Positions 1 through 54,923 are shown, numbered from the stretch's first letter. The stretch is 54,923 bases of DNA from Chloroflexota bacterium (GCA_003158295.1 PMIP01000067.1:9437-64359); one strand, 5' to 3'. The notes: generated from the letters alone by a model not told the origin. Program-made: numbers and translations.

Positions 1-502
1 CAACTGCCGCGTCCAGGTGGAGCACCCCATCACGGAGCTCTGCACCGGCATCGATCTCGTAGCCCTGCAGATCAAGATAGCCGCCGGCGAGCCGCTCGGC
101 CTGACCCAGGCCGACATCGTCTCGACCGGTCACGCCATCGAGTTCCGGATCCTGGCCGAGGATCCCGGCAAGGACTTCAAGCCGCAGGGCGGCCAGATAG
201 GCGCCTACCTCGCCCCGGGCGGGCCCGGCGTCCGGATGGACTCGCACATCTACCCCGGCTACGACGTCCCGCCCTACTACGACTCCCTTCTCGGCAAGCT
301 CTCCGTCTGGGCTCCCGACAGGGCTCAGGCCATCGCTCGTGCCGACGCAGCGCTGCGCGAGATGCTCGTCGACGGCGTCATGACGAACATCGAGCTGCAC
401 CGCGCGATTCTTGCCAACCAGGTCTTCATCGACGGCAAAGTGACGACGAACCTGCTCGACAGAGTCGGCAGCGCTCCGTTCGTCGCAGCCGGCAACCGCT
501 GA
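1..502 (+). CDS. accC: Acetyl-CoA carboxylase biotin carboxylase subunit, C-terminal part (5' end outside window)
   Basis: NCRVQVEHP, GHAIEFRILAED, PGGPGVRMDSH and PPYYDSLLGK motifs; frame open from window start. Confidence 0.95.
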   Translation, partial: NCRVQVEHPITELCTGIDLVALQIKIAAGEPLGLTQADIVSTGHAIEFRILAEDPGKDFKPQGGQIGAYLAPGGPGVRMDSHIYPGYDVPPYYDSLLGKLSVWAPDRAQAIARADAALREMLVDGVMTNIELHRAILANQVFIDGKVTTNLLDRVGSAPFVAAGNR

Positions 503-524
503 AGCCGCCACCAGGAGCCGCCCC

Positions 525-998
525 GTGACCGAATCCGCCACGACCAACGAGCCGATTCTGACGACCCGCCAGATCGAGAAGCTCATCCCGCACCGCTGGC
601 CGTTCCTTCTCGTGGACCGCATCGTCGAGTACGACCAGGCGGCCAAGCGGATCGTCGGTCTCAAGTCCGTGACGGCCACGGAGTGGTTCTTCCAGGGCCA
701 TTTCCCCGGCCAACCCATCATGCCGGGCGTGCTCCAGATAGAGGCCCTGGCCCAGACCATGGCCGTCTTCGTTGCCCAGCAGCCGGGCTTTGGAGATCGG
801 ATGGGGCTCTTTGCCGCAATCGACGAGTGCCGCTTCAAGCACATCGTGACGCCGGGGGACCAGCTCCGGCTGGAAGTCACAATGGAGCGGCTCGGCAGCA
901 AGTTCGGGCGCGGCAAGGGAGTGGCCACGGTCAGCGGCGAGGTCGCGTGCGAGGCCCTGCTCAGCTTCATCATCGCGCCTGAGAGCGCACTGCGCTGA
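525..998 (+). CDS. fabZ: 3-hydroxyacyl-ACP dehydratase
   Basis: PHRWPFLLVDR, FFQGHFP, MPGVLQIEALAQ. Confidence 0.95.
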   Translation: MTESATTNEPILTTRQIEKLIPHRWPFLLVDRIVEYDQAAKRIVGLKSVTATEWFFQGHFPGQPIMPGVLQIEALAQTMAVFVAQQPGFGDRMGLFAAIDECRFKHIVTPGDQLRLEVTMERLGSKFGRGKGVATVSGEVACEALLSFIIAPESALR

Positions 999-1759
999 TG
1001 GTCCGCATCGCCGCCCTGTCCGACATCCACGGCAACCTGCCCGCCCTCGAGGCCGTTCGCAAGGCGGTGGACGCCGCGCGTCCCGACTACGTGGCCATCT
1101 GCGGCGACCTGGTCTTCAACGGCCCGGATCCGGTCGGCACGCTCGCGCTGGTCCGCGAGCTGGAACGGGCCGGCGCCTACGTCACGATCGGCAACACGGA
1201 CGTGGCCGTTGCCGACGGCGACTTCACGGCCGCGTTCCCGTGGTTCACGGAAGGAGCCCCGGACTCGTACCTGGCCGCTGCGGAGTGGGCCAGGGACCAG
1301 ATCGGCGACGACGGAGTGGACTATCTGCGGCGCCTCCCCTGGGAGAGACGGCTGCGGGTCGGCGACGCCGGGTCGCCTCACGGCGATCTCATCCTCTTCT
1401 GCCACGCCTCGCCCGGGTCGCTGACCGACGGCTTTCCCGTGGATCTCGATCCTGTCGTGACGATCGATCGCGTCAGCGGGACGGACGCGAAGGTCATCGT
1501 GTGCGGCCACACCCACGTGCCTGAGGTTCGCGAGGTGGGCTGGCGGACAATCGTCAACGCCGGTAGCGCCGGCTACGTCTTCGATGGCGATCCCTCGGCG
1601 AGCTGGGTGCTGATCGAGATCGAGGGCGAGGAGATCAAGGCCGAGATCCAGCGGACGACCTACGACGTCATGGCGGCCTCAGACGCCGTCTCGGCCCGAG
1701 GCCTGCCGGGCGACGTCTACCGCGCCGCCACCATCCGGACGGGGAAACTGGTTCGATGA
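998..1759 (+). CDS. Calcineurin-like metallophosphoesterase (YfcE/MJ0936-like)
   Basis: SDIHGN, GDL, GNTD, HASP and GHTH motifs; overlaps both neighbouring genes. Confidence 0.9.
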   Translation: MVRIAALSDIHGNLPALEAVRKAVDAARPDYVAICGDLVFNGPDPVGTLALVRELERAGAYVTIGNTDVAVADGDFTAAFPWFTEGAPDSYLAAAEWARDQIGDDGVDYLRRLPWERRLRVGDAGSPHGDLILFCHASPGSLTDGFPVDLDPVVTIDRVSGTDAKVIVCGHTHVPEVREVGWRTIVNAGSAGYVFDGDPSASWVLIEIEGEEIKAEIQRTTYDVMAASDAVSARGLPGDVYRAATIRTGKLVR

Positions 1760-3021
1760 GCCCGGCCGGCGGGCAACCCAGAGTTGTCGTCACGGGTATG
1801 GGCGCCCTGACGGGACTCGGGCTCGACGTCGCCTCCACCTGGGACGCTATGGTTGCCGGCCGATCGGGCGTGGGTCCCATCACACAGTTCGATCCCTCGC
1901 GGCTGACCACCCGCATCGCCGCCGAGGTCAAGGATTTCGATCCTTCTCCGGTCCTCGATCGCAAAGACCAGCGCCGAAACGATCGCTACGTTCAGCTGGC
2001 GCTCGTGGCGGCCCGCCAGGCGATGGACCAGGCCGGGCTCCCGGCGCGACTCGAAGGCACGGAAGCCGAGCGAACCGGCGTGATCGTCGGCACCGGCATC
2101 GGCGGCATTCGAACTCTGGCCGACCAGATCTTGCTCATGGGCGAGAAGGGGCCGGATCGAATGTCCCCCTTCCTCATCCCGATGGCCATCGGCAACCTGG
2201 CAGCGGGCGTGATCTCGATCTTCTTCGGACCGCAGGGACCCAACTTCGGCGTCGTCTCCGCCTGTGCGACCGGCGGCCACTCCATCGGCGAGGCGTGGGA
2301 GACGATTCGTCGCGGCGACGCGGACGTGATGCTGGCCGGCGGCGCGGAAGCCGTTGGGCACGAGTCGCTGGTGGGCGCCTTCGCGGCGATGCGGGCACTC
2401 TCCACGCGCAACGACGAGCCCGAGCGTGCCTCACGCCCGTTCGACAAGGGCCGCGACGGCTTCGTCATAGGCGAGGGTGCCGGCGTGGTTGTGTTGGAGT
2501 CGCTGGAGCATGCCCTGGCTCGCGGGGCGGAGCCTCTGGCGGAGGTCGTGGGCTATGGAGCCACCGCCGACGCCTCGCACATCACCCTTCCCGCTCCGGG
2601 GGGCGCCGGCGCGGTCCGGGCCATTCGCCGTGCGCTGGAGAAGGCGAGCCTCACCGTAGACGACGTGGACATGGTGAATGCCCATGCCACTTCCACGCCA
2701 GAGGGCGATCCACGCGAGCTGGAAGCCATCAGGACGCTCTTCGGCGAGCGGGCCGGACAGGTCAGCATCACCGCCAACAAGAGCATGATCGGCCACACTC
2801 TGGGCGCGGCGGGAGCCATCGAGACCATCGCCACGGTCATGAGCCTGCGAACCGGGATCGTGCCACCCACGATCAATCTCGACGATCCCGACGAGGCCGC
2901 GGCCGGGCTGGATCTGACGCCGAACGTGGCCCGACATCGGTCGATGGATGTGGCGGTCTCAGATTCCTTCGGCTTCGGCGGCCAGAACAGCGCCCTGGTC
3001 ATCCGGCGCTGGACCGAGTGA
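1756..3021 (+). CDS. fabF: Beta-ketoacyl-ACP synthase II
   Basis: RVVVTGMG, SACATG (catalytic Cys), NAHATST, GHTLGAAG, SFGFGG. Confidence 0.96.
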   Translation: MSPAGGQPRVVVTGMGALTGLGLDVASTWDAMVAGRSGVGPITQFDPSRLTTRIAAEVKDFDPSPVLDRKDQRRNDRYVQLALVAARQAMDQAGLPARLEGTEAERTGVIVGTGIGGIRTLADQILLMGEKGPDRMSPFLIPMAIGNLAAGVISIFFGPQGPNFGVVSACATGGHSIGEAWETIRRGDADVMLAGGAEAVGHESLVGAFAAMRALSTRNDEPERASRPFDKGRDGFVIGEGAGVVVLESLEHALARGAEPLAEVVGYGATADASHITLPAPGGAGAVRAIRRALEKASLTVDDVDMVNAHATSTPEGDPRELEAIRTLFGERAGQVSITANKSMIGHTLGAAGAIETIATVMSLRTGIVPPTINLDDPDEAAAGLDLTPNVARHRSMDVAVSDSFGFGGQNSALVIRRWTE

Positions 3022-3032
3022 GGGAGCGGACG

Positions 3033-3563
3033 ATGGGCGAGCAGAACGACGAAGCGTCCCGCCTGCCGGCTGGGGCGACCCCCGACGGAACCGGCGTCGG
3101 CGCGACGGCAGTCTCCGATGAGACGGCCGAGCTGCTGAGCCTGATCGATCGGCTCGGTGCGCTCCTGGAGCGAAGCGACCTGGCGGAGCTGGAGGTCGTG
3201 GCGGGCGAGACGGGCATAGTCCTGCGCAAGCCCGTCGCGCCGGTGCCATCGATGCCGGCCGTCGTGACTCCTGCCGCGGGCCCCGATACGGCCGGCGGCG
3301 CGGCCGTGACCGCCCCTGTCTCGACCGCGAAGATCGTGAGGGCGCCGCTGACGGGCATCTTCTACTCTGCTCCGTCGCCGGCCTCGCCCCCCTATGTCAC
3401 CGTCGGACACCGCGTCAAGGTGGGAGACGTGATCGGCCTCATCGAGGCCATGAAGCTCTTCAACGAGATCAAGTCGGACCAGGCCGGGCGAGTAGTGCGC
3501 ATGGTCGCCGAGTCCGGGAAGCTGGTCAAAGCGAAGCAGCCGCTGATTGAGGTCGAACCGTGA
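3033..3563 (+). CDS. accB: Biotin carboxyl carrier protein
   Basis: IEAMKLFNEI biotinylation motif and Pro/Ala linker; start reassigned to ATG 3033 behind a GGGAG SD. Confidence 0.93.
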   Translation: MGEQNDEASRLPAGATPDGTGVGATAVSDETAELLSLIDRLGALLERSDLAELEVVAGETGIVLRKPVAPVPSMPAVVTPAAGPDTAGGAAVTAPVSTAKIVRAPLTGIFYSAPSPASPPYVTVGHRVKVGDVIGLIEAMKLFNEIKSDQAGRVVRMVAESGKLVKAKQPLIEVEP

Positions 3564-4798
3564 AGCCTCGCGCCCTGTCCGGTGTCCACCTGACGGGCTG
3601 GGGAGCGTACGCCCCGAGCCTGGTCCTGACCAATGCCGATCTGGAGCGCATGGTCGACACCTCCGACGAGTGGATCGTGTCCAGGACGGGCATTCGGGAA
3701 CGTCGCATTGCCGGGCCGGGCGAGACTACCGCGAGCATGGCCGCCATTGCGGGGCTGCGAGCAATCGCCACGGCAGGCCTGCAGCCGGAAGAGATCGACC
3801 TGATCCTCGTCGGCACGCTCACTCCGGACTACCCGCTTCCCTCCGCGGCCGTGCTTGTCAAGGAGGCGATAGGCAACACCACGGCCGCCGCGATGGATCT
3901 GGCCGCGGCCTGCTCCGGCTTCGTGTACGGCTATGCCATGGCTCATGCGTATCTTTCGAGTGGCCTGGGGAAGCACGCCCTGGTCGTGGGCTCCGAGACG
4001 ATGAGCCGATGCACCGACTTCACCGATCGGGGCACGTGCGTGCTCTTCGGCGACGGCGCCGGGGCGGCGGTGCTCTCCGCCTCGGACGAGCCGGGCGGAA
4101 CCCTGGGCATGGAACTGACTACCGACACGGCCGCGACTTACTCGATATGGATCCCCGCCGGCGGCGCGACTCGCCCCGCCAACGAGGAGACGGTCGCGAG
4201 GCGAGAGCACCTGATGCGAATGAAGGGCGGCGAGACATTCAAGCTGGCCGTGAGGCGGCTTGGCTCTACGTCGCTCAACGCCCTCGAGAAGGCCGGCATG
4301 ACCCTGGAGGACGTGGACCTCGTCGTGCCTCACCAGGCCAACATTCGCATTCTCGAGGCGCTTGCGAAGTCGATGAAGTTCCCCATGGAACGGGTCTTCG
4401 TGAACATCGAGAAGTACGGCAACACCTCCGCGGCCTCCGTCCCTATCGCGCTGGTCGAGGCCGTCTCCGAGGGGCGCATCAAGCAGGGCGACCGCATCGT
4501 GTTCGTCGCATTCGGCGCGGGCGGCACGTCCGGGGCCATCGCGGTCCAGTGGACCGCGGATCCGGCAGACCGTCTCCGCGCCGAAGCCGTCGATCCCGAC
4601 CGCATCTCCATCTCCGTGCCGAACATCGAGCCCGTCAATCCCTTCCCGCCGGACCTGGAGTGGCTGCTCAAGGAGTCCACGTCCGACGCCCGCAACGGCC
4701 GACGTCTCGGGCTGGATGCCCGCTCGACTACGACCATCTCCAACGCGGCAGTCCCCGGCGCGGATGGGAGCGCCGCCGTCACCCGACCCGAGCGGTGA
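3560..4798 (+). CDS. fabH: Beta-ketoacyl-ACP synthase III with C-terminal extension
   Basis: DTSDEWIVSRTGIRERR, AACSGF, LFGDGAGA, PHQANIRI, YGNTSAAS. Confidence 0.96.
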   Translation: MKPRALSGVHLTGWGAYAPSLVLTNADLERMVDTSDEWIVSRTGIRERRIAGPGETTASMAAIAGLRAIATAGLQPEEIDLILVGTLTPDYPLPSAAVLVKEAIGNTTAAAMDLAAACSGFVYGYAMAHAYLSSGLGKHALVVGSETMSRCTDFTDRGTCVLFGDGAGAAVLSASDEPGGTLGMELTTDTAATYSIWIPAGGATRPANEETVARREHLMRMKGGETFKLAVRRLGSTSLNALEKAGMTLEDVDLVVPHQANIRILEALAKSMKFPMERVFVNIEKYGNTSAASVPIALVEAVSEGRIKQGDRIVFVAFGAGGTSGAIAVQWTADPADRLRAEAVDPDRISISVPNIEPVNPFPPDLEWLLKESTSDARNGRRLGLDARSTTTISNAAVPGADGSAAVTRPER

Positions 4799-4868
4799 GG
4801 TCGGGTCCGCGGCCGAGGGCGTGGATTCGAATCCGGCCGGACCGGAATGCCAGTAGAAGGAGCCAACC

Positions 4869-5618
4869 ATGATCGATCTGACCGGCAAATCCGCTCTCGT
4901 CACGGGCGGAGCTCGTGGCATCGGCAAAGCCATCTGCCTGAGCCTGGCCCGCCAGGGGGCCGACATCGCCTTCGTGGACGTGGGACGTGCCGATGTCGCC
5001 GAGGCGACGGTCGCGGAGATCGAGGCGCTCGGCCGCCGCGCGATCTACATTGCCGCTGATGTGACCGACCCGGAGGCATGCGTGAAGGCCGTCCAGGCCA
5101 CCGTCGAGGCCTTCGGCAAGATCGACATCCTGGTCAACAACGCCGGCATCACCCGCGATGACCTGATCATGCGAATGCCCATCGACGACTGGCGCAAGGT
5201 CCTGGAGGTCAATCTCTTCGGCGCCTTCTACATGATCAAGGCCGCCGTCCGCCCGATGCTCAAGGCCCATGCCGGCCGGATCATCAACATGTCCAGCGTT
5301 TCGGGCCAGGCCGGCCAGATGGGCCAGGCCAACTACTCGTCGTCCAAGGCCGGCCTGATCGGCCTGACCAAGGCGACGGCCCGCGAGGTGGCCTCGCGCG
5401 GCATCACCTGCAACGCCGTGGCCCCCGGTTTCGTCGTGACCGAGCTGACCAAGGACCTGCCTGCGGCCCTGACGGACCAGATCAAGGCAGCGACCCCGCT
5501 TGGACGCTTCGGGACGCCCGAGGAGATAGCCGCGACGGTCACTTTCCTCGCCTCCGACGAGGCGAGCTACATTACCGGCCAGATTCTCGCGGTCGATGGC
5601 GGCCTGGTGATGCAGTAG
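4869..5618 (+). CDS. fabG: 3-oxoacyl-ACP reductase
   Basis: TGGARGIG, NNAGITRD, GQANYSSSK, YITGQILAVDGG. Confidence 0.96.
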   Translation: MIDLTGKSALVTGGARGIGKAICLSLARQGADIAFVDVGRADVAEATVAEIEALGRRAIYIAADVTDPEACVKAVQATVEAFGKIDILVNNAGITRDDLIMRMPIDDWRKVLEVNLFGAFYMIKAAVRPMLKAHAGRIINMSSVSGQAGQMGQANYSSSKAGLIGLTKATAREVASRGITCNAVAPGFVVTELTKDLPAALTDQIKAATPLGRFGTPEEIAATVTFLASDEASYITGQILAVDGGLVMQ

Positions 5619-5640
5619 CGCCACGACTGCCACCGCGGAA

Positions 5641-5680
5641 GGCCCGTCGGGGCGGGCCACGCGGGCCGAGTCGACGGCCC
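5641..5680 (+). terminator. Two tandem GC-rich hairpins after fabG (possible terminator, no U-tract)
   Basis: GGCCCGT-cggg-GCGGGCC (5641-5658) and GGGCCG-agtcga-CGGCCC (5663-5680). Confidence 0.3.
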
Positions 5681-5695
5681 TAGACTTGGACCCAA

Positions 5696-7318
5696 ATGTG
5701 GAACGAGACTCAAGACACCGCGGACGAGCCCGGCTCCGGCGCCGAGCCGGTGGCCGGCGAGCCCGGCTCCACCCACGAGCCCGATTCCGCCGCTGAACCG
5801 GCGGCGCGTCGTCGCGCGCCACTGATCGCGGCCGCCCTCTCGTTCAAGGCCCGGCTCACTCGATCGGCAGCTGCCGATCCCGACTCCGCGGCTGAACCGG
5901 CGGCGCGTCGTCGCGCGCCACTGATCGCGGCCGCCCTCTCGTTCCTCTGGCCGGGGCTGGGCCAGCTGTTCCTGGGTCGCCGGGCATGGGCCGCCATCTA
6001 CACCCTGCCGGCCGCGATCCTGACGGTGTGGATCGTCGTCCAGCTCACCAACGGACTGTGGTGGGTGGGCCTGAGCATGCTGGACGAGAGCTACGCCCTG
6101 ACGATCGCCGTCATCGTCGTTCTCGCCGGGGCCCTGCGCGCGATGTCGACGGCCCATGCCTTCTTCTCGGCGCACCGGACCAGGCGCCTCCGCTTCCATC
6201 CCGTGGAGGCGGGTCTTGTGGCGGCCCTCCTCGTAACCATCGTCGGGATGCACGCCTACGTGGCCGCCGATGCCTGGCTGGTGCATCAGGCAGATCTCGA
6301 CATCGCCGCCAACAACCGCATCCTCGTGGCGGGCGCTTCGCCATCTCCAAGCGCCAGCGCCAGCGTCAGCCCGACCGCCACGCCGACGCCCGCACCTATC
6401 GACCCTCTTGCGTTCTACCCGGCACCCACCGTCGCGCGGAGCTCCGAACCCGCGCCTGCTCAAACGAAGAACCCCGATCGGATCACCTTCCTGCTCGTGG
6501 GCACGGACAGCATGCCCGGCCGAGGCTTCGCGAACGCCATCACCGACACGATGATGGTCGTGAGCATGGATACGAAGACGGGCAAGGTGACCATGATCAG
6601 CGTGCCCCGCGACACCTCCGCCTTCGACCTGTACTACGGCGGCTGGGCCGAGTCCGGGTTGAAGCTCAATGAACTGGTCAACAACCTGATCAACGGCTAC
6701 TACAAGTCTCCCGACCCGCCGATGATCACGCTGAAGAAGGAGATCAGTTTCCTGGTAGGCCTTCCAATCGACTACTACGCCTCGATCGACCTGGGAGGCT
6801 TCGCCAGCATGATCAACGCCGTCGGGGGGATCGACATCTACAACGAGCAGGCGGTCGTCGACGCGGAGACAGGAATATCGGTGGGCGTCGGCCCTCTTCA
6901 CCTCAACGGCACTCTGGCCATGGCGTACGTCCGCTCGCGTGAGGGAGCGGGCGGCAGCGACTACAAGCGCGCAGCTCGTCAGCAGGCCCTGCTCGTGGCT
7001 CTCGAGAAGAAGGTGGCAAGTCCCTCCGTCCTGCCGAACCTAGGCAACCTCATCTCGCTGGCCGGCAAGGTCATCGCCACGGACTTTCCGCTCGAGAACG
7101 CCCGCGACTACGTGTCGGCCGCCCAGCACGTGACCTCGATATCCAACTGCGTGCTCGGTCCGCCCTACAGCTACCATCCGGACACGTCCACCACGGGCGG
7201 GACATGGACCAGCCGGCTGGACATGGCGCTGGTCGCCAACCTGTCGGTTGGGCTGTTCGGTTCCGAGAGCAGCTACTACGGGCTCCCCGGAGTCGTGCCG
7301 GCCGGCTGCCAGTCGTAG
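5696..7318 (+). CDS. LCP (LytR-CpsA-Psr) family glycopolymer transferase with multi-TM N-terminus
   Basis: FLLVGTD, TDTMMVVS, SVPRD, YVRSR, SDYKRAARQQ; several hydrophobic segments and a S/P/T linker. Confidence 0.9.
   Translation: MWNETQDTADEPGSGAEPVAGEPGSTHEPDSAAEPAARRRAPLIAAALSFKARLTRSAAADPDSAAEPAARRRAPLIAAALSFLWPGLGQLFLGRRAWAAIYTLPAAILTVWIVVQLTNGLWWVGLSMLDESYALTIAVIVVLAGALRAMSTAHAFFSAHRTRRLRFHPVEAGLVAALLVTIVGMHAYVAADAWLVHQADLDIAANNRILVAGASPSPSASASVSPTATPTPAPIDPLAFYPAPTVARSSEPAPAQTKNPDRITFLLVGTDSMPGRGFANAITDTMMVVSMDTKTGKVTMISVPRDTSAFDLYYGGWAESGLKLNELVNNLINGYYKSPDPPMITLKKEISFLVGLPIDYYASIDLGGFASMINAVGGIDIYNEQAVVDAETGISVGVGPLHLNGTLAMAYVRSREGAGGSDYKRAARQQALLVALEKKVASPSVLPNLGNLISLAGKVIATDFPLENARDYVSAAQHVTSISNCVLGPPYSYHPDTSTTGGTWTSRLDMALVANLSVGLFGSESSYYGLPGVVPAGCQS
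5780..5944 (+). repeat. 66-bp direct repeat (5780-5845 / 5879-5944) in the LCP gene, with a perfect 18-bp palindrome at 5862-5879
   Basis: Both copies encode PDSAAEPAARRRAPLIAAALSF with 2 synonymous differences; GATCGGCAGCTGCCGATC is self-complementary. Confidence 0.92.
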
Positions 7319-7333
7319 GCCCCGGAGGGCTGC

Positions 7334-8545
7334 CTACTTGTAGGTGACGGCCGTTCCGGGCGGAACGCTCTGGATGAAGATTTCGCCGCGAACGAACGGA
7401 ATCTCGTTGCCCGAGTCGTCGTAGTAGTGGGTGAGCGCCGTGTCCGAGGCCTTCTTCCAGGTGCCGGTGATCGCCTTGCCTTCCTTGAAGACGATGGCCT
7501 TGCCCGAGCCGACATTGCCGATGGCGACTCTCTGTATGTTGACGTCCATGTAGTCGTTGGTGACCGTCTGGAACATGACGACGATGTTGCGGGCGATCAC
7601 TTGCTGATTGTTGGCCGGATCGATCTGGAGCTTCCCGTCCAGGATGCGAACGTACGAGTCGTTCTCCGGGTAGTACTGGTAGCTCACGGAGACGGTGCGA
7701 TAGGGGACGAAGACCGCCTCGGTCGCGGGCCGTTCGGCCGCCGGGATGTCGGCGACGAAGGGTCGAGAGGGTGGGCCCTGGTACGTGGCCGGGTAGCCCT
7801 TGCTCGCCGCGCAGCGGATGAGGTCCGCGGTGTTCGTGTACTCGTTGTGCGGAGCCGCTCTGGTCGTGATGCGGTGGTAGGGGCAAGATCCACCGGCCCC
7901 AGGGTCCATGTTGTAGAAGTAGCTGGCCATCGCGGGGACCGTCACAGTGCGAACCTTCGTGTCACCCCCGTCGTGGCCGTACAGCGCCTTGTACTCGGCT
8001 GCCCACCGGAGGTAGTAGGGTCGACCGCTCCGGACGCCCCCGATGGCGGATGCGGTCCCTTCCTGGAAGATCATCATGTAGCGATCTTCGCCGTATTCCT
8101 CATACGACTGGTAGACGATCGAGGCCGAGGAGAAGCCCGACTGCGGTCGGGCGATAGCGTTGTCGCCGATCGAGATCGCCAACGGCAGGCGGTGGGCGAG
8201 GTCGGCCGGAGCAGCCACTCCGTCAAGATCGCTGTACTCCCATCCGCTGGGCAGATCAGCGGAGCCCGTTTCGGTGGAGGAGGGTGAAGGGGTTGGTGAG
8301 TCCGTTGGTGAGGCCGTCGGTGAGGCGGTGGGCGACGCGGTCGGAGCCGCGGTTTGAGACGGCGAGGGCGAAAGGCCAGCCACCGGAGACGTATGCCCCG
8401 GCGCGACCCATACCAGGAGTCCGGTGCCGACGATTGCCACGATCGCGATCGCGCCAACGGCTATCGTCAGCTTCCGGTGGTCGATCCAGGTGCTTCTGAT
8501 CCCGGTCCGGATGCGTGCGAGTCCAGCCCTGATGCGATCGATCAC
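7334..8545 (-). CDS. DUF3048 (YerB-like) membrane-anchored protein, paralogue 1
   Basis: ARPQSG, IGGVRSGRPY, RAAPHN, ARNIVV, GSGKAIVF, GTWKK; N-terminal TM and S/P/T linker; GTG start behind GGAG. Confidence 0.82.
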   Translation of the reverse strand: MIDRIRAGLARIRTGIRSTWIDHRKLTIAVGAIAIVAIVGTGLLVWVAPGHTSPVAGLSPSPSQTAAPTASPTASPTASPTDSPTPSPSSTETGSADLPSGWEYSDLDGVAAPADLAHRLPLAISIGDNAIARPQSGFSSASIVYQSYEEYGEDRYMMIFQEGTASAIGGVRSGRPYYLRWAAEYKALYGHDGGDTKVRTVTVPAMASYFYNMDPGAGGSCPYHRITTRAAPHNEYTNTADLIRCAASKGYPATYQGPPSRPFVADIPAAERPATEAVFVPYRTVSVSYQYYPENDSYVRILDGKLQIDPANNQQVIARNIVVMFQTVTNDYMDVNIQRVAIGNVGSGKAIVFKEGKAITGTWKKASDTALTHYYDDSGNEIPFVRGEIFIQSVPPGTAVTYK

Positions 8546-8678
8546 GATTGCGTCTCCAAGCGTCGGGTTCGAGTCAGGATAACGGCAACGGGCGACCGCC
8601 GGCGCCTCAGGGAGTGCATCTCGGGGGTGGCTGGATGGTTCCGGCGAAGCTCGCGGGGAGTCGTTCCTGCAACCTGCG

Positions 8679-9284
8679 TCAGGCCGGCGGACCGAGGTGC
8701 TGCTCACGTCCAGGCACCCCAGCGGGTCCGGGCAGATCCCGAATCGTCCGATGGCCTACCAGCGTCGCCGGGTTGCCGGTGTAGATCCCGTTCGGTTGTG
8801 CGTCCTTGAGCAGTACTGAACCGAGAGTCACCACGGCGTTAGTCCCCACGGTCACGCCGGGCCCGATTTGCGAGAAGGCGCCAACCCAGGCGCCCGGATC
8901 GATCTTGATGGGTTTGACCATGAGGCCCATTCCCGGGTCAGACCAGTCGTGGTTGCCGGTGCACAGATAAGCGCCCTGGGAGATGACCGCATTCGATCCG
9001 ATTCGAACAGACACGAAGTTGTCGATCCAGGCCCTCTCGCCAATCCAGACGTTGTCCCCGACTACGAGATGCCATGGGTATTTGACGTGGACATTGGGTT
9101 TGATCAGAACGCCACGCCCCACCCTCGCGCCGAAGCGACGGAGCACCCAACGCTTCAGGCGATACGGCGTGACGACTGGGTTGAGCATGACGAGCGCCTC
9201 TACGACGAGCCAGAGAGCGCGATATGCAAACGACCGCCCGCTCTTGTATCCGCGTATGGAGGTCTTCGATAGATCAACGCTCAT
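8679..9284 (-). CDS. wcaF: WcaF-like hexapeptide O-acetyltransferase
   Basis: LRRFGARVG, VKYPWHL, ISQGAYLCTGNHD, GNPA. Confidence 0.85.
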   Translation of the reverse strand: MSVDLSKTSIRGYKSGRSFAYRALWLVVEALVMLNPVVTPYRLKRWVLRRFGARVGRGVLIKPNVHVKYPWHLVVGDNVWIGERAWIDNFVSVRIGSNAVISQGAYLCTGNHDWSDPGMGLMVKPIKIDPGAWVGAFSQIGPGVTVGTNAVVTLGSVLLKDAQPNGIYTGNPATLVGHRTIRDLPGPAGVPGREQHLGPPA

Positions 9285-9348
9285 GCGGGCGCCCTCACTG
9301 CCTCCAGGATGATCTACTGATCAAGCACCTTCCCATGATGCGTCCGAC

Positions 9349-10065
9349 CTAGAGCTCGAGCCCTGCCAGCTCGGCGTCGCGAACGAACATCTGCACCGTC
9401 TCGAGCGAGAACTCCGAAAGATCCTTTCCGACCAGATCGAGCTTCTTGAGGATGTCGGTCGTGGCCGTGATGATGTGGCACCCGATTTCGTCTGCCTGGA
9501 AGATGTTCAGAAGCTCGCGCGGGCTGGCCCAGAGCAGTTCGATGTTCGGATACGGCCGCAGGATCTCCAGCGCCTGTGTCATCAGCGGGACGGGATCGCG
9601 CCCGGTGTCGGCGATCCGTCCGGCAAAGACGGAGATGACCGCAGCAGGGGATGCCGACACAGCCTCGGCAGCCATTGCCACCTGCTCGTTCGTCAAGATC
9701 GCGGTCACGTTGAGACGAATGCCCTCCGCCGCCAGTCGACGCAGAAGCTCGCCGCTCGACCGCCCGTGAGTGTCCGTGATGGGTATCTTCACGAACACGT
9801 TGGAAGCCCAGCCTGCGAGCTCGGCCGCCTGCCTGTACATGAGCTCGAAGTCATCGGAGAGAACTTCGAAGTTGATCGGGCGGTCGGGTATTGCCGCGAG
9901 GACTGCCCGGGCAAAGGCTCGGTAGTCTGAGACCCCCGACTTACGCATGAGGGTGGGATTCGTCGTGAATCCCCGGATCAGCGGGTTGGCCCGCATCTCG
10001 ATCATGCCCGCGAGGTCCGCGCCATCGGCGAACACCTTGACCCGCAGATCGCCCAACGTCGTCAA
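9349..10065 (-). CDS. Short-type transaldolase (LmbR-like context)
   Basis: FADGAD, GFTTNPTL, NFEV, VFVKIP (Schiff-base Lys), SVFAGRIAD, LLWASPRE; TTG start inferred. Confidence 0.9.
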   Translation of the reverse strand: MTTLGDLRVKVFADGADLAGMIEMRANPLIRGFTTNPTLMRKSGVSDYRAFARAVLAAIPDRPINFEVLSDDFELMYRQAAELAGWASNVFVKIPITDTHGRSSGELLRRLAAEGIRLNVTAILTNEQVAMAAEAVSASPAAVISVFAGRIADTGRDPVPLMTQALEILRPYPNIELLWASPRELLNIFQADEIGCHIITATTDILKKLDLVGKDLSEFSLETVQMFVRDAELAGLEL

Positions 10066-10099
10066 ATCTCGACCTGACCTTCCACCTGCGACGGTCCCA

Positions 10100-10966
10100 C
10101 TACCAGACCAGACCGCGGTCTTTGGGCACGATGCGTCGCAGCGTATATACGTCACTTGATTGGAGATCGGCAGTATGGGCCGCCAACGTCTCCCATGGGT
10201 CCCACACTGCGCTGATCAGCTTACCGGTGATTCCGTCACTCAGGGACGACCCAAGGAACACGGCCAGTCCCGCCCCTCGATCGAGCGACGTGCCACCCTC
10301 GTCATGCTGGCGAACGGCGCGCTCGTAGAACTCGCGCCCGACCCTCTCCGGACCGGCCTCCAGCACTTCGCCGAGGAGTCGCGTGTTGAGAGCGCCAGGC
10401 GCTATTGAGTTCACGTCGATGCCAAACTCACGGACCTCTTCAGCCAACGTTTCGGCGAAGCGGACGATGCCTGCCTTCGAGGCTGCATAGGCGCTTATTC
10501 TCGGAAGGGGGGCCGTAGCGCCTCCTCCAGACAACTGCACGATCTTGCCGTATCGGTGCGCCTTGAAATGGGGGAGGACGGCCCGAGCCATGAGCACAGA
10601 GCCCAGCAGGTTGACTCGTATCGCTTCTGCCCACGGCTCCCACTCGACCTCGTCGATCGTCCCTTTCGGACCGTAGACGCCGGCGTTGTTGACGAGCACG
10701 TGCAACTGCGGGACTCGCTCCAGGCTGGCCGCGACAAGCCGCTCAGCGTCGTTCGGATCGGCGACGTCCGCCGTCTCAGCGGCGACGATCTGGCCTTCCT
10801 CGGCCAGGCCGGTGAGCTCCTCCAGAGCGTCGTCAAGAGGGCCCTTGTCGCGAGCACAGACGATGACGTTCGCCCCCGCCTCTACGTAGGCGCGGGCGAT
10901 GGCCAGTCCCAGTCCCATGCTGGCTCCGGTGATCAGCGCGGAGCGGCCCTGCAGTTCCTGCGTCAT
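10100..10966 (-). CDS. Classical SDR oxidoreductase
   Basis: TGASMGLG, VNNAG, YAASK. Confidence 0.9.
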   Translation of the reverse strand: MTQELQGRSALITGASMGLGLAIARAYVEAGANVIVCARDKGPLDDALEELTGLAEEGQIVAAETADVADPNDAERLVAASLERVPQLHVLVNNAGVYGPKGTIDEVEWEPWAEAIRVNLLGSVLMARAVLPHFKAHRYGKIVQLSGGGATAPLPRISAYAASKAGIVRFAETLAEEVREFGIDVNSIAPGALNTRLLGEVLEAGPERVGREFYERAVRQHDEGGTSLDRGAGLAVFLGSSLSDGITGKLISAVWDPWETLAAHTADLQSSDVYTLRRIVPKDRGLVW

Positions 10967-12261
10967 GCTCGGGCCAATCCCACGGCCGAATACCGAACCC
11001 TGGGGTCCGTCGCGAACAGCAGGGTGAGGAACCGCGCCGGATCCACGATGACAGGCCGTCGGAGCTCAGCCACGACTGCGTCGGGCGGGACCAGCCGGTA
11101 CTCCGGCCACGGTGTCATGACGACCAGAGCGTCTGCCCCGCGAGCCGCACTGAGCGCATCAGGCTGAAGGCTGATGCGACCGGCAAGGGCTGGCGGCAGG
11201 GCGTGCACGGCTGGATCGTGTGCGGCCGGGATCGCGCCCAGGTCCGCCAACCATTCACACAGCTCGATCGAAGCTGACCGGCGAAGCGTGTCCGTGCCGG
11301 GCTTGTAGGTCAGACCCCAAATCCCGATCCGCAGACCGCGCATCTCCCCCAACTGGGAGCACAGCGCGCGCCGAACCCATTGTTGCTGATGGCGGTTGCT
11401 GGGGCCGAGACTGGTCAAGAGGGGCGCCTCGATTTTCCGGGCCGAGATCAGGTCCGCGAGGAAGGTGACGTCGCGCCCCAGAGTCCCGCCCGCATACCCG
11501 GTCCCGAAGCCGAGATACGCCCGCTGGCCGATGCGAGGATCGCTCCTCAATGCACGAACGACATCGGCTACATCGGCTCCGACCGACTCACAGATAGCGG
11601 CGATCTCGTTTGCATAGACGATCGAGGTGGCCAGGAATACGTTCAGGGCGTGTTTCGTCATCTCGGCCGACTCGATCTGCATCCACTCGATCGGCGCTCC
11701 GAGAGGGTCGAGAAGTGCCGTGATGACCGCCCGACCGTTCGGGTCCTCCACGCCAACAACAATCCGCTCCGGCTTGGTGAAAGAGTCGATGGCAGTACCC
11801 AGTCTCAGGTTCTCCGGGCTATAGGCGAATGCCACGGCACGATCCTCGCCCAGCCGCTCGAAGGATCTCATGAGCTGGCGCGTGCTTCCGACGGGCAGTT
11901 GCGATGAGATCAGCATGACCGACCCTGCGGCGAGGGAGGGAAAGAAGTCGGTCGCGGCCTTGACCACCGAGTCCGGATCGGCCCGATCCGAGCTGTCGAC
12001 GGGGGTGTCGTAGCTGATCCAGACGACCTGGGCTTCTTCGGCCGCTGCGGCCACGTCCGAAGAGAAACGCAGTCGCCCGCTGGCGAGCCCTTCACCTATC
12101 AGCGCATCGAGGCCCGGTTCCTGGATCGGGGCCCGACCGGACGCCAGCAGCTCGACTCTCTGAGGGTCCGGATCGTGACCTACTACGTCGTGGCCGGCGG
12201 CCGCAAGACACGCCGCGGTGACCGTGCCGAGGTGCCAGAGGCCGGATACGCAGACCCTCAT
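10963..12261 (-). CDS. UDP-glucose/GDP-mannose dehydrogenase family protein lacking the catalytic Cys
   Basis: GLWHLG, SPENLRLG, SAEMTK, GLTYKPGTD; GYAGGTLGRD where GFGGSCFPKD is expected. Confidence 0.88.
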   Translation of the reverse strand: MRVCVSGLWHLGTVTAACLAAAGHDVVGHDPDPQRVELLASGRAPIQEPGLDALIGEGLASGRLRFSSDVAAAAEEAQVVWISYDTPVDSSDRADPDSVVKAATDFFPSLAAGSVMLISSQLPVGSTRQLMRSFERLGEDRAVAFAYSPENLRLGTAIDSFTKPERIVVGVEDPNGRAVITALLDPLGAPIEWMQIESAEMTKHALNVFLATSIVYANEIAAICESVGADVADVVRALRSDPRIGQRAYLGFGTGYAGGTLGRDVTFLADLISARKIEAPLLTSLGPSNRHQQQWVRRALCSQLGEMRGLRIGIWGLTYKPGTDTLRRSASIELCEWLADLGAIPAAHDPAVHALPPALAGRISLQPDALSAARGADALVVMTPWPEYRLVPPDAVVAELRRPVIVDPARFLTLLFATDPRVRYSAVGLARA

Positions 12262-12833
12262 CTGGTTGCTCCGGTTGCCCGCGCGACGCGCTCGCTGATC
12301 CAGCTCACGGCGCTCGGAAGCGACTCGACTCGAACCGTGGGCTCGAGGGTGAGCGACGGGTTCTCATGCCGGTCGATCAGGATCGTGGTACAGCCCGCCC
12401 GCTGGCCGGCTTCGATGTCCCGCCACCGGTCGCCGACCATGAAGCTGGCTGCCAGATCGATCCCCCAGTCATTCGCAGCCGACACCAGGAGGCCCGGCTT
12501 CGGCTTCCGGCAATCGCACAGGTCATCGTCGTCGTGATAGCAGATCCGGATGTCGTCCACCGGCACTACCTCTCGCAGCCGTTGGTGGATGGCTTCCACG
12601 ATCTCGCGTCGCTGCGTGCCGCGCGCGACGTCGGGTTGGTTCGTGACCACGATCCGCAGGAAGCCAAGCGCGCCGAGACGGCGGCACGCCTCGGCGACTC
12701 CCTCCATGATCGCGAACTCCGCAAGGCCGGCCGGTGGCCGGGGCACACCGTCCGTGCCAATGAAGCTCTGGTTGAGCACGCCATCTCGATCCAGGAACAC
12801 CGCCGGCCGACCGCTCAAGTGGCCGACTCCCAC
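12258..12833 (-). CDS. gmhB: HAD-IIIA sugar-bisphosphate phosphatase (GmhB-like)
   Basis: FLDRDGVLN, VTNQ, CYH..CDCRKPKPG, MVGDR. Confidence 0.88.
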   Translation of the reverse strand: MGVGHLSGRPAVFLDRDGVLNQSFIGTDGVPRPPAGLAEFAIMEGVAEACRRLGALGFLRIVVTNQPDVARGTQRREIVEAIHQRLREVVPVDDIRICYHDDDDLCDCRKPKPGLLVSAANDWGIDLAASFMVGDRWRDIEAGQRAGCTTILIDRHENPSLTLEPTVRVESLPSAVSWISERVARATGATR

Positions 12834-13408
12834 TTCCCGGGCTTCTGACGAACGGCAGGGTGGGAAACCAGCAGGTGCCAGATGACCGCCTGCAGGCCCT
12901 CCGTCTGGGGAGTGACTGTGTCGCTGTCTACGGGCGGGATCACGACGGCTTCGCCCACAGCAGCGGTGTACCCTCCGTCGCGGCCGACGATGCCCAGAAC
13001 CGTCGCCCCGACCTCTCGGGCAAGTTCGATGCAGCGAACCAGGTTGACGCTGATGCCGCGAGCTGCATCGCCCCCGCCGACGGAGAAGATCAGGATCGCG
13101 TCGGACGCATCTATCCGGCTAACACGTAGCCAATTGGAGTAGCTCGTCTCCCAGCCCTCGTCGTTGATCCGTGCCGTGAGCTCGGAAACGTTGTCCGTGG
13201 GCGCGTAAGCCTCGATGCCGGCGATCTTGCGGAAGTCGTTGACCGCATGCGAGGCGTGCCCCGCGCCGCCGCCTGACCCGAGGATGAAGAGGCGACCGCC
13301 GCGGGCTCGAACGGCAGCGAGCTCCGAAGCGATGCGTTCGATTGCCTCGCGATCGAGAAGATCGATGATCTTCTTGGAGTTGGAGAGGAACTGGTCTGTG
13401 TAGGTCAT
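12815..13408 (-). CDS. SIS-domain phosphosugar isomerase (GmhA-like)
   Basis: GSGGGAGHASH..NDF, LTARIND, SVGGG, TPQTEG.Q..IWH. Confidence 0.88.
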   Translation of the reverse strand: MTYTDQFLSNSKKIIDLLDREAIERIASELAAVRARGGRLFILGSGGGAGHASHAVNDFRKIAGIEAYAPTDNVSELTARINDEGWETSYSNWLRVSRIDASDAILIFSVGGGDAARGISVNLVRCIELAREVGATVLGIVGRDGGYTAAVGEAVVIPPVDSDTVTPQTEGLQAVIWHLLVSHPAVRQKPGKWESAT

Positions 13409-13415
13409 TCCGTAT

Positions 13416-14555
13416 TCACGGCCGGGCCAGGCGGTCAGCCTTGCGCACGACTCCCATCTCCTTCATCACCCGCTCGGCTTCGAGCAGGTATTCGTCCGTG
13501 CCCACTTGGGTATCGAGCCACTCGAGGTACTGGCGAACATTGTCTTCGACCGGGGTGCGCGGCTCCCAGCCAAGCGACCGCATCCGCGTGAGGTCGCTCA
13601 CGGTGTGGCGGGTATCACCAAGCCGATACTCGCCGGGCACCATCGGCTCCAGGTTACTACCCGACGCGTCGAGCATCATCCCGGCGAACTCGAGAACCGT
13701 GACGGCGCGGCCACCGCCGACGTTGAGCGCCAGGCCGTTCGACAGCGGGTTCTCGAGGGCGATGAGGTTGGCTCTGGCGACATCCCGAACATTCACGTAG
13801 TCGCGTCTCTGGAGCCCATCTTCGTAGCAGACCGGGGGAAGCCCGGCCCGGATACGCAGGGCGAAGCGCCTCGCAATGCCGGAATAGGCGTTGTAGAAGG
13901 AGTTGCGAGGCCCCTGGACATACGTGTAGCGCATCGCTGCGGTCTCGATGCCGTATCGGCGCCCGAGGTTGAAAGCCAGCAGCTCAAGGGCGTACTTGGA
14001 GACGCCGTACGTGGTTCCAGGATTGCTGCAAGTGGCCTCGTCGATCAGGAGCGGCGTCGCAGTGGACCCGCACGTCGGACATTGAATGTCCCACTCGCCG
14101 CGCTGGAGCTGATCGGGCGGCCTCGGGTCCGGATGGAAGACGGTGCCCTCGGCGTCGCAGCTGTACTTGCCCTCGCCCGACACCGACTGAGAGGACGCAA
14201 CGACAAGCTTGCGGAGCGGGAAACGGTCCGGATCGGAGACGGCCAGCTCGAAGATCAGCGCCGTCGACTCGGTGTTGGTGTGGATGAACGTGCTGAAATC
14301 GGGCAGGTAGTCCTGGTAGGCAGCCATGTGAAACACATAGTCCACGCCCCGGAGAGCCCGTTCCATGTCGGCCCGGTTGGCTACGTCGCCCTGGATGAAC
14401 TCGATGTCCGCCGGAACGTAGGTGGGCTTGCCCCGGGGGTGGACCCGCGGCTGGAGCGAATCGATGATCCGGACCTCATACCCTTTCTCGAGCAGGAGGT
14501 CGACGGTGTGAGACCCGATGAAGCCGGCCCCACCGGTGACGAGAACGAGGCTCAT
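13416..14555 (-). CDS. NAD-dependent NDP-sugar epimerase/dehydratase with Cys-containing insert
   Basis: VTGGAGFIG, YGVSK, GPRN, RDYVNVRDVA; ATG overlaps upstream stop (ATGA). Confidence 0.9.
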   Translation of the reverse strand: MSLVLVTGGAGFIGSHTVDLLLEKGYEVRIIDSLQPRVHPRGKPTYVPADIEFIQGDVANRADMERALRGVDYVFHMAAYQDYLPDFSTFIHTNTESTALIFELAVSDPDRFPLRKLVVASSQSVSGEGKYSCDAEGTVFHPDPRPPDQLQRGEWDIQCPTCGSTATPLLIDEATCSNPGTTYGVSKYALELLAFNLGRRYGIETAAMRYTYVQGPRNSFYNAYSGIARRFALRIRAGLPPVCYEDGLQRRDYVNVRDVARANLIALENPLSNGLALNVGGGRAVTVLEFAGMMLDASGSNLEPMVPGEYRLGDTRHTVSDLTRMRSLGWEPRTPVEDNVRQYLEWLDTQVGTDEYLLEAERVMKEMGVVRKADRLARP

Positions 14556-15541
14556 ACGTTCAGCATCACTTTGGCGCCGTCGTAGTCGAATGCGTAGGGC
14601 ATCTCGCGGAGCCCTTCGCGGCCAAGCGCCTCGCGCACTGCTGCCTTTGCGGCCCCCGGGCAGTAGAGCAGGAGGAACCCTCCTCCACCCGCGCCCACGA
14701 GCTTCCCGCCCAAGGCACCGCAATCTCGGGCGATCCCATACCAGCGATCGACATCGGGATTGCTGATGAGGGCGGACCGGCGCTTCTTGTTCTCCCAGTG
14801 TTCATGCAGGATCACGCCGAACTCGTCGACTCTACCGGCTTCGAGCGCGGCCTTGACCTGCCGTCCCAACTCCTTGGTCCGGTGCAGGCTCTCGACAACG
14901 TTCGGCTGGGCCGAGGCCGTGTCGCGCTTCTGTTCCGCCAGGATGGTGTTGGCGCTCCTCGTAATCCCCGTGAAGAAGAGCAGGACGTTGTGCCGAAGCT
15001 CGGCTGCCGTCGTCGGGGAGATGTCCAGCGGGGTTACGGTGACGCGACCGTCTCGCTCGATCTCCAGGCACGTGATGCCGCCGAAAGCCGCCATGTAGTG
15101 GTCATGCTTGCCCACGGCATGCCCGGCGAGGTCCATCTCGATATGGCACGCCTCTTCGGCGAGTGCGTGCGTCGGGATCCGTTCGCGCTTCAACTCGTGC
15201 AGGCCCGTCAGCAGTGCCACGAGATACGTCGCCGACGACCCGAGCCCGGTTCCGGCCGGGACGTCCGCCATGGAGGTGATCTCGATGTTCCCCGAAATCC
15301 CCAACTCCAGAAGGGCGGGCCGCACGAGGTCGTGCTGGACTTCCGAGGGGGTCTTCACTTCCTCGTATCGCGTGTACTTGACCCTGATGAGCTCGTCCGC
15401 GGCGGGCTTGTTCAGGTACACATACACGTACTTGTCGATGGCGGCGCTGAGAATGAAGCCGCCGTACTGCTCGTAGTAGGAGGGGAGATCCGTGCCGCCG
15501 CCGCCCAGGGCGATGCGAAGCGGTGCCCTGACGAGGATCAT
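14552..15541 (-). CDS. GHMP-family sugar-phosphate kinase (HddA-like)
   Basis: RAPLRIALGGGGTD, PAGTGLGSS, GGKLVGAGGGG. Confidence 0.92.
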   Translation of the reverse strand: MILVRAPLRIALGGGGTDLPSYYEQYGGFILSAAIDKYVYVYLNKPAADELIRVKYTRYEEVKTPSEVQHDLVRPALLELGISGNIEITSMADVPAGTGLGSSATYLVALLTGLHELKRERIPTHALAEEACHIEMDLAGHAVGKHDHYMAAFGGITCLEIERDGRVTVTPLDISPTTAAELRHNVLLFFTGITRSANTILAEQKRDTASAQPNVVESLHRTKELGRQVKAALEAGRVDEFGVILHEHWENKKRRSALISNPDVDRWYGIARDCGALGGKLVGAGGGGFLLLYCPGAAKAAVREALGREGLREMPYAFDYDGAKVMLNV

Positions 15542-16269
15542 CGCGCACCCATCGAGCTGCCCGTCGCGAGGGTTGCCTCGGTCGCCTTCAGGTCATCGAT
15601 GGTGTCGATCCACATCACGCGATCACCATGTGCCAGACGGTGGCCTCGCAGCGCATGCGGACGCTGCACCAGCTTCGGCATGACGTCGCGGCTCAGGTCG
15701 CTGGGGGTCGCCGTGGGGATGACTTCGAACAACTCAGGCTCACAGACCAAGAGGCCGGCGTTCACCCAGTGACTCCTCTCTGTTCCCGGGACGGGCTTCT
15801 CCTGAAACTCCGTGATCCACCCGGCATCGTCCAGCACAGCCACTCCGCTGCTGCTTACGTCCGGACGCTCCAGCAGGAGCATGCTGGCCGTTGCTCCAGA
15901 TTGTCTGTGGCCGTCGACCACGGCTGCCAGTTGCAGGTCGAACAGGTTGTCCGCATAGACGACGACGAACGTTTCGTCCCCGAGCAGGGACCGTGCAGCC
16001 AGGACCCCTCCGGCGGTGCCCAGCAGCTCAGGCTCGCGCGAGTATGCCACGCTCACGCCCAGGCGCGACCCGTCACCAATGGAGTCGACGACCGCTTCGG
16101 CGTGATGATGGAGGTTGATCACCAACTCGCGGATCCCATTCGAGCGGAGCCAGTCGATGTTGCGGATCAGGACCTCACGGCCGGCCACGGAGACCATGCA
16201 TTTCGGCCGGTCCGCCGTGAGCGGGGACAGGCGAGTACCGAGCCCTGCGGCGAGCAGCATCGCCTTCAT
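15538..16269 (-). CDS. Sugar-1-phosphate nucleotidyltransferase (HddC/M1P-guanylyltransferase-like)
   Basis: MKAMLLAAGLGTRL..PK, LGTAGG, EKP, VNAG; ATGA overlap. Confidence 0.92.
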   Translation of the reverse strand: MKAMLLAAGLGTRLSPLTADRPKCMVSVAGREVLIRNIDWLRSNGIRELVINLHHHAEAVVDSIGDGSRLGVSVAYSREPELLGTAGGVLAARSLLGDETFVVVYADNLFDLQLAAVVDGHRQSGATASMLLLERPDVSSSGVAVLDDAGWITEFQEKPVPGTERSHWVNAGLLVCEPELFEVIPTATPSDLSRDVMPKLVQRPHALRGHRLAHGDRVMWIDTIDDLKATEATLATGSSMGAR

Positions 16270-17276
16270 GTGTGAGGCACCTCGACGGCAGTCCCGGACC
16301 TGGCGGATTCGTAGATCGCGTCGAGGATGCGCGCAGCCGCAAGGCCGTCGTTGCCGTTGCCCAGGGGTTGTCTGTGCTGCTTGATCGCCGTCGAGAACTC
16401 CTGCCATTCGCTTTGCCAGGACTGGTCTGGGCCTTCGAACGAAGTGGTCGTCTCGATCGGCGGTGAGGAATCCTCATTCCGCTTGGCGACGGTCAACTGC
16501 TCCGTTCCGTAGGAGCCGCCGAGTCCGTCGATTCGAAGGTAACCGGTCGTTCCGAGGACCTCGAAACGGAAGGCGTTCTTCCATTGAGTCCAACTCGTGT
16601 GGAACGACACGATGCCCCCGCTGCTGGCGCGCAGGAGCGCGAACGCGTTGTCCTCGACCGGTTGGATCGGCCAGTGAAATGTTCCGACGTAGCCCTGGGC
16701 TTGATCTATCTCCCCGATGAACCATCGCGTCAGATCCACGATGTGGACGCCCTGATCCAGGAGCTCGCCACCCCCCGAACGAGCCGGGTCGGCTCGCCAT
16801 TCTCGTTCGTACCCGGCCCTACCACCGTGCCCGTAGAGCGCTCGGATCGCGAAGACATCGCCTATCGAGCCCTGGCCCACCAGCTCGCGCGCAGCGGCGA
16901 TTGCAGGGTGATGGCGGTGGTTGAACCCGACCTTCAGCAGCCTGCCTGCGGTTTCGGCCGCCCGGACGATCGCCGCTGCTTCTGCTGCGTTCCGGCCCAA
17001 CGGCTTCTCGCAAAGGACGTGCTTGCCCGAGTCCAGGGCCGCGATCGAGGCTTCAGCGAGAAGATCGTTCGACGTGGAGACAACCACTACGTCCAGGTCG
17101 TCGCGCGAGACGACCTCTCTCCAGGACGCCGTCCATCTGGACCCCGTGGCCGCCGCGACCGCTGCCGCGCGATCCTCCGCGAGGTCTGCCACGACGATGA
17201 CTTCGTCGCCCGAGTCGAGCGCCACCTTGGCCCGGCGCGTACCGATGAGGCCGCACCCGATGATTCCGACCCTCAT
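16266..17276 (-). CDS. Gfo/Idh/MocA family oxidoreductase
   Basis: GIIGCGLIG, GKHVLCEKP, GGGELLDQGVH. Confidence 0.92.
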   Translation of the reverse strand: MRVGIIGCGLIGTRRAKVALDSGDEVIVVADLAEDRAAAVAAATGSRWTASWREVVSRDDLDVVVVSTSNDLLAEASIAALDSGKHVLCEKPLGRNAAEAAAIVRAAETAGRLLKVGFNHRHHPAIAAARELVGQGSIGDVFAIRALYGHGGRAGYEREWRADPARSGGGELLDQGVHIVDLTRWFIGEIDQAQGYVGTFHWPIQPVEDNAFALLRASSGGIVSFHTSWTQWKNAFRFEVLGTTGYLRIDGLGGSYGTEQLTVAKRNEDSSPPIETTTSFEGPDQSWQSEWQEFSTAIKQHRQPLGNGNDGLAAARILDAIYESARSGTAVEVPHT

Positions 17277-17333
17277 GCTTCGCTTTCGCCAGGGGGCCGG
17301 AGGCGCCCGCGATTTCTGGCCCCTTGGTAGCTC

Positions 17334-17426
17334 GTCTCAATCTCCTCATGCGCGGCGCCGACGGGTGGCACGGCCCAGAATACACAGATATCCGACTACC
17401 ACGCACAGTGGTTGAGGCGCGAGGAG
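17334..17426 (-). repeat. 93-bp element, copy 1 (upstream of the sugar operon; possible promoter/leader)
   Basis: 90/93 identical to 20159-20251. Confidence 0.92.
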
Positions 17427-17667
17427 ACCCGACCCGTTCGGCACCACCATCAAACCGCGGTCGACCCCATGCCGTCACGTCGAGGTCATAGAATGGGTGG
17501 CCTTCGACGCCATGTGGATCGCCTATCGTGAGCAGAAGGTTGGCGATGGGGCGTTCTGGCCGGCACCTTTCGCGGACGAGCGAGATACCAAGAGGTTGTA
17601 TGGGCTTACGGAGGGCTGAACGCCCTGAACGCTGGACTCGGCGTGGGACGCAGGTAGGGGTTGCCCA

Positions 17668-18804
17668 GTGCGGGTAGTCCATTTCGCACCAGCCGTAATC
17701 CCGACCCAAACCCATCTCTACAATGCCATCGCGAAGCTAGTCGATCTCCACGTCGTCTACCTGTCCGAGCCGACGGATCGACGCAAAGGTCAGCTGTGGA
17801 CCGGCTTTGACGATCAGTGGGGAACCGAGCCACGCTACCCCTACCAGTTCTCCGACACCCGATCCTTGAGCATCGGAGCCCTGGACTTGTTGGTGGCCGC
17901 GCCCCGCAGACTTGGCTCCGTGCTGGACGAACTCAAACCGAACGTCGTCTCCGTAACCGGCTGGGGCCTTTCGTCGATTTCGCCGATCCGCTGGGCGAGG
18001 AAACGTCACATCCCCACGGTCATGTACAACGAGAGCGGCAAGACCTCCGGACTCCTCCGTGACCCTCTGTCGAACGCGTACCGTCGTTGGATGTTGCGGG
18101 GCTGCGATGCGTACCTCACCGTAGGGTCGGCCGCAACGCAGTACGTAACGCAGCTCGGCGCGGCACCCGACCGATGCGTTGAATCCTGTCTTCCCGCGGC
18201 GGACGTTCGCCACGGCGACGAGGCAACGGTGCCCGAAGAGGAAGAAGGCAAGCTGCGGATCCTGTGGGTCGGACGACTGAACAAGCGAAAGCATCCGGAG
18301 GTCGCCGTTGAGGCCTTCGGCCGGATTGCCCGGCAGATAGATGGGGCCAGCCTGACCATTGTCGGGGCCGGACCGCTGGAGGCCAAAGTCCGGGCAGCCG
18401 CTGCTCGGGTCGGTGGGCCCATCGAGCTGTTGGGCCGCGTCGAGGGCGAGCGCCTGGCCGCGATCTATCGCAGGCACGACGTCCTGGTGGTTACCGCAGT
18501 CCGAGAAACCTGGGGTCTCGTGGTCAATGAGGCCCTGGCGCATGGGCTTTACGTCATTGCCTCCGACGGCGTCGGGTCCGCGAACTACCTCATTGAGGAA
18601 AGCACCGGACGAGTTGTCCCCGCCGGAGATGTCGAGGCCTTCGCCGAAGCTCTCCGCGGGTTCGCGACTACGCGGCACAGCCGGCCTCCCCGCCGCGCAG
18701 CCGTTGGTCGGATACGCTTGTGCACCGCAGAGGCGTTCGCGGAGAAGTACCTTCAGGTGTTCGACCTTGCGGTATCCAGACGGGCAGCCGTCGAGGGTGT
18801 CTGA
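17668..18804 (+). CDS. GT4 family glycosyltransferase
   Basis: WVGRLNKRK, ETWGLVVNEA. Confidence 0.9.
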   Translation: MRVVHFAPAVIPTQTHLYNAIAKLVDLHVVYLSEPTDRRKGQLWTGFDDQWGTEPRYPYQFSDTRSLSIGALDLLVAAPRRLGSVLDELKPNVVSVTGWGLSSISPIRWARKRHIPTVMYNESGKTSGLLRDPLSNAYRRWMLRGCDAYLTVGSAATQYVTQLGAAPDRCVESCLPAADVRHGDEATVPEEEEGKLRILWVGRLNKRKHPEVAVEAFGRIARQIDGASLTIVGAGPLEAKVRAAAARVGGPIELLGRVEGERLAAIYRRHDVLVVTAVRETWGLVVNEALAHGLYVIASDGVGSANYLIEESTGRVVPAGDVEAFAEALRGFATTRHSRPPRRAAVGRIRLCTAEAFAEKYLQVFDLAVSRRAAVEGV

Positions 18805-18805
18805 C

Positions 18806-19342
18806 GTGGAGCGACCGGATCAGCCTGATCGGCCCGACCGGCCGGTCTCGGGCCCTGCCTCACTGCTGCGGCAGTTCATTCGGAGCGTGCGGCTCATTCG
18901 ATGGCGACTGCGCCTGGGCAAACGCCTGGAACTCGGTCGCAACGTGACGATCGGCCCCGCGGCGGTGCTCGTCCCGCCGAGGCGGCTGGCAATCCGGGAC
19001 AACGTGGGGATCGCGCGTGGCTTCCATGTGGAGGTGGACCTGGAGATCGGCCCCGATGTGCTCATATCGAGCCAGGTGGCGGTCGTGGGCAAGGACCACC
19101 GGTTTGACGATCCGACGCGCACCGTCTACTGGGCAGGACGCCTGCCCGCTTCTCCGGTTGTCCTCGAGGGAGACAACCTGATCGGGTTCGGAACCATCAT
19201 CGTTGGGCCATGCCGGATCGGAAGGGGCTGCATCGTCGGTGCCGGCTCCGTTGTTACCGGTGATCTGCCGCCGGATTCGATATGCGTCGGCGTCCCGGCT
19301 CGGGCGATCCGGCCGAGATACCCGGTCAGTCCGGATCGATGA
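18806..19342 (+). CDS. Hexapeptide-repeat acyltransferase
   Basis: IGPDVLI..DHRF, IVGAGSVVTGD, GVPAR; start inferred (GTG 18806 or 18797). Confidence 0.82.
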   Translation: MERPDQPDRPDRPVSGPASLLRQFIRSVRLIRWRLRLGKRLELGRNVTIGPAAVLVPPRRLAIRDNVGIARGFHVEVDLEIGPDVLISSQVAVVGKDHRFDDPTRTVYWAGRLPASPVVLEGDNLIGFGTIIVGPCRIGRGCIVGAGSVVTGDLPPDSICVGVPARAIRPRYPVSPDR

Positions 19343-19453
19343 GATCCGCTGCCATCGCTGAATCTGCATCGCGCTGACTGGGCGGTGGCGCGGAGGCGCT
19401 TCCCAGTCTGGCCCCGCCCGAGAGGTCGGTTCCCCTGGCGTTCCGATCGATGG

Positions 19454-20134
19454 CTACGGCCTGTCCGCACTCCACGAGACACCCTGCCGTATCTCTTTCG
19501 CAGGAACGCCGGCCAGGATTACGTTCGCGTGATAGGTGCCACGGGTGACTATGGATCCGGCCGCGACGATGGAGTCTCTGGCGATTCGTGCCCCCTTCAT
19601 CAACAGCACTCGACTGCCGATCCAGACATGATCGCCCACCACTACCTCACTGTCCCGGTTCAGGACCGCCCCTCCATCATCGATGATGCAGTGCCAGTCG
19701 GTGTCCATTACCTGCACATCCCACGAGACCAGGACATCGTTGCCGAAGGTGATTGCCTTGCGACAGACGATCGCGGACTCAGCGGCGATGAGGAACCTCT
19801 CTCCGAAAGTCAGGACGCCACCGGAATCGACGGAGATCCTTGTCCCGTGGCCCAAGCCGGTGCGACCCTGGAAGACAACATCCCCTTCGACATGCCAGAC
19901 GCTCCGCACGCGCTGGCGATCGAAGATCCCGACCTCACCAAACCCCAGACTGATCATTCCAAACCGGCATCCGGCGGGGATCCGCACCGTGCCATGAAGG
20001 CTCTCGAGATAGACCCTGTGGCACACCACGACAGGAAGCAGTAGCGCTTGGGAGAGCGGGAAGTACTTGAAGTTGAACCTCAGTGTCTTCGGCAGGCTGC
20101 GGAGTAGCAGCCACGCTTTGCCCGGCCGCATCAC
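19454..20134 (-). CDS. Hexapeptide-repeat acyltransferase
   Basis: MDTDWH, VGDHVWIG, GVPAKEIRQGVSW. Confidence 0.88.
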   Translation of the reverse strand: MMRPGKAWLLLRSLPKTLRFNFKYFPLSQALLLPVVVCHRVYLESLHGTVRIPAGCRFGMISLGFGEVGIFDRQRVRSVWHVEGDVVFQGRTGLGHGTRISVDSGGVLTFGERFLIAAESAIVCRKAITFGNDVLVSWDVQVMDTDWHCIIDDGGAVLNRDSEVVVGDHVWIGSRVLLMKGARIARDSIVAAGSIVTRGTYHANVILAGVPAKEIRQGVSWSADRP

Positions 20135-20158
20135 GCTGCCCTCCAGAGGACCGCCACT

Positions 20159-20251
20159 GTCTCAATCTCCTCATGCGCGGCGCCGACGGGTGGCACGGCC
20201 CAGAATACACAGATAGCCGACTACCACGCACGGCGGTTGAGGCGCGAGGAG
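20159..20251 (-). repeat. 93-bp element, copy 2
   Basis: 90/93 identical to 17334-17426, same orientation. Confidence 0.92.
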
Positions 20252-20287
20252 GTCGTTCGCCACTCACCTCTCTCGCGCCCGTGCTAC

Positions 20288-21007
20288 CTAACTGCCTCGC
20301 GACAGCCTGACCTGGACCGCTCCTGCGATGATCGCCGCCCCGGCGTTCGTCGGGTGAGAATCGTCGCAAGAGTATCCTGGAATCCAATCGCCACCCGGTC
20401 CTGCGAGCAACGGCCAGATGTCGATCAGCCGCGCTCCGTGTGCAGCGGCCAGGCCACGCAGGGCAGCGTTGTATGCCTCCACAGGCGCGGCATGGCCGGC
20501 CCACCAAGGTGGGATGGTCAGCAGCCATGCAGTCGCCCCGGCAGCCTCGATCTGGCCGATCGTGCTTCCCAGGTTGGCGAGGGAATCCTGCAAGGGGACG
20601 TCGTGATAGGTGTAGTCCTGATAGAGGTCGTTCACGCCGCCGAGGATCGTGACATCGGTGGGGTGGTAGGCCAGGACATCAGGCGATAGCCGGGCCAGCA
20701 TCTGCGCAGTGGTGTTGCCCGCAACACCAGCGTTGTGAAAGTCCGCCAATGGAAGCGTCAGGAACGTCGTCCAGCTCCGGCCGCAGGGGTTACCGAACTG
20801 ACCGCCAGACGGCGCCGTGATCGAGTCTCCGAGCGCGACGAGGCGCATCTGAGTCGGCGATGACGGCGAATGGGCGGCCTGCTCCGGGCTGGATGTCGGC
20901 TTCGGTGCCGCGGTCGGAACTGGGCTCGGGCTGGCGGTTGCAGGGGTCGCCGGCTGGTTGCAGCCGACCAGCCCCAAAGCCAGTGCGAGGATCAGGAGTC
21001 TTCGCAT
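20288..21007 (-). CDS. SGNH/GDSL hydrolase lipoprotein
   Basis: Lipobox LVG-C, P/T/S linker, LGDSIT, AGVAG, GGVND, DDSHP. Confidence 0.88.
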   Translation of the reverse strand: MRRLLILALALGLVGCNQPATPATASPSPVPTAAPKPTSSPEQAAHSPSSPTQMRLVALGDSITAPSGGQFGNPCGRSWTTFLTLPLADFHNAGVAGNTTAQMLARLSPDVLAYHPTDVTILGGVNDLYQDYTYHDVPLQDSLANLGSTIGQIEAAGATAWLLTIPPWWAGHAAPVEAYNAALRGLAAAHGARLIDIWPLLAGPGGDWIPGYSCDDSHPTNAGAAIIAGAVQVRLSRGS

Positions 21008-21097
21008 CTTCCTCGTGTCGTTCACGGGAGAACATGGAACGTGGGACCAGCGCCCCTGCCAGCCTACCTGTCCCTGCCGTCTGCGATCGGCCCCGGC

Positions 21098-21964
21098 CTA
21101 CTCGTCGCCGGACGGCATCCATCGCCGGAGTTGTGCCACCTGCCGGAAGGCTATGCGTGCCGCTGAGGGACGATCGAGGTTCAGGATGTCGCTTCCGCGA
21201 GCCGCTTCGCGGACCTTCGCAAGGCCGGCAATCCTGAGGCCCAGCTTCAGCAGCTTGGGCTTGATTCTGGATTTCGTCGGCTCGGGCAACCCGTATCTCT
21301 CGGAGATGATGGCGCCGTCTTTTAGGGCGAGATCGAGCCGCGTGTAGGACTTCCGCATCGAATGGTGACGGTCGATGGCCAGGATCTCGTCCAAGCGGCG
21401 GAAGACGGTGATGTCCGCCAGGTGAAGCCAAAGCTCCAGATCCATCCTGTAGTCGCATTCTGGATCCACGAAGAATGGACGGGAGATCAGCGACCGTCTG
21501 ACGAAGACAGTCGGCTGCCAGATGAAGTTGAACGCCCGGAGGCGCGATCGTGTGAACGGTGGTGCCCACATCACGTAGAGAAGCTCGCCGGCGCCGTTGA
21601 CGAGGGCGGCGTGGCCATAGACAACCCCGACCTCGGGGTGGCTTTCGAAGACATCCACGACATGCTGGACGACGTCGCTCGAGAAGTAGGCATCGTCGGA
21701 GTTGAGCCAGCCGATGATTTCACCGGTTGATCGAACGAAGGCCTTGTTGATGGCGTCTGACTGTCCCTCGTCGGGCGTCGACTCCCACACGACCACCGGC
21801 GAGGCCGATGCCAGGATCTCCACTGATCCGTCAGTCGACCCACCGTCCATGACCACGTGCTCGATGGCCGGGTATGACTGCGCTGCCACCGAGCGCAGGT
21901 TGTCCGCCAGCCACCGTCCCTGGTTGTAGGAAGGGGTGAGGATCGAAACCAGAGGCGCTGTCAT
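21098..21964 (-). CDS. GT2 glycosyltransferase (WfgS/WcaE-like)
   Basis: SILTPSYNQ, DGGSTDG, GWLNSDD, WQPTVF. Confidence 0.92.
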   Translation of the reverse strand: MTAPLVSILTPSYNQGRWLADNLRSVAAQSYPAIEHVVMDGGSTDGSVEILASASPVVVWESTPDEGQSDAINKAFVRSTGEIIGWLNSDDAYFSSDVVQHVVDVFESHPEVGVVYGHAALVNGAGELLYVMWAPPFTRSRLRAFNFIWQPTVFVRRSLISRPFFVDPECDYRMDLELWLHLADITVFRRLDEILAIDRHHSMRKSYTRLDLALKDGAIISERYGLPEPTKSRIKPKLLKLGLRIAGLAKVREAARGSDILNLDRPSAARIAFRQVAQLRRWMPSGDE

Positions 21965-22111
21965 GTCAGCGCACGATCTCGTCGACGGAGAAGAGGTGAT
22001 TCCAGGCATGAAGCCGGGCAGTGGAGCGCTTTCCACGCCCGATGGGTGGCCTTGTGAGGCATGTCCGGACCGGCAGCGACATCGCTACGTGGACCGAATG
22101 TCTCGGGAGTC

Positions 22112-23485
22112 TCATCTACTGATCGGCTCCCTTCCGGGCACCCTCGGGGGGGCGGACGTCTGAGCAGGAGGTGCGTCCGGGCCACCCGTTCCGATCTCTC
22201 GAAGCGCACGTCGTGTGTAGAAAGCGGCAACGACTACGTTGGCCCCGTCGCGGGACATGGATGCCACTGCGGCGCCTACGGCGCCAAGCCACCAATCCAG
22301 CGAGCAGTGGAGAAGGATGCTCACGCAGAAGGCTGCGGCGAAGGCTCGGGTCGTGTCCATGCCATGATCGAGGGCAATCAGGACCCCTATGAGCGGAGCG
22401 CCGAGCACCGAAAGGAGCATGGACCACATGAGGATCCGGGTGGGCGTGGCCGAGTCGGCGTACGAGGAGCCAAGAAGGAGCGAGATGACCTGAGGCATCA
22501 GCACGAACAGTACTACTGAACCTGGTATGCCCAAGACGGCTCCACCGATCCAGAGCTTGCGCATGAGATCAGCCAGATGCTGTGCTGAATCGCGCCCGGC
22601 GGCGTACCGCGCCATCATCGGGATGGCGACCAATGACAGCGAACCCGGCAGCAGATAGAGGGCGTCCTGTATTCGCGAGGCAGGAGCGTACGCGGCGAAC
22701 TGATTGGTTGAGGTCAGCGCGGCGACGATCACTACATCGAGACGGTTGTAAGCGACGCTCAGCACGCTATTGCTGGCGTAGGGCAAGGCCCGTCTGATGG
22801 TGATCCGAGAAGGGTCCCAGTCTCCGACACGCGAGTACGATGCCCACGGCCGCAGCATGACGAAACCTAGCCCTGTCGTCACGGCTTCACCCGCGGCAGT
22901 CGCCAGAGCGAGGATTACCAAGGCTTCTTGGGCACTCGTGACCACGAAAGCTACCGCAACCAGACCAGTGGTCGTCCATCGCCCGGCCGCCGATGCGAGC
23001 GTAGCGTCCCGGAAGGCCGAACGCGCCCTGAGGGCGGCGAGCACCGGCACCTGGATCGATGCGAGGACAGAGCCTGCGGAAAACACGATCAGCACGGTCG
23101 CGTCGACGGGTAGCGACCTGGCCAGGATCGCGTAGCCAAGGGCGAGAACGATCGCCCAAATCGGCAGTGTGGGCAGACGCAAGGTCAGCGCCCGGCCCAG
23201 AGCTTGCATGGCGGGGGCCGAGTTCTTGGCAACTTCAACGCTCACCAGCGTGGAGACGCCCGCGTCCCAGAAGGCGGATCCGAGCAGGGATGTGGCCAAT
23301 ACCCCTATGTAGAGACCGAACTCGGTGGGCACCAACTGCCTTGCGGCGAGGAGATTCAGCAACAGCACCGCTACTTTGGAGGCACCATCGCCTCCAAGCG
23401 TCCACGCGAGAGAAGCGCGGAGCCGGCGAGGGGACGGAATGCTCGCCTCGCTTGCCGCGACCGGTGCGGCCCGGTCGTCACCCAC
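22112..23485 (-). CDS. Wzx-like oligosaccharide flippase
   Basis: Many TM segments; YNRLDVVIV..FAAYAPASR; GAVGAAVAS. Confidence 0.82.
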   Translation of the reverse strand: MGDDRAAPVAASEASIPSPRRLRASLAWTLGGDGASKVAVLLLNLLAARQLVPTEFGLYIGVLATSLLGSAFWDAGVSTLVSVEVAKNSAPAMQALGRALTLRLPTLPIWAIVLALGYAILARSLPVDATVLIVFSAGSVLASIQVPVLAALRARSAFRDATLASAAGRWTTTGLVAVAFVVTSAQEALVILALATAAGEAVTTGLGFVMLRPWASYSRVGDWDPSRITIRRALPYASNSVLSVAYNRLDVVIVAALTSTNQFAAYAPASRIQDALYLLPGSLSLVAIPMMARYAAGRDSAQHLADLMRKLWIGGAVLGIPGSVVLFVLMPQVISLLLGSSYADSATPTRILMWSMLLSVLGAPLIGVLIALDHGMDTTRAFAAAFCVSILLHCSLDWWLGAVGAAVASMSRDGANVVVAAFYTRRALREIGTGGPDAPPAQTSAPPRVPGREPISR

Positions 23486-24218
23486 GGAAGAAGACGCCGT
23501 CGACCTGAAGGAGCCGCCCTGTCACTGGGTGTGCGAAGCCTGGCTCAAGGCTCATCAGGGAGAAGCCGTGCTCTTTCGCCCAGGCCACGATGTCCGTCCA
23601 TAGTGGCGCGCCATCGTAGAGGGGAATCAGGGACATCTCGGCCTGGATGCCGACGATTCGATCGATAACACCTGTAGTGCCGGCCAGGGCATGGAGCTCG
23701 TAGCCCTGCACGTCGAGTTTGAGAAACGGCACATCGTCCGCTCCCACGTAGTCCCCAAAGACGCTGTCCAGACGACGCACCGTGATGGACTCTTCCCTAA
23801 CGAACGAGGATGCCGCTGCGGCCTCGACGTGTGCCGGCAGAATCGGGAGGAGGGAACTGCTTGCGGAGTTTACGGATACGTTGATCGCCGTCGTAGTGTC
23901 GGTTTCGCCAAGAGCCAGCTGGGCGACGTCCCAGTTCCGGTCTGATCGGGCCGCAGACTCGAGCTTCGCAAAAGGTGCGGCTATGGGTTCGAATGACACG
24001 ATCCGCCCTTTGTAGCGGGCCAGGCGTAGCTCGCGGCCGTACTGTCCTTCGTTCGCGCCAACGTCCAGCACGACTGTCACACCGTAATGGCGGAGCAGCC
24101 GCATACGCTGACCGAGCGGATGCTGTAGCCCCGTCCATCGGATGAGATCCCAGCCGCGTCCCCTCAGCAGGTCACGCGCACGCGCTACCCCGGCGCGCCT
24201 TGCACTGATCGCCTTCAC
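23478..24218 (-). CDS. FkbM family methyltransferase
   Basis: VLDVGANEGQY, SFEP, LKLDVQGYE. Confidence 0.92.
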   Translation of the reverse strand: MKAISARRAGVARARDLLRGRGWDLIRWTGLQHPLGQRMRLLRHYGVTVVLDVGANEGQYGRELRLARYKGRIVSFEPIAAPFAKLESAARSDRNWDVAQLALGETDTTTAINVSVNSASSSLLPILPAHVEAAAASSFVREESITVRRLDSVFGDYVGADDVPFLKLDVQGYELHALAGTTGVIDRIVGIQAEMSLIPLYDGAPLWTDIVAWAKEHGFSLMSLEPGFAHPVTGRLLQVDGVFFRG

Positions 24219-24278
24219 AGCCGATCCCTCCGAGTGGTCAACCTACGGTGTCTCAAGTCGGAATTCGCGAGTTGGGCA

Positions 24279-24569
24279 CTACGGTAACCCGCTCAGCTTG
24301 TCGCACACAACGACGACATACGCGAAGCCAGTGCTGCCATCGGATCGCGGAACCTGGTTGCGACGCAGGACGGGGAGTAAGGCCTCCGCGATCCGCCCTC
24401 GGCCCAGGATTGGGTTCGTTACCTGCCTGATTGCCTGACCGTAGATTGACATCGCTCGACACCGAGAGCTGACCAACTCCAGAAGCTCGATCTTCGCCGG
24501 CTCGTCGAAATCCGCCGTGCGGCCGACGTTGGCGCCGTTGCGGTCCATTTCATGTGAGCGGCTAGTCAT
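24279..24569 (-). pseudogene. Short 96-aa ORF, possibly an internally deleted methyltransferase remnant
   Basis: ATGA-coupled to the upstream GT2; ELLELV..IYGQ and AYVVVVCDK recall class I methyltransferase C-termini; no SAM motif. Confidence 0.3.
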
Positions 24570-25480
24570 GGTCGGCCCCGCATGATATCCACGGCGCGAA
24601 GGAGCGCTGCGCCAGCGGTCCCGGTTGCCAAGAACCTGGCCGCCAGAACCTTGAGCGACCTTGATGCGGTCGGGTCGAGCCGCAGAAGCACCTTCAGATG
24701 TGTCTGCGCCAAGTGCGGTTGTCCAGATCGGATGAGGTGGGCGCACACCGACACGACCACAGATCGCGACTCGGCCTTCGCGAATTCCTGCACGGACGGG
24801 GGATATTCGCGCACGCCATCCCTTCGAGCGGTCCAGTAGACGTCAACGAAATCGGAACGCTCCCACGTCGAGTAACGGGCCTGACGGGTCGAAGCTTTCT
24901 CTCGATACAGAGACCGCAGGATCAAGGCTACGCCCCCTTCCGCTGCGAGTCTCGGTAGGAGCTCCTCGTCTGGGCAGTATGGATAGGCGGCAGAGAAGTG
25001 GATGGGCGGCCTCCCGTCGGTACAGATGTAGACAGCACTTCCAGCTGGTGGACAGAGGCGGGACACGAGAAAGCTGGCGGCACTCTCGGGTTCCAGCAGC
25101 ACCGGTGTCTCGGTGGCACCCGCCACGACGAAAGCGCACGTCGGCCAGCGTCGGAGGGCCTCGCGGACGGCTTGGTAGAAGCGCAAGTCGACCTCATCGT
25201 CCGAGTGCAGCAGATGGACCACCTCGCCGGCACCAAGCGCCAGGGAACGATTCCAGTTTCCTACAAGGCCGAGGTGCTCAGCGTTATGAACCACCTTGGC
25301 CCGTGCCGGCAGAGGTAGTTCGTTGACCCTGTAGGGCTGCGGACCGTCGAGCACCAGAAACAGACGGTCGCCCGCATCGAGGGCCGCATCGGCCGACCGC
25401 GCGCACTGCACTAGTTGCTCAGCTGACACGCCGTAGACTGGGACTACCACCGTGATCCGGGGATCGGGAGAGTCTGTCAC
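24566..25480 (-). CDS. GT2 glycosyltransferase (divergent)
   Basis: ITVVVPVY, LGLVGNWN, LLHSDD; GTGA overlap with the flippase. Confidence 0.82.
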   Translation of the reverse strand: MTDSPDPRITVVVPVYGVSAEQLVQCARSADAALDAGDRLFLVLDGPQPYRVNELPLPARAKVVHNAEHLGLVGNWNRSLALGAGEVVHLLHSDDEVDLRFYQAVREALRRWPTCAFVVAGATETPVLLEPESAASFLVSRLCPPAGSAVYICTDGRPPIHFSAAYPYCPDEELLPRLAAEGGVALILRSLYREKASTRQARYSTWERSDFVDVYWTARRDGVREYPPSVQEFAKAESRSVVVSVCAHLIRSGQPHLAQTHLKVLLRLDPTASRSLKVLAARFLATGTAGAALLRAVDIMRGRP

Positions 25481-26853
25481 CGGGGCGGACGCTCCAGCTT
25501 TGCAATCTCGAGGCGTGCTCTTATTGGAAGCACCCATGCCGAGACGAGAGTGGTGCCCACAAACAAGGCGGCAACGTAGCCGTTGACGCCGAACGCGGGG
25601 ATCAGAGCTATCTGGAGCGAGGCGACGATCACCGCCTCAACGAGCAGAGTCAACGCCGTGAAGCGCATGATGCCGAGCCCAATGAGCATGATCGCGTAGG
25701 TGTGCGAGAACACGCCCACCATGAAATAGCCGGCGAGACAGAGTCGGAGGGCGAGATCGACTGTGAGCGCTTGGCCTGTCCAAAGCTCCAAGGCCCATTT
25801 CGACCCGATCAGAATGGCCAAGGCTGCGACGCTTGCGTAGGCCATGAGGAGAGCCGGCATCCGCCGGTATGCCCGTCTTATCCAGGCTAGGTCTCCACGC
25901 GTCGCGGCGTCGGCGAGGGCTGGCCACATGGGCGTGGTCACAAGGGCGACCCCACCGGCCGCCATCGAGAGTCCGCGCAAGATGACACCACCTAGCGCTA
26001 CGGATGCTCCGGTGGATTCCGCGGCGAGCACCAAAACGCCGAATTGTAGAGCCAGATACCCCGCCAACTGCATTCCTGCGAAGGCGAGACCTGAGCCAAG
26101 CAGCGGCCGCAGGAGCGACCGAACTGGGATCCCACCGGGTCTCAGCAGGTATGGTCGAGAGGCCACAAGAGTGACGCCGTTTAGCGCCCTGGCCACCACC
26201 TGTGGGCCCTGTGACACTACGACGAACGTCGTCACCGAGCCGATGGAAGGGCCGACGGTTAGGAGCATGACCAGGGCCGCAGCCGAACCGATGGATGCCC
26301 ATATGTTGGTGGCATATTGGGCTTGATAGCCTAGCTGCGCAGCCTCCGGAACCGAGAGGACAAGTTGGGCCGCGACCAGCAATGCCATGGCCACGAAGGC
26401 ACCATGCGCGTCGCCCAAATCGCCGTTCAGCCAGGTGCCGAGCAGGCGATCGAAGATGGTTGTGCTCGAAAATACGAACACCCCAATCAGTATTGCGGTC
26501 GCGAGACCCACCATCAGGATCATGGTGACGACGAAGAACCGAGCTTCAGTCTGGCGGTCCTCGGCCGAAGACGCCCGTGCGATCCCGAGCGTGAGTCCGG
26601 GAGCCACGCCGAGACTCGCAAGGCTCATCCACGAGACAAGGGAGGCGATGGCGACGAAAACGGCAAAGCCGCCGGTGTGGAGGGCCCGGACGGCTACCGC
26701 CACAGCCACGACCTGTACCCCCAAGGAAAGAGCCTTCCCAAACGCTCCTGTCATGGCGGATGTGCCGATTCGCCCACCGCGGGATGCGGTCAGTCGGCCT
26801 GTTCGCTTGAACCGTGACCAGGGCAGATGGACCGTTACGGACCCCACTCTCAT
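25477..26853 (-). CDS. Wzx-like oligosaccharide flippase
   Basis: Many TM segments; PMWPALADAATRGDLAWIRR resembles the 52017-53486 protein; start uncertain. Confidence 0.8.
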   Translation of the reverse strand: MRVGSVTVHLPWSRFKRTGRLTASRGGRIGTSAMTGAFGKALSLGVQVVAVAVAVRALHTGGFAVFVAIASLVSWMSLASLGVAPGLTLGIARASSAEDRQTEARFFVVTMILMVGLATAILIGVFVFSSTTIFDRLLGTWLNGDLGDAHGAFVAMALLVAAQLVLSVPEAAQLGYQAQYATNIWASIGSAAALVMLLTVGPSIGSVTTFVVVSQGPQVVARALNGVTLVASRPYLLRPGGIPVRSLLRPLLGSGLAFAGMQLAGYLALQFGVLVLAAESTGASVALGGVILRGLSMAAGGVALVTTPMWPALADAATRGDLAWIRRAYRRMPALLMAYASVAALAILIGSKWALELWTGQALTVDLALRLCLAGYFMVGVFSHTYAIMLIGLGIMRFTALTLLVEAVIVASLQIALIPAFGVNGYVAALFVGTTLVSAWVLPIRARLEIAKLERPPR

Positions 26854-27105
26854 GCTTCGGGCCTCGTCCACTGCCGACTGCGCAAAGGGGGTTCGGCAAC
26901 CGTGGCGATGTTGGAAGCACGGCGCCCGACCTCAGCCGGGCGGCCCGCCGTGGCAGGTTCGACCATTGTCCAGCTCGCGGTGACCTCTGACGAGGCGTCC
27001 GCTGCGCCCAGAGCAAGCTCGACGGCGTGCCAGGCTGTCCTTGATCGAGTGATCGCTGCGTGCCCTGGGCCCATCAGGGTCGTGGCCTGGACACGCCTAC
27101 ACAAC

Positions 27106-28575
27106 TCACTGCCCGGGCGCGGTAGCGCCACGATCGCGCTTCCCCTCAGGCTCGCCCACTCTGAGGGGCGCGGCGAGTCCGCCCGCGGGATCTTGCCTAA
27201 TTAGCCCGCTCACGCCAAGCGCGAGCACCAGGATAAGGGCGAAGCTCGCGCCCTTATCTTCGAAGGGGAAGCTCTGGATGCCAAGGACTACGAGCACGAA
27301 TGCGAAGCCGACTACAGTGAGGTATTCGATGCGGACCCTCTCGCGCTGTCGCCACAGCTCGAAGGCCAGCCGCAGACAGGCGGCCGCGAACAGCGCCAGA
27401 GGGACGAGGCCGAGCAGGCCGAACTTGGCCAGGTAGATGAGTGGCGTGTCCAAGGTGGGAGTACTGACCACCTTGTTACCGCTGTTCGTCCATTGGAAGC
27501 TGTAACCGGGACCGACGCCGAGCAAGGGACTGCTCGTAAACGCCTGCCACGCAACCTTCATTTGTGACAGGCGCTCCTGGAGGCTCGGGTCGGATTCCGG
27601 GTTGGTTATGAGAGTGCCGATTTCGGATATCCGTTGGCCGAGACGGTCCGGTGCCGGCGTTGTCGCCGCTGTGGCCGCCGTCGGCGATGTCGGCACCGGC
27701 GTTGTCGCCGATGTTGCCGCCGTCGGCGATGTCGGCGATGTCGGCGTGGATGTGGGGTTGCTTGGTTGGGCGGTGGCTGCGGCCCCAATTCGAGGGAGCG
27801 AAACGTTGCCGTTGGCAACGGCGATTCCGAACTCGCCCGCGAAGAAGACCGCAAGCGCCATCGCCAATTCGATCATGAGTACGGGAGCCCCTCCTCGCCA
27901 CGGCCGGCCCGCGAACATAGCGACTCCGGTCGGCACCGCGAGCAGGAGCAGCGTTGAACGGGATCCGGTGATGAAGAAAAGGCCGAGGACTGCACCCGCC
28001 ATCGCCGCCCACCACCACCGGCGCGATGCGCCGGCGAGGGCCAGGGCAGTCGCCAGCGCCAGAAGGGCGGCGGCCAATGTCTCGGATGGCAAGGCGATCC
28101 GGTCGATGGGAAGGCTCGTCAAGTGGCGCCGGCTGATCCATTCGACAGCGAACGAGAGCGACGCCAGCGCACCGCAGACGGCGAGGAGGGCGACCAGCCA
28201 TCGCCGTGACGCTCTACAGGCGCACGCAAGCGCGAGGATGGGGGCGGCCGCAAACAATGCATAGGCGGAGGCGTCACGAAGCCACGAGGTGAACGACGTG
28301 TTGTGCACACGGGAGACAGCGAGCGAGACAATCAGGAGGGCCACGGTCGAAGCCGAGGCAATGAGCCAGGGCCTTGTGGTGGCGGTGCCCATTCTGGGCA
28401 GCCACCACGGGGCGCTCGCTACGGCCCCTGCCACTGCCGCGATCGCCAGCAGGAAGTAGACGACCTTGGGTGCTTCGAGATTGTTGGAGCCCTGAAGGGT
28501 GAGCAGGCCCCCGAGGATCACGACGAGCACGAGAATCCGCCCGTCGAGCAGTCTGGAAACGCTCAGTTCCGGCAC
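27106..28575 (-). CDS. O-antigen ligase/Wzy-like polytopic membrane protein
   Basis: ITGSRS, SLQER, PLLGVGPG, LAKFGLLG; P/T/S-rich loop. Confidence 0.78.
   Translation of the reverse strand: MPELSVSRLLDGRILVLVVILGGLLTLQGSNNLEAPKVVYFLLAIAAVAGAVASAPWWLPRMGTATTRPWLIASASTVALLIVSLAVSRVHNTSFTSWLRDASAYALFAAAPILALACACRASRRWLVALLAVCGALASLSFAVEWISRRHLTSLPIDRIALPSETLAAALLALATALALAGASRRWWWAAMAGAVLGLFFITGSRSTLLLLAVPTGVAMFAGRPWRGGAPVLMIELAMALAVFFAGEFGIAVANGNVSLPRIGAAATAQPSNPTSTPTSPTSPTAATSATTPVPTSPTAATAATTPAPDRLGQRISEIGTLITNPESDPSLQERLSQMKVAWQAFTSSPLLGVGPGYSFQWTNSGNKVVSTPTLDTPLIYLAKFGLLGLVPLALFAAACLRLAFELWRQRERVRIEYLTVVGFAFVLVVLGIQSFPFEDKGASFALILVLALGVSGLIRQDPAGGLAAPLRVGEPEGKRDRGATAPGQ
27654..27746 (-). 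repeat. Intragenic tandem repeat (two 42-bp units plus GATGTCGGC 9-mers) encoding PTSPTAATxATTP
   Basis: Units begin at 27654 and 27696. Confidence 0.85.
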
Positions 28576-28604
28576 GATTTAGCCCCCCATCTAGCGGCAG
28601 ACGG

Positions 28605-29900
28605 TCACGTATTAGGTCCTTGGCGAGGCCCGTTTGATCCTTCCTGGACAACGCCCGAGGCGCGAGCCTTCTGCCCGCTGGCAGAGGCCGGCGTCAACAA
28701 TCCTTCGACGAACCTGCGCCCTCGCTCCAGGCCCTCAGATGACATGAGGGCGGTCGCAGCATAGCTCGCTCCGGCGGCGCCGAGACGTGCCGCCAGTTCT
28801 GGATCGCTCCTGAGGCGGGCAAGGGCGAGCAGCAACGCCTCGGGATCTCCGGCAGGAACGGTCATGCCCGCTCCCGTTCGCTGGATTTCCCGGTAGGTCG
28901 CGCCGTCGTCGCGGACCGCGGCCACGATCGGCCGGCCGGCAGCGCAGTATGACGTGAGCTTGCTCGGCAGGGACATGTCGGCCACGGTCGATCGCTCGCT
29001 CACGAGAAGCACGTCGGCTGCGGCCAGGGCGGCCGCGTAGTCGCCGTCGGACTGGCTCGAGAGAAACTGGACGTTCGACAGGTGGGCTGCCGCCCGCTTG
29101 AGAGATGCCCGCTGATTGCCGTCTCCAAGCAGCACGAAACGAATGACGGGCTCCGCTGTCAACGCAATGTCCGCCGCATCCAGCACCTGTTCCAGGCCCT
29201 GCTTGAGACCCATGTTTCCGGCATGGAGGACGATCTGATCGGACCCCCATCCAAAACGCTTACGGGTCCTGGCGATGCTGGCCTTCACGGCGGGACGAAC
29301 GATCCAGTTCGGTATCTCCACAATCCGCTGGCCCCGAACACCAAGCGACCGTAGATAGGGCACGAATGAAGGGGAGACGACACCGACTGCCCGGGCGCGA
29401 TGAAGCGCCCAGCCCTCGAGGCGCGAAACTCCCCCTGCGACGCGCCCGCCCGCTTCCATCCCGCTCTGCTCCGCGGCGCGACCCATCAGGTCCTGGACGA
29501 TGACGCCGTACGGAACGTGCCAGCGCGCCGAGAAGATGCGGGCCAGGGCCCCTCCGCTCAGGCTCGGAACGATCCCCACCACGACGTCGGGGGGATCGAG
29601 GCGGGTGAACAGGCCGTTGAGCAGGAACGTACCCTCGTACAAGCCGCGGCCGATGACCGATTGCCGGGCCGGGACGTAGTGACGGCGCCGAATGACCTCC
29701 ACCCCCTCGATCACTTCGCGCCGGCGCAGGCCGCTTCGATAAGCCGCGTCCATGTGCCACGATGGGTAGTGCGGGAAGCCGGTGATGACGCTGACGCGAT
29801 GACCTGAATGAGCCAGGTGCTCGGCGAGCTCCGTCGTGTACGGCGCGTTTCCAGACGGCTCCGGCCAGTAGTTGATCGCGGCAAACAGGATGTGCGCCAT
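28605..29900 (-). CDS. GT4 glycosyltransferase, WcaI-like
   Basis: INYWPE, PHYPSW, GNMGLKQGL, LPSKL. Confidence 0.88.
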   Translation of the reverse strand: MAHILFAAINYWPEPSGNAPYTTELAEHLAHSGHRVSVITGFPHYPSWHMDAAYRSGLRRREVIEGVEVIRRRHYVPARQSVIGRGLYEGTFLLNGLFTRLDPPDVVVGIVPSLSGGALARIFSARWHVPYGVIVQDLMGRAAEQSGMEAGGRVAGGVSRLEGWALHRARAVGVVSPSFVPYLRSLGVRGQRIVEIPNWIVRPAVKASIARTRKRFGWGSDQIVLHAGNMGLKQGLEQVLDAADIALTAEPVIRFVLLGDGNQRASLKRAAAHLSNVQFLSSQSDGDYAAALAAADVLLVSERSTVADMSLPSKLTSYCAAGRPIVAAVRDDGATYREIQRTGAGMTVPAGDPEALLLALARLRSDPELAARLGAAGASYAATALMSSEGLERGRRFVEGLLTPASASGQKARASGVVQEGSNGPRQGPNT

Positions 29901-30081
29901 CCGATTGTGCTTCTCCACCCTTTGCTAGCACGCGACCACACCGAACCGTGGACTGTCTCCGGTCACCTAGCGCGCATGGTAGGTGCTACGGCGTGGTCAT
30001 TTCCGGCCGCGCAGCCAACCGTCCGTCGCTTTCGTCGCCTCCGCGATGATAGCCTCCCGGTCCGAACCCGAGCGGCGGCCT

Positions 30082-31638
30082 TCACTCAGGCGCTCTGCTT
30101 CCGTCCGCCGTCTTACTGAAGGCCAGCGCCAAGCCGGCCCCCGCTATGAGCCATATCAGGGAGAAGTTGAGGGCGTTGGTGGCCTGATAGGCGACGAGCA
30201 GAGATATCAGCGAGCCCAGGTACGCCGCGGCTATCGGGCCCGTGGCGGGGCGCCCTGACGCGCGCCAGAGAGCCAGCAGGAGCAGCGCGAAGCCGACAGT
30301 CAGACCCGCAAAGCCCACCACGCCCGATTCGTAGAGGGCGGCGACGGCGAGAATGGCAAGGTGGTCGGGAACTGCTGGACCCTGGGATAGATCTATGTGT
30401 CTCTGCCCGAACGAGTTGGCGCCCAAGCCGATAACAGGGTCGCGTTGCCAGTCCGTGAGGGCTGTGGGTATCCGGGCCAGGCGGAACGCGAGGGTATCGG
30501 TATCTGGCGGCTCCACGACAGGGGGCGGCTTTGATCCTCCCGCCGGTGGGACAGGCGTGACAGGCGTGACAGGCGGGATCGGGTCCACCCGGAGCTGTCC
30601 GATCAGGGTGTGACCTGGGAGGCCCGGCAGGACATACGGCCCGATCGCAAGCCCCCTGCCCCAGCCGGGAATGGTCACGTCGATCTGCTGGGCCTGGGTG
30701 CGAGCGGACGATAGCAGCGCCGGCGCGACGAAGATTCCGACGACGATCGCCCCGATGGCGACCGAGCCCGGAAGCAGCAGCCTGCGCGGTTCCTGCTTCC
30801 GGTAGAGGATCACGCCGGCGTAGGCGATCAGGCCGGCGGCCAACCCCAAGTACGCGCCGCGGGTCAGGCCCACCGCCAATCCCGCAAGCATCAACGCGAC
30901 GAGCGCCGCACTCCTCAGCCGGGGCCTGGACCGGCACTCTTCGATGGCGAAAGGAGTTATGGCCCCGAGGAGGCTGGCATACACGTTCGCCTCCCACGAC
31001 AGGCCGAAGACCTTGATGTCCATGCCTGGCAGAGATTGCCCGCCGGCGATGCTGTAGAAGAGGAGCGCGACCAGAATCCCCGCCGCGGCCTGTGGCACCG
31101 TCGCGAGTCGCAGCCAGTGAGGACCGCCCTCTGGGCCCTCTTCAAACAACAGCAGGAAGGCAAGCAGTCCGCCGGCCATGGAAAGGCCGATCCAGACGAT
31201 CATGCGCAGGCTGTCGGCCCGGTCCGGTGAGTACAGCAGTGAAGAGGCGATGAGCGCCCCCAGGTAGATCACGAAGGCGATCGCCATCGGCCGGAGACGT
31301 CTCCATGTCGCGAGATCGGGCAGCCGGCGCGCATACAGCAGCGCGAGAAGCCCGGCGGCGATCGCGGGTTGCTCGAGCCGCATGTTGCCCAGCTGGGTGT
31401 CGATCGTCCACCGGGAAAGAGAGGCAAGCAGGAATAGGATCCCGAACGCAACCACCGGGCGCCGCGTGGACAGAAACGCGACCAGGCCCGCTCCGCCGAC
31501 CGCAAGGACGGCGGGGGGAAGGCTGGCCAGTGTGCGATCGCTCAGCAGCCACATGCCCGCGATGCCCCCCAGAACGAGGGCGACGAGCGCGAGCGATCGC
31601 CAGGATCTGACCAGGCTCACGTTCGCACGGGCGATCAT
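30082..31638 (-). CDS. O-antigen ligase/Wzy-like polytopic membrane protein
   Basis: EANVYA, LTRGA, PVIGLGANSF, H..LYESGVVG; Pro-rich loop; AGGAG SD. Confidence 0.8.
   Translation of the reverse strand: MIARANVSLVRSWRSLALVALVLGGIAGMWLLSDRTLASLPPAVLAVGGAGLVAFLSTRRPVVAFGILFLLASLSRWTIDTQLGNMRLEQPAIAAGLLALLYARRLPDLATWRRLRPMAIAFVIYLGALIASSLLYSPDRADSLRMIVWIGLSMAGGLLAFLLLFEEGPEGGPHWLRLATVPQAAAGILVALLFYSIAGGQSLPGMDIKVFGLSWEANVYASLLGAITPFAIEECRSRPRLRSAALVALMLAGLAVGLTRGAYLGLAAGLIAYAGVILYRKQEPRRLLLPGSVAIGAIVVGIFVAPALLSSARTQAQQIDVTIPGWGRGLAIGPYVLPGLPGHTLIGQLRVDPIPPVTPVTPVPPAGGSKPPPVVEPPDTDTLAFRLARIPTALTDWQRDPVIGLGANSFGQRHIDLSQGPAVPDHLAILAVAALYESGVVGFAGLTVGFALLLLALWRASGRPATGPIAAAYLGSLISLLVAYQATNALNFSLIWLIAGAGLALAFSKTADGSRAPE
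30550..30575 (-). repeat. Three 9-bp tandem units (GACAGGCGT on +) encoding PVT-PVT-PVP
   Basis: Seen directly in sequence. Confidence 0.8.
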
Positions 31639-31816
31639 CCAGTTCTCCTGTCTCTTCTAGACCTCACAAGTCACCGACAGGCTGGCTGGCCCGGTCTTCT
31701 TCGGCGGCAAGAGCATACCGGATGGACCGGCCAGACCGGTCGCGGCGCCGCTGCTCGCTTGGCGAGGCTGGGCGCTACTATCGCGGAGCCTCGCAACGAT
31801 GAACAATAGGAGGGGA

Positions 31817-33625
31817 ATGAGCGTGACCCGACCGGTGTCGACCGCGCGAGGGAACGACCCGCGAAGGTGGCCGCGTCGTCTCTCGCCCGACCTCCTCTGG
31901 GACCGGCGTCTCGCGATTGCGATCCTCGTTGCCGTCGGCATCGCGATGCTGGCGCTCCTGCTCTTCGTATCTCGCTGGGTGACGTTCTGGCAGGACGAGT
32001 GGAACTTCATCGTTCAACGGCCCGATCCCAGCGTCCGCTCGTTCTTCGCCCCCCAGGTCGACACACTCCTCGCTACGTTGGTCGCCGTCTACGAGGTACT
32101 GCTGGCCATCTTCGGGCTGCATACGTACCTGCCCTACCTGCTCGTAACCTGGTTGGCGGACTTCATCTGCGTCGGCCTCCTGTATCACATCGTCGCCCGA
32201 CGATCCGGGGTACTGCTCGGGCTCATGGCCGGCCTATCCGTCCTGCTGCTGGGCAGTGCCTACGAGGACCTGCTGCAGCCCTTCCAGATGCAATACCTGC
32301 TGGCGGCCGCCGGCGGCCTGCTCGCCCTGGACCGCCTGCTCCTGGTGGAGGGGGAGCTGTCCGGATCTCACAGCCGGCGAGATCTCATGGTGACGGTCCT
32401 GGCTCTCGTCTTCGCCGTCGCCTCGTCGAGCCTCGGTCCCATCTTCGTCGGGCTCATCCTGGTCTGGGCAGTGCTCCATCGCGACCGGGCCGCGCTCCTC
32501 GCGGCCCTACCTGCAGTCGCCCTGTACGGCGTGTGGTACGCCACCTGGTCGAGGGAGTTCCAGGCCCTTCCCCAGACGAGCTTCTCCCTGGCCACGGGCA
32601 CCGAGTCGCTCCTGTACGGCCTGGGGGCGGCCACTTGCGGCGTCGTTGGATTGCCGCCGGACCACGACGCCTGGTTCGGCACCTTGATACTCGCGGCGGC
32701 CGGCGCCTGCGTGGCCGTGGCGATGGTCCGCGGGCTTCGCCCGGCGCCGCTGGCAGCCGCAGCTCTTGCGGCGCTCGTCGCCGAGTACGGCCTTCAGGCG
32801 TTCCTCCGCGGCTCCTTCGGTGTCGAGCACGCGGCTCGCTCCGGCTACCTGTACCCGGCTGCGCTCTTCGTGTGGCTTGCCATCTCGGGCATTGTGGGAC
32901 GCGGTCTGGACCGTGATACATGGATCGGGCGAGGGAGGTTGGTGCTCGTCCCGGCCGCCATCTTCCTCTTGATCGTGCCGATGTCGATCGGGAACATGCG
33001 CCAGTTCGTTGGCGCCGCCCGGGGGGAGAAGGGCATCCGAGCGACCGAAATGGCAGAACTGGACCTGGCTGTGGCCGTGAGCTCGGTCCCCGGCGTAAAC
33101 CTGGACGTCGGGATCGATCCCAACTATGTTCCGCAGCTCACCGCTCGAGACTACCTGGCCGTGATCCGGCGCTTTGGAGAGCCGGCGCTGGCCTGGGACT
33201 GGGAGGCCGCGGCTGATAGCCAGGCGGTCAACATGACGGCCGTTCGACTCCTCGGCTCTGCCGTCCAATTCGTCCCGCCCACGCCCTCAGACGCAGCCGC
33301 GCCGCCGCTCGACGTCAAGGGTGGCACCGCCGAGTCCGGTACCTCAGCCGGCTGCAGCCTGGTGCGTCCCTCGGGGCCCGGTACCGTGGTCTCCGTGCCC
33401 GCCAACGGGCGAGCCATCTGGCTGAAGTCGCCACCGCCCGGCATTGTCCTCCTGGTGGGAATCGCCGGTCAGCCATCCGCTTCCCTGGACGGACGTGCCG
33501 GCGATGCGCTGGCCAGCGGGCAGGCCATGATCCTGCCCAACCTTCCGGAGCCCTATGGGTGGCAGGCGCTGCTTGCCCAGGTCGGAACGCAGCCCTTCGA
33601 GGTCTGCTCGGCGCCTGCGCAGTAG
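31817..33625 (+). CDS. Polytopic membrane protein, GT-C-like
   Basis: Acidic WQDEW after TM1, about 10+ TM segments, soluble C-terminal domain; AGGAGG SD. Confidence 0.6.
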   Translation: MSVTRPVSTARGNDPRRWPRRLSPDLLWDRRLAIAILVAVGIAMLALLLFVSRWVTFWQDEWNFIVQRPDPSVRSFFAPQVDTLLATLVAVYEVLLAIFGLHTYLPYLLVTWLADFICVGLLYHIVARRSGVLLGLMAGLSVLLLGSAYEDLLQPFQMQYLLAAAGGLLALDRLLLVEGELSGSHSRRDLMVTVLALVFAVASSSLGPIFVGLILVWAVLHRDRAALLAALPAVALYGVWYATWSREFQALPQTSFSLATGTESLLYGLGAATCGVVGLPPDHDAWFGTLILAAAGACVAVAMVRGLRPAPLAAAALAALVAEYGLQAFLRGSFGVEHAARSGYLYPAALFVWLAISGIVGRGLDRDTWIGRGRLVLVPAAIFLLIVPMSIGNMRQFVGAARGEKGIRATEMAELDLAVAVSSVPGVNLDVGIDPNYVPQLTARDYLAVIRRFGEPALAWDWEAAADSQAVNMTAVRLLGSAVQFVPPTPSDAAAPPLDVKGGTAESGTSAGCSLVRPSGPGTVVSVPANGRAIWLKSPPPGIVLLVGIAGQPSASLDGRAGDALASGQAMILPNLPEPYGWQALLAQVGTQPFEVCSAPAQ

Positions 33626-33694
33626 GACGACCCTGTCGTAGCTGGCACCCCAAGGGAGCGCTCCGGCGAATGCGCTGCTTCTGGCGCGACCGTG

Positions 33695-34636
33695 TTAGTG
33701 GGTCTTGCTCGCCCTTGCCTCAGCCTCCGCCTCGGCGAGAAGGTCGACAAGAGTGCGCTCGATGGGTATCTCAGGGTGCCAGCCGGTCAGCTGGGCCAGC
33801 AGCGAGGCGTCACCGCAGATCTCGGGCGGGTCGTTCTCTCGCAAGAGCGCCGGGTCCAGCTGGACGACGGGCGCGATCCCGGCCAGCGCGCAGAGTCGCT
33901 CGATGAACGATCGGATCGAGTCTGCCTGGCCGGTGGCCACGTTGACCACGATTGGAGCGCTGCCTAGGTGGCCGCCGGCCGCGGAGACGAGCAGCAGTCG
34001 GTAGGCACGCACGACATCGCGGACATCGCCAATGTCACGCCGCACGTCCACATTGCCGGCAACGATCGCCGGGGCTTCGCCTCTTCTGACCGCCACAACG
34101 CGTCGCGCCAGGGCGGGCAGCACGAAGACCGGCCGCTGTCCCGGTCCGCTGTGATTGAACGCGCGAGTCACCACGACCGGAAAGCCCCATCGAGCGCCGG
34201 CCTCCACGGCGACGGCCTCTTGGGCTGCCTTGGAGTACGCATATGGCTCTCGTGGATTCAGCGGGGCCGATTCGGAGAGGGGCAGGTCCTCTCGACCAAC
34301 GGCACCGTAGACATCGGACGAGCCCGACACGAGCACCGGTGGCCGGTAGCCCAATTCGCGGAGCGCCTCGAAGACGGCGATCGTGCCGCCCACGTTGACT
34401 CGGAACGCTTCGGTCGGGTCGCTGCCGGCATCGGGAGCAAAGGCCATCCCGGCCAGATGCGCAACCGCATCGGGATGACCGTTAGGCCCGGAGAACCACC
34501 GCACCAATCCGGCGCGGTCGGTGATCTCCAACTCGTCGGGGCCGGGGGCACCGACCACTTCGTGACCTGCCGCCACCAGCTCGCGCTGCATCCAGCCGCC
34601 CACGAAGCCGATGGCACCGGTGACGAAGACCCTCAT
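33695..34636 (-). CDS. GDP-4-keto-6-deoxymannose reductase-like (Rmd-type) extended SDR
   Basis: TGAIGFVG, YAYSK, RAFNHSGPGQ, GNVDVRRD; directly downstream of gmd. Confidence 0.78.
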   Translation of the reverse strand: MRVFVTGAIGFVGGWMQRELVAAGHEVVGAPGPDELEITDRAGLVRWFSGPNGHPDAVAHLAGMAFAPDAGSDPTEAFRVNVGGTIAVFEALRELGYRPPVLVSGSSDVYGAVGREDLPLSESAPLNPREPYAYSKAAQEAVAVEAGARWGFPVVVTRAFNHSGPGQRPVFVLPALARRVVAVRRGEAPAIVAGNVDVRRDIGDVRDVVRAYRLLLVSAAGGHLGSAPIVVNVATGQADSIRSFIERLCALAGIAPVVQLDPALLRENDPPEICGDASLLAQLTGWHPEIPIERTLVDLLAEAEAEARASKTH

Positions 34637-34652
34637 ACGCTGGAGCTCCCGC

Positions 34653-36799
<2,147 letters not shown>

Positions 36800-36802
<3 letters not shown>

Positions 36803-36818
36803 AATGACTGTGATGGTA
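36800..36818. promoter_or_regulatory. Putative interlocked bidirectional -10 promoters
   Basis: CATAAT (+, 36800-36805) and TACCAT (-, 36813-36818), each overlapping the opposite start codon. Confidence 0.5.
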
Positions 36819-37943
36819 CCCGTATCCCACCGAATTCGAGTAGCACTCGACGCTCATGTCGTCGGCCGCCGCAAGACCGGCAACGAGACCTACATCGTCA
36901 ATCTGGCCCAGGCGCTGATGCGACGCGATGACGTCGACCCGACGGTGTACGTCGACGCGGGCACGGAATGGCCAACGGACTGCCCGCCCGTCCGCCGCGA
37001 TCTTCGTGCCAGGGCGCCCTACTTTCGTGTCCCCGTGGAGCTCCCGTTCCGCGCCAAGCGAGATGGAGCGGAGCTGCTCCATGTTCAGTACGTGGCGCCG
37101 CCCCTGGCCAGGCTGCCGGTCGTGACCGCCATCCACGACGTGTCGTTCGAGGATGTGCACGGGCTATTCTCGCGGTCGACGGCGGTGCGCTTGAAGCTGA
37201 CAGTCCGGCTTTCCGCAAAGCGCTCCGCGGCGATCATCACCATATCCGAGTTCACGCGGTCGCGGATCAGCCACCACTACGGAATCGATCCTGCGAAGAT
37301 CGTGGTCACGCCGCTTGGAGTAGAACCCTTCTGGCATCCGATATGCACGGAGGATGCCATGCGCGGACTCTCCGGCCTGGGTCTCCCGGCTCGATTCGTG
37401 CTGACTGTCGGGAACCTTCATCCGCGTAAGAACATCCCGCGGCTAATACGAGCTCTCGCCAGAGCCAGGGCGGAAGGAGCCGGCGACCTCCATCTAGTGC
37501 TCGCGGGCCAGCGCGCCTGGAAGGCCGCCGCCGTCGACGCGGCGGTGGAGGAAGCCGATGGCCGCGGCTGGGTTCACGAGCTCGGCTACGTGAGCGTGGA
37601 GACTCTCCGCGCCCTCAACTCCGCCGCCCACGTGGTGGCCTACCCGTCGAAGTACGAGGGCTTCGGACTTCCGGTGCTGGAGGCGCTGGCCTGCGGCGCC
37701 GTGGTGCTCGCGGCAGACGCGACAGCTATCCCGGAAGTCGCCGGCGACGCCGCGGTCCTTGTCGATCCCGACGATGACGGAGCGGTCACGAAGGGCCTGC
37801 TCCGGGCGGCCACCGATGAGTCATTGCGGTCCCGTTTGCGTCTCGCCGGTCCCTTGCGGGCAGCCGCTTTCACCTGGGACGCCTGTGCCCAGCGGACGCT
37901 GGAGGCATATCGTCTGGCTCTCGGCAGCGACCGGTCTTCGTGA
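36813..37943 (+). CDS. GT4 glycosyltransferase (MtfB/WbpY-like)
   Basis: RVALDAH, IHDVSF, PRKN, YEGFGLPVLEA. Confidence 0.92.
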   Translation: MVPVSHRIRVALDAHVVGRRKTGNETYIVNLAQALMRRDDVDPTVYVDAGTEWPTDCPPVRRDLRARAPYFRVPVELPFRAKRDGAELLHVQYVAPPLARLPVVTAIHDVSFEDVHGLFSRSTAVRLKLTVRLSAKRSAAIITISEFTRSRISHHYGIDPAKIVVTPLGVEPFWHPICTEDAMRGLSGLGLPARFVLTVGNLHPRKNIPRLIRALARARAEGAGDLHLVLAGQRAWKAAAVDAAVEEADGRGWVHELGYVSVETLRALNSAAHVVAYPSKYEGFGLPVLEALACGAVVLAADATAIPEVAGDAAVLVDPDDDGAVTKGLLRAATDESLRSRLRLAGPLRAAAFTWDACAQRTLEAYRLALGSDRSS

Positions 37944-38049
37944 GCGCGGCGGCCACGTAGCCGGCGGTCCGAGCCCCTCGATCTTCGTGCCTGGCGCTCA
38001 GCGGCGGCCGGCGACCTCAGGCGGGCGCTTCAAGCACCCGCCGTGCGCC

Positions 38050-39267
38050 TCAGCCACCCCGGCCTTGACCGGCCTGGACGACGTCGTACAGATCGTTTTC
38101 GTAGTCGGCCGCGATCGATCGCCAGTCGTAGCGCTCCTCGACGAGCCGCCGGGCCGATTCGGCCATCGCCCGTCGCGCGGAGACATCGTCGAGGAGGCGG
38201 ATGATCTCGTTGGCGAAGGTCTCTTCGTCGTCCGCCACTGCGAGATCGATGCCGTGGCGAACGGCTATTCCGGCGCTCGCCACAGTCGTTGCGACCGTGG
38301 GCAGCCCGACCGCGAATGCCTCGAGCAGCTTCAGGCGGGTACCTCCACCCGCCCGGAGAGGCGCCACGAACAGGTCGGCCTCCTCCAGGAATGGCCGCAC
38401 GTCCGGGACGCGGCCAACGATCTCCACGGCGATCCCGGCTCGCCTCCGCAACGACTCCGGTGCGCTGGCACCCACGAGAACCAGGCGAGCCGAGGGACGC
38501 ACCCGGCGCACGGCCGGGAGAATCCGATCGATCATCCAGTTCGCCGCATCGAGATTGGGCAGGTACCCCAGAGTGCCTGTCATCAGGAGACTGTCGCCGC
38601 GGTTCTTCCCATGATCCACGTACTTCAGCGACCGCAGGTCCGCGCCACTGGGCCGGACCGTTACCGAGGCCGATGGCACGAGCTTGCGGAAAGCCAGAGC
38701 GTCTGCATCGGAGACGGCCGCGGTCCTTTGCACACGCTGCAGCAGCCCGCGCTCGTAGGATCGCCATTTCCAGACGTCCAGGCGCGCGCGGGCTCGACCC
38801 ATTCGCGTCGGCGCGAGGCGGGCGATCTCGCTGCTTATCTGGGACTCCACGTTCTGCTGGTCGAGGATGACTGGCACTCCGGCCTCGATGAACGGGGCGG
38901 CGTATCGTCCGACATGAGCCTGCATCAGTAGGACAACGTCGAAGCGGCGCGCCTCCTCGCCATACGGGATGCCCCCAAACGGGGGGCGAGCCCATACCTC
39001 ACTCGGCAGCGGTGAGAGGAGTGCGGAGATCTTGGAGCGGATGGAGCTGCGGGCCAGGGCGGGGAGAGCCCGAAGCTGGGGCCGTGGCTCACCGCTCGAC
39101 CACTCAAGCTCGGGCTCGTCTGACGGCGCCACCCACAGGGTGACCTCGTGGCCCAGACGCATCCACTCCTGCAGAAGGTGGTAGATACGCATCTTGCCGC
39201 CGCCAACCGGGGGGTACGCGGCGTATGGGCTGACCGCAAGCAAGCGCAAACGCGCTCGGGATTCCAT
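38050..39267 (-). CDS. GT4 glycosyltransferase
   Basis: YLPNLDA, GRVPDVRP, GGGTRLKLLEA. Confidence 0.9.
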   Translation of the reverse strand: MESRARLRLLAVSPYAAYPPVGGGKMRIYHLLQEWMRLGHEVTLWVAPSDEPELEWSSGEPRPQLRALPALARSSIRSKISALLSPLPSEVWARPPFGGIPYGEEARRFDVVLLMQAHVGRYAAPFIEAGVPVILDQQNVESQISSEIARLAPTRMGRARARLDVWKWRSYERGLLQRVQRTAAVSDADALAFRKLVPSASVTVRPSGADLRSLKYVDHGKNRGDSLLMTGTLGYLPNLDAANWMIDRILPAVRRVRPSARLVLVGASAPESLRRRAGIAVEIVGRVPDVRPFLEEADLFVAPLRAGGGTRLKLLEAFAVGLPTVATTVASAGIAVRHGIDLAVADDEETFANEIIRLLDDVSARRAMAESARRLVEERYDWRSIAADYENDLYDVVQAGQGRGG

Positions 39268-39269
39268 AG

Positions 39270-40355
<1,086 letters not shown>

Positions 40356-40452
40356 GCGCCGAGCCGCAGGGATCGGACGCGGCGGCGGATCGCATGGAGA
40401 GGACCAAACCGGACAGGGTCTCGCCGTCCGGGCGCCTCTAGGTTGGCCGCCT

Positions 40453-41448
40453 CTAGGTTGAAGGTCCGCCCTTGTGGTCGCACACCAGAGAGCCCTGAGC
40501 CTTGAGCCTCCAGCCGCGCTTTCTGGCTGCGTCGCGAAGGTTCCAGGCGAGTGAACGAAAGACCATTCCCGTGCTCTCTCGGACCCCGCCACCATGCTTG
40601 ATCCGACGGGCGACGAAGAGCGGTACGCGCCAGCAAAGCAGGTGCAGCAGGAAGGTGGCGTTGTGCCTTCGTGTTCCGTTGCGGCGCATGAACAGGATCG
40701 CGTTGCGCAGCATCAGGTAGTCGATCTGCGATGGCGGAGCGGTCTGGTTGACCAGATGCACGATGGAGGCGCGCGGATCGACGAGACAGCGGAGCTCATG
40801 GCGCCAGGCACGAACGCAAACGTCCACTTCCTCCCAATAGAGGAAGAAGACTTCGTCGAAGCCCTGCATCTCACAGGCGGCAGCCACCGATACCAACATG
40901 CACGCGCCGTCGACCCAGGCGACCGGGTACGGCGCCGCGGGCGAGGTGATCTCGTCGGCCTGAAGGTGGCCCGTCCAGCACGTTCTCCATTTGAGCAGAC
41001 CGCCGGCTGTCCACACCCGGCCGCCGGGCAGCTTGACGAGCGGTCCCACAGCGAATACCCCCGGCCCGCACGCGGCGATCAGCCGCTCGGCCAGGAGGGG
41101 GTCATCGACAAGCGTGTCGTTGTTCAGAAGCAGCACGTATCTCGCACCGCGGTCGCGCGCCCACCGGATCGCGGCGTTGTACCCGCCACCGACCCCGACG
41201 TTGCGAGGCAGGGTCAATGCCTCGACCGGCTCACCGAATTCGCCGGCCAGCCGTTCCGCCTCGCGCTCGGCCGATCCGTTGTCCACGATCAGGACACGAT
41301 GGGCCGGACCGGATAGTCGTCCGAGAGATTCCACGCAATCGCGGGTCAGGGCATAGCCGTTCCAGTTGAGGATCGCGATCACCAACTCGGCGGAATCCGG
41401 GCGGATCTCGCTGGGCTTCACACGCTGGCTCGTCGTGGGCTCGTTCAC
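40453..41448 (-). CDS. GT2 glycosyltransferase (rhamnosyltransferase-like)
   Basis: ILNWN, VDNGS, LLNND, GACML, FFLYWEEVD. Confidence 0.92.
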   Translation of the reverse strand: MNEPTTSQRVKPSEIRPDSAELVIAILNWNGYALTRDCVESLGRLSGPAHRVLIVDNGSAEREAERLAGEFGEPVEALTLPRNVGVGGGYNAAIRWARDRGARYVLLLNNDTLVDDPLLAERLIAACGPGVFAVGPLVKLPGGRVWTAGGLLKWRTCWTGHLQADEITSPAAPYPVAWVDGACMLVSVAAACEMQGFDEVFFLYWEEVDVCVRAWRHELRCLVDPRASIVHLVNQTAPPSQIDYLMLRNAILFMRRNGTRRHNATFLLHLLCWRVPLFVARRIKHGGGVRESTGMVFRSLAWNLRDAARKRGWRLKAQGSLVCDHKGGPST

Positions 41449-41469
41449 TGCGTCTCAGGGCTCGTCCGG

Positions 41470-42546
41470 TCACTCATCCTCGATGGCCTCCCGGACTGCC
41501 GACCAGGCAACCTCGGCCGTGTCCGCCCAGCGGTATCGTCGGGCAACGCGCCTTCCCTCGGTCACCAATCTCCTGCGGAGGCGATCATCGTCTGCCAGGC
41601 CCTGGACCAGGTTGGCCAATGCGGCGGCGTCGTCGCAGTCGAAATGCAATGCTCCCTTGGCCGTGACCTCCGGCAGACTGCCCGCCGCAGCGACAGCCGT
41701 CGGGACGCCGCGTGCCATGGCCTCGAGCGGCGGGAAGCCGAATCCTTCAGCCCGTGATGGCAAGAGAAAACAAGTCGCGTTCTCATACAACCTGGCCAGG
41801 CGCCCCTCCGATACCGAACCCAGGAAGTGGATCCGATCACGAAGGACCGACCGAGAAGCCAGGTCCCGCAAGCGCTCGTCGTCGCGGCCCGGCGGACCCA
41901 CGATGACCAGGTGCAGGTCCTGAGGCACCCCCACCCTCCAGGCCTCGATCAGCAACCCGATGTTCTTGTGAGGCTCGGTCTGCCCAATGCAAAGCGCATA
42001 GCGTTTGGGCAGTGAGGCATCGGGCCGATCTGGCTGGACCCGGAGGGCGTGGTCCAGTCCGGGGTAGGCGACCACGATGCTGGAGGCGGGAGCATCCAGG
42101 AGCCGCACCAGCTCGCCGGCCGAGTACGCCGAGTCGGTCAGGATGCGGCTTGCGTGTCGCGCCGCGTGGCGGAACATCCGATTTGCGTATATGCGGTAGC
42201 CGCGGTCGTACGCGTCCGGCTGGGTGAGGAAGTTCGCGTCGTGGATGGTCACGATCATCGGTCGCGGAAGTGCCATGAGCAGCGTGTTGGCAGGGCAGAA
42301 CCACGCGCTCACACGGGTCCTGGCCGCGACGGCCGCACCGCCGACACCCCACCAGGCGAGATCCTCCGCCAGATGGAGATAGCGGCGAAAGCGTAGGCCG
42401 CGCGGCCCTCGAGGCAGTCCTCGGATGGGCAGAACCACGTCGCCTGGAGCAGCCGAGGCGGTCATCGCCGCCAGGAGCTCCTCCGCGTATCGAGCTGTGC
42501 CGGCCCGCGGATGGCGGAGGATGCTCAGGTCGTAACCGAGCCTCAT
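41470..42546 (-). CDS. GT4 glycosyltransferase
   Basis: TIHD, PHKN, EGFGFPPLEAM. Confidence 0.92.
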   Translation of the reverse strand: MRLGYDLSILRHPRAGTARYAEELLAAMTASAAPGDVVLPIRGLPRGPRGLRFRRYLHLAEDLAWWGVGGAAVAARTRVSAWFCPANTLLMALPRPMIVTIHDANFLTQPDAYDRGYRIYANRMFRHAARHASRILTDSAYSAGELVRLLDAPASSIVVAYPGLDHALRVQPDRPDASLPKRYALCIGQTEPHKNIGLLIEAWRVGVPQDLHLVIVGPPGRDDERLRDLASRSVLRDRIHFLGSVSEGRLARLYENATCFLLPSRAEGFGFPPLEAMARGVPTAVAAAGSLPEVTAKGALHFDCDDAAALANLVQGLADDDRLRRRLVTEGRRVARRYRWADTAEVAWSAVREAIEDE

Positions 42547-43703
42547 CGCAGGTCCTGCGCTGTTCGATAGGCGGCGAGGAGAGCGTCGGCAGTTGCGCGC
42601 CAGGAGAACCGGGCCTCGAGACGCCTGAGCGCCGCGATGGGAGGCGTGGACTGGGTCGCTATCAACATCGCCTCGGCGATGGCATCGGGGCTTGCCTCGG
42701 CGGCGTAGCAGGCGGCATCTCCGAGGACCTCTTCATAGATTGGCTCTCGGGCCGCGATCACCCTGCCACCCGCGAGCAGCGCTTCCACGGGTGGTAGGCC
42801 GAAGCCCTCGATTCGCGACAGCGCCATCAGGGTCGACGATGCGTAGAGCGCGGTCAGCTCCCGATCGCTGACGAGGTCCCGAAACACCACCGCGTCGGCC
42901 ACCGATGCCGTGCGGGCTCGAGCCACCAGTCTCGCTCTATCCCGATCCGGATGGAAACCAACGAACGTAAGCCGGCCGGAATGGTTGATCCGGCGGAATG
43001 CGACAAGGGCGTCGATAGCCAGATCGGGCCTCTTGTGAGGGTCGGGGACGCCCACGAACAGGAAGTCGGGCTCGCTGCCTCCGTCGGCGGCTTTCGGCGT
43101 TCCCGCACCCGTCGACGGCACGACGGCGGGATAGACCACGCGCACTCGCTCGGCCGGCACGCCAAGGACCTCCCTTACGTCCATGGCCGTAGTTTCCGAG
43201 ATCGCGATGACCAGGCGCGACTTACCGACATTGCGCAGGTAGATCCGGTACGGGATGCGCCGGTGAGGCCTTATGCGGTGCATGACGGCCGGGTCGCGCA
43301 ATGGGATGAGGTCGTAGACGGTCGCGATCGTGCGTCGTGCCGGAACAGGCGAAAACGGGCTGCCGGGATCGGTCTGGTGCCAGAGCCGGGGGCTCGATCC
43401 TCGGATCGCCAACCGGTCGAAGACGGCAGAGGCCAGCCAGCCGACGTCCTGAGGGCGGATCGCCGCCCGTCGGGTTCGCCAAGTCCTCGCCGAGGGCCAG
43501 GTTGGGCCGGCCGCTCCGTCGACCAGGACGCCCAGCTGCTCGGCACACCACTCGGGCTCCTCGCGGCCAAGTGCCTCGAGCAGGCCGGCGACGTACCTGC
43601 CGATACCACGAATTCCGTGACCGGAGGTCAGGGGGGTGACGTCTATGCCGATCGCCGGGTGGCCCGAGGTCGAGGCCGCCCCGGGTCGAGAGATCGTCTC
43701 CAC
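42543..43703 (-). CDS. GT4 glycosyltransferase
   Basis: RGIGRY, YDLIP, PHKR, EGFGLPPVEA. Confidence 0.92.
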   Translation of the reverse strand: METISRPGAASTSGHPAIGIDVTPLTSGHGIRGIGRYVAGLLEALGREEPEWCAEQLGVLVDGAAGPTWPSARTWRTRRAAIRPQDVGWLASAVFDRLAIRGSSPRLWHQTDPGSPFSPVPARRTIATVYDLIPLRDPAVMHRIRPHRRIPYRIYLRNVGKSRLVIAISETTAMDVREVLGVPAERVRVVYPAVVPSTGAGTPKAADGGSEPDFLFVGVPDPHKRPDLAIDALVAFRRINHSGRLTFVGFHPDRDRARLVARARTASVADAVVFRDLVSDRELTALYASSTLMALSRIEGFGLPPVEALLAGGRVIAAREPIYEEVLGDAACYAAEASPDAIAEAMLIATQSTPPIAALRRLEARFSWRATADALLAAYRTAQDLR

Positions 43704-43710
43704 GGCATGA

Positions 43711-43716
43711 AGCGTA
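43711..43716 (-). promoter_or_regulatory. -10 box TACGCT 7 nt upstream of GTG 43703 (leaderless-type)
   Basis: TACGCT-tcatgcc-GTG, no SD. Confidence 0.5.
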
Positions 43717-43786
43717 GCAGGCCGGTCGGAGCGGTCCCTTGGCGTCTCCGCCGGCAGGGCCGTCCGCGGTGGGGCCTATTCGCGGG

Positions 43787-44980
43787 CTACTTGTAAGTGA
43801 CCGCCGTTCCGATGGGGACGCTCTGCATGAAGATCTCCCCTCGGACGAAGGGGATCTCCGTGCCGGCGTCGTCATAGAGCCGGGTGAGCGCCGTGTCCGA
43901 GGTCTTCGTCCACGTGCCGGTGATTGCCTTCCCTTCCTTGAAGACGATGGCCTTGCCCGATCCGACGTTGGTCAAGCTGATTCTCTGCATGCCGTAGCTT
44001 GGCGAGTCGGCGGCGACTGCCTGGAACATGACGACGATGTTGCGAGCGAAGACTTGCTGCTTGTTCGCCGGGTCGACCTGCGGCTTTCCGCCGACCAGGC
44101 GGAGATACGAGTCGCTCACCGGGTCGTATGTGTAGCCGATCGTGCCAGTGTGATAAGGGACGCTTATCGACTGGGACTGGGGCCGTAAGCTGGGTGGCGA
44201 GTCGTCGACGAAGGGTCGGGTGGGCAGGCCCTGGTACTTAGCTGGATAGCCGACCCTGGCGGCGCAGCTGATGAGATCGGCGGTGTTCGTCATCTCGTTG
44301 TGCGGCGCAACTCGGGTGGTGGTCCTGTGATACGCGCAAGACCCGCCTCTTGCCGCGTCCAGGTTGTAGATGTTGCCGGACATCGTGGGGATGACACTCT
44401 CGAGCGACACGGCATCGCCGCCGTCGTGGCCGTACAGCGCCTTGTACTCGGCTGCCCAGCGGACGAAGTACGGACGAGCGCTGCGGATGCCACCGATGTC
44501 GGTCGAGGTCCCTTCCTGGAAGACCATCATGTAGCGGTCCTCGCTGTATTCCTCGTATGCCTGATAGACGATCGAGGCCGAGGAGAAGCCCAGCTGGGGC
44601 CGGGCTGGGGCGTTGTCGCCGATCATCACCGCCATTGGGAGGCGGTGAGCGAGGTCGGGCTGAGTCAGGACTCCGTCCAGGTCGCTGTAGGCCATACCGT
44701 TGGGCAGGTCTGTTGGGCCCGCTGACTCGGACTCCGAGGGCGAGGGAAGAGCGACCGTCTCTGATGCCGTGGGCGTGGCCGAAGCGGTCGGGCTTGCGCT
44801 CGGTGAAGCGCTGGCCCGGGCTACCTGCCCAGGGCTCGCCGATACCAGAAGTACCGCGGCCACTATGACCAGAGCTGCAGCGATGGCGCCGACAGCGACG
44901 ACTTGCTTCTTGTGGCCTCTCCAAACGCGCTCGGCTCCTGCCGAAACGCGCTCGGTCACTCGCGAAAGACGCTGCTTCAC
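43787..44980 (-). CDS. DUF3048 membrane-anchored protein, paralogue 2
   Basis: Collinear with 7334-8545 (DLAHRLP, WAAEYKALYGHDGGD, GSGKAIVFKEGKAITGTW, GTAVTYK); GTG start behind GGAG. Confidence 0.82.
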   Translation of the reverse strand: MKQRLSRVTERVSAGAERVWRGHKKQVVAVGAIAAALVIVAAVLLVSASPGQVARASASPSASPTASATPTASETVALPSPSESESAGPTDLPNGMAYSDLDGVLTQPDLAHRLPMAVMIGDNAPARPQLGFSSASIVYQAYEEYSEDRYMMVFQEGTSTDIGGIRSARPYFVRWAAEYKALYGHDGGDAVSLESVIPTMSGNIYNLDAARGGSCAYHRTTTRVAPHNEMTNTADLISCAARVGYPAKYQGLPTRPFVDDSPPSLRPQSQSISVPYHTGTIGYTYDPVSDSYLRLVGGKPQVDPANKQQVFARNIVVMFQAVAADSPSYGMQRISLTNVGSGKAIVFKEGKAITGTWTKTSDTALTRLYDDAGTEIPFVRGEIFMQSVPIGTAVTYK

Positions 44981-45179
44981 TACTTCTGTCTCCGTGCGGT
45001 GGGGCGGCCTCCGGCTCAGCGACGAGGGCCCTGGCAAGGTTGCCAATGGTAGACCACGCGTGCCGAGATGAGGCGCGGGCCGACGAGTCCCGCTCAAAGG
45101 CCCTGCCCCAACGCCCGATCAGACCGCGCCCGACAAAGCTCCGAGGCCGGCAGGAGACCAAAGAGGGGCGGCCGTCTGA

Positions 45180-45185
45180 TACAGT
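45180..45185 (+). promoter_or_regulatory. -10 box TACAGT 7 nt upstream of GTG 45193 (leaderless-type)
   Basis: TACAGT-cccgatc-GTG. Confidence 0.5.
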
Positions 45186-45192
45186 CCCGATC

Positions 45193-45996
45193 GTGCTGCG
45201 GTTCACGATAGTCACGCCAGTCCGCAATGCCATGCCGTGGCTGGCGGAGACCATGGAGTCGGTCGCGAGGCAGACCCCCGACGTCGAGGTCGAGCACATC
45301 GTCCTGGACGGTGGCTCCACTGATGGATCGCGTGAGTGGCTGAGCGACCACGCGGGCAAGCACGTGACGCTCAGGTTCGAGCCGGACGAGGGCCAGACGG
45401 ACGCCCTGATCAAAGGATTCGACGGGGCCGCCGGCGACATATTCGGCTGGCTGAATGCCGATGACCTCCTCGAGCCGGGTGCCCTGCGGCGAGTCGCGGC
45501 GGAGTTCGAGGCGCGTCCAGATGCGATCCTGGTCAGCGGCAGCGCGCTGCTGATCGGTCCCACCGGAGCCATCGCTGGGGCGATTCCTACGCCACCCGCG
45601 GGCAATCTGAAGGAGCTGCTGGCTTACCCGTACAACCTGGCCCAGCCCTCGACGTTCTTTCGGGCAACCGGCTACCGGAGCGCGGGCGGCTTGGATCGAA
45701 GGTTCGACCTGGCCATGGACGTCGACCTCTGGATGAGGCTGGCCGCCCTGGGACCGATCGCGACGCTGCCGGACGCGGTGCTGTCCCGGTTCCGGATCCA
45801 TCCGTCGGCGAAGTCCGTGACCCGAGCCACGGCCGCCGTCCGCGAGGATCTCGGCATCCGGCGCAGGCACGGGATGCCGCTCAGGAGCCGGGCCGGGTTG
45901 ACGCTGCTGGAGGCGGCCTACGTGCGCCCCATCAAGTGGCGCGTGCGCTCTCTGGCCCGGAGCCTCTTCCGCCGCATCGTCCGAAGGCGTCGATGA
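45193..45996 (+). CDS. GT2 glycosyltransferase (WfgS/WcaE-like)
   Basis: FTIVTP, DGGSTDG, GWLNADD, QPSTFFR. Confidence 0.9.
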   Translation: MLRFTIVTPVRNAMPWLAETMESVARQTPDVEVEHIVLDGGSTDGSREWLSDHAGKHVTLRFEPDEGQTDALIKGFDGAAGDIFGWLNADDLLEPGALRRVAAEFEARPDAILVSGSALLIGPTGAIAGAIPTPPAGNLKELLAYPYNLAQPSTFFRATGYRSAGGLDRRFDLAMDVDLWMRLAALGPIATLPDAVLSRFRIHPSAKSVTRATAAVREDLGIRRRHGMPLRSRAGLTLLEAAYVRPIKWRVRSLARSLFRRIVRRRR

Positions 45997-46907
45997 GCCT
46001 CATATCGGTCATCATTCCGGCGAAGAACGCCGAGGAGACGCTGGGCGCCACTCTCGATTCGGTGGCCGACCAGGCAGGCGTCGACGTGGAAACGATCGTG
46101 GTGGACGATGGATCCACCGACCGCACTCGTGAGATCGCCTCCAGCCATGCCGTCGCTCCGAAGATCGCGGCCGGCTCCGGGACCGGCGCCGCTGCCGCGC
46201 GCAACACGGGATTGGCTGCATCGACCGGCCGGGCGATCGTGTTCCTCGATGCAGACGATCTCCTCAAGCCCGGTGCACTCCACCGACGGTTGATGGCGCT
46301 CGAGGAAGCAGGTCCCAACACCATCGTAGTCACCGACCACGTGGAGTTCGTCGAAGGTCGCGAACGCCCCTCTCGGACACGGCCGGATTTCGGTGGCGAC
46401 CCCCGCGAAGCCCTGCTTCAGCGCAATCGCTTGACCGTGCACGCCGCCCTCGTTCCTCGGGAGTTGCTCGATCTCGTGCCGGGGCCGTTCATCGAGTCGC
46501 TCGTCGTCTACGAGGATTGGGCCCTGTGGCTGCATCTGGCCCTTCTGGGCGTCCATTTCCGGGTTCTCGACATCCCGGACTGCGTGTATCGGATTCGTTC
46601 GGCCGGCATGGCCACCGAGATGACCACCGATCTACCACGGGCTCAAGGCGATGCGATTCGCGTGCTGGAGCTGGCGAAGGACTGGGTCAGGCAGACACCG
46701 CGAAGCGACCGGGGCAGGCTCGACCTGATTCGGCGCAGAAGGCTCAGGGAGTACCTCTGGGCTCGAGCGCGCGCAAGTGCTCGGCGAGGGAAGTTGATCC
46801 GAGCTTCCGTGGACGCGCTCAGAGTCCCGCTCGTCGGCCCGGGAGACCTGCCACGCGCTTTGTGGCGGAGAGGCCGTCGAAGGTTTCTGGCAGGGCGACG
46901 CGGCTGA
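45993..46907 (+). CDS. GT2 glycosyltransferase
   Basis: SVIIP, VDDGSTD, ARNTG, FLDADD, EDW; ATGA overlap. Confidence 0.92.
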   Translation: MSLISVIIPAKNAEETLGATLDSVADQAGVDVETIVVDDGSTDRTREIASSHAVAPKIAAGSGTGAAAARNTGLAASTGRAIVFLDADDLLKPGALHRRLMALEEAGPNTIVVTDHVEFVEGRERPSRTRPDFGGDPREALLQRNRLTVHAALVPRELLDLVPGPFIESLVVYEDWALWLHLALLGVHFRVLDIPDCVYRIRSAGMATEMTTDLPRAQGDAIRVLELAKDWVRQTPRSDRGRLDLIRRRRLREYLWARARASARRGKLIRASVDALRVPLVGPGDLPRALWRRGRRRFLAGRRG

Positions 46908-46974
46908 GAGCCCGATCCGAGAGTCGCGACGCGGCCGTGCCCGCCGACAATCGAGCGCGGCCCTGCCCTCATTC

Positions 46975-47856
46975 CTACTTGCGGCGAACCACAGTAGCCA
47001 CTCTCCGGGCCGCAACTCTGGGACCGTACCGGGCCAACTCCATTGCGCCGCGGCCGGCGCGCCGCCATCGACGACCCGAGACGCCCTGCTTGAGTTCCTG
47101 CCAGGCCACGGTCACCATCTCGCGCTGGAAGAAGCGCGGCAGGCTGCCCCGACCGTGGCGTTTGATCATCCGCTCGATCTCATCGAGGCGAGACAGGCCG
47201 CCGCTCGCCGTCTTGGTCGACGGGTAAACCCTCACGAAAGCCTGGACCCTGGGCAGGTAGAGGAGGGGAGCCTGCCGTCCGAGCCTGATCATGAGGTCGT
47301 AGTCCAGGCAATAGTGCAGGCCCCAGTCCAGGCCTCTGGCCGACTGGTAGGCCGTTCGCCTGAAGAACGTTGCCGGCTGCACGATGAAGTCGAGGTGGTT
47401 GATGAGTCGGTTCAGGCTGAACGGCTCGACATGGGTGCAGGGCCCAATCTCCCGGCCATCGGCGTCGATGAACACGGCATTGCCGTAGACGCCCGGAGCC
47501 GACTGGTTGCCCTCGAGTGCATCCAAGGCCGAAGTGATCGCCCCCGGTGCATACAGGTCATCCGCGTTGAGCCAGCCGATGATCTCGCCTCCGGTCAGGC
47601 GTATGCCCTTGTCGACGCCCTCGCCCTGGCCGCTGTCCGGCTCCGAGATCCAGCGGATCCGGTCTCCGAAGGACCGCAGGATGTCGAGAGTGCCGTCTGT
47701 GCTGCCGGCGTCGACCACGAGGTACTCGACGTTCGGGTAGTCCTGCTCGAGAACCGATTCGATCGCCTTCCCGATGAACGGCGCCTGGTTGTAGGACGGC
47801 GTGACGATTGCCACAGATGCCGGGGCCACCTGGCCGACGGGTGCGGTCTTGGGCAT
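46975..47856 (-). CDS. GT2 glycosyltransferase (WfgS/WcaE-like)
   Basis: IVTPSYNQ, DAGSTDG, GWLNADD, QPATFFRR. Confidence 0.92.
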   Translation of the reverse strand: MPKTAPVGQVAPASVAIVTPSYNQAPFIGKAIESVLEQDYPNVEYLVVDAGSTDGTLDILRSFGDRIRWISEPDSGQGEGVDKGIRLTGGEIIGWLNADDLYAPGAITSALDALEGNQSAPGVYGNAVFIDADGREIGPCTHVEPFSLNRLINHLDFIVQPATFFRRTAYQSARGLDWGLHYCLDYDLMIRLGRQAPLLYLPRVQAFVRVYPSTKTASGGLSRLDEIERMIKRHGRGSLPRFFQREMVTVAWQELKQGVSGRRWRRAGRGAMELARYGPRVAARRVATVVRRK

Positions 47857-49130
47857 CAGACGAGCGCCTCCGTGCGGAGGATCGCGAGGTCTTCCTCCGT
47901 CAGCCCACGGTTGGTCAGTCGCCGGTAGTGGCCCCGGAATATGCGCGCGGTTCGTTCCCAGGAGAAGGCCGACGCGCGCGCCAGACCCAGCCGGGCCAGC
48001 TCGATGCGCTTCGCCTCATCCGTCCACAGGTCGCCGATGGCTGCGGCGATGTCGACTGGGTCCCGGGGGTCGAACAGCCGGGCGGCTCCGGCACACAAGT
48101 CCGGCAGGCAGGTGACGTTGGACGACGCGACCGGCAGCTGGGCCGCGAAGGCCTCGAGAATGGGCATGCCCCAGCCTTCGAAGAGCGAGGGGAAGACGAG
48201 CAGGCGGGCGAGGCGATAGAGGGATCTGAGCTGGATCGGATCGACGAAGCCGGTGAAGAGAGCCTCATCGGAGACCCCCAGCCTCGCTGCCGCTTCGCGT
48301 ACAGGTTTGTCGAGGCCGTTCTGCGCTCCGGTGAAGACAACGGGAATGATCAGGCCCCGGTCACGCAGGATCTTGAGCGCCTCGAGAAGCCTCAGGTGGT
48401 TCTTGTGTGGCCAGGCCTTGGCCGGGTACAGAGCGAACGTCTCCGGCAGGCCAAGATCGGAGCGAGTTTTCGAGAGATCGCTCGGAGACGGTTGTCCGTA
48501 GGCTTCGATGACAGGCGCGTAGGGGACTATCTCAACCTTGTCGGCGGGGAGGCCGAGGCCCTCGATCAGGTCCCGTCTTCCCCAGCGGCTGTTCGCGACC
48601 ACCATCGTCGCCTGGTCGCACAGCGCTCTGTAGGTGATGTTCCGTTCGGCCAGGGTCAGGGGCGAGAAGAACTCCGGCAGATGGATGTGCTGGAGATCCT
48701 GGGGCTGGAAGATGGACGGAATCTCCGTCCGAAATCCGACCTGCATCGTGAATTGCATGAGGTCCACGCCGGCTCGTTCCACGGCACGGTCGGCCGGCGG
48801 GAGACCGATTGGGCCCCCGGCTCCCGGACGACCCAGTCCTCTCCTGAGGCGCGCGATTGCTCGGCGGCCCCGATTGCTCAGGATGCCCTCCGCATGGCCG
48901 ATGGGGGCGGGTTCTGATGCCAACAGCCGGCACGGGCCGTTCACGTACGGCCTCAGCCAGTCCTCATGATCGCGATCGACCAGGAACAGGTACTCGTCTG
49001 ATGAGTCGGTGAGTCGCGACAGCCCATCCGCGAGGCCGATGATGACCTGCTCGACTCCGCCTCGATCGCCGGACACGAGGCGAGCATCCAGGCAGACGCG
49101 AATGGGATTGGGCCCCGAGTCCGATGTCAC
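47856..49130 (-). CDS. GT4 glycosyltransferase
   Basis: DLQH..PEFF, WPHKNH, FEGWGMPILEA; GTGA-coupled start at 49130. Confidence 0.9.
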   Translation of the reverse strand: MTSDSGPNPIRVCLDARLVSGDRGGVEQVIIGLADGLSRLTDSSDEYLFLVDRDHEDWLRPYVNGPCRLLASEPAPIGHAEGILSNRGRRAIARLRRGLGRPGAGGPIGLPPADRAVERAGVDLMQFTMQVGFRTEIPSIFQPQDLQHIHLPEFFSPLTLAERNITYRALCDQATMVVANSRWGRRDLIEGLGLPADKVEIVPYAPVIEAYGQPSPSDLSKTRSDLGLPETFALYPAKAWPHKNHLRLLEALKILRDRGLIIPVVFTGAQNGLDKPVREAAARLGVSDEALFTGFVDPIQLRSLYRLARLLVFPSLFEGWGMPILEAFAAQLPVASSNVTCLPDLCAGAARLFDPRDPVDIAAAIGDLWTDEAKRIELARLGLARASAFSWERTARIFRGHYRRLTNRGLTEEDLAILRTEALV

Positions 49131-49987
49131 TGTCGAGCCGTCGACTGGCCGGGTCGATGGGCGAGGAAGGAGTACATCCGACCGGGAATGGGCTTGTCCA
49201 GGCGGGCTCGCACCAGTCTGGTGACGCCGGGCAGATGGCTCGCCGCCCGGCCCAGTAGACCGAACCTGCCGGCCAGCTTCATCGCGGGCAGATCGTCCAG
49301 CTCCCGTTGCGTCGAGACTGTCGGAAAGGCGTTGATGACGGAATCCAGGGGCCTCAGCACGCGGTGGACGACGAGTCCCGCCCGACGGATCGCCTGCAGG
49401 TAAGCGGCCAATGCGTAGGCGTTTTCGCCACCTGCCATACGGTTTACGGGGTGGGCCGCCAGGAACTCGCGAAGCTGTTGGTCGTTGTCCACGACATGCT
49501 CCCGGCAGGCGAAGAAGATGCCGTTCGGCCTGAGGACCCTGGCACATTCCCGCAGGACCTGATCCAGGTCCTGCGCGTGGTGGAGCATCTGGCGGCAGTA
49601 CACGATGTCGATGGATGCGTCCGGAAGCGGAAGGCTCTCGCCCACGCCATCGATCGTCTCGAACCTGCGTTCCCGCAGACGCGCCATAGCGCCGCGTCCA
49701 ACCTCGTCGCTTGGATCCGGTTCGAGGGCGACGACGCGGGCCGCGCCGGCGGCGCAGAAGGCCGCCGATGAGATCCCCGTGCCGGCCCCGACATCCAGGA
49801 CGTTCGCTCCCTCGATGCGTCGGCCCAGGATTCGCCTCACCTCCGTGAACTCGCCGGAGGTCAGGAATCGCCGGCACGAGTCGTCAACGTCACGGCCAAG
49901 GTACGCGTCCCGCACGAGGGCGGCGTAGGCGGGGTCCGCTCGCAGGCGCCTGATCGCGTCGTCGGTGCTGATGAGGTCGTCGGGCAA
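49127..49987 (-). CDS. Class I SAM-dependent methyltransferase (type 11-like)
   Basis: VLDVGAGTG, LPLPDASID, LHH, RVLRPNG. Confidence 0.92.
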   Translation of the reverse strand: MPDDLISTDDAIRRLRADPAYAALVRDAYLGRDVDDSCRRFLTSGEFTEVRRILGRRIEGANVLDVGAGTGISSAAFCAAGAARVVALEPDPSDEVGRGAMARLRERRFETIDGVGESLPLPDASIDIVYCRQMLHHAQDLDQVLRECARVLRPNGIFFACREHVVDNDQQLREFLAAHPVNRMAGGENAYALAAYLQAIRRAGLVVHRVLRPLDSVINAFPTVSTQRELDDLPAMKLAGRFGLLGRAASHLPGVTRLVRARLDKPIPGRMYSFLAHRPGQSTARQ

Positions 49988-50096
49988 CCCAGCTCTCCTG
50001 TGAGACTTCTGCCAGGGAATCTAGCTCAGCGTCATACCGTGCCGCTGCAGACGCCGCCGGTCGTCACGGCCCAGGTGGGCGAGTCGTGCGGAGCGA

Positions 50097-50771
50097 TTAT
50101 CGCGTGGACGATCCGTCGGCGGCTTGGAGCGGCCGCGCGACCGTGGCGAACTCCACGAATTGCATGTCCCAGAACCGGTGATGGAACAGGCGGTTGGCGA
50201 GCCGGTACCTCCGGGGCATGTGCTCCATCTTGTTGATGCCCTCCTGACGGAGCACTTCGTAACCCAGCCGCTCGTACATCTTGCGGATGCTCCGCTCTGT
50301 GAAGAAGCGCAGGTGGGTCGAGTCCAGGATCCCGGACTCCTCGTATTCCCACTCGCAGTAGGCCAGCAGGTCATAGAAGGTCGGGTAGTAGCGGATGTTC
50401 GGGATCGAGCTAACGACGACTCCCTGAGGCGTGAGACAGGTCTTGATCCGGGCTAGGACGTCGAACGGATCGAGGAGGTGCTCGAGAACGTCGTTGAAGA
50501 CCACGACGTCGAAGAAGGACTCGGGCAACTGCGGGATGAGGGTCGCGACGTCGCCGACGAGGACCTTGTCGAGCCTGTCTGCGGCGACCCGAGCCCTGGC
50601 CTCTACCACCTCGATGCCCCAGACTTCGGCGTTCTCCGCCTGCTTGAGCTGCTGGGCAAAGTAGCCTTCGCCGCAGCCAACATCGAGCAGCCTCCGGGAG
50701 TCCGCCGGTATGAAGGCGAGCATCTCAGGCCTAAGGTTCTGGTAGTAGTTGACGGGTTTCTCGTCCGGCAT
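50097..50771 (-). CDS. Class I SAM-dependent methyltransferase (type 23-like)
   Basis: LLDVGCGEG, DVLEHL, SIPN, GILDSTHLRFFT. Confidence 0.92.
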   Translation of the reverse strand: MPDEKPVNYYQNLRPEMLAFIPADSRRLLDVGCGEGYFAQQLKQAENAEVWGIEVVEARARVAADRLDKVLVGDVATLIPQLPESFFDVVVFNDVLEHLLDPFDVLARIKTCLTPQGVVVSSIPNIRYYPTFYDLLAYCEWEYEESGILDSTHLRFFTERSIRKMYERLGYEVLRQEGINKMEHMPRRYRLANRLFHHRFWDMQFVEFATVARPLQAADGSSTR

Positions 50772-50898
50772 TGGCTGTGCGCCGCTCTCTCCAAAGGGAG
50801 CCTTCCCCGCTTCGATCATCGCCCCGCGGGGTCGGCTCGCGGCCAAGCGTAACTCCACCGTTTCCGCCTCGCTGATCGCCCGTCGCTGCTCGATGCCG

Positions 50899-52020
50899 CT
50901 ACGTCGGCGGTCTCACCTTGTGACGCAGGCGCCGGATGGCGTCGGCTGTGCCTGAGCGGACGGGCCCCATGGGTGACGCCCATTCACTGGAGACGAGACG
51001 GGCGCGACGGACAGGGCCCTCGCGACCGAGAGGCGGCGACAGCGGAGATTCGATGGCGTCGATGACCTGGGCGGCGAATCTATCCCACGTGTAGTGCGTG
51101 TCCAGCAGGTCCCAGTTGCGCCGCTGCATCTCCAGCAGGTCGCTGGAGGGCACCGTTTGGAGGTCCAGAAGCAGCCTGGCTGCCGTCTCCGCGTCGTTGA
51201 GAGGCACGTTGAGAATCGTCGGCGTGTCGTCGTATCCACACTGGGGTGTGCAGATAGGGATGAGTCCCCAGGACATCGCTTCGAGGACCGTCGTTGGGTT
51301 CGAGTCGAACCGGCTCACCATCAAGAGGAAGTCGAAGCCGGAGACCAGATCGCGAGATGCTTGCGTGCGGAAGTCCTGTCGCCCGAGTGCGCGTACATTC
51401 TCGATGGGGCGGTCGCCAGGACCGATCCACGCGAAGTCGAGATCGGGCAGGCGCTTCGCGATCTCCGACAGGTAGGGCGTGTTCTTGGTCCATCCGGTGT
51501 GGCCGATATAGACGAAACGCCTGCTTCCGGGCTCGTTGAACCGTTGCCTGAGGACCGGGAAGTCCTGGCGACTGATCGCCAGATCCAGTCCGACCACCTT
51601 GGGGGCCCAGTGCGAGAAGGTGGAGCTGCCAAGCCACTTGAGCCAGTAGGGACCCGTGATCGCCAGGTAGAGATCGCACCGCCTGATGATCGAATCGAGG
51701 AAGGCAACTTGCTTCGGGTCCCCATTGAAGGGGGATAGCATCAGAACCCGCCGCCACCCGCGGAGCCGGCTGCTCCTTCGGAAGACAGTGTCACGAGCCG
51801 GATGAGGGTGCCCCAGGAGTATGTCTCCGGGCTTGGGACGGATCTCGTCACGGTCGGTCCAGTCGTGGTACACGACCCGGTATCTCGTCTCGAGCCGCTG
51901 CCCCAGGTTGCGGCCGATCGCATCGGGAGTTGCCGTCATCGGGCCGTGAGGGTAGACGAGATGGACAGTCCCGACCTCGGACCCTCCGGTGGTTCGCGGC
52001 CCGCTGTCCCCGGCGCTCAC
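50899..52020 (-). CDS. Divergent GT-B (GT4-like) glycosyltransferase
   Basis: FVYIG..KN, DSNPTTVLEAMSWG; GTGA-coupled to the flippase. Confidence 0.75.
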   Translation of the reverse strand: MSAGDSGPRTTGGSEVGTVHLVYPHGPMTATPDAIGRNLGQRLETRYRVVYHDWTDRDEIRPKPGDILLGHPHPARDTVFRRSSRLRGWRRVLMLSPFNGDPKQVAFLDSIIRRCDLYLAITGPYWLKWLGSSTFSHWAPKVVGLDLAISRQDFPVLRQRFNEPGSRRFVYIGHTGWTKNTPYLSEIAKRLPDLDFAWIGPGDRPIENVRALGRQDFRTQASRDLVSGFDFLLMVSRFDSNPTTVLEAMSWGLIPICTPQCGYDDTPTILNVPLNDAETAARLLLDLQTVPSSDLLEMQRRNWDLLDTHYTWDRFAAQVIDAIESPLSPPLGREGPVRRARLVSSEWASPMGPVRSGTADAIRRLRHKVRPPT

Positions 52021-53486
52021 TCGGACTCCGCCTGGGGATCGGCCTCCGGCCGAGGATGTGTTTGGGGCAGGCGACGCAGCATGCGGGGCACGTACCAGAC
52101 CGACGGCAGCAAGACGAACACGATCTGGGCGATGATGCTGCCCCAGACCGCGCCGGACACGCCGATGTGGTAGACGAGGAACACGGAGATGGTCACGTTT
52201 CCCGCGGCCATCAGGATCGCGCAGGCGGCCTGGAACCCCATGGCTCCCGCGCCGTTCAGCAGCATCGCCAGAGGACCGTTGACCGTATTCACGATCACCC
52301 ATACCCCCAGCCCGAGCATCAAGATCGTCGTCGGGTGGACCTTGTCGCCGACCCAGAGATGGAGGACCGTTGGCCCGGCGAAGATCAGGAAGAGGGCGCT
52401 GGGGATGTTGATTGCCGCGGCGAGGAGCAAGGAACGGCGCAGGGTTCGTGAGATCCACGCCCAGTCGCCACGCGCCAGAGACTCGCGGTAGGCCGGCCAG
52501 AGCGGCGTGAGGGCAAAGGAGAGCAGCGTGGGGGCGAGCGAGAATAGCTTCAGTGGGATCGCGTACTCGGCCACGGACTCGGCGCCCATGATCTGGGCAA
52601 TGACGAAGTTGTCCAGCTGATACGCGGCCAGGCCGGCGATCTGCAGGATCATGAAGAGCCCGCCCACTCGCAACAGTGGACGAATGAGCTTCATGTCGAC
52701 GTCTGCTCGGTGCGGTCGAAGCCACGGCCATTGGAATCGGAAGAGCACGGCGCCGTTCAGCAGGGCGGCCAGAAGGCCGACTGCGGTCAGCGCGAGGACC
52801 AGCATCGGCAGGCTGGCGTGGAGTGTGATCACGGCCACGATTGCGGCCAGCGAGCCGAGGTTACCGGCGATCGCCCAGGCGCTCGAGACATAGTTGCTCT
52901 GGTGCGCGAGCTGGATCAGCCCGACGATACCGAGAGGAAGTCCGATCGCGAACGATGTGAGGAGGACTGCGGCGGCCGGTCCCGCCTCGCTGGCTGCCTG
53001 AGCCGTGTGGACGTTGAACAGCCTCGGCCACGGGATGAGTGCGTACGTGGCCAGGAAGAGGAGGAGGGCTGCGGCCCCGATCGTAAACAGCATCACCAGG
53101 CTGGTCGCCACGGCCCGTCTGGCCGTCTCGCGGTCTCCTCGGCCGTTGGCATCTGAGAGGATGGTCAGCAGGCCCAGGCCGATGCCCAGGTCGAGCGGCC
53201 CGAGCACACCGACCAGCGAGCTCATGGTCACCCACATCCCGTAGCGCTCCGAGCCCAGGTAGCCGATCGCCAGGGAGACCGAGATGAACCCGGTGCCCAT
53301 GGCTATCACCTTCCCGATGCCGCCCAGCAGGGTGGACCACGCGATGCGGCGGTAGCGCTCGGCCGAACGTCCCTCGGGCGTGCTGGTGTCGAAAGGATGG
53401 AGGCGCAGGTATCGACGCGACGACCACAAGCGTTCCGACATTCCCGGCAGCGCGGCGTCTGCCTCAACGCCCTCGATTTCGGTCAT
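52017..53486 (-). CDS. Wzx-like oligosaccharide flippase
   Basis: YLGSERYGMW, DLGIG, DNFVIAQ, PLWPAY; many TM segments. Confidence 0.88.
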   Translation of the reverse strand: MTEIEGVEADAALPGMSERLWSSRRYLRLHPFDTSTPEGRSAERYRRIAWSTLLGGIGKVIAMGTGFISVSLAIGYLGSERYGMWVTMSSLVGVLGPLDLGIGLGLLTILSDANGRGDRETARRAVATSLVMLFTIGAAALLLFLATYALIPWPRLFNVHTAQAASEAGPAAAVLLTSFAIGLPLGIVGLIQLAHQSNYVSSAWAIAGNLGSLAAIVAVITLHASLPMLVLALTAVGLLAALLNGAVLFRFQWPWLRPHRADVDMKLIRPLLRVGGLFMILQIAGLAAYQLDNFVIAQIMGAESVAEYAIPLKLFSLAPTLLSFALTPLWPAYRESLARGDWAWISRTLRRSLLLAAAINIPSALFLIFAGPTVLHLWVGDKVHPTTILMLGLGVWVIVNTVNGPLAMLLNGAGAMGFQAACAILMAAGNVTISVFLVYHIGVSGAVWGSIIAQIVFVLLPSVWYVPRMLRRLPQTHPRPEADPQAESE

Positions 53487-53931
53487 CGCGAACAGTCCGG
53501 CTGGCTAGCTGTTCGCTCGGCGGGCTTCGTACCCGCAGCGCTTCGCGTCGAGCAGGCGCAGGTTCACACCGGTGGCATGTGCCACGTACGTGCCGTGCTG
53601 GTCCATGGTGTCCGTGATGAGGGCGACCCTGGACGGTGTCGTCGATGCGCTCACCGTCCGATTGTCGCAGAAACCCCAATCCCCAGGTTGGCGCCGGAAC
53701 GAGGCTCGAGCCGCGAGTGTTGTGGACTCCGGTCGGGTGGGAAGAGCGGCAGATGGGTCATACGTCGCGGCCCGTCTTGTTCGTCTCGTTAGTACCTTCG
53801 ATGGGCTGCCGCGGCAGGGGCGTGCCCGCGTAGCATCGGCTCACGTCGGATTGCAGGCGCAGCGCCCACGCGGTCTCAGATGAGGTCAGTCGGCCGGTAT
53901 CTGGGCCAGGGGATCGATGAGGCACCCAACC

Positions 53932-54923
53932 ATGAACCACCCGCGGCTCTACCGTCGTTTCGCTGTGGCCGCCATCGCGGCTCTCTTGCTGGGGCTCGTC
54001 CAGGTGGTGCCGGCGCTAGCCGTGACCACTTTCTACGTAGGGCCGATCGTAGGTACCGGGGGCAGCTGTCTCCAACCGAACTACAACGACATCCAGCTCG
54101 CGGTCAATGCGGCGAGCAGCGGCGACACGATCCATGTCTGCGCCGGCACCTACACCCCAGGCGCGACCGTCACGGTCGGAACGGACCTCACGTTCGAGGG
54201 TGGCGGTGCGGGGTCGACGATCATCGACGGCGGCACGGCAACGCAGCTCTTCAGCGTCAGCGCCACGAATGCCTCGTTCAGCGGCTTCACCTTCGAGAAC
54301 GGATCTGCCGCGCGCGGCGGCGCGATCAACGCCAACACCGTCACGGTCTCGAACAGCACGTTCAGCGGCAACTCCGCCACTCAGTTCGGCGGAGCGATCT
54401 TCGCGGCCAACACCGTCACGGTCTCGAACAGCACGTTCAGCGGCAACTCTGCCGCTAATGCTGGCGGAGCGATCCTCGCGGCCAACGCCGTCACGGTCTC
54501 GAACAGCACGTTCAGCGGCAACTCTGCCACTGATAGTGGCGGAGCGATCTCGACCACCACCGACATCACCGCCACCAACAGCACGTTCAGCGCCAACACC
54601 AGCACATACGGCGCTGCGATCTCGGCCAGCATGGGCCTCACCGCGACCAACAGCACGTTCAGCGGCAACCCGAGCTCGGGCGGCCGGGCGATCCAGATCA
54701 TGACCCCGGGCGATAGCGGTACCGTCACGAACAGCATCCTCGCCCAGGGAACCGGTCAAGGCAGCAACTGCTCCACTGTCGGCGACGGCGAAGGCACCGT
54801 CATCAGCGGCGGAGGCAACGTCAGCACCGACTCGAGCTGCGGCTCGTCCACCGTGGTCAGCCTGTCGAGCCTGCACCTGCTTCCACTTGCTAGCAACCCC
54901 CCCGGTACCACCCAAACGATCGC
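53932..54923 (+). CDS. Secreted right-handed beta-helix repeat protein (Pmp-like GGAI/FxxN repeats); 3' end outside window
   Basis: Manual translation: signal peptide MNHPRLYRRFAVAAIAALLLGLVQVVPALA, then IQLAVNAASSGDTIHVCAGTY and repeated NSTFSGNSA-GGAI; absent from the ORF track because it has no stop. Confidence 0.88.
   Translation, partial: MNHPRLYRRFAVAAIAALLLGLVQVVPALAVTTFYVGPIVGTGGSCLQPNYNDIQLAVNAASSGDTIHVCAGTYTPGATVTVGTDLTFEGGGAGSTIIDGGTATQLFSVSATNASFSGFTFENGSAARGGAINANTVTVSNSTFSGNSATQFGGAIFAANTVTVSNSTFSGNSAANAGGAILAANAVTVSNSTFSGNSATDSGGAISTTTDITATNSTFSANTSTYGAAISASMGLTATNSTFSGNPSSGGRAIQIMTPGDSGTVTNSILAQGTGQGSNCSTVGDGEGTVISGGGNVSTDSSCGSSTVVSLSSLHLLPLASNPPGTTQTI
54316..54552 (+). repeat. 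Three near-identical 75-bp coding tandem repeats
   Basis: GCCAAC.CCGTCACGGTCTCGAACAGCACGTTCAGCGGCAACTC at 54331, 54406 and 54481. Confidence 0.9.

Follow-up and report, generated by a model that had tools for sequence, protein, structure and literature searches.

The octose sub-pathway of the lincosamide clusters lmb and ccb, in which LmbR, N, P, K and O are followed by LmbM, L, Z and S, builds its sugar with enzyme families that also occur in the locus described here. Two heptose pathways are related to it, one comprising GmhA, HddA, GmhB and HddC (an isomerase, an anomeric kinase, a phosphatase and a nucleotidyltransferase), and the ADP-heptose pathway of GmhA, HldE, GmhB and HldD. UDP-glucose and GDP-mannose 6-dehydrogenases carry the family motif GGxC[LF]PKD, whose Cys is catalytic in their two-step oxidation to the uronic acid.

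Here, we analyse a 54,923-nucleotide stretch of Chloroflexota DNA (the window), in which nine genes at 9349–17276 combine homologues of these systems. We establish which families the genes belong to and how they relate to lincosamide genes, show that one enzyme lacks the catalytic Cys of its family and that the gene set is syntenic across phyla, and describe the genomic context. On balance, the nine genes appear to form one operon whose product is a higher-carbon sugar, activated with a nucleotide and destined for a cell-wall glycan that is assembled by Wzx/Wzy and attached by LCP.

Organisation of the locus

Gene coordinates place all nine genes on the minus strand, mostly overlapping (Table 1), as a sequence-only reading of this DNA had described, and the nine families that it named were recovered with Pfam and NCBIfam profiles, using the curated NCBIfam equivalog cut-offs as thresholds. 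Overlaps of 4 nt join the oxidoreductase (Gfo) to the nucleotidyltransferase (NTP), NTP to the GHMP kinase, the HAD phosphatase to the UDP-glucose-dehydrogenase-like (UGDH-like) protein, and the latter to the SDR. GHMP kinase and epimerase (Epi) overlap by 1 nt and SIS isomerase and HAD phosphatase by 19 nt; gaps of 7 nt and 34 nt separate Epi from SIS and the SDR from the transaldolase (TAL). The transaldolase start previously placed at 10155 is an upstream GTG and was rejected, homologues beginning at the start that gives 238 aa.

A flippase, a polymerase-like protein, glycosyltransferases and an LCP protein occur together in one neighbourhood, with an FkbM methyltransferase, an SGNH protein, two hexapeptide acyltransferases, further GT4/GT2 genes and a GDP-mannose dehydratase pair also near the operon (all by Pfam). 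The operon had been read as lying among flippases and glycosyltransferases, which the Wzx, Wzy_C, GT2, GT4 and LCP genes bear out, and the Wzx/Wzy/LCP neighbours likewise uphold the cell-surface glycan setting proposed for it. The acyltransferase downstream of the operon is not conserved, with homologues in 0/80 compared loci at the thresholds used.

Table 1 Genes of the nine-gene operon and selected neighbours in the window.
Feature	Position	Strand	Evidence
LytR-CpsA-Psr (LCP) protein	5696..7318	+	PF03816, 108.9 bits
Hexapeptide-repeat acyltransferase, downstream of operon	8679..9284	-	Pfam
Small transaldolase (TAL_FSA), TIGR02134 family	9349..10065	-	NCBIfam, 322 bits, above cut-off of 282
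Classical SDR, putative ketoreductase paired with Gfo	10100..10966	-	adh_short, 168 bits
Cys-less UDP-glucose-dehydrogenase-like protein, LmbL/CcbL-type	10963..12261	-	three UDPG_MGDP_dh domains
HAD-IIIA sugar-bisphosphate phosphatase, GmhB/LmbK-like	12258..12833	-	NF006506, K-type match
SIS (SIS_2) ketose-phosphate/aldose-phosphate isomerase, LmbN/CcbN-like rather than GmhA	12815..13408	-	Pfam, N-type match
Extended-SDR epimerase/dehydratase, Cys-containing insertion	13416..14552	-	Pfam Epimerase, two stretches matched
GHMP anomeric sugar-phosphate kinase, HddA/LmbP-like	14552..15541	-	Pfam, NCBIfam, P-type match
Sugar-1-phosphate nucleotidyltransferase (NTP_transferase)	15538..16269	-	PF00483
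Gfo/Idh/MocA oxidoreductase, LmbZ/CcbZ-type	16266..17276	-	Pfam; phmmer against Z-type
GT4 glycosyltransferase, divergent from operon	17668..18804	+	Pfam
GT2 genes	21098-22036 and 24566-25537		Pfam
Wzx-type flippase	22112..23485	-	Polysacc_synt_3 and Polysacc_synt
GT4 between two membrane proteins with Wzy_C domains	27106..31656	-	Pfam

Five enzymes are related to lincosamide octose genes

A small transaldolase was detected in 6/401 genomes of a Streptomyces-like genus, each time within a K-L-M-N-Z-P-O-S-R block, and these clusters served for comparison. Two of them (G802 and G938) are celesticetin-type, with additional PmbA/TldD, methyltransferase, class I/II aminotransferase, AMP-binding, glycosyltransferase and chorismate-binding genes and a Z protein bearing a C-terminal extension; their gene content agrees with the ccb gene table in the available part of that source (PMC4351081).

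Forward and reverse best hits connect Gfo with Z, the UGDH-like protein with L (G802, G938), GHMP with P, HAD with K and SIS with N, and the Z, N, K and P genes are the top matches of the respective window proteins in 4/4 Streptomyces-like genomes. Gfo matched Z-type proteins at 272–288 bits and 46–50% identity; by phmmer, those of the celesticetin-type clusters gave 272–287 bits and the best PDB chain 116 bits. Across the four genomes, Z scored 238–288 bits and the next paralogue 106 bits; searched in reverse, Z-type proteins returned the window Gfo at 247 versus 67 bits, and Gfo adjoins the Z clade in the tree.

At the column of the catalytic Cys (E. coli Ugd C253), the UGDH-like protein has a Thr, in the motif AGGTLGRD. 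The same Thr and TLxRD motif recur in 10 cassette orthologues and 6/6 L-type proteins, and the Cys is kept in the 16 ordinary paralogues aligned. Since it is missing the catalytic Cys, the window protein cannot be an ordinary uronic-acid-forming dehydrogenase. Our trees, which were ‘quick’ searches with long branches, unite the window and L-type proteins in a clade of Cys-less UGDH-like proteins with support of 99–99.9, within which the T-cassette plus L-type grouping has support of only 70–85. The L gene is the reciprocal top match in G802 and G938, a housekeeping UGDH is the top match in G712 and G778, and true UGDHs in the PDB outscore L-type proteins by phmmer (239 versus 204 bits).

SIS matched N-type proteins at 51–64 bits versus 21–28 for GmhA-like paralogues, lies at a tree distance of 7.25 from N-type versus ~11.3 from GmhA, and shares with N-type, as against GmhA, an FSV[GH]GG loop with an insertion, a TP insertion and an Asp for Glu. 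HAD scored 135–136 bits to K-type versus 78 to the PDB GmhB, with K-type ranking above the GmhB-like paralogues in all four genomes. For GHMP, the P gene is the only match in the same four genomes and a reciprocal best hit at 37% identity, with 192 and 175 bits to P-type versus 179, 170 and 143 to PDB heptokinases. On the NCBIfam heptose models, window proteins scored 39 against a cut-off of 209 (GmhA), 174.5 against 600 (HddA) and 70.6 against 300 (HddC), and the HAD 121 against 178 (NF006506) and 90 against 150 (TIGR00213). The comparisons support a specific relationship of Gfo, UGDH-like, SIS, HAD and GHMP to lincosamide octose genes, not canonical heptose genes; to this extent, the lincosamide analogy drawn in the sequence-only reading stands, on best hits, motifs and indels.

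The analogy fails for the epimerase and the transaldolase, and is not borne out by the nucleotidyltransferase. The nucleotidyltransferase, taken earlier as LmbO-like, is no closer to O-type (65 bits; 33% identity over 159 residues) than to the PDB HddC (62 bits), with 130 bits to UGPase and 132.6 on the MurU model (cut-off 250). Proposed as the LmbM counterpart, the epimerase was rejected as an orthologue, M-type proteins matching other epimerases of the window genome (G000) better. Its homologues at ≥53% identity occur only in L003, L014 and L015 of the 80 loci, and judged by these matches it appears to be a lineage-specific addition.

The transaldolase is dedicated to the cassette. A second, housekeeping-type copy on contig C90 of the same genome shares 32% identity with it, only 2/21 genomes sampled from the genus and order have a protein above the TIGR02134 cut-off, and related transaldolases are accompanied by SIS in 69/80 loci and by HAD in 66/80. 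It retains the VKIP Lys, which we take to be the Schiff-base Lys, and the Phe of SxFxGR, presumably the transaldolase active-site motif. As an LmbR orthologue it was rejected: R-type proteins belong to another, fsa/talC-like subfamily (TIGR00875 144, TIGR02134 104), return the housekeeping copy (105 bits) ahead of the window gene (96 bits) in reverse searches, and read SLLWGR or SILWCR where the window has the ordinary SVFAGR. Given this non-orthology and the different motif, nothing points to ribose-5-P in particular as the acceptor of the cassette enzyme. The TIGR02134 annotation itself is that of an ordinary transaldolase.

The cassette is distributed across phyla

Whether similar cassettes exist in other genomes had been left open; by synteny they are widespread. 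Cassettes with the SIS-HAD-transaldolase genes span eight or more bacterial phyla (80 loci compared), in polysaccharide-type surroundings, and 18/80 also carry a Z-type Gfo with an SDR. One locus, from a Candidatus Limnocylindrales MAG (L003), has the identical nine-gene block in the order of the window (Gfo-NTP-GHMP-Epi-SIS-HAD-UGDH-SDR-TAL), at 87–97% protein identity. The shuffled order UGDH-SDR-Gfo-GHMP-NTP-SIS-HAD-TAL was found in L004, L019, L024, L032, L060, L072, L074 and L080, and such recurrence of the genes in more than one arrangement favours a single pathway.

Loci with a T-type UGDH-like gene have both Z-type Gfo and SDR in 10/10 cases. No UGDH-like gene is visible in 8/18 Gfo-plus-SDR loci, some because the contig ends, and so the L/Z pair is not a fixed requirement. 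In a second variant, present in 10 loci (L025 among them), an HldE-like kinase/adenylyltransferase and epimerases accompany the SIS-HAD-transaldolase triad, and the UGDH-like protein carries Asn in place of the Cys.

A DegT aminotransferase is present in 6/6 Streptomyces-like clusters. The window has no DegT homologue, the nearest lying on contigs C29 and C84, and the six Streptomyces-like clusters yielded no SDR, the only match being a weak one (28%) elsewhere in G807. Together with the SDR in every T-type locus, this recovers the predicted pattern of an SDR without an aminotransferase.

Proposed pathway and alternatives

We infer the carbon number, nucleotide, regiochemistry and final structure of the cassette sugar, and the step order below follows the enzyme families. 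The transaldolase would transfer three carbons of F6P or S7P to an aldose phosphate, most likely ribose-5-P, giving a ketose phosphate, most likely octulose-8-P, which the LmbN-like SIS would convert to the aldose phosphate. GHMP would phosphorylate O1, HAD would take off the terminal phosphate and the nucleotidyltransferase would form the NDP-sugar. The exocyclic chain could then be remodelled by the LmbZ-type Gfo and the Cys-less LmbL-type protein, comparable to the lincosamide L/Z pair, before the classical SDR reduces a ketone at the point where lincosamide clusters transaminate, yielding a neutral sugar. The extended-SDR epimerase may provide extra, lineage-specific tailoring. We lean towards eight rather than seven carbons for this sugar.

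A modified NDP-heptose (C7) is possible, if somewhat unlikely. The transaldolase would then only boost sedoheptulose-7-P, SIS, GHMP, HAD and NTP would be divergent analogues of GmhA, HddA, GmhB and HddC, and Gfo, SDR and the UGDH-like protein would modify either the C6–C7 side chain or the ring, oxidation-reduction epimerisation of a carbon being one example. The ordinary motifs of the TIGR02134 transaldolase, without R-type changes, fit this reading, as do a kinase equally near to solved heptokinases and P-type, window HAD, GHMP and NTP proteins that outscore Ccb-type ones on heptose models, and Gfo-plus-SDR cassettes without a UGDH-like gene, which suit simple oxidation and reduction. However, all four heptose models score far under their curated cut-offs, and SIS and HAD favour octose-type N and K over heptose-type paralogues within the same genomes. 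No other GmhA-like gene was found in the window genome, which would suit a heptose, but 2/5 cassette genomes checked have, besides the cassette SIS, a near-canonical GmhA (207 and 198 bits). Heptose clusters lack a dedicated transaldolase in the parts of the literature searched, and octose chemistry is the only known setting of the L/Z-type pair in the available part of one account (PMC12945683).

Two other readings were weighed. UGDH-family and Gfo pairs occur in UDP-GlcNAc(3NAc)A pathways, and the block could in principle hold two unrelated adjacent pathways, heptose/octose-type activation (TAL, SIS, GHMP, HAD, NTP) beside a WbpA/WbpB-kind UDP-hexose oxidation (UGDH-like, Gfo, SDR), as might be suggested by that precedent, by the 100 bits of Gfo on the archaeal UDP-GlcNAc 3-dehydrogenase model and by the adjoining hexapeptide acyltransferase. 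We consider this improbable: the UGDH-like protein is no ordinary uronic-acid-forming enzyme, the window lacks an aminotransferase, the three genes stay with the activation set, in another order, in 10 loci that span several phyla, and lincosamide-type clusters hold the UGDH-like and Gfo counterparts in one contiguous block with the activation genes. A lincosamide-like secondary-metabolite cluster could also account for the K, L, N, Z and P homologies. This is very improbable, given a 55-kb window with no adenylation, condensation, PmbA/TldD, LmbE-like or DegT genes beside the operon, neighbours of Wzx, Wzy-like, LCP, GT2, GT4, acyl- and methyltransferase type, and polysaccharide-type contexts of the cassette in eight phyla.

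Beyond the activated octose proposed for this window, we tentatively suggest, at rather less than even confidence, that linear aldo-octoses made by the transaldolase route are common in envelope glycans of uncultured Chloroflexota, Acidobacteriota, Elusimicrobiota, Myxococcota and other phyla, with an 8-deoxy-octose in cassettes like this one and the lincosamide route as an offshoot. The literature searched gave no example of a surface glycan with a linear octose. If the suggestion is true, the lincosamide sugar pathway derives from an envelope pathway by a swap of transaldolase and the replacement of a ketoreductase by a transaminase.

Comparison with known systems

As a Wzx/Wzy-dependent, LCP-attached glycan locus, the window carries all tested components. 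The UGDH-like protein has the three-domain fold of the Ugd/TuaD/BceC family (TIGR03026 287 bits, above cut-off; best PDB match 239 bits) but differs in Cys to Thr and PKD to GRD, and belongs to the Cys-less clade with L-type. With the GmhA/HddA/GmhB/HddC pathway the operon has the four families and their logic in common, whereas its enzymes fall far below the cut-offs and it adds the transaldolase, Gfo, Cys-less UGDH-like protein and SDR. The ADP-heptose pathway is echoed by the HldE-like protein of the second variant, whose domains, however, stand in reversed order and whose scores stay below the cut-offs; the window relies instead on the GHMP and NTP_transferase route.

The lmb/ccb octose sub-pathway has enzyme families in common with the window, with identities of 46–50% for Z, 45–47% for K, 37% for P, 34–37% for L and 31–37% for N, and each system has its own dedicated small transaldolase. 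They differ in the subfamily of that transaldolase and in a non-orthologous epimerase. Unlike lmb/ccb, the window has an SDR and no DegT aminotransferase, lacks carrier-protein domains as well as genes for condensation or thiol handling, and sets its cassette in a Wzx/Wzy/LCP glycan locus of a Chloroflexota genome.

A nine-gene sugar cassette in a surface-glycan locus

Gene calls, Pfam and NCBIfam agree on nine co-oriented genes at 9349–17276, in the families that the sequence-only reading had named, and we consider that they make up one pathway. Consecutive genes overlap by 4 nt at four junctions, by 1 nt at one and by 19 nt at one, with gaps of 7 and 34 nt at the others.

Genes of the cassette, with the databases supporting each family
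Family	Position	Strand	Support
Gfo/Idh/MocA (Gfo)	16266–17276	-	Pfam, NCBIfam
NTP_transferase (NTP)	15538–16269	-	Pfam, NCBIfam
GHMP kinase (GHMP)	14552–15541	-	Pfam, NCBIfam
Extended-SDR epimerase/dehydratase (Epi)	13416–14552	-	Pfam, NCBIfam
SIS_2 (SIS)	12815–13408	-	Pfam, NCBIfam
HAD-IIIA (HAD)	12258–12833	-	Pfam, NCBIfam
UDPG_MGDP_dh, three-domain (UGDH-like)	10963–12261	-	Pfam, NCBIfam
Classical SDR (SDR)	10100–10966	-	Pfam, NCBIfam
TAL_FSA (TAL)	9349–10065	-	Pfam, NCBIfam

As had been proposed, the cassette sits in a surface-glycan locus: Pfam matches around it in the window include a Wzx-type flippase, two Wzy_C proteins, an LCP protein and GT2 and GT4 enzymes, along with DUF3048, two hexapeptide acyltransferases, an SGNH protein, an FkbM methyltransferase and a GDP-mannose dehydratase pair. 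Below about 5.6 kb the window contains genes of fatty-acid synthesis. Third-position GC is 0.85–0.89 in these genes (1–5618) versus 0.71–0.83 in those of the glycan locus (7334–29918), which fits a horizontally acquired or faster-evolving island. The window corresponds to contig C18 in a MAG of 2.7 Mb and 85% completeness; among named relatives, the closest are Candidatus Limnocylindrales and Chloroflexota.

The Epi protein carries, between its two Pfam stretches, an insertion of ~50 residues with four cysteines including a CPTC motif, possibly a small metal-binding element. Close Epi homologues were confined to three of the 80 loci examined (L003, L014 and L015), and Epi is an extra gene particular to the window's lineage.

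Distribution and variants of the cassette

A pattern scan with one genome per species returned 587 relatives of the window transaldolase, of which the best 80 loci were analysed, a gene being scored as present where a tblastn match covered at least 60% of the query; because many loci end at contig ends, the counts are lower bounds. Among these best 80 of 587, SIS is present in at least 69, HAD in at least 66 and the GHMP kinase in at least 43. The suggestion that similar cassettes may exist in other genomes proved right, since a Z-type (LmbZ-like) Gfo of at least 39% identity occurs together with an SDR in at least 18 of the 80 loci, across 8 phyla. The full UGDH-SDR-Gfo-GHMP-NTP-SIS-HAD-TAL set was found in at least 10: eight loci (L004, L019, L024, L032, L060, L072, L074 and L080) have it in that order, unlike the window, L003 (a Candidatus Limnocylindrales MAG) has it in the window's own order, and L045 has the UGDH-like and SDR genes on the opposite strand. 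Some cassettes among the 80 have no UGDH-like gene.

A second variant, present in at least 10 loci (L006, L008, L011, L025, L034, L039, L040, L047, L070 and L079), combines the SIS-HAD-TAL triad with epimerases, more distant Gfo and UGDH-like proteins, and an HldE-like kinase/adenylyltransferase whose adenylyltransferase domain precedes the kinase domain. In the gammaproteobacterial locus L025 (8846–9976), ORF extraction shows a SIS frame that seems to continue into the HAD phosphatase; this appears to be a candidate SIS-HAD fusion, which fits the tight SIS/HAD linkage elsewhere. Also, the full cassette of L019 (Thermoanaerobaculia) is accompanied, ~5 kb beyond the transaldolase, by a DegT aminotransferase gene (15095–16213) whose product is 48.5% identical to the S-type protein (LmbS counterpart) of G712, a Streptomyces-like genome; by analogy with lincosamide clusters, the L019 cassette may yield an amino sugar.

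Lincosamide reference clusters

Since no Lmb or Ccb sugar enzyme was among the PDB matches and no Lmb-named model among the NCBIfam matches, references were drawn from 401 genomes of one Streptomyces-like genus. TIGR02134 at E≤1e-30 matched 0/401 genomes, because R-type (LmbR-like) transaldolases are too distant for that threshold. With the window transaldolase as query at E≤1e-8, six of the 401 matched, and all six matches lay within a block of HAD, UGDH-like, epimerase, SIS, Gfo, GHMP, NTP, DegT and transaldolase genes, in agreement with the lmbK-L-M-N-Z-P-O-S-R order in Table 2 of PMC4351081. Two of these genomes, G802 and G938, have a Z protein with ~95 extra C-terminal residues and additionally carry PmbA/TldD genes, a methyltransferase, a class I/II aminotransferase, two AMP-binding enzymes, a GT and a chorismate-binding enzyme; these extras match the celesticetin-type genes as tabulated in PMC4351081, and the G802 and G938 proteins served as Ccb-type references.

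A complete K-L-M-N-Z-P-O-S-R block is present in 4/401 genomes (G712, L093/L094; G778, L095/L096; G807, L097/L098; G974, L099/L100), with N and Z proteins that lack carrier-protein extensions. In G712, the sole genome of the four scanned for flanks, the neighbours checked include a GT1-like gene together with genes for an ABC ATPase, for permeases and for a two-component system; none of those checked is an adenylation gene. These four blocks may encode an amino-octose pathway outside lincosamide clusters.

Relationship to lincosamide and heptose enzymes

The sequence-only reading had assigned the cassette to the families of the lincosamide octose pathway. Judged by best matches in both directions and shared characters, Z, L, N, K and P of that sub-pathway have homologous counterparts in the cassette; the transaldolase and the epimerase are not orthologues of LmbR and LmbM.

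Similarity of cassette proteins to Ccb-type proteins and to PDB chains (scores in phmmer bits)
Protein	Identity to Ccb-type	Ccb-type score	Best relevant PDB chain
Gfo	46–48%	287	116
HAD	45–46%	136	78 (GmhB)
GHMP	37%	192	179 (heptokinase)
UGDH-like	34–37%	204	239 (true UGDH)
NTP	33% over 159 aa	65	62 (HddC); 130 (UGPase)
SIS	31–32%	64	40 (GmhA)
TAL	30%	86	80
Epi	25–27%		

In all four Streptomyces-like genomes compared, the best match of Gfo is the Z gene (238–288 bits, next 106), that of SIS the N gene (51–64 bits versus 21–28 for GmhA-like paralogues) and that of HAD the K gene (81–136 bits); GmhB-like paralogues of G802 and G712, a few kb from GmhA-like genes, score 54–74 bits with HAD. The P gene is the sole match of GHMP in the four, and the UGDH-like protein has the L gene as best match only in G802 and G938. 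Reverse searches into the window's own genome with Z, L, P, K, N and O returned window genes. M-type proteins favour other epimerases over Epi, and the proposed equivalence of Epi with LmbM was dropped.

In the Gfo tree, cassette proteins, the Z clade and long-branch paralogues form a polytomy, and in the SIS tree only distances are informative, because three groups meet at one node. In alignments, SIS and N-type proteins differ from GmhA in a common FSV[GH]GG loop followed by an insertion, a common three-residue insertion with a TP motif, an Asp at the second Glu of the GmhA HFAEEL motif, and TNDE or TNDD where GmhA has GNDF or GNDY.

A canonical heptose pathway was considered and rejected, as the four heptose-type enzymes fall far below the NCBIfam curated cut-offs: 39 bits versus 209 for SIS on the GmhA model, 174.5 versus 600 for GHMP on HddA, 121 versus 178 for HAD on GmhB and 70.6 versus 300 for NTP on HddC. 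GHMP and NTP were placed by bit scores alone, the trees containing no named HddA or HddC sequences, and GHMP is equidistant in phmmer bits from heptokinases and P-type kinases. No GmhA-like gene besides the cassette SIS was found in the window's genome.

A dedicated transaldolase

The window TAL passes TIGR02134 (322 bits versus a cut-off of 282, NCBIfam) and is 32% identical to the other transaldolase of the same genome, a housekeeping-type copy on contig C90. When this genome was compared with 20 relatives, only the window's genome and G010 had a transaldolase of the TIGR02134 type above the cut-off, so that the cassette is accessory. In G003, of the same genus, a TIGR02134 transaldolase extends over two adjacent frames (C2:211429–212128), and the gene is probably frameshifted.

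TAL had been taken for the LmbR counterpart, but R-type proteins searched into the window's genome prefer the housekeeping copy (105 bits) over TAL (96 bits). The R-type motif is SLLWGR or SILWCR, that of TAL and the housekeeping enzyme S-x-F-x-G-R, and the alignment contains no shared derived features between TAL and R-type transaldolases. By these comparisons, the cassette transaldolase is non-orthologous to R-type yet equally dedicated. Two transaldolases 69% identical to TAL (P0214 and P0221) have archaeal Methanomethylicaceae MAGs as their NCBI source; on such identities, the family spans bacteria and archaea with unusually high conservation.

A UGDH-like clade without the catalytic cysteine

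At the alignment position of E. coli Ugd Cys253 (GGYCLPKD), which we take to be the catalytic cysteine, Thr is found in the window protein and 10 cassette orthologues (AGGTL[GA]RD) and in 6/6 L-type proteins (SGSTLQRD or AGATLHRD), and Asn (AGGNLERD) in the 10 HldE-variant loci; Cys is kept in the 16 ordinary paralogues aligned, including five Streptomyces-like housekeeping UGDHs. A branch with SH-aLRT of 99–99.9 separates the 27 Cys-less proteins from the others; the grouping of T-type (Thr-bearing) cassette proteins with L-type has only 70–85. A uronic-acid-forming role for the UGDH-like protein was rejected because this cysteine is absent.

In lincosamide sugar biosynthesis, 6-epimerisation is followed by 6,8-dehydration, 4-epimerisation and 6-transamination. 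An SDR gene is present in 10/10 T-type loci and a DegT aminotransferase gene in 6/6 lincosamide-type blocks; as a gene pattern, the SDR thus stands where lincosamide clusters transaminate, as first suggested.

Carbon number of the product

We favour a sugar other than an ordinary heptose, most simply an octose, because both lineages keep a non-orthologous transaldolase, because SIS and HAD prefer octose-type paralogues, and because a near-canonical GmhA coexists with the cassette in 2/5 cassette genomes checked. Several observations call for caution on eight carbons: the transaldolase motifs are ordinary, GHMP is as near to heptokinases as to P-type, the UGDH-like gene is absent from some cassettes, and the literature searched yielded no linear octose from a surface glycan, the matches listed containing branched octoses only. 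On balance we lean slightly towards an eight-carbon sugar; one with seven carbons is possible but doubtful, and the specific proposal of an 8-deoxy-octose can be offered only tentatively. The cassette proteins are all small and soluble, and the question is therefore directly testable in vitro, heptose or not.

Comparison with known pathways

The literature searched yielded no description of this cassette or of a transaldolase-derived octose pathway for a surface glycan, and to our knowledge transaldolase-derived octoses are known only from lincosamide antibiotics. What is new here is a widespread, lincosamide-like higher-sugar pathway serving envelope glycans. Even if its product is a heptose, the Cys-less UGDH-like clade with the Z-type Gfo constitutes a tailoring module of its own, widespread and so far uncharacterised, and the SIS-HAD-transaldolase triad recurs as a previously undescribed front end to activation of both the GDP type and the ADP type. 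If the sugar has eight carbons, abundant bacteria of soil and freshwater would carry in their envelopes an entire class of sugar that has escaped notice, and the cassette would be an evolutionary source for the lincosamide sugar genes.
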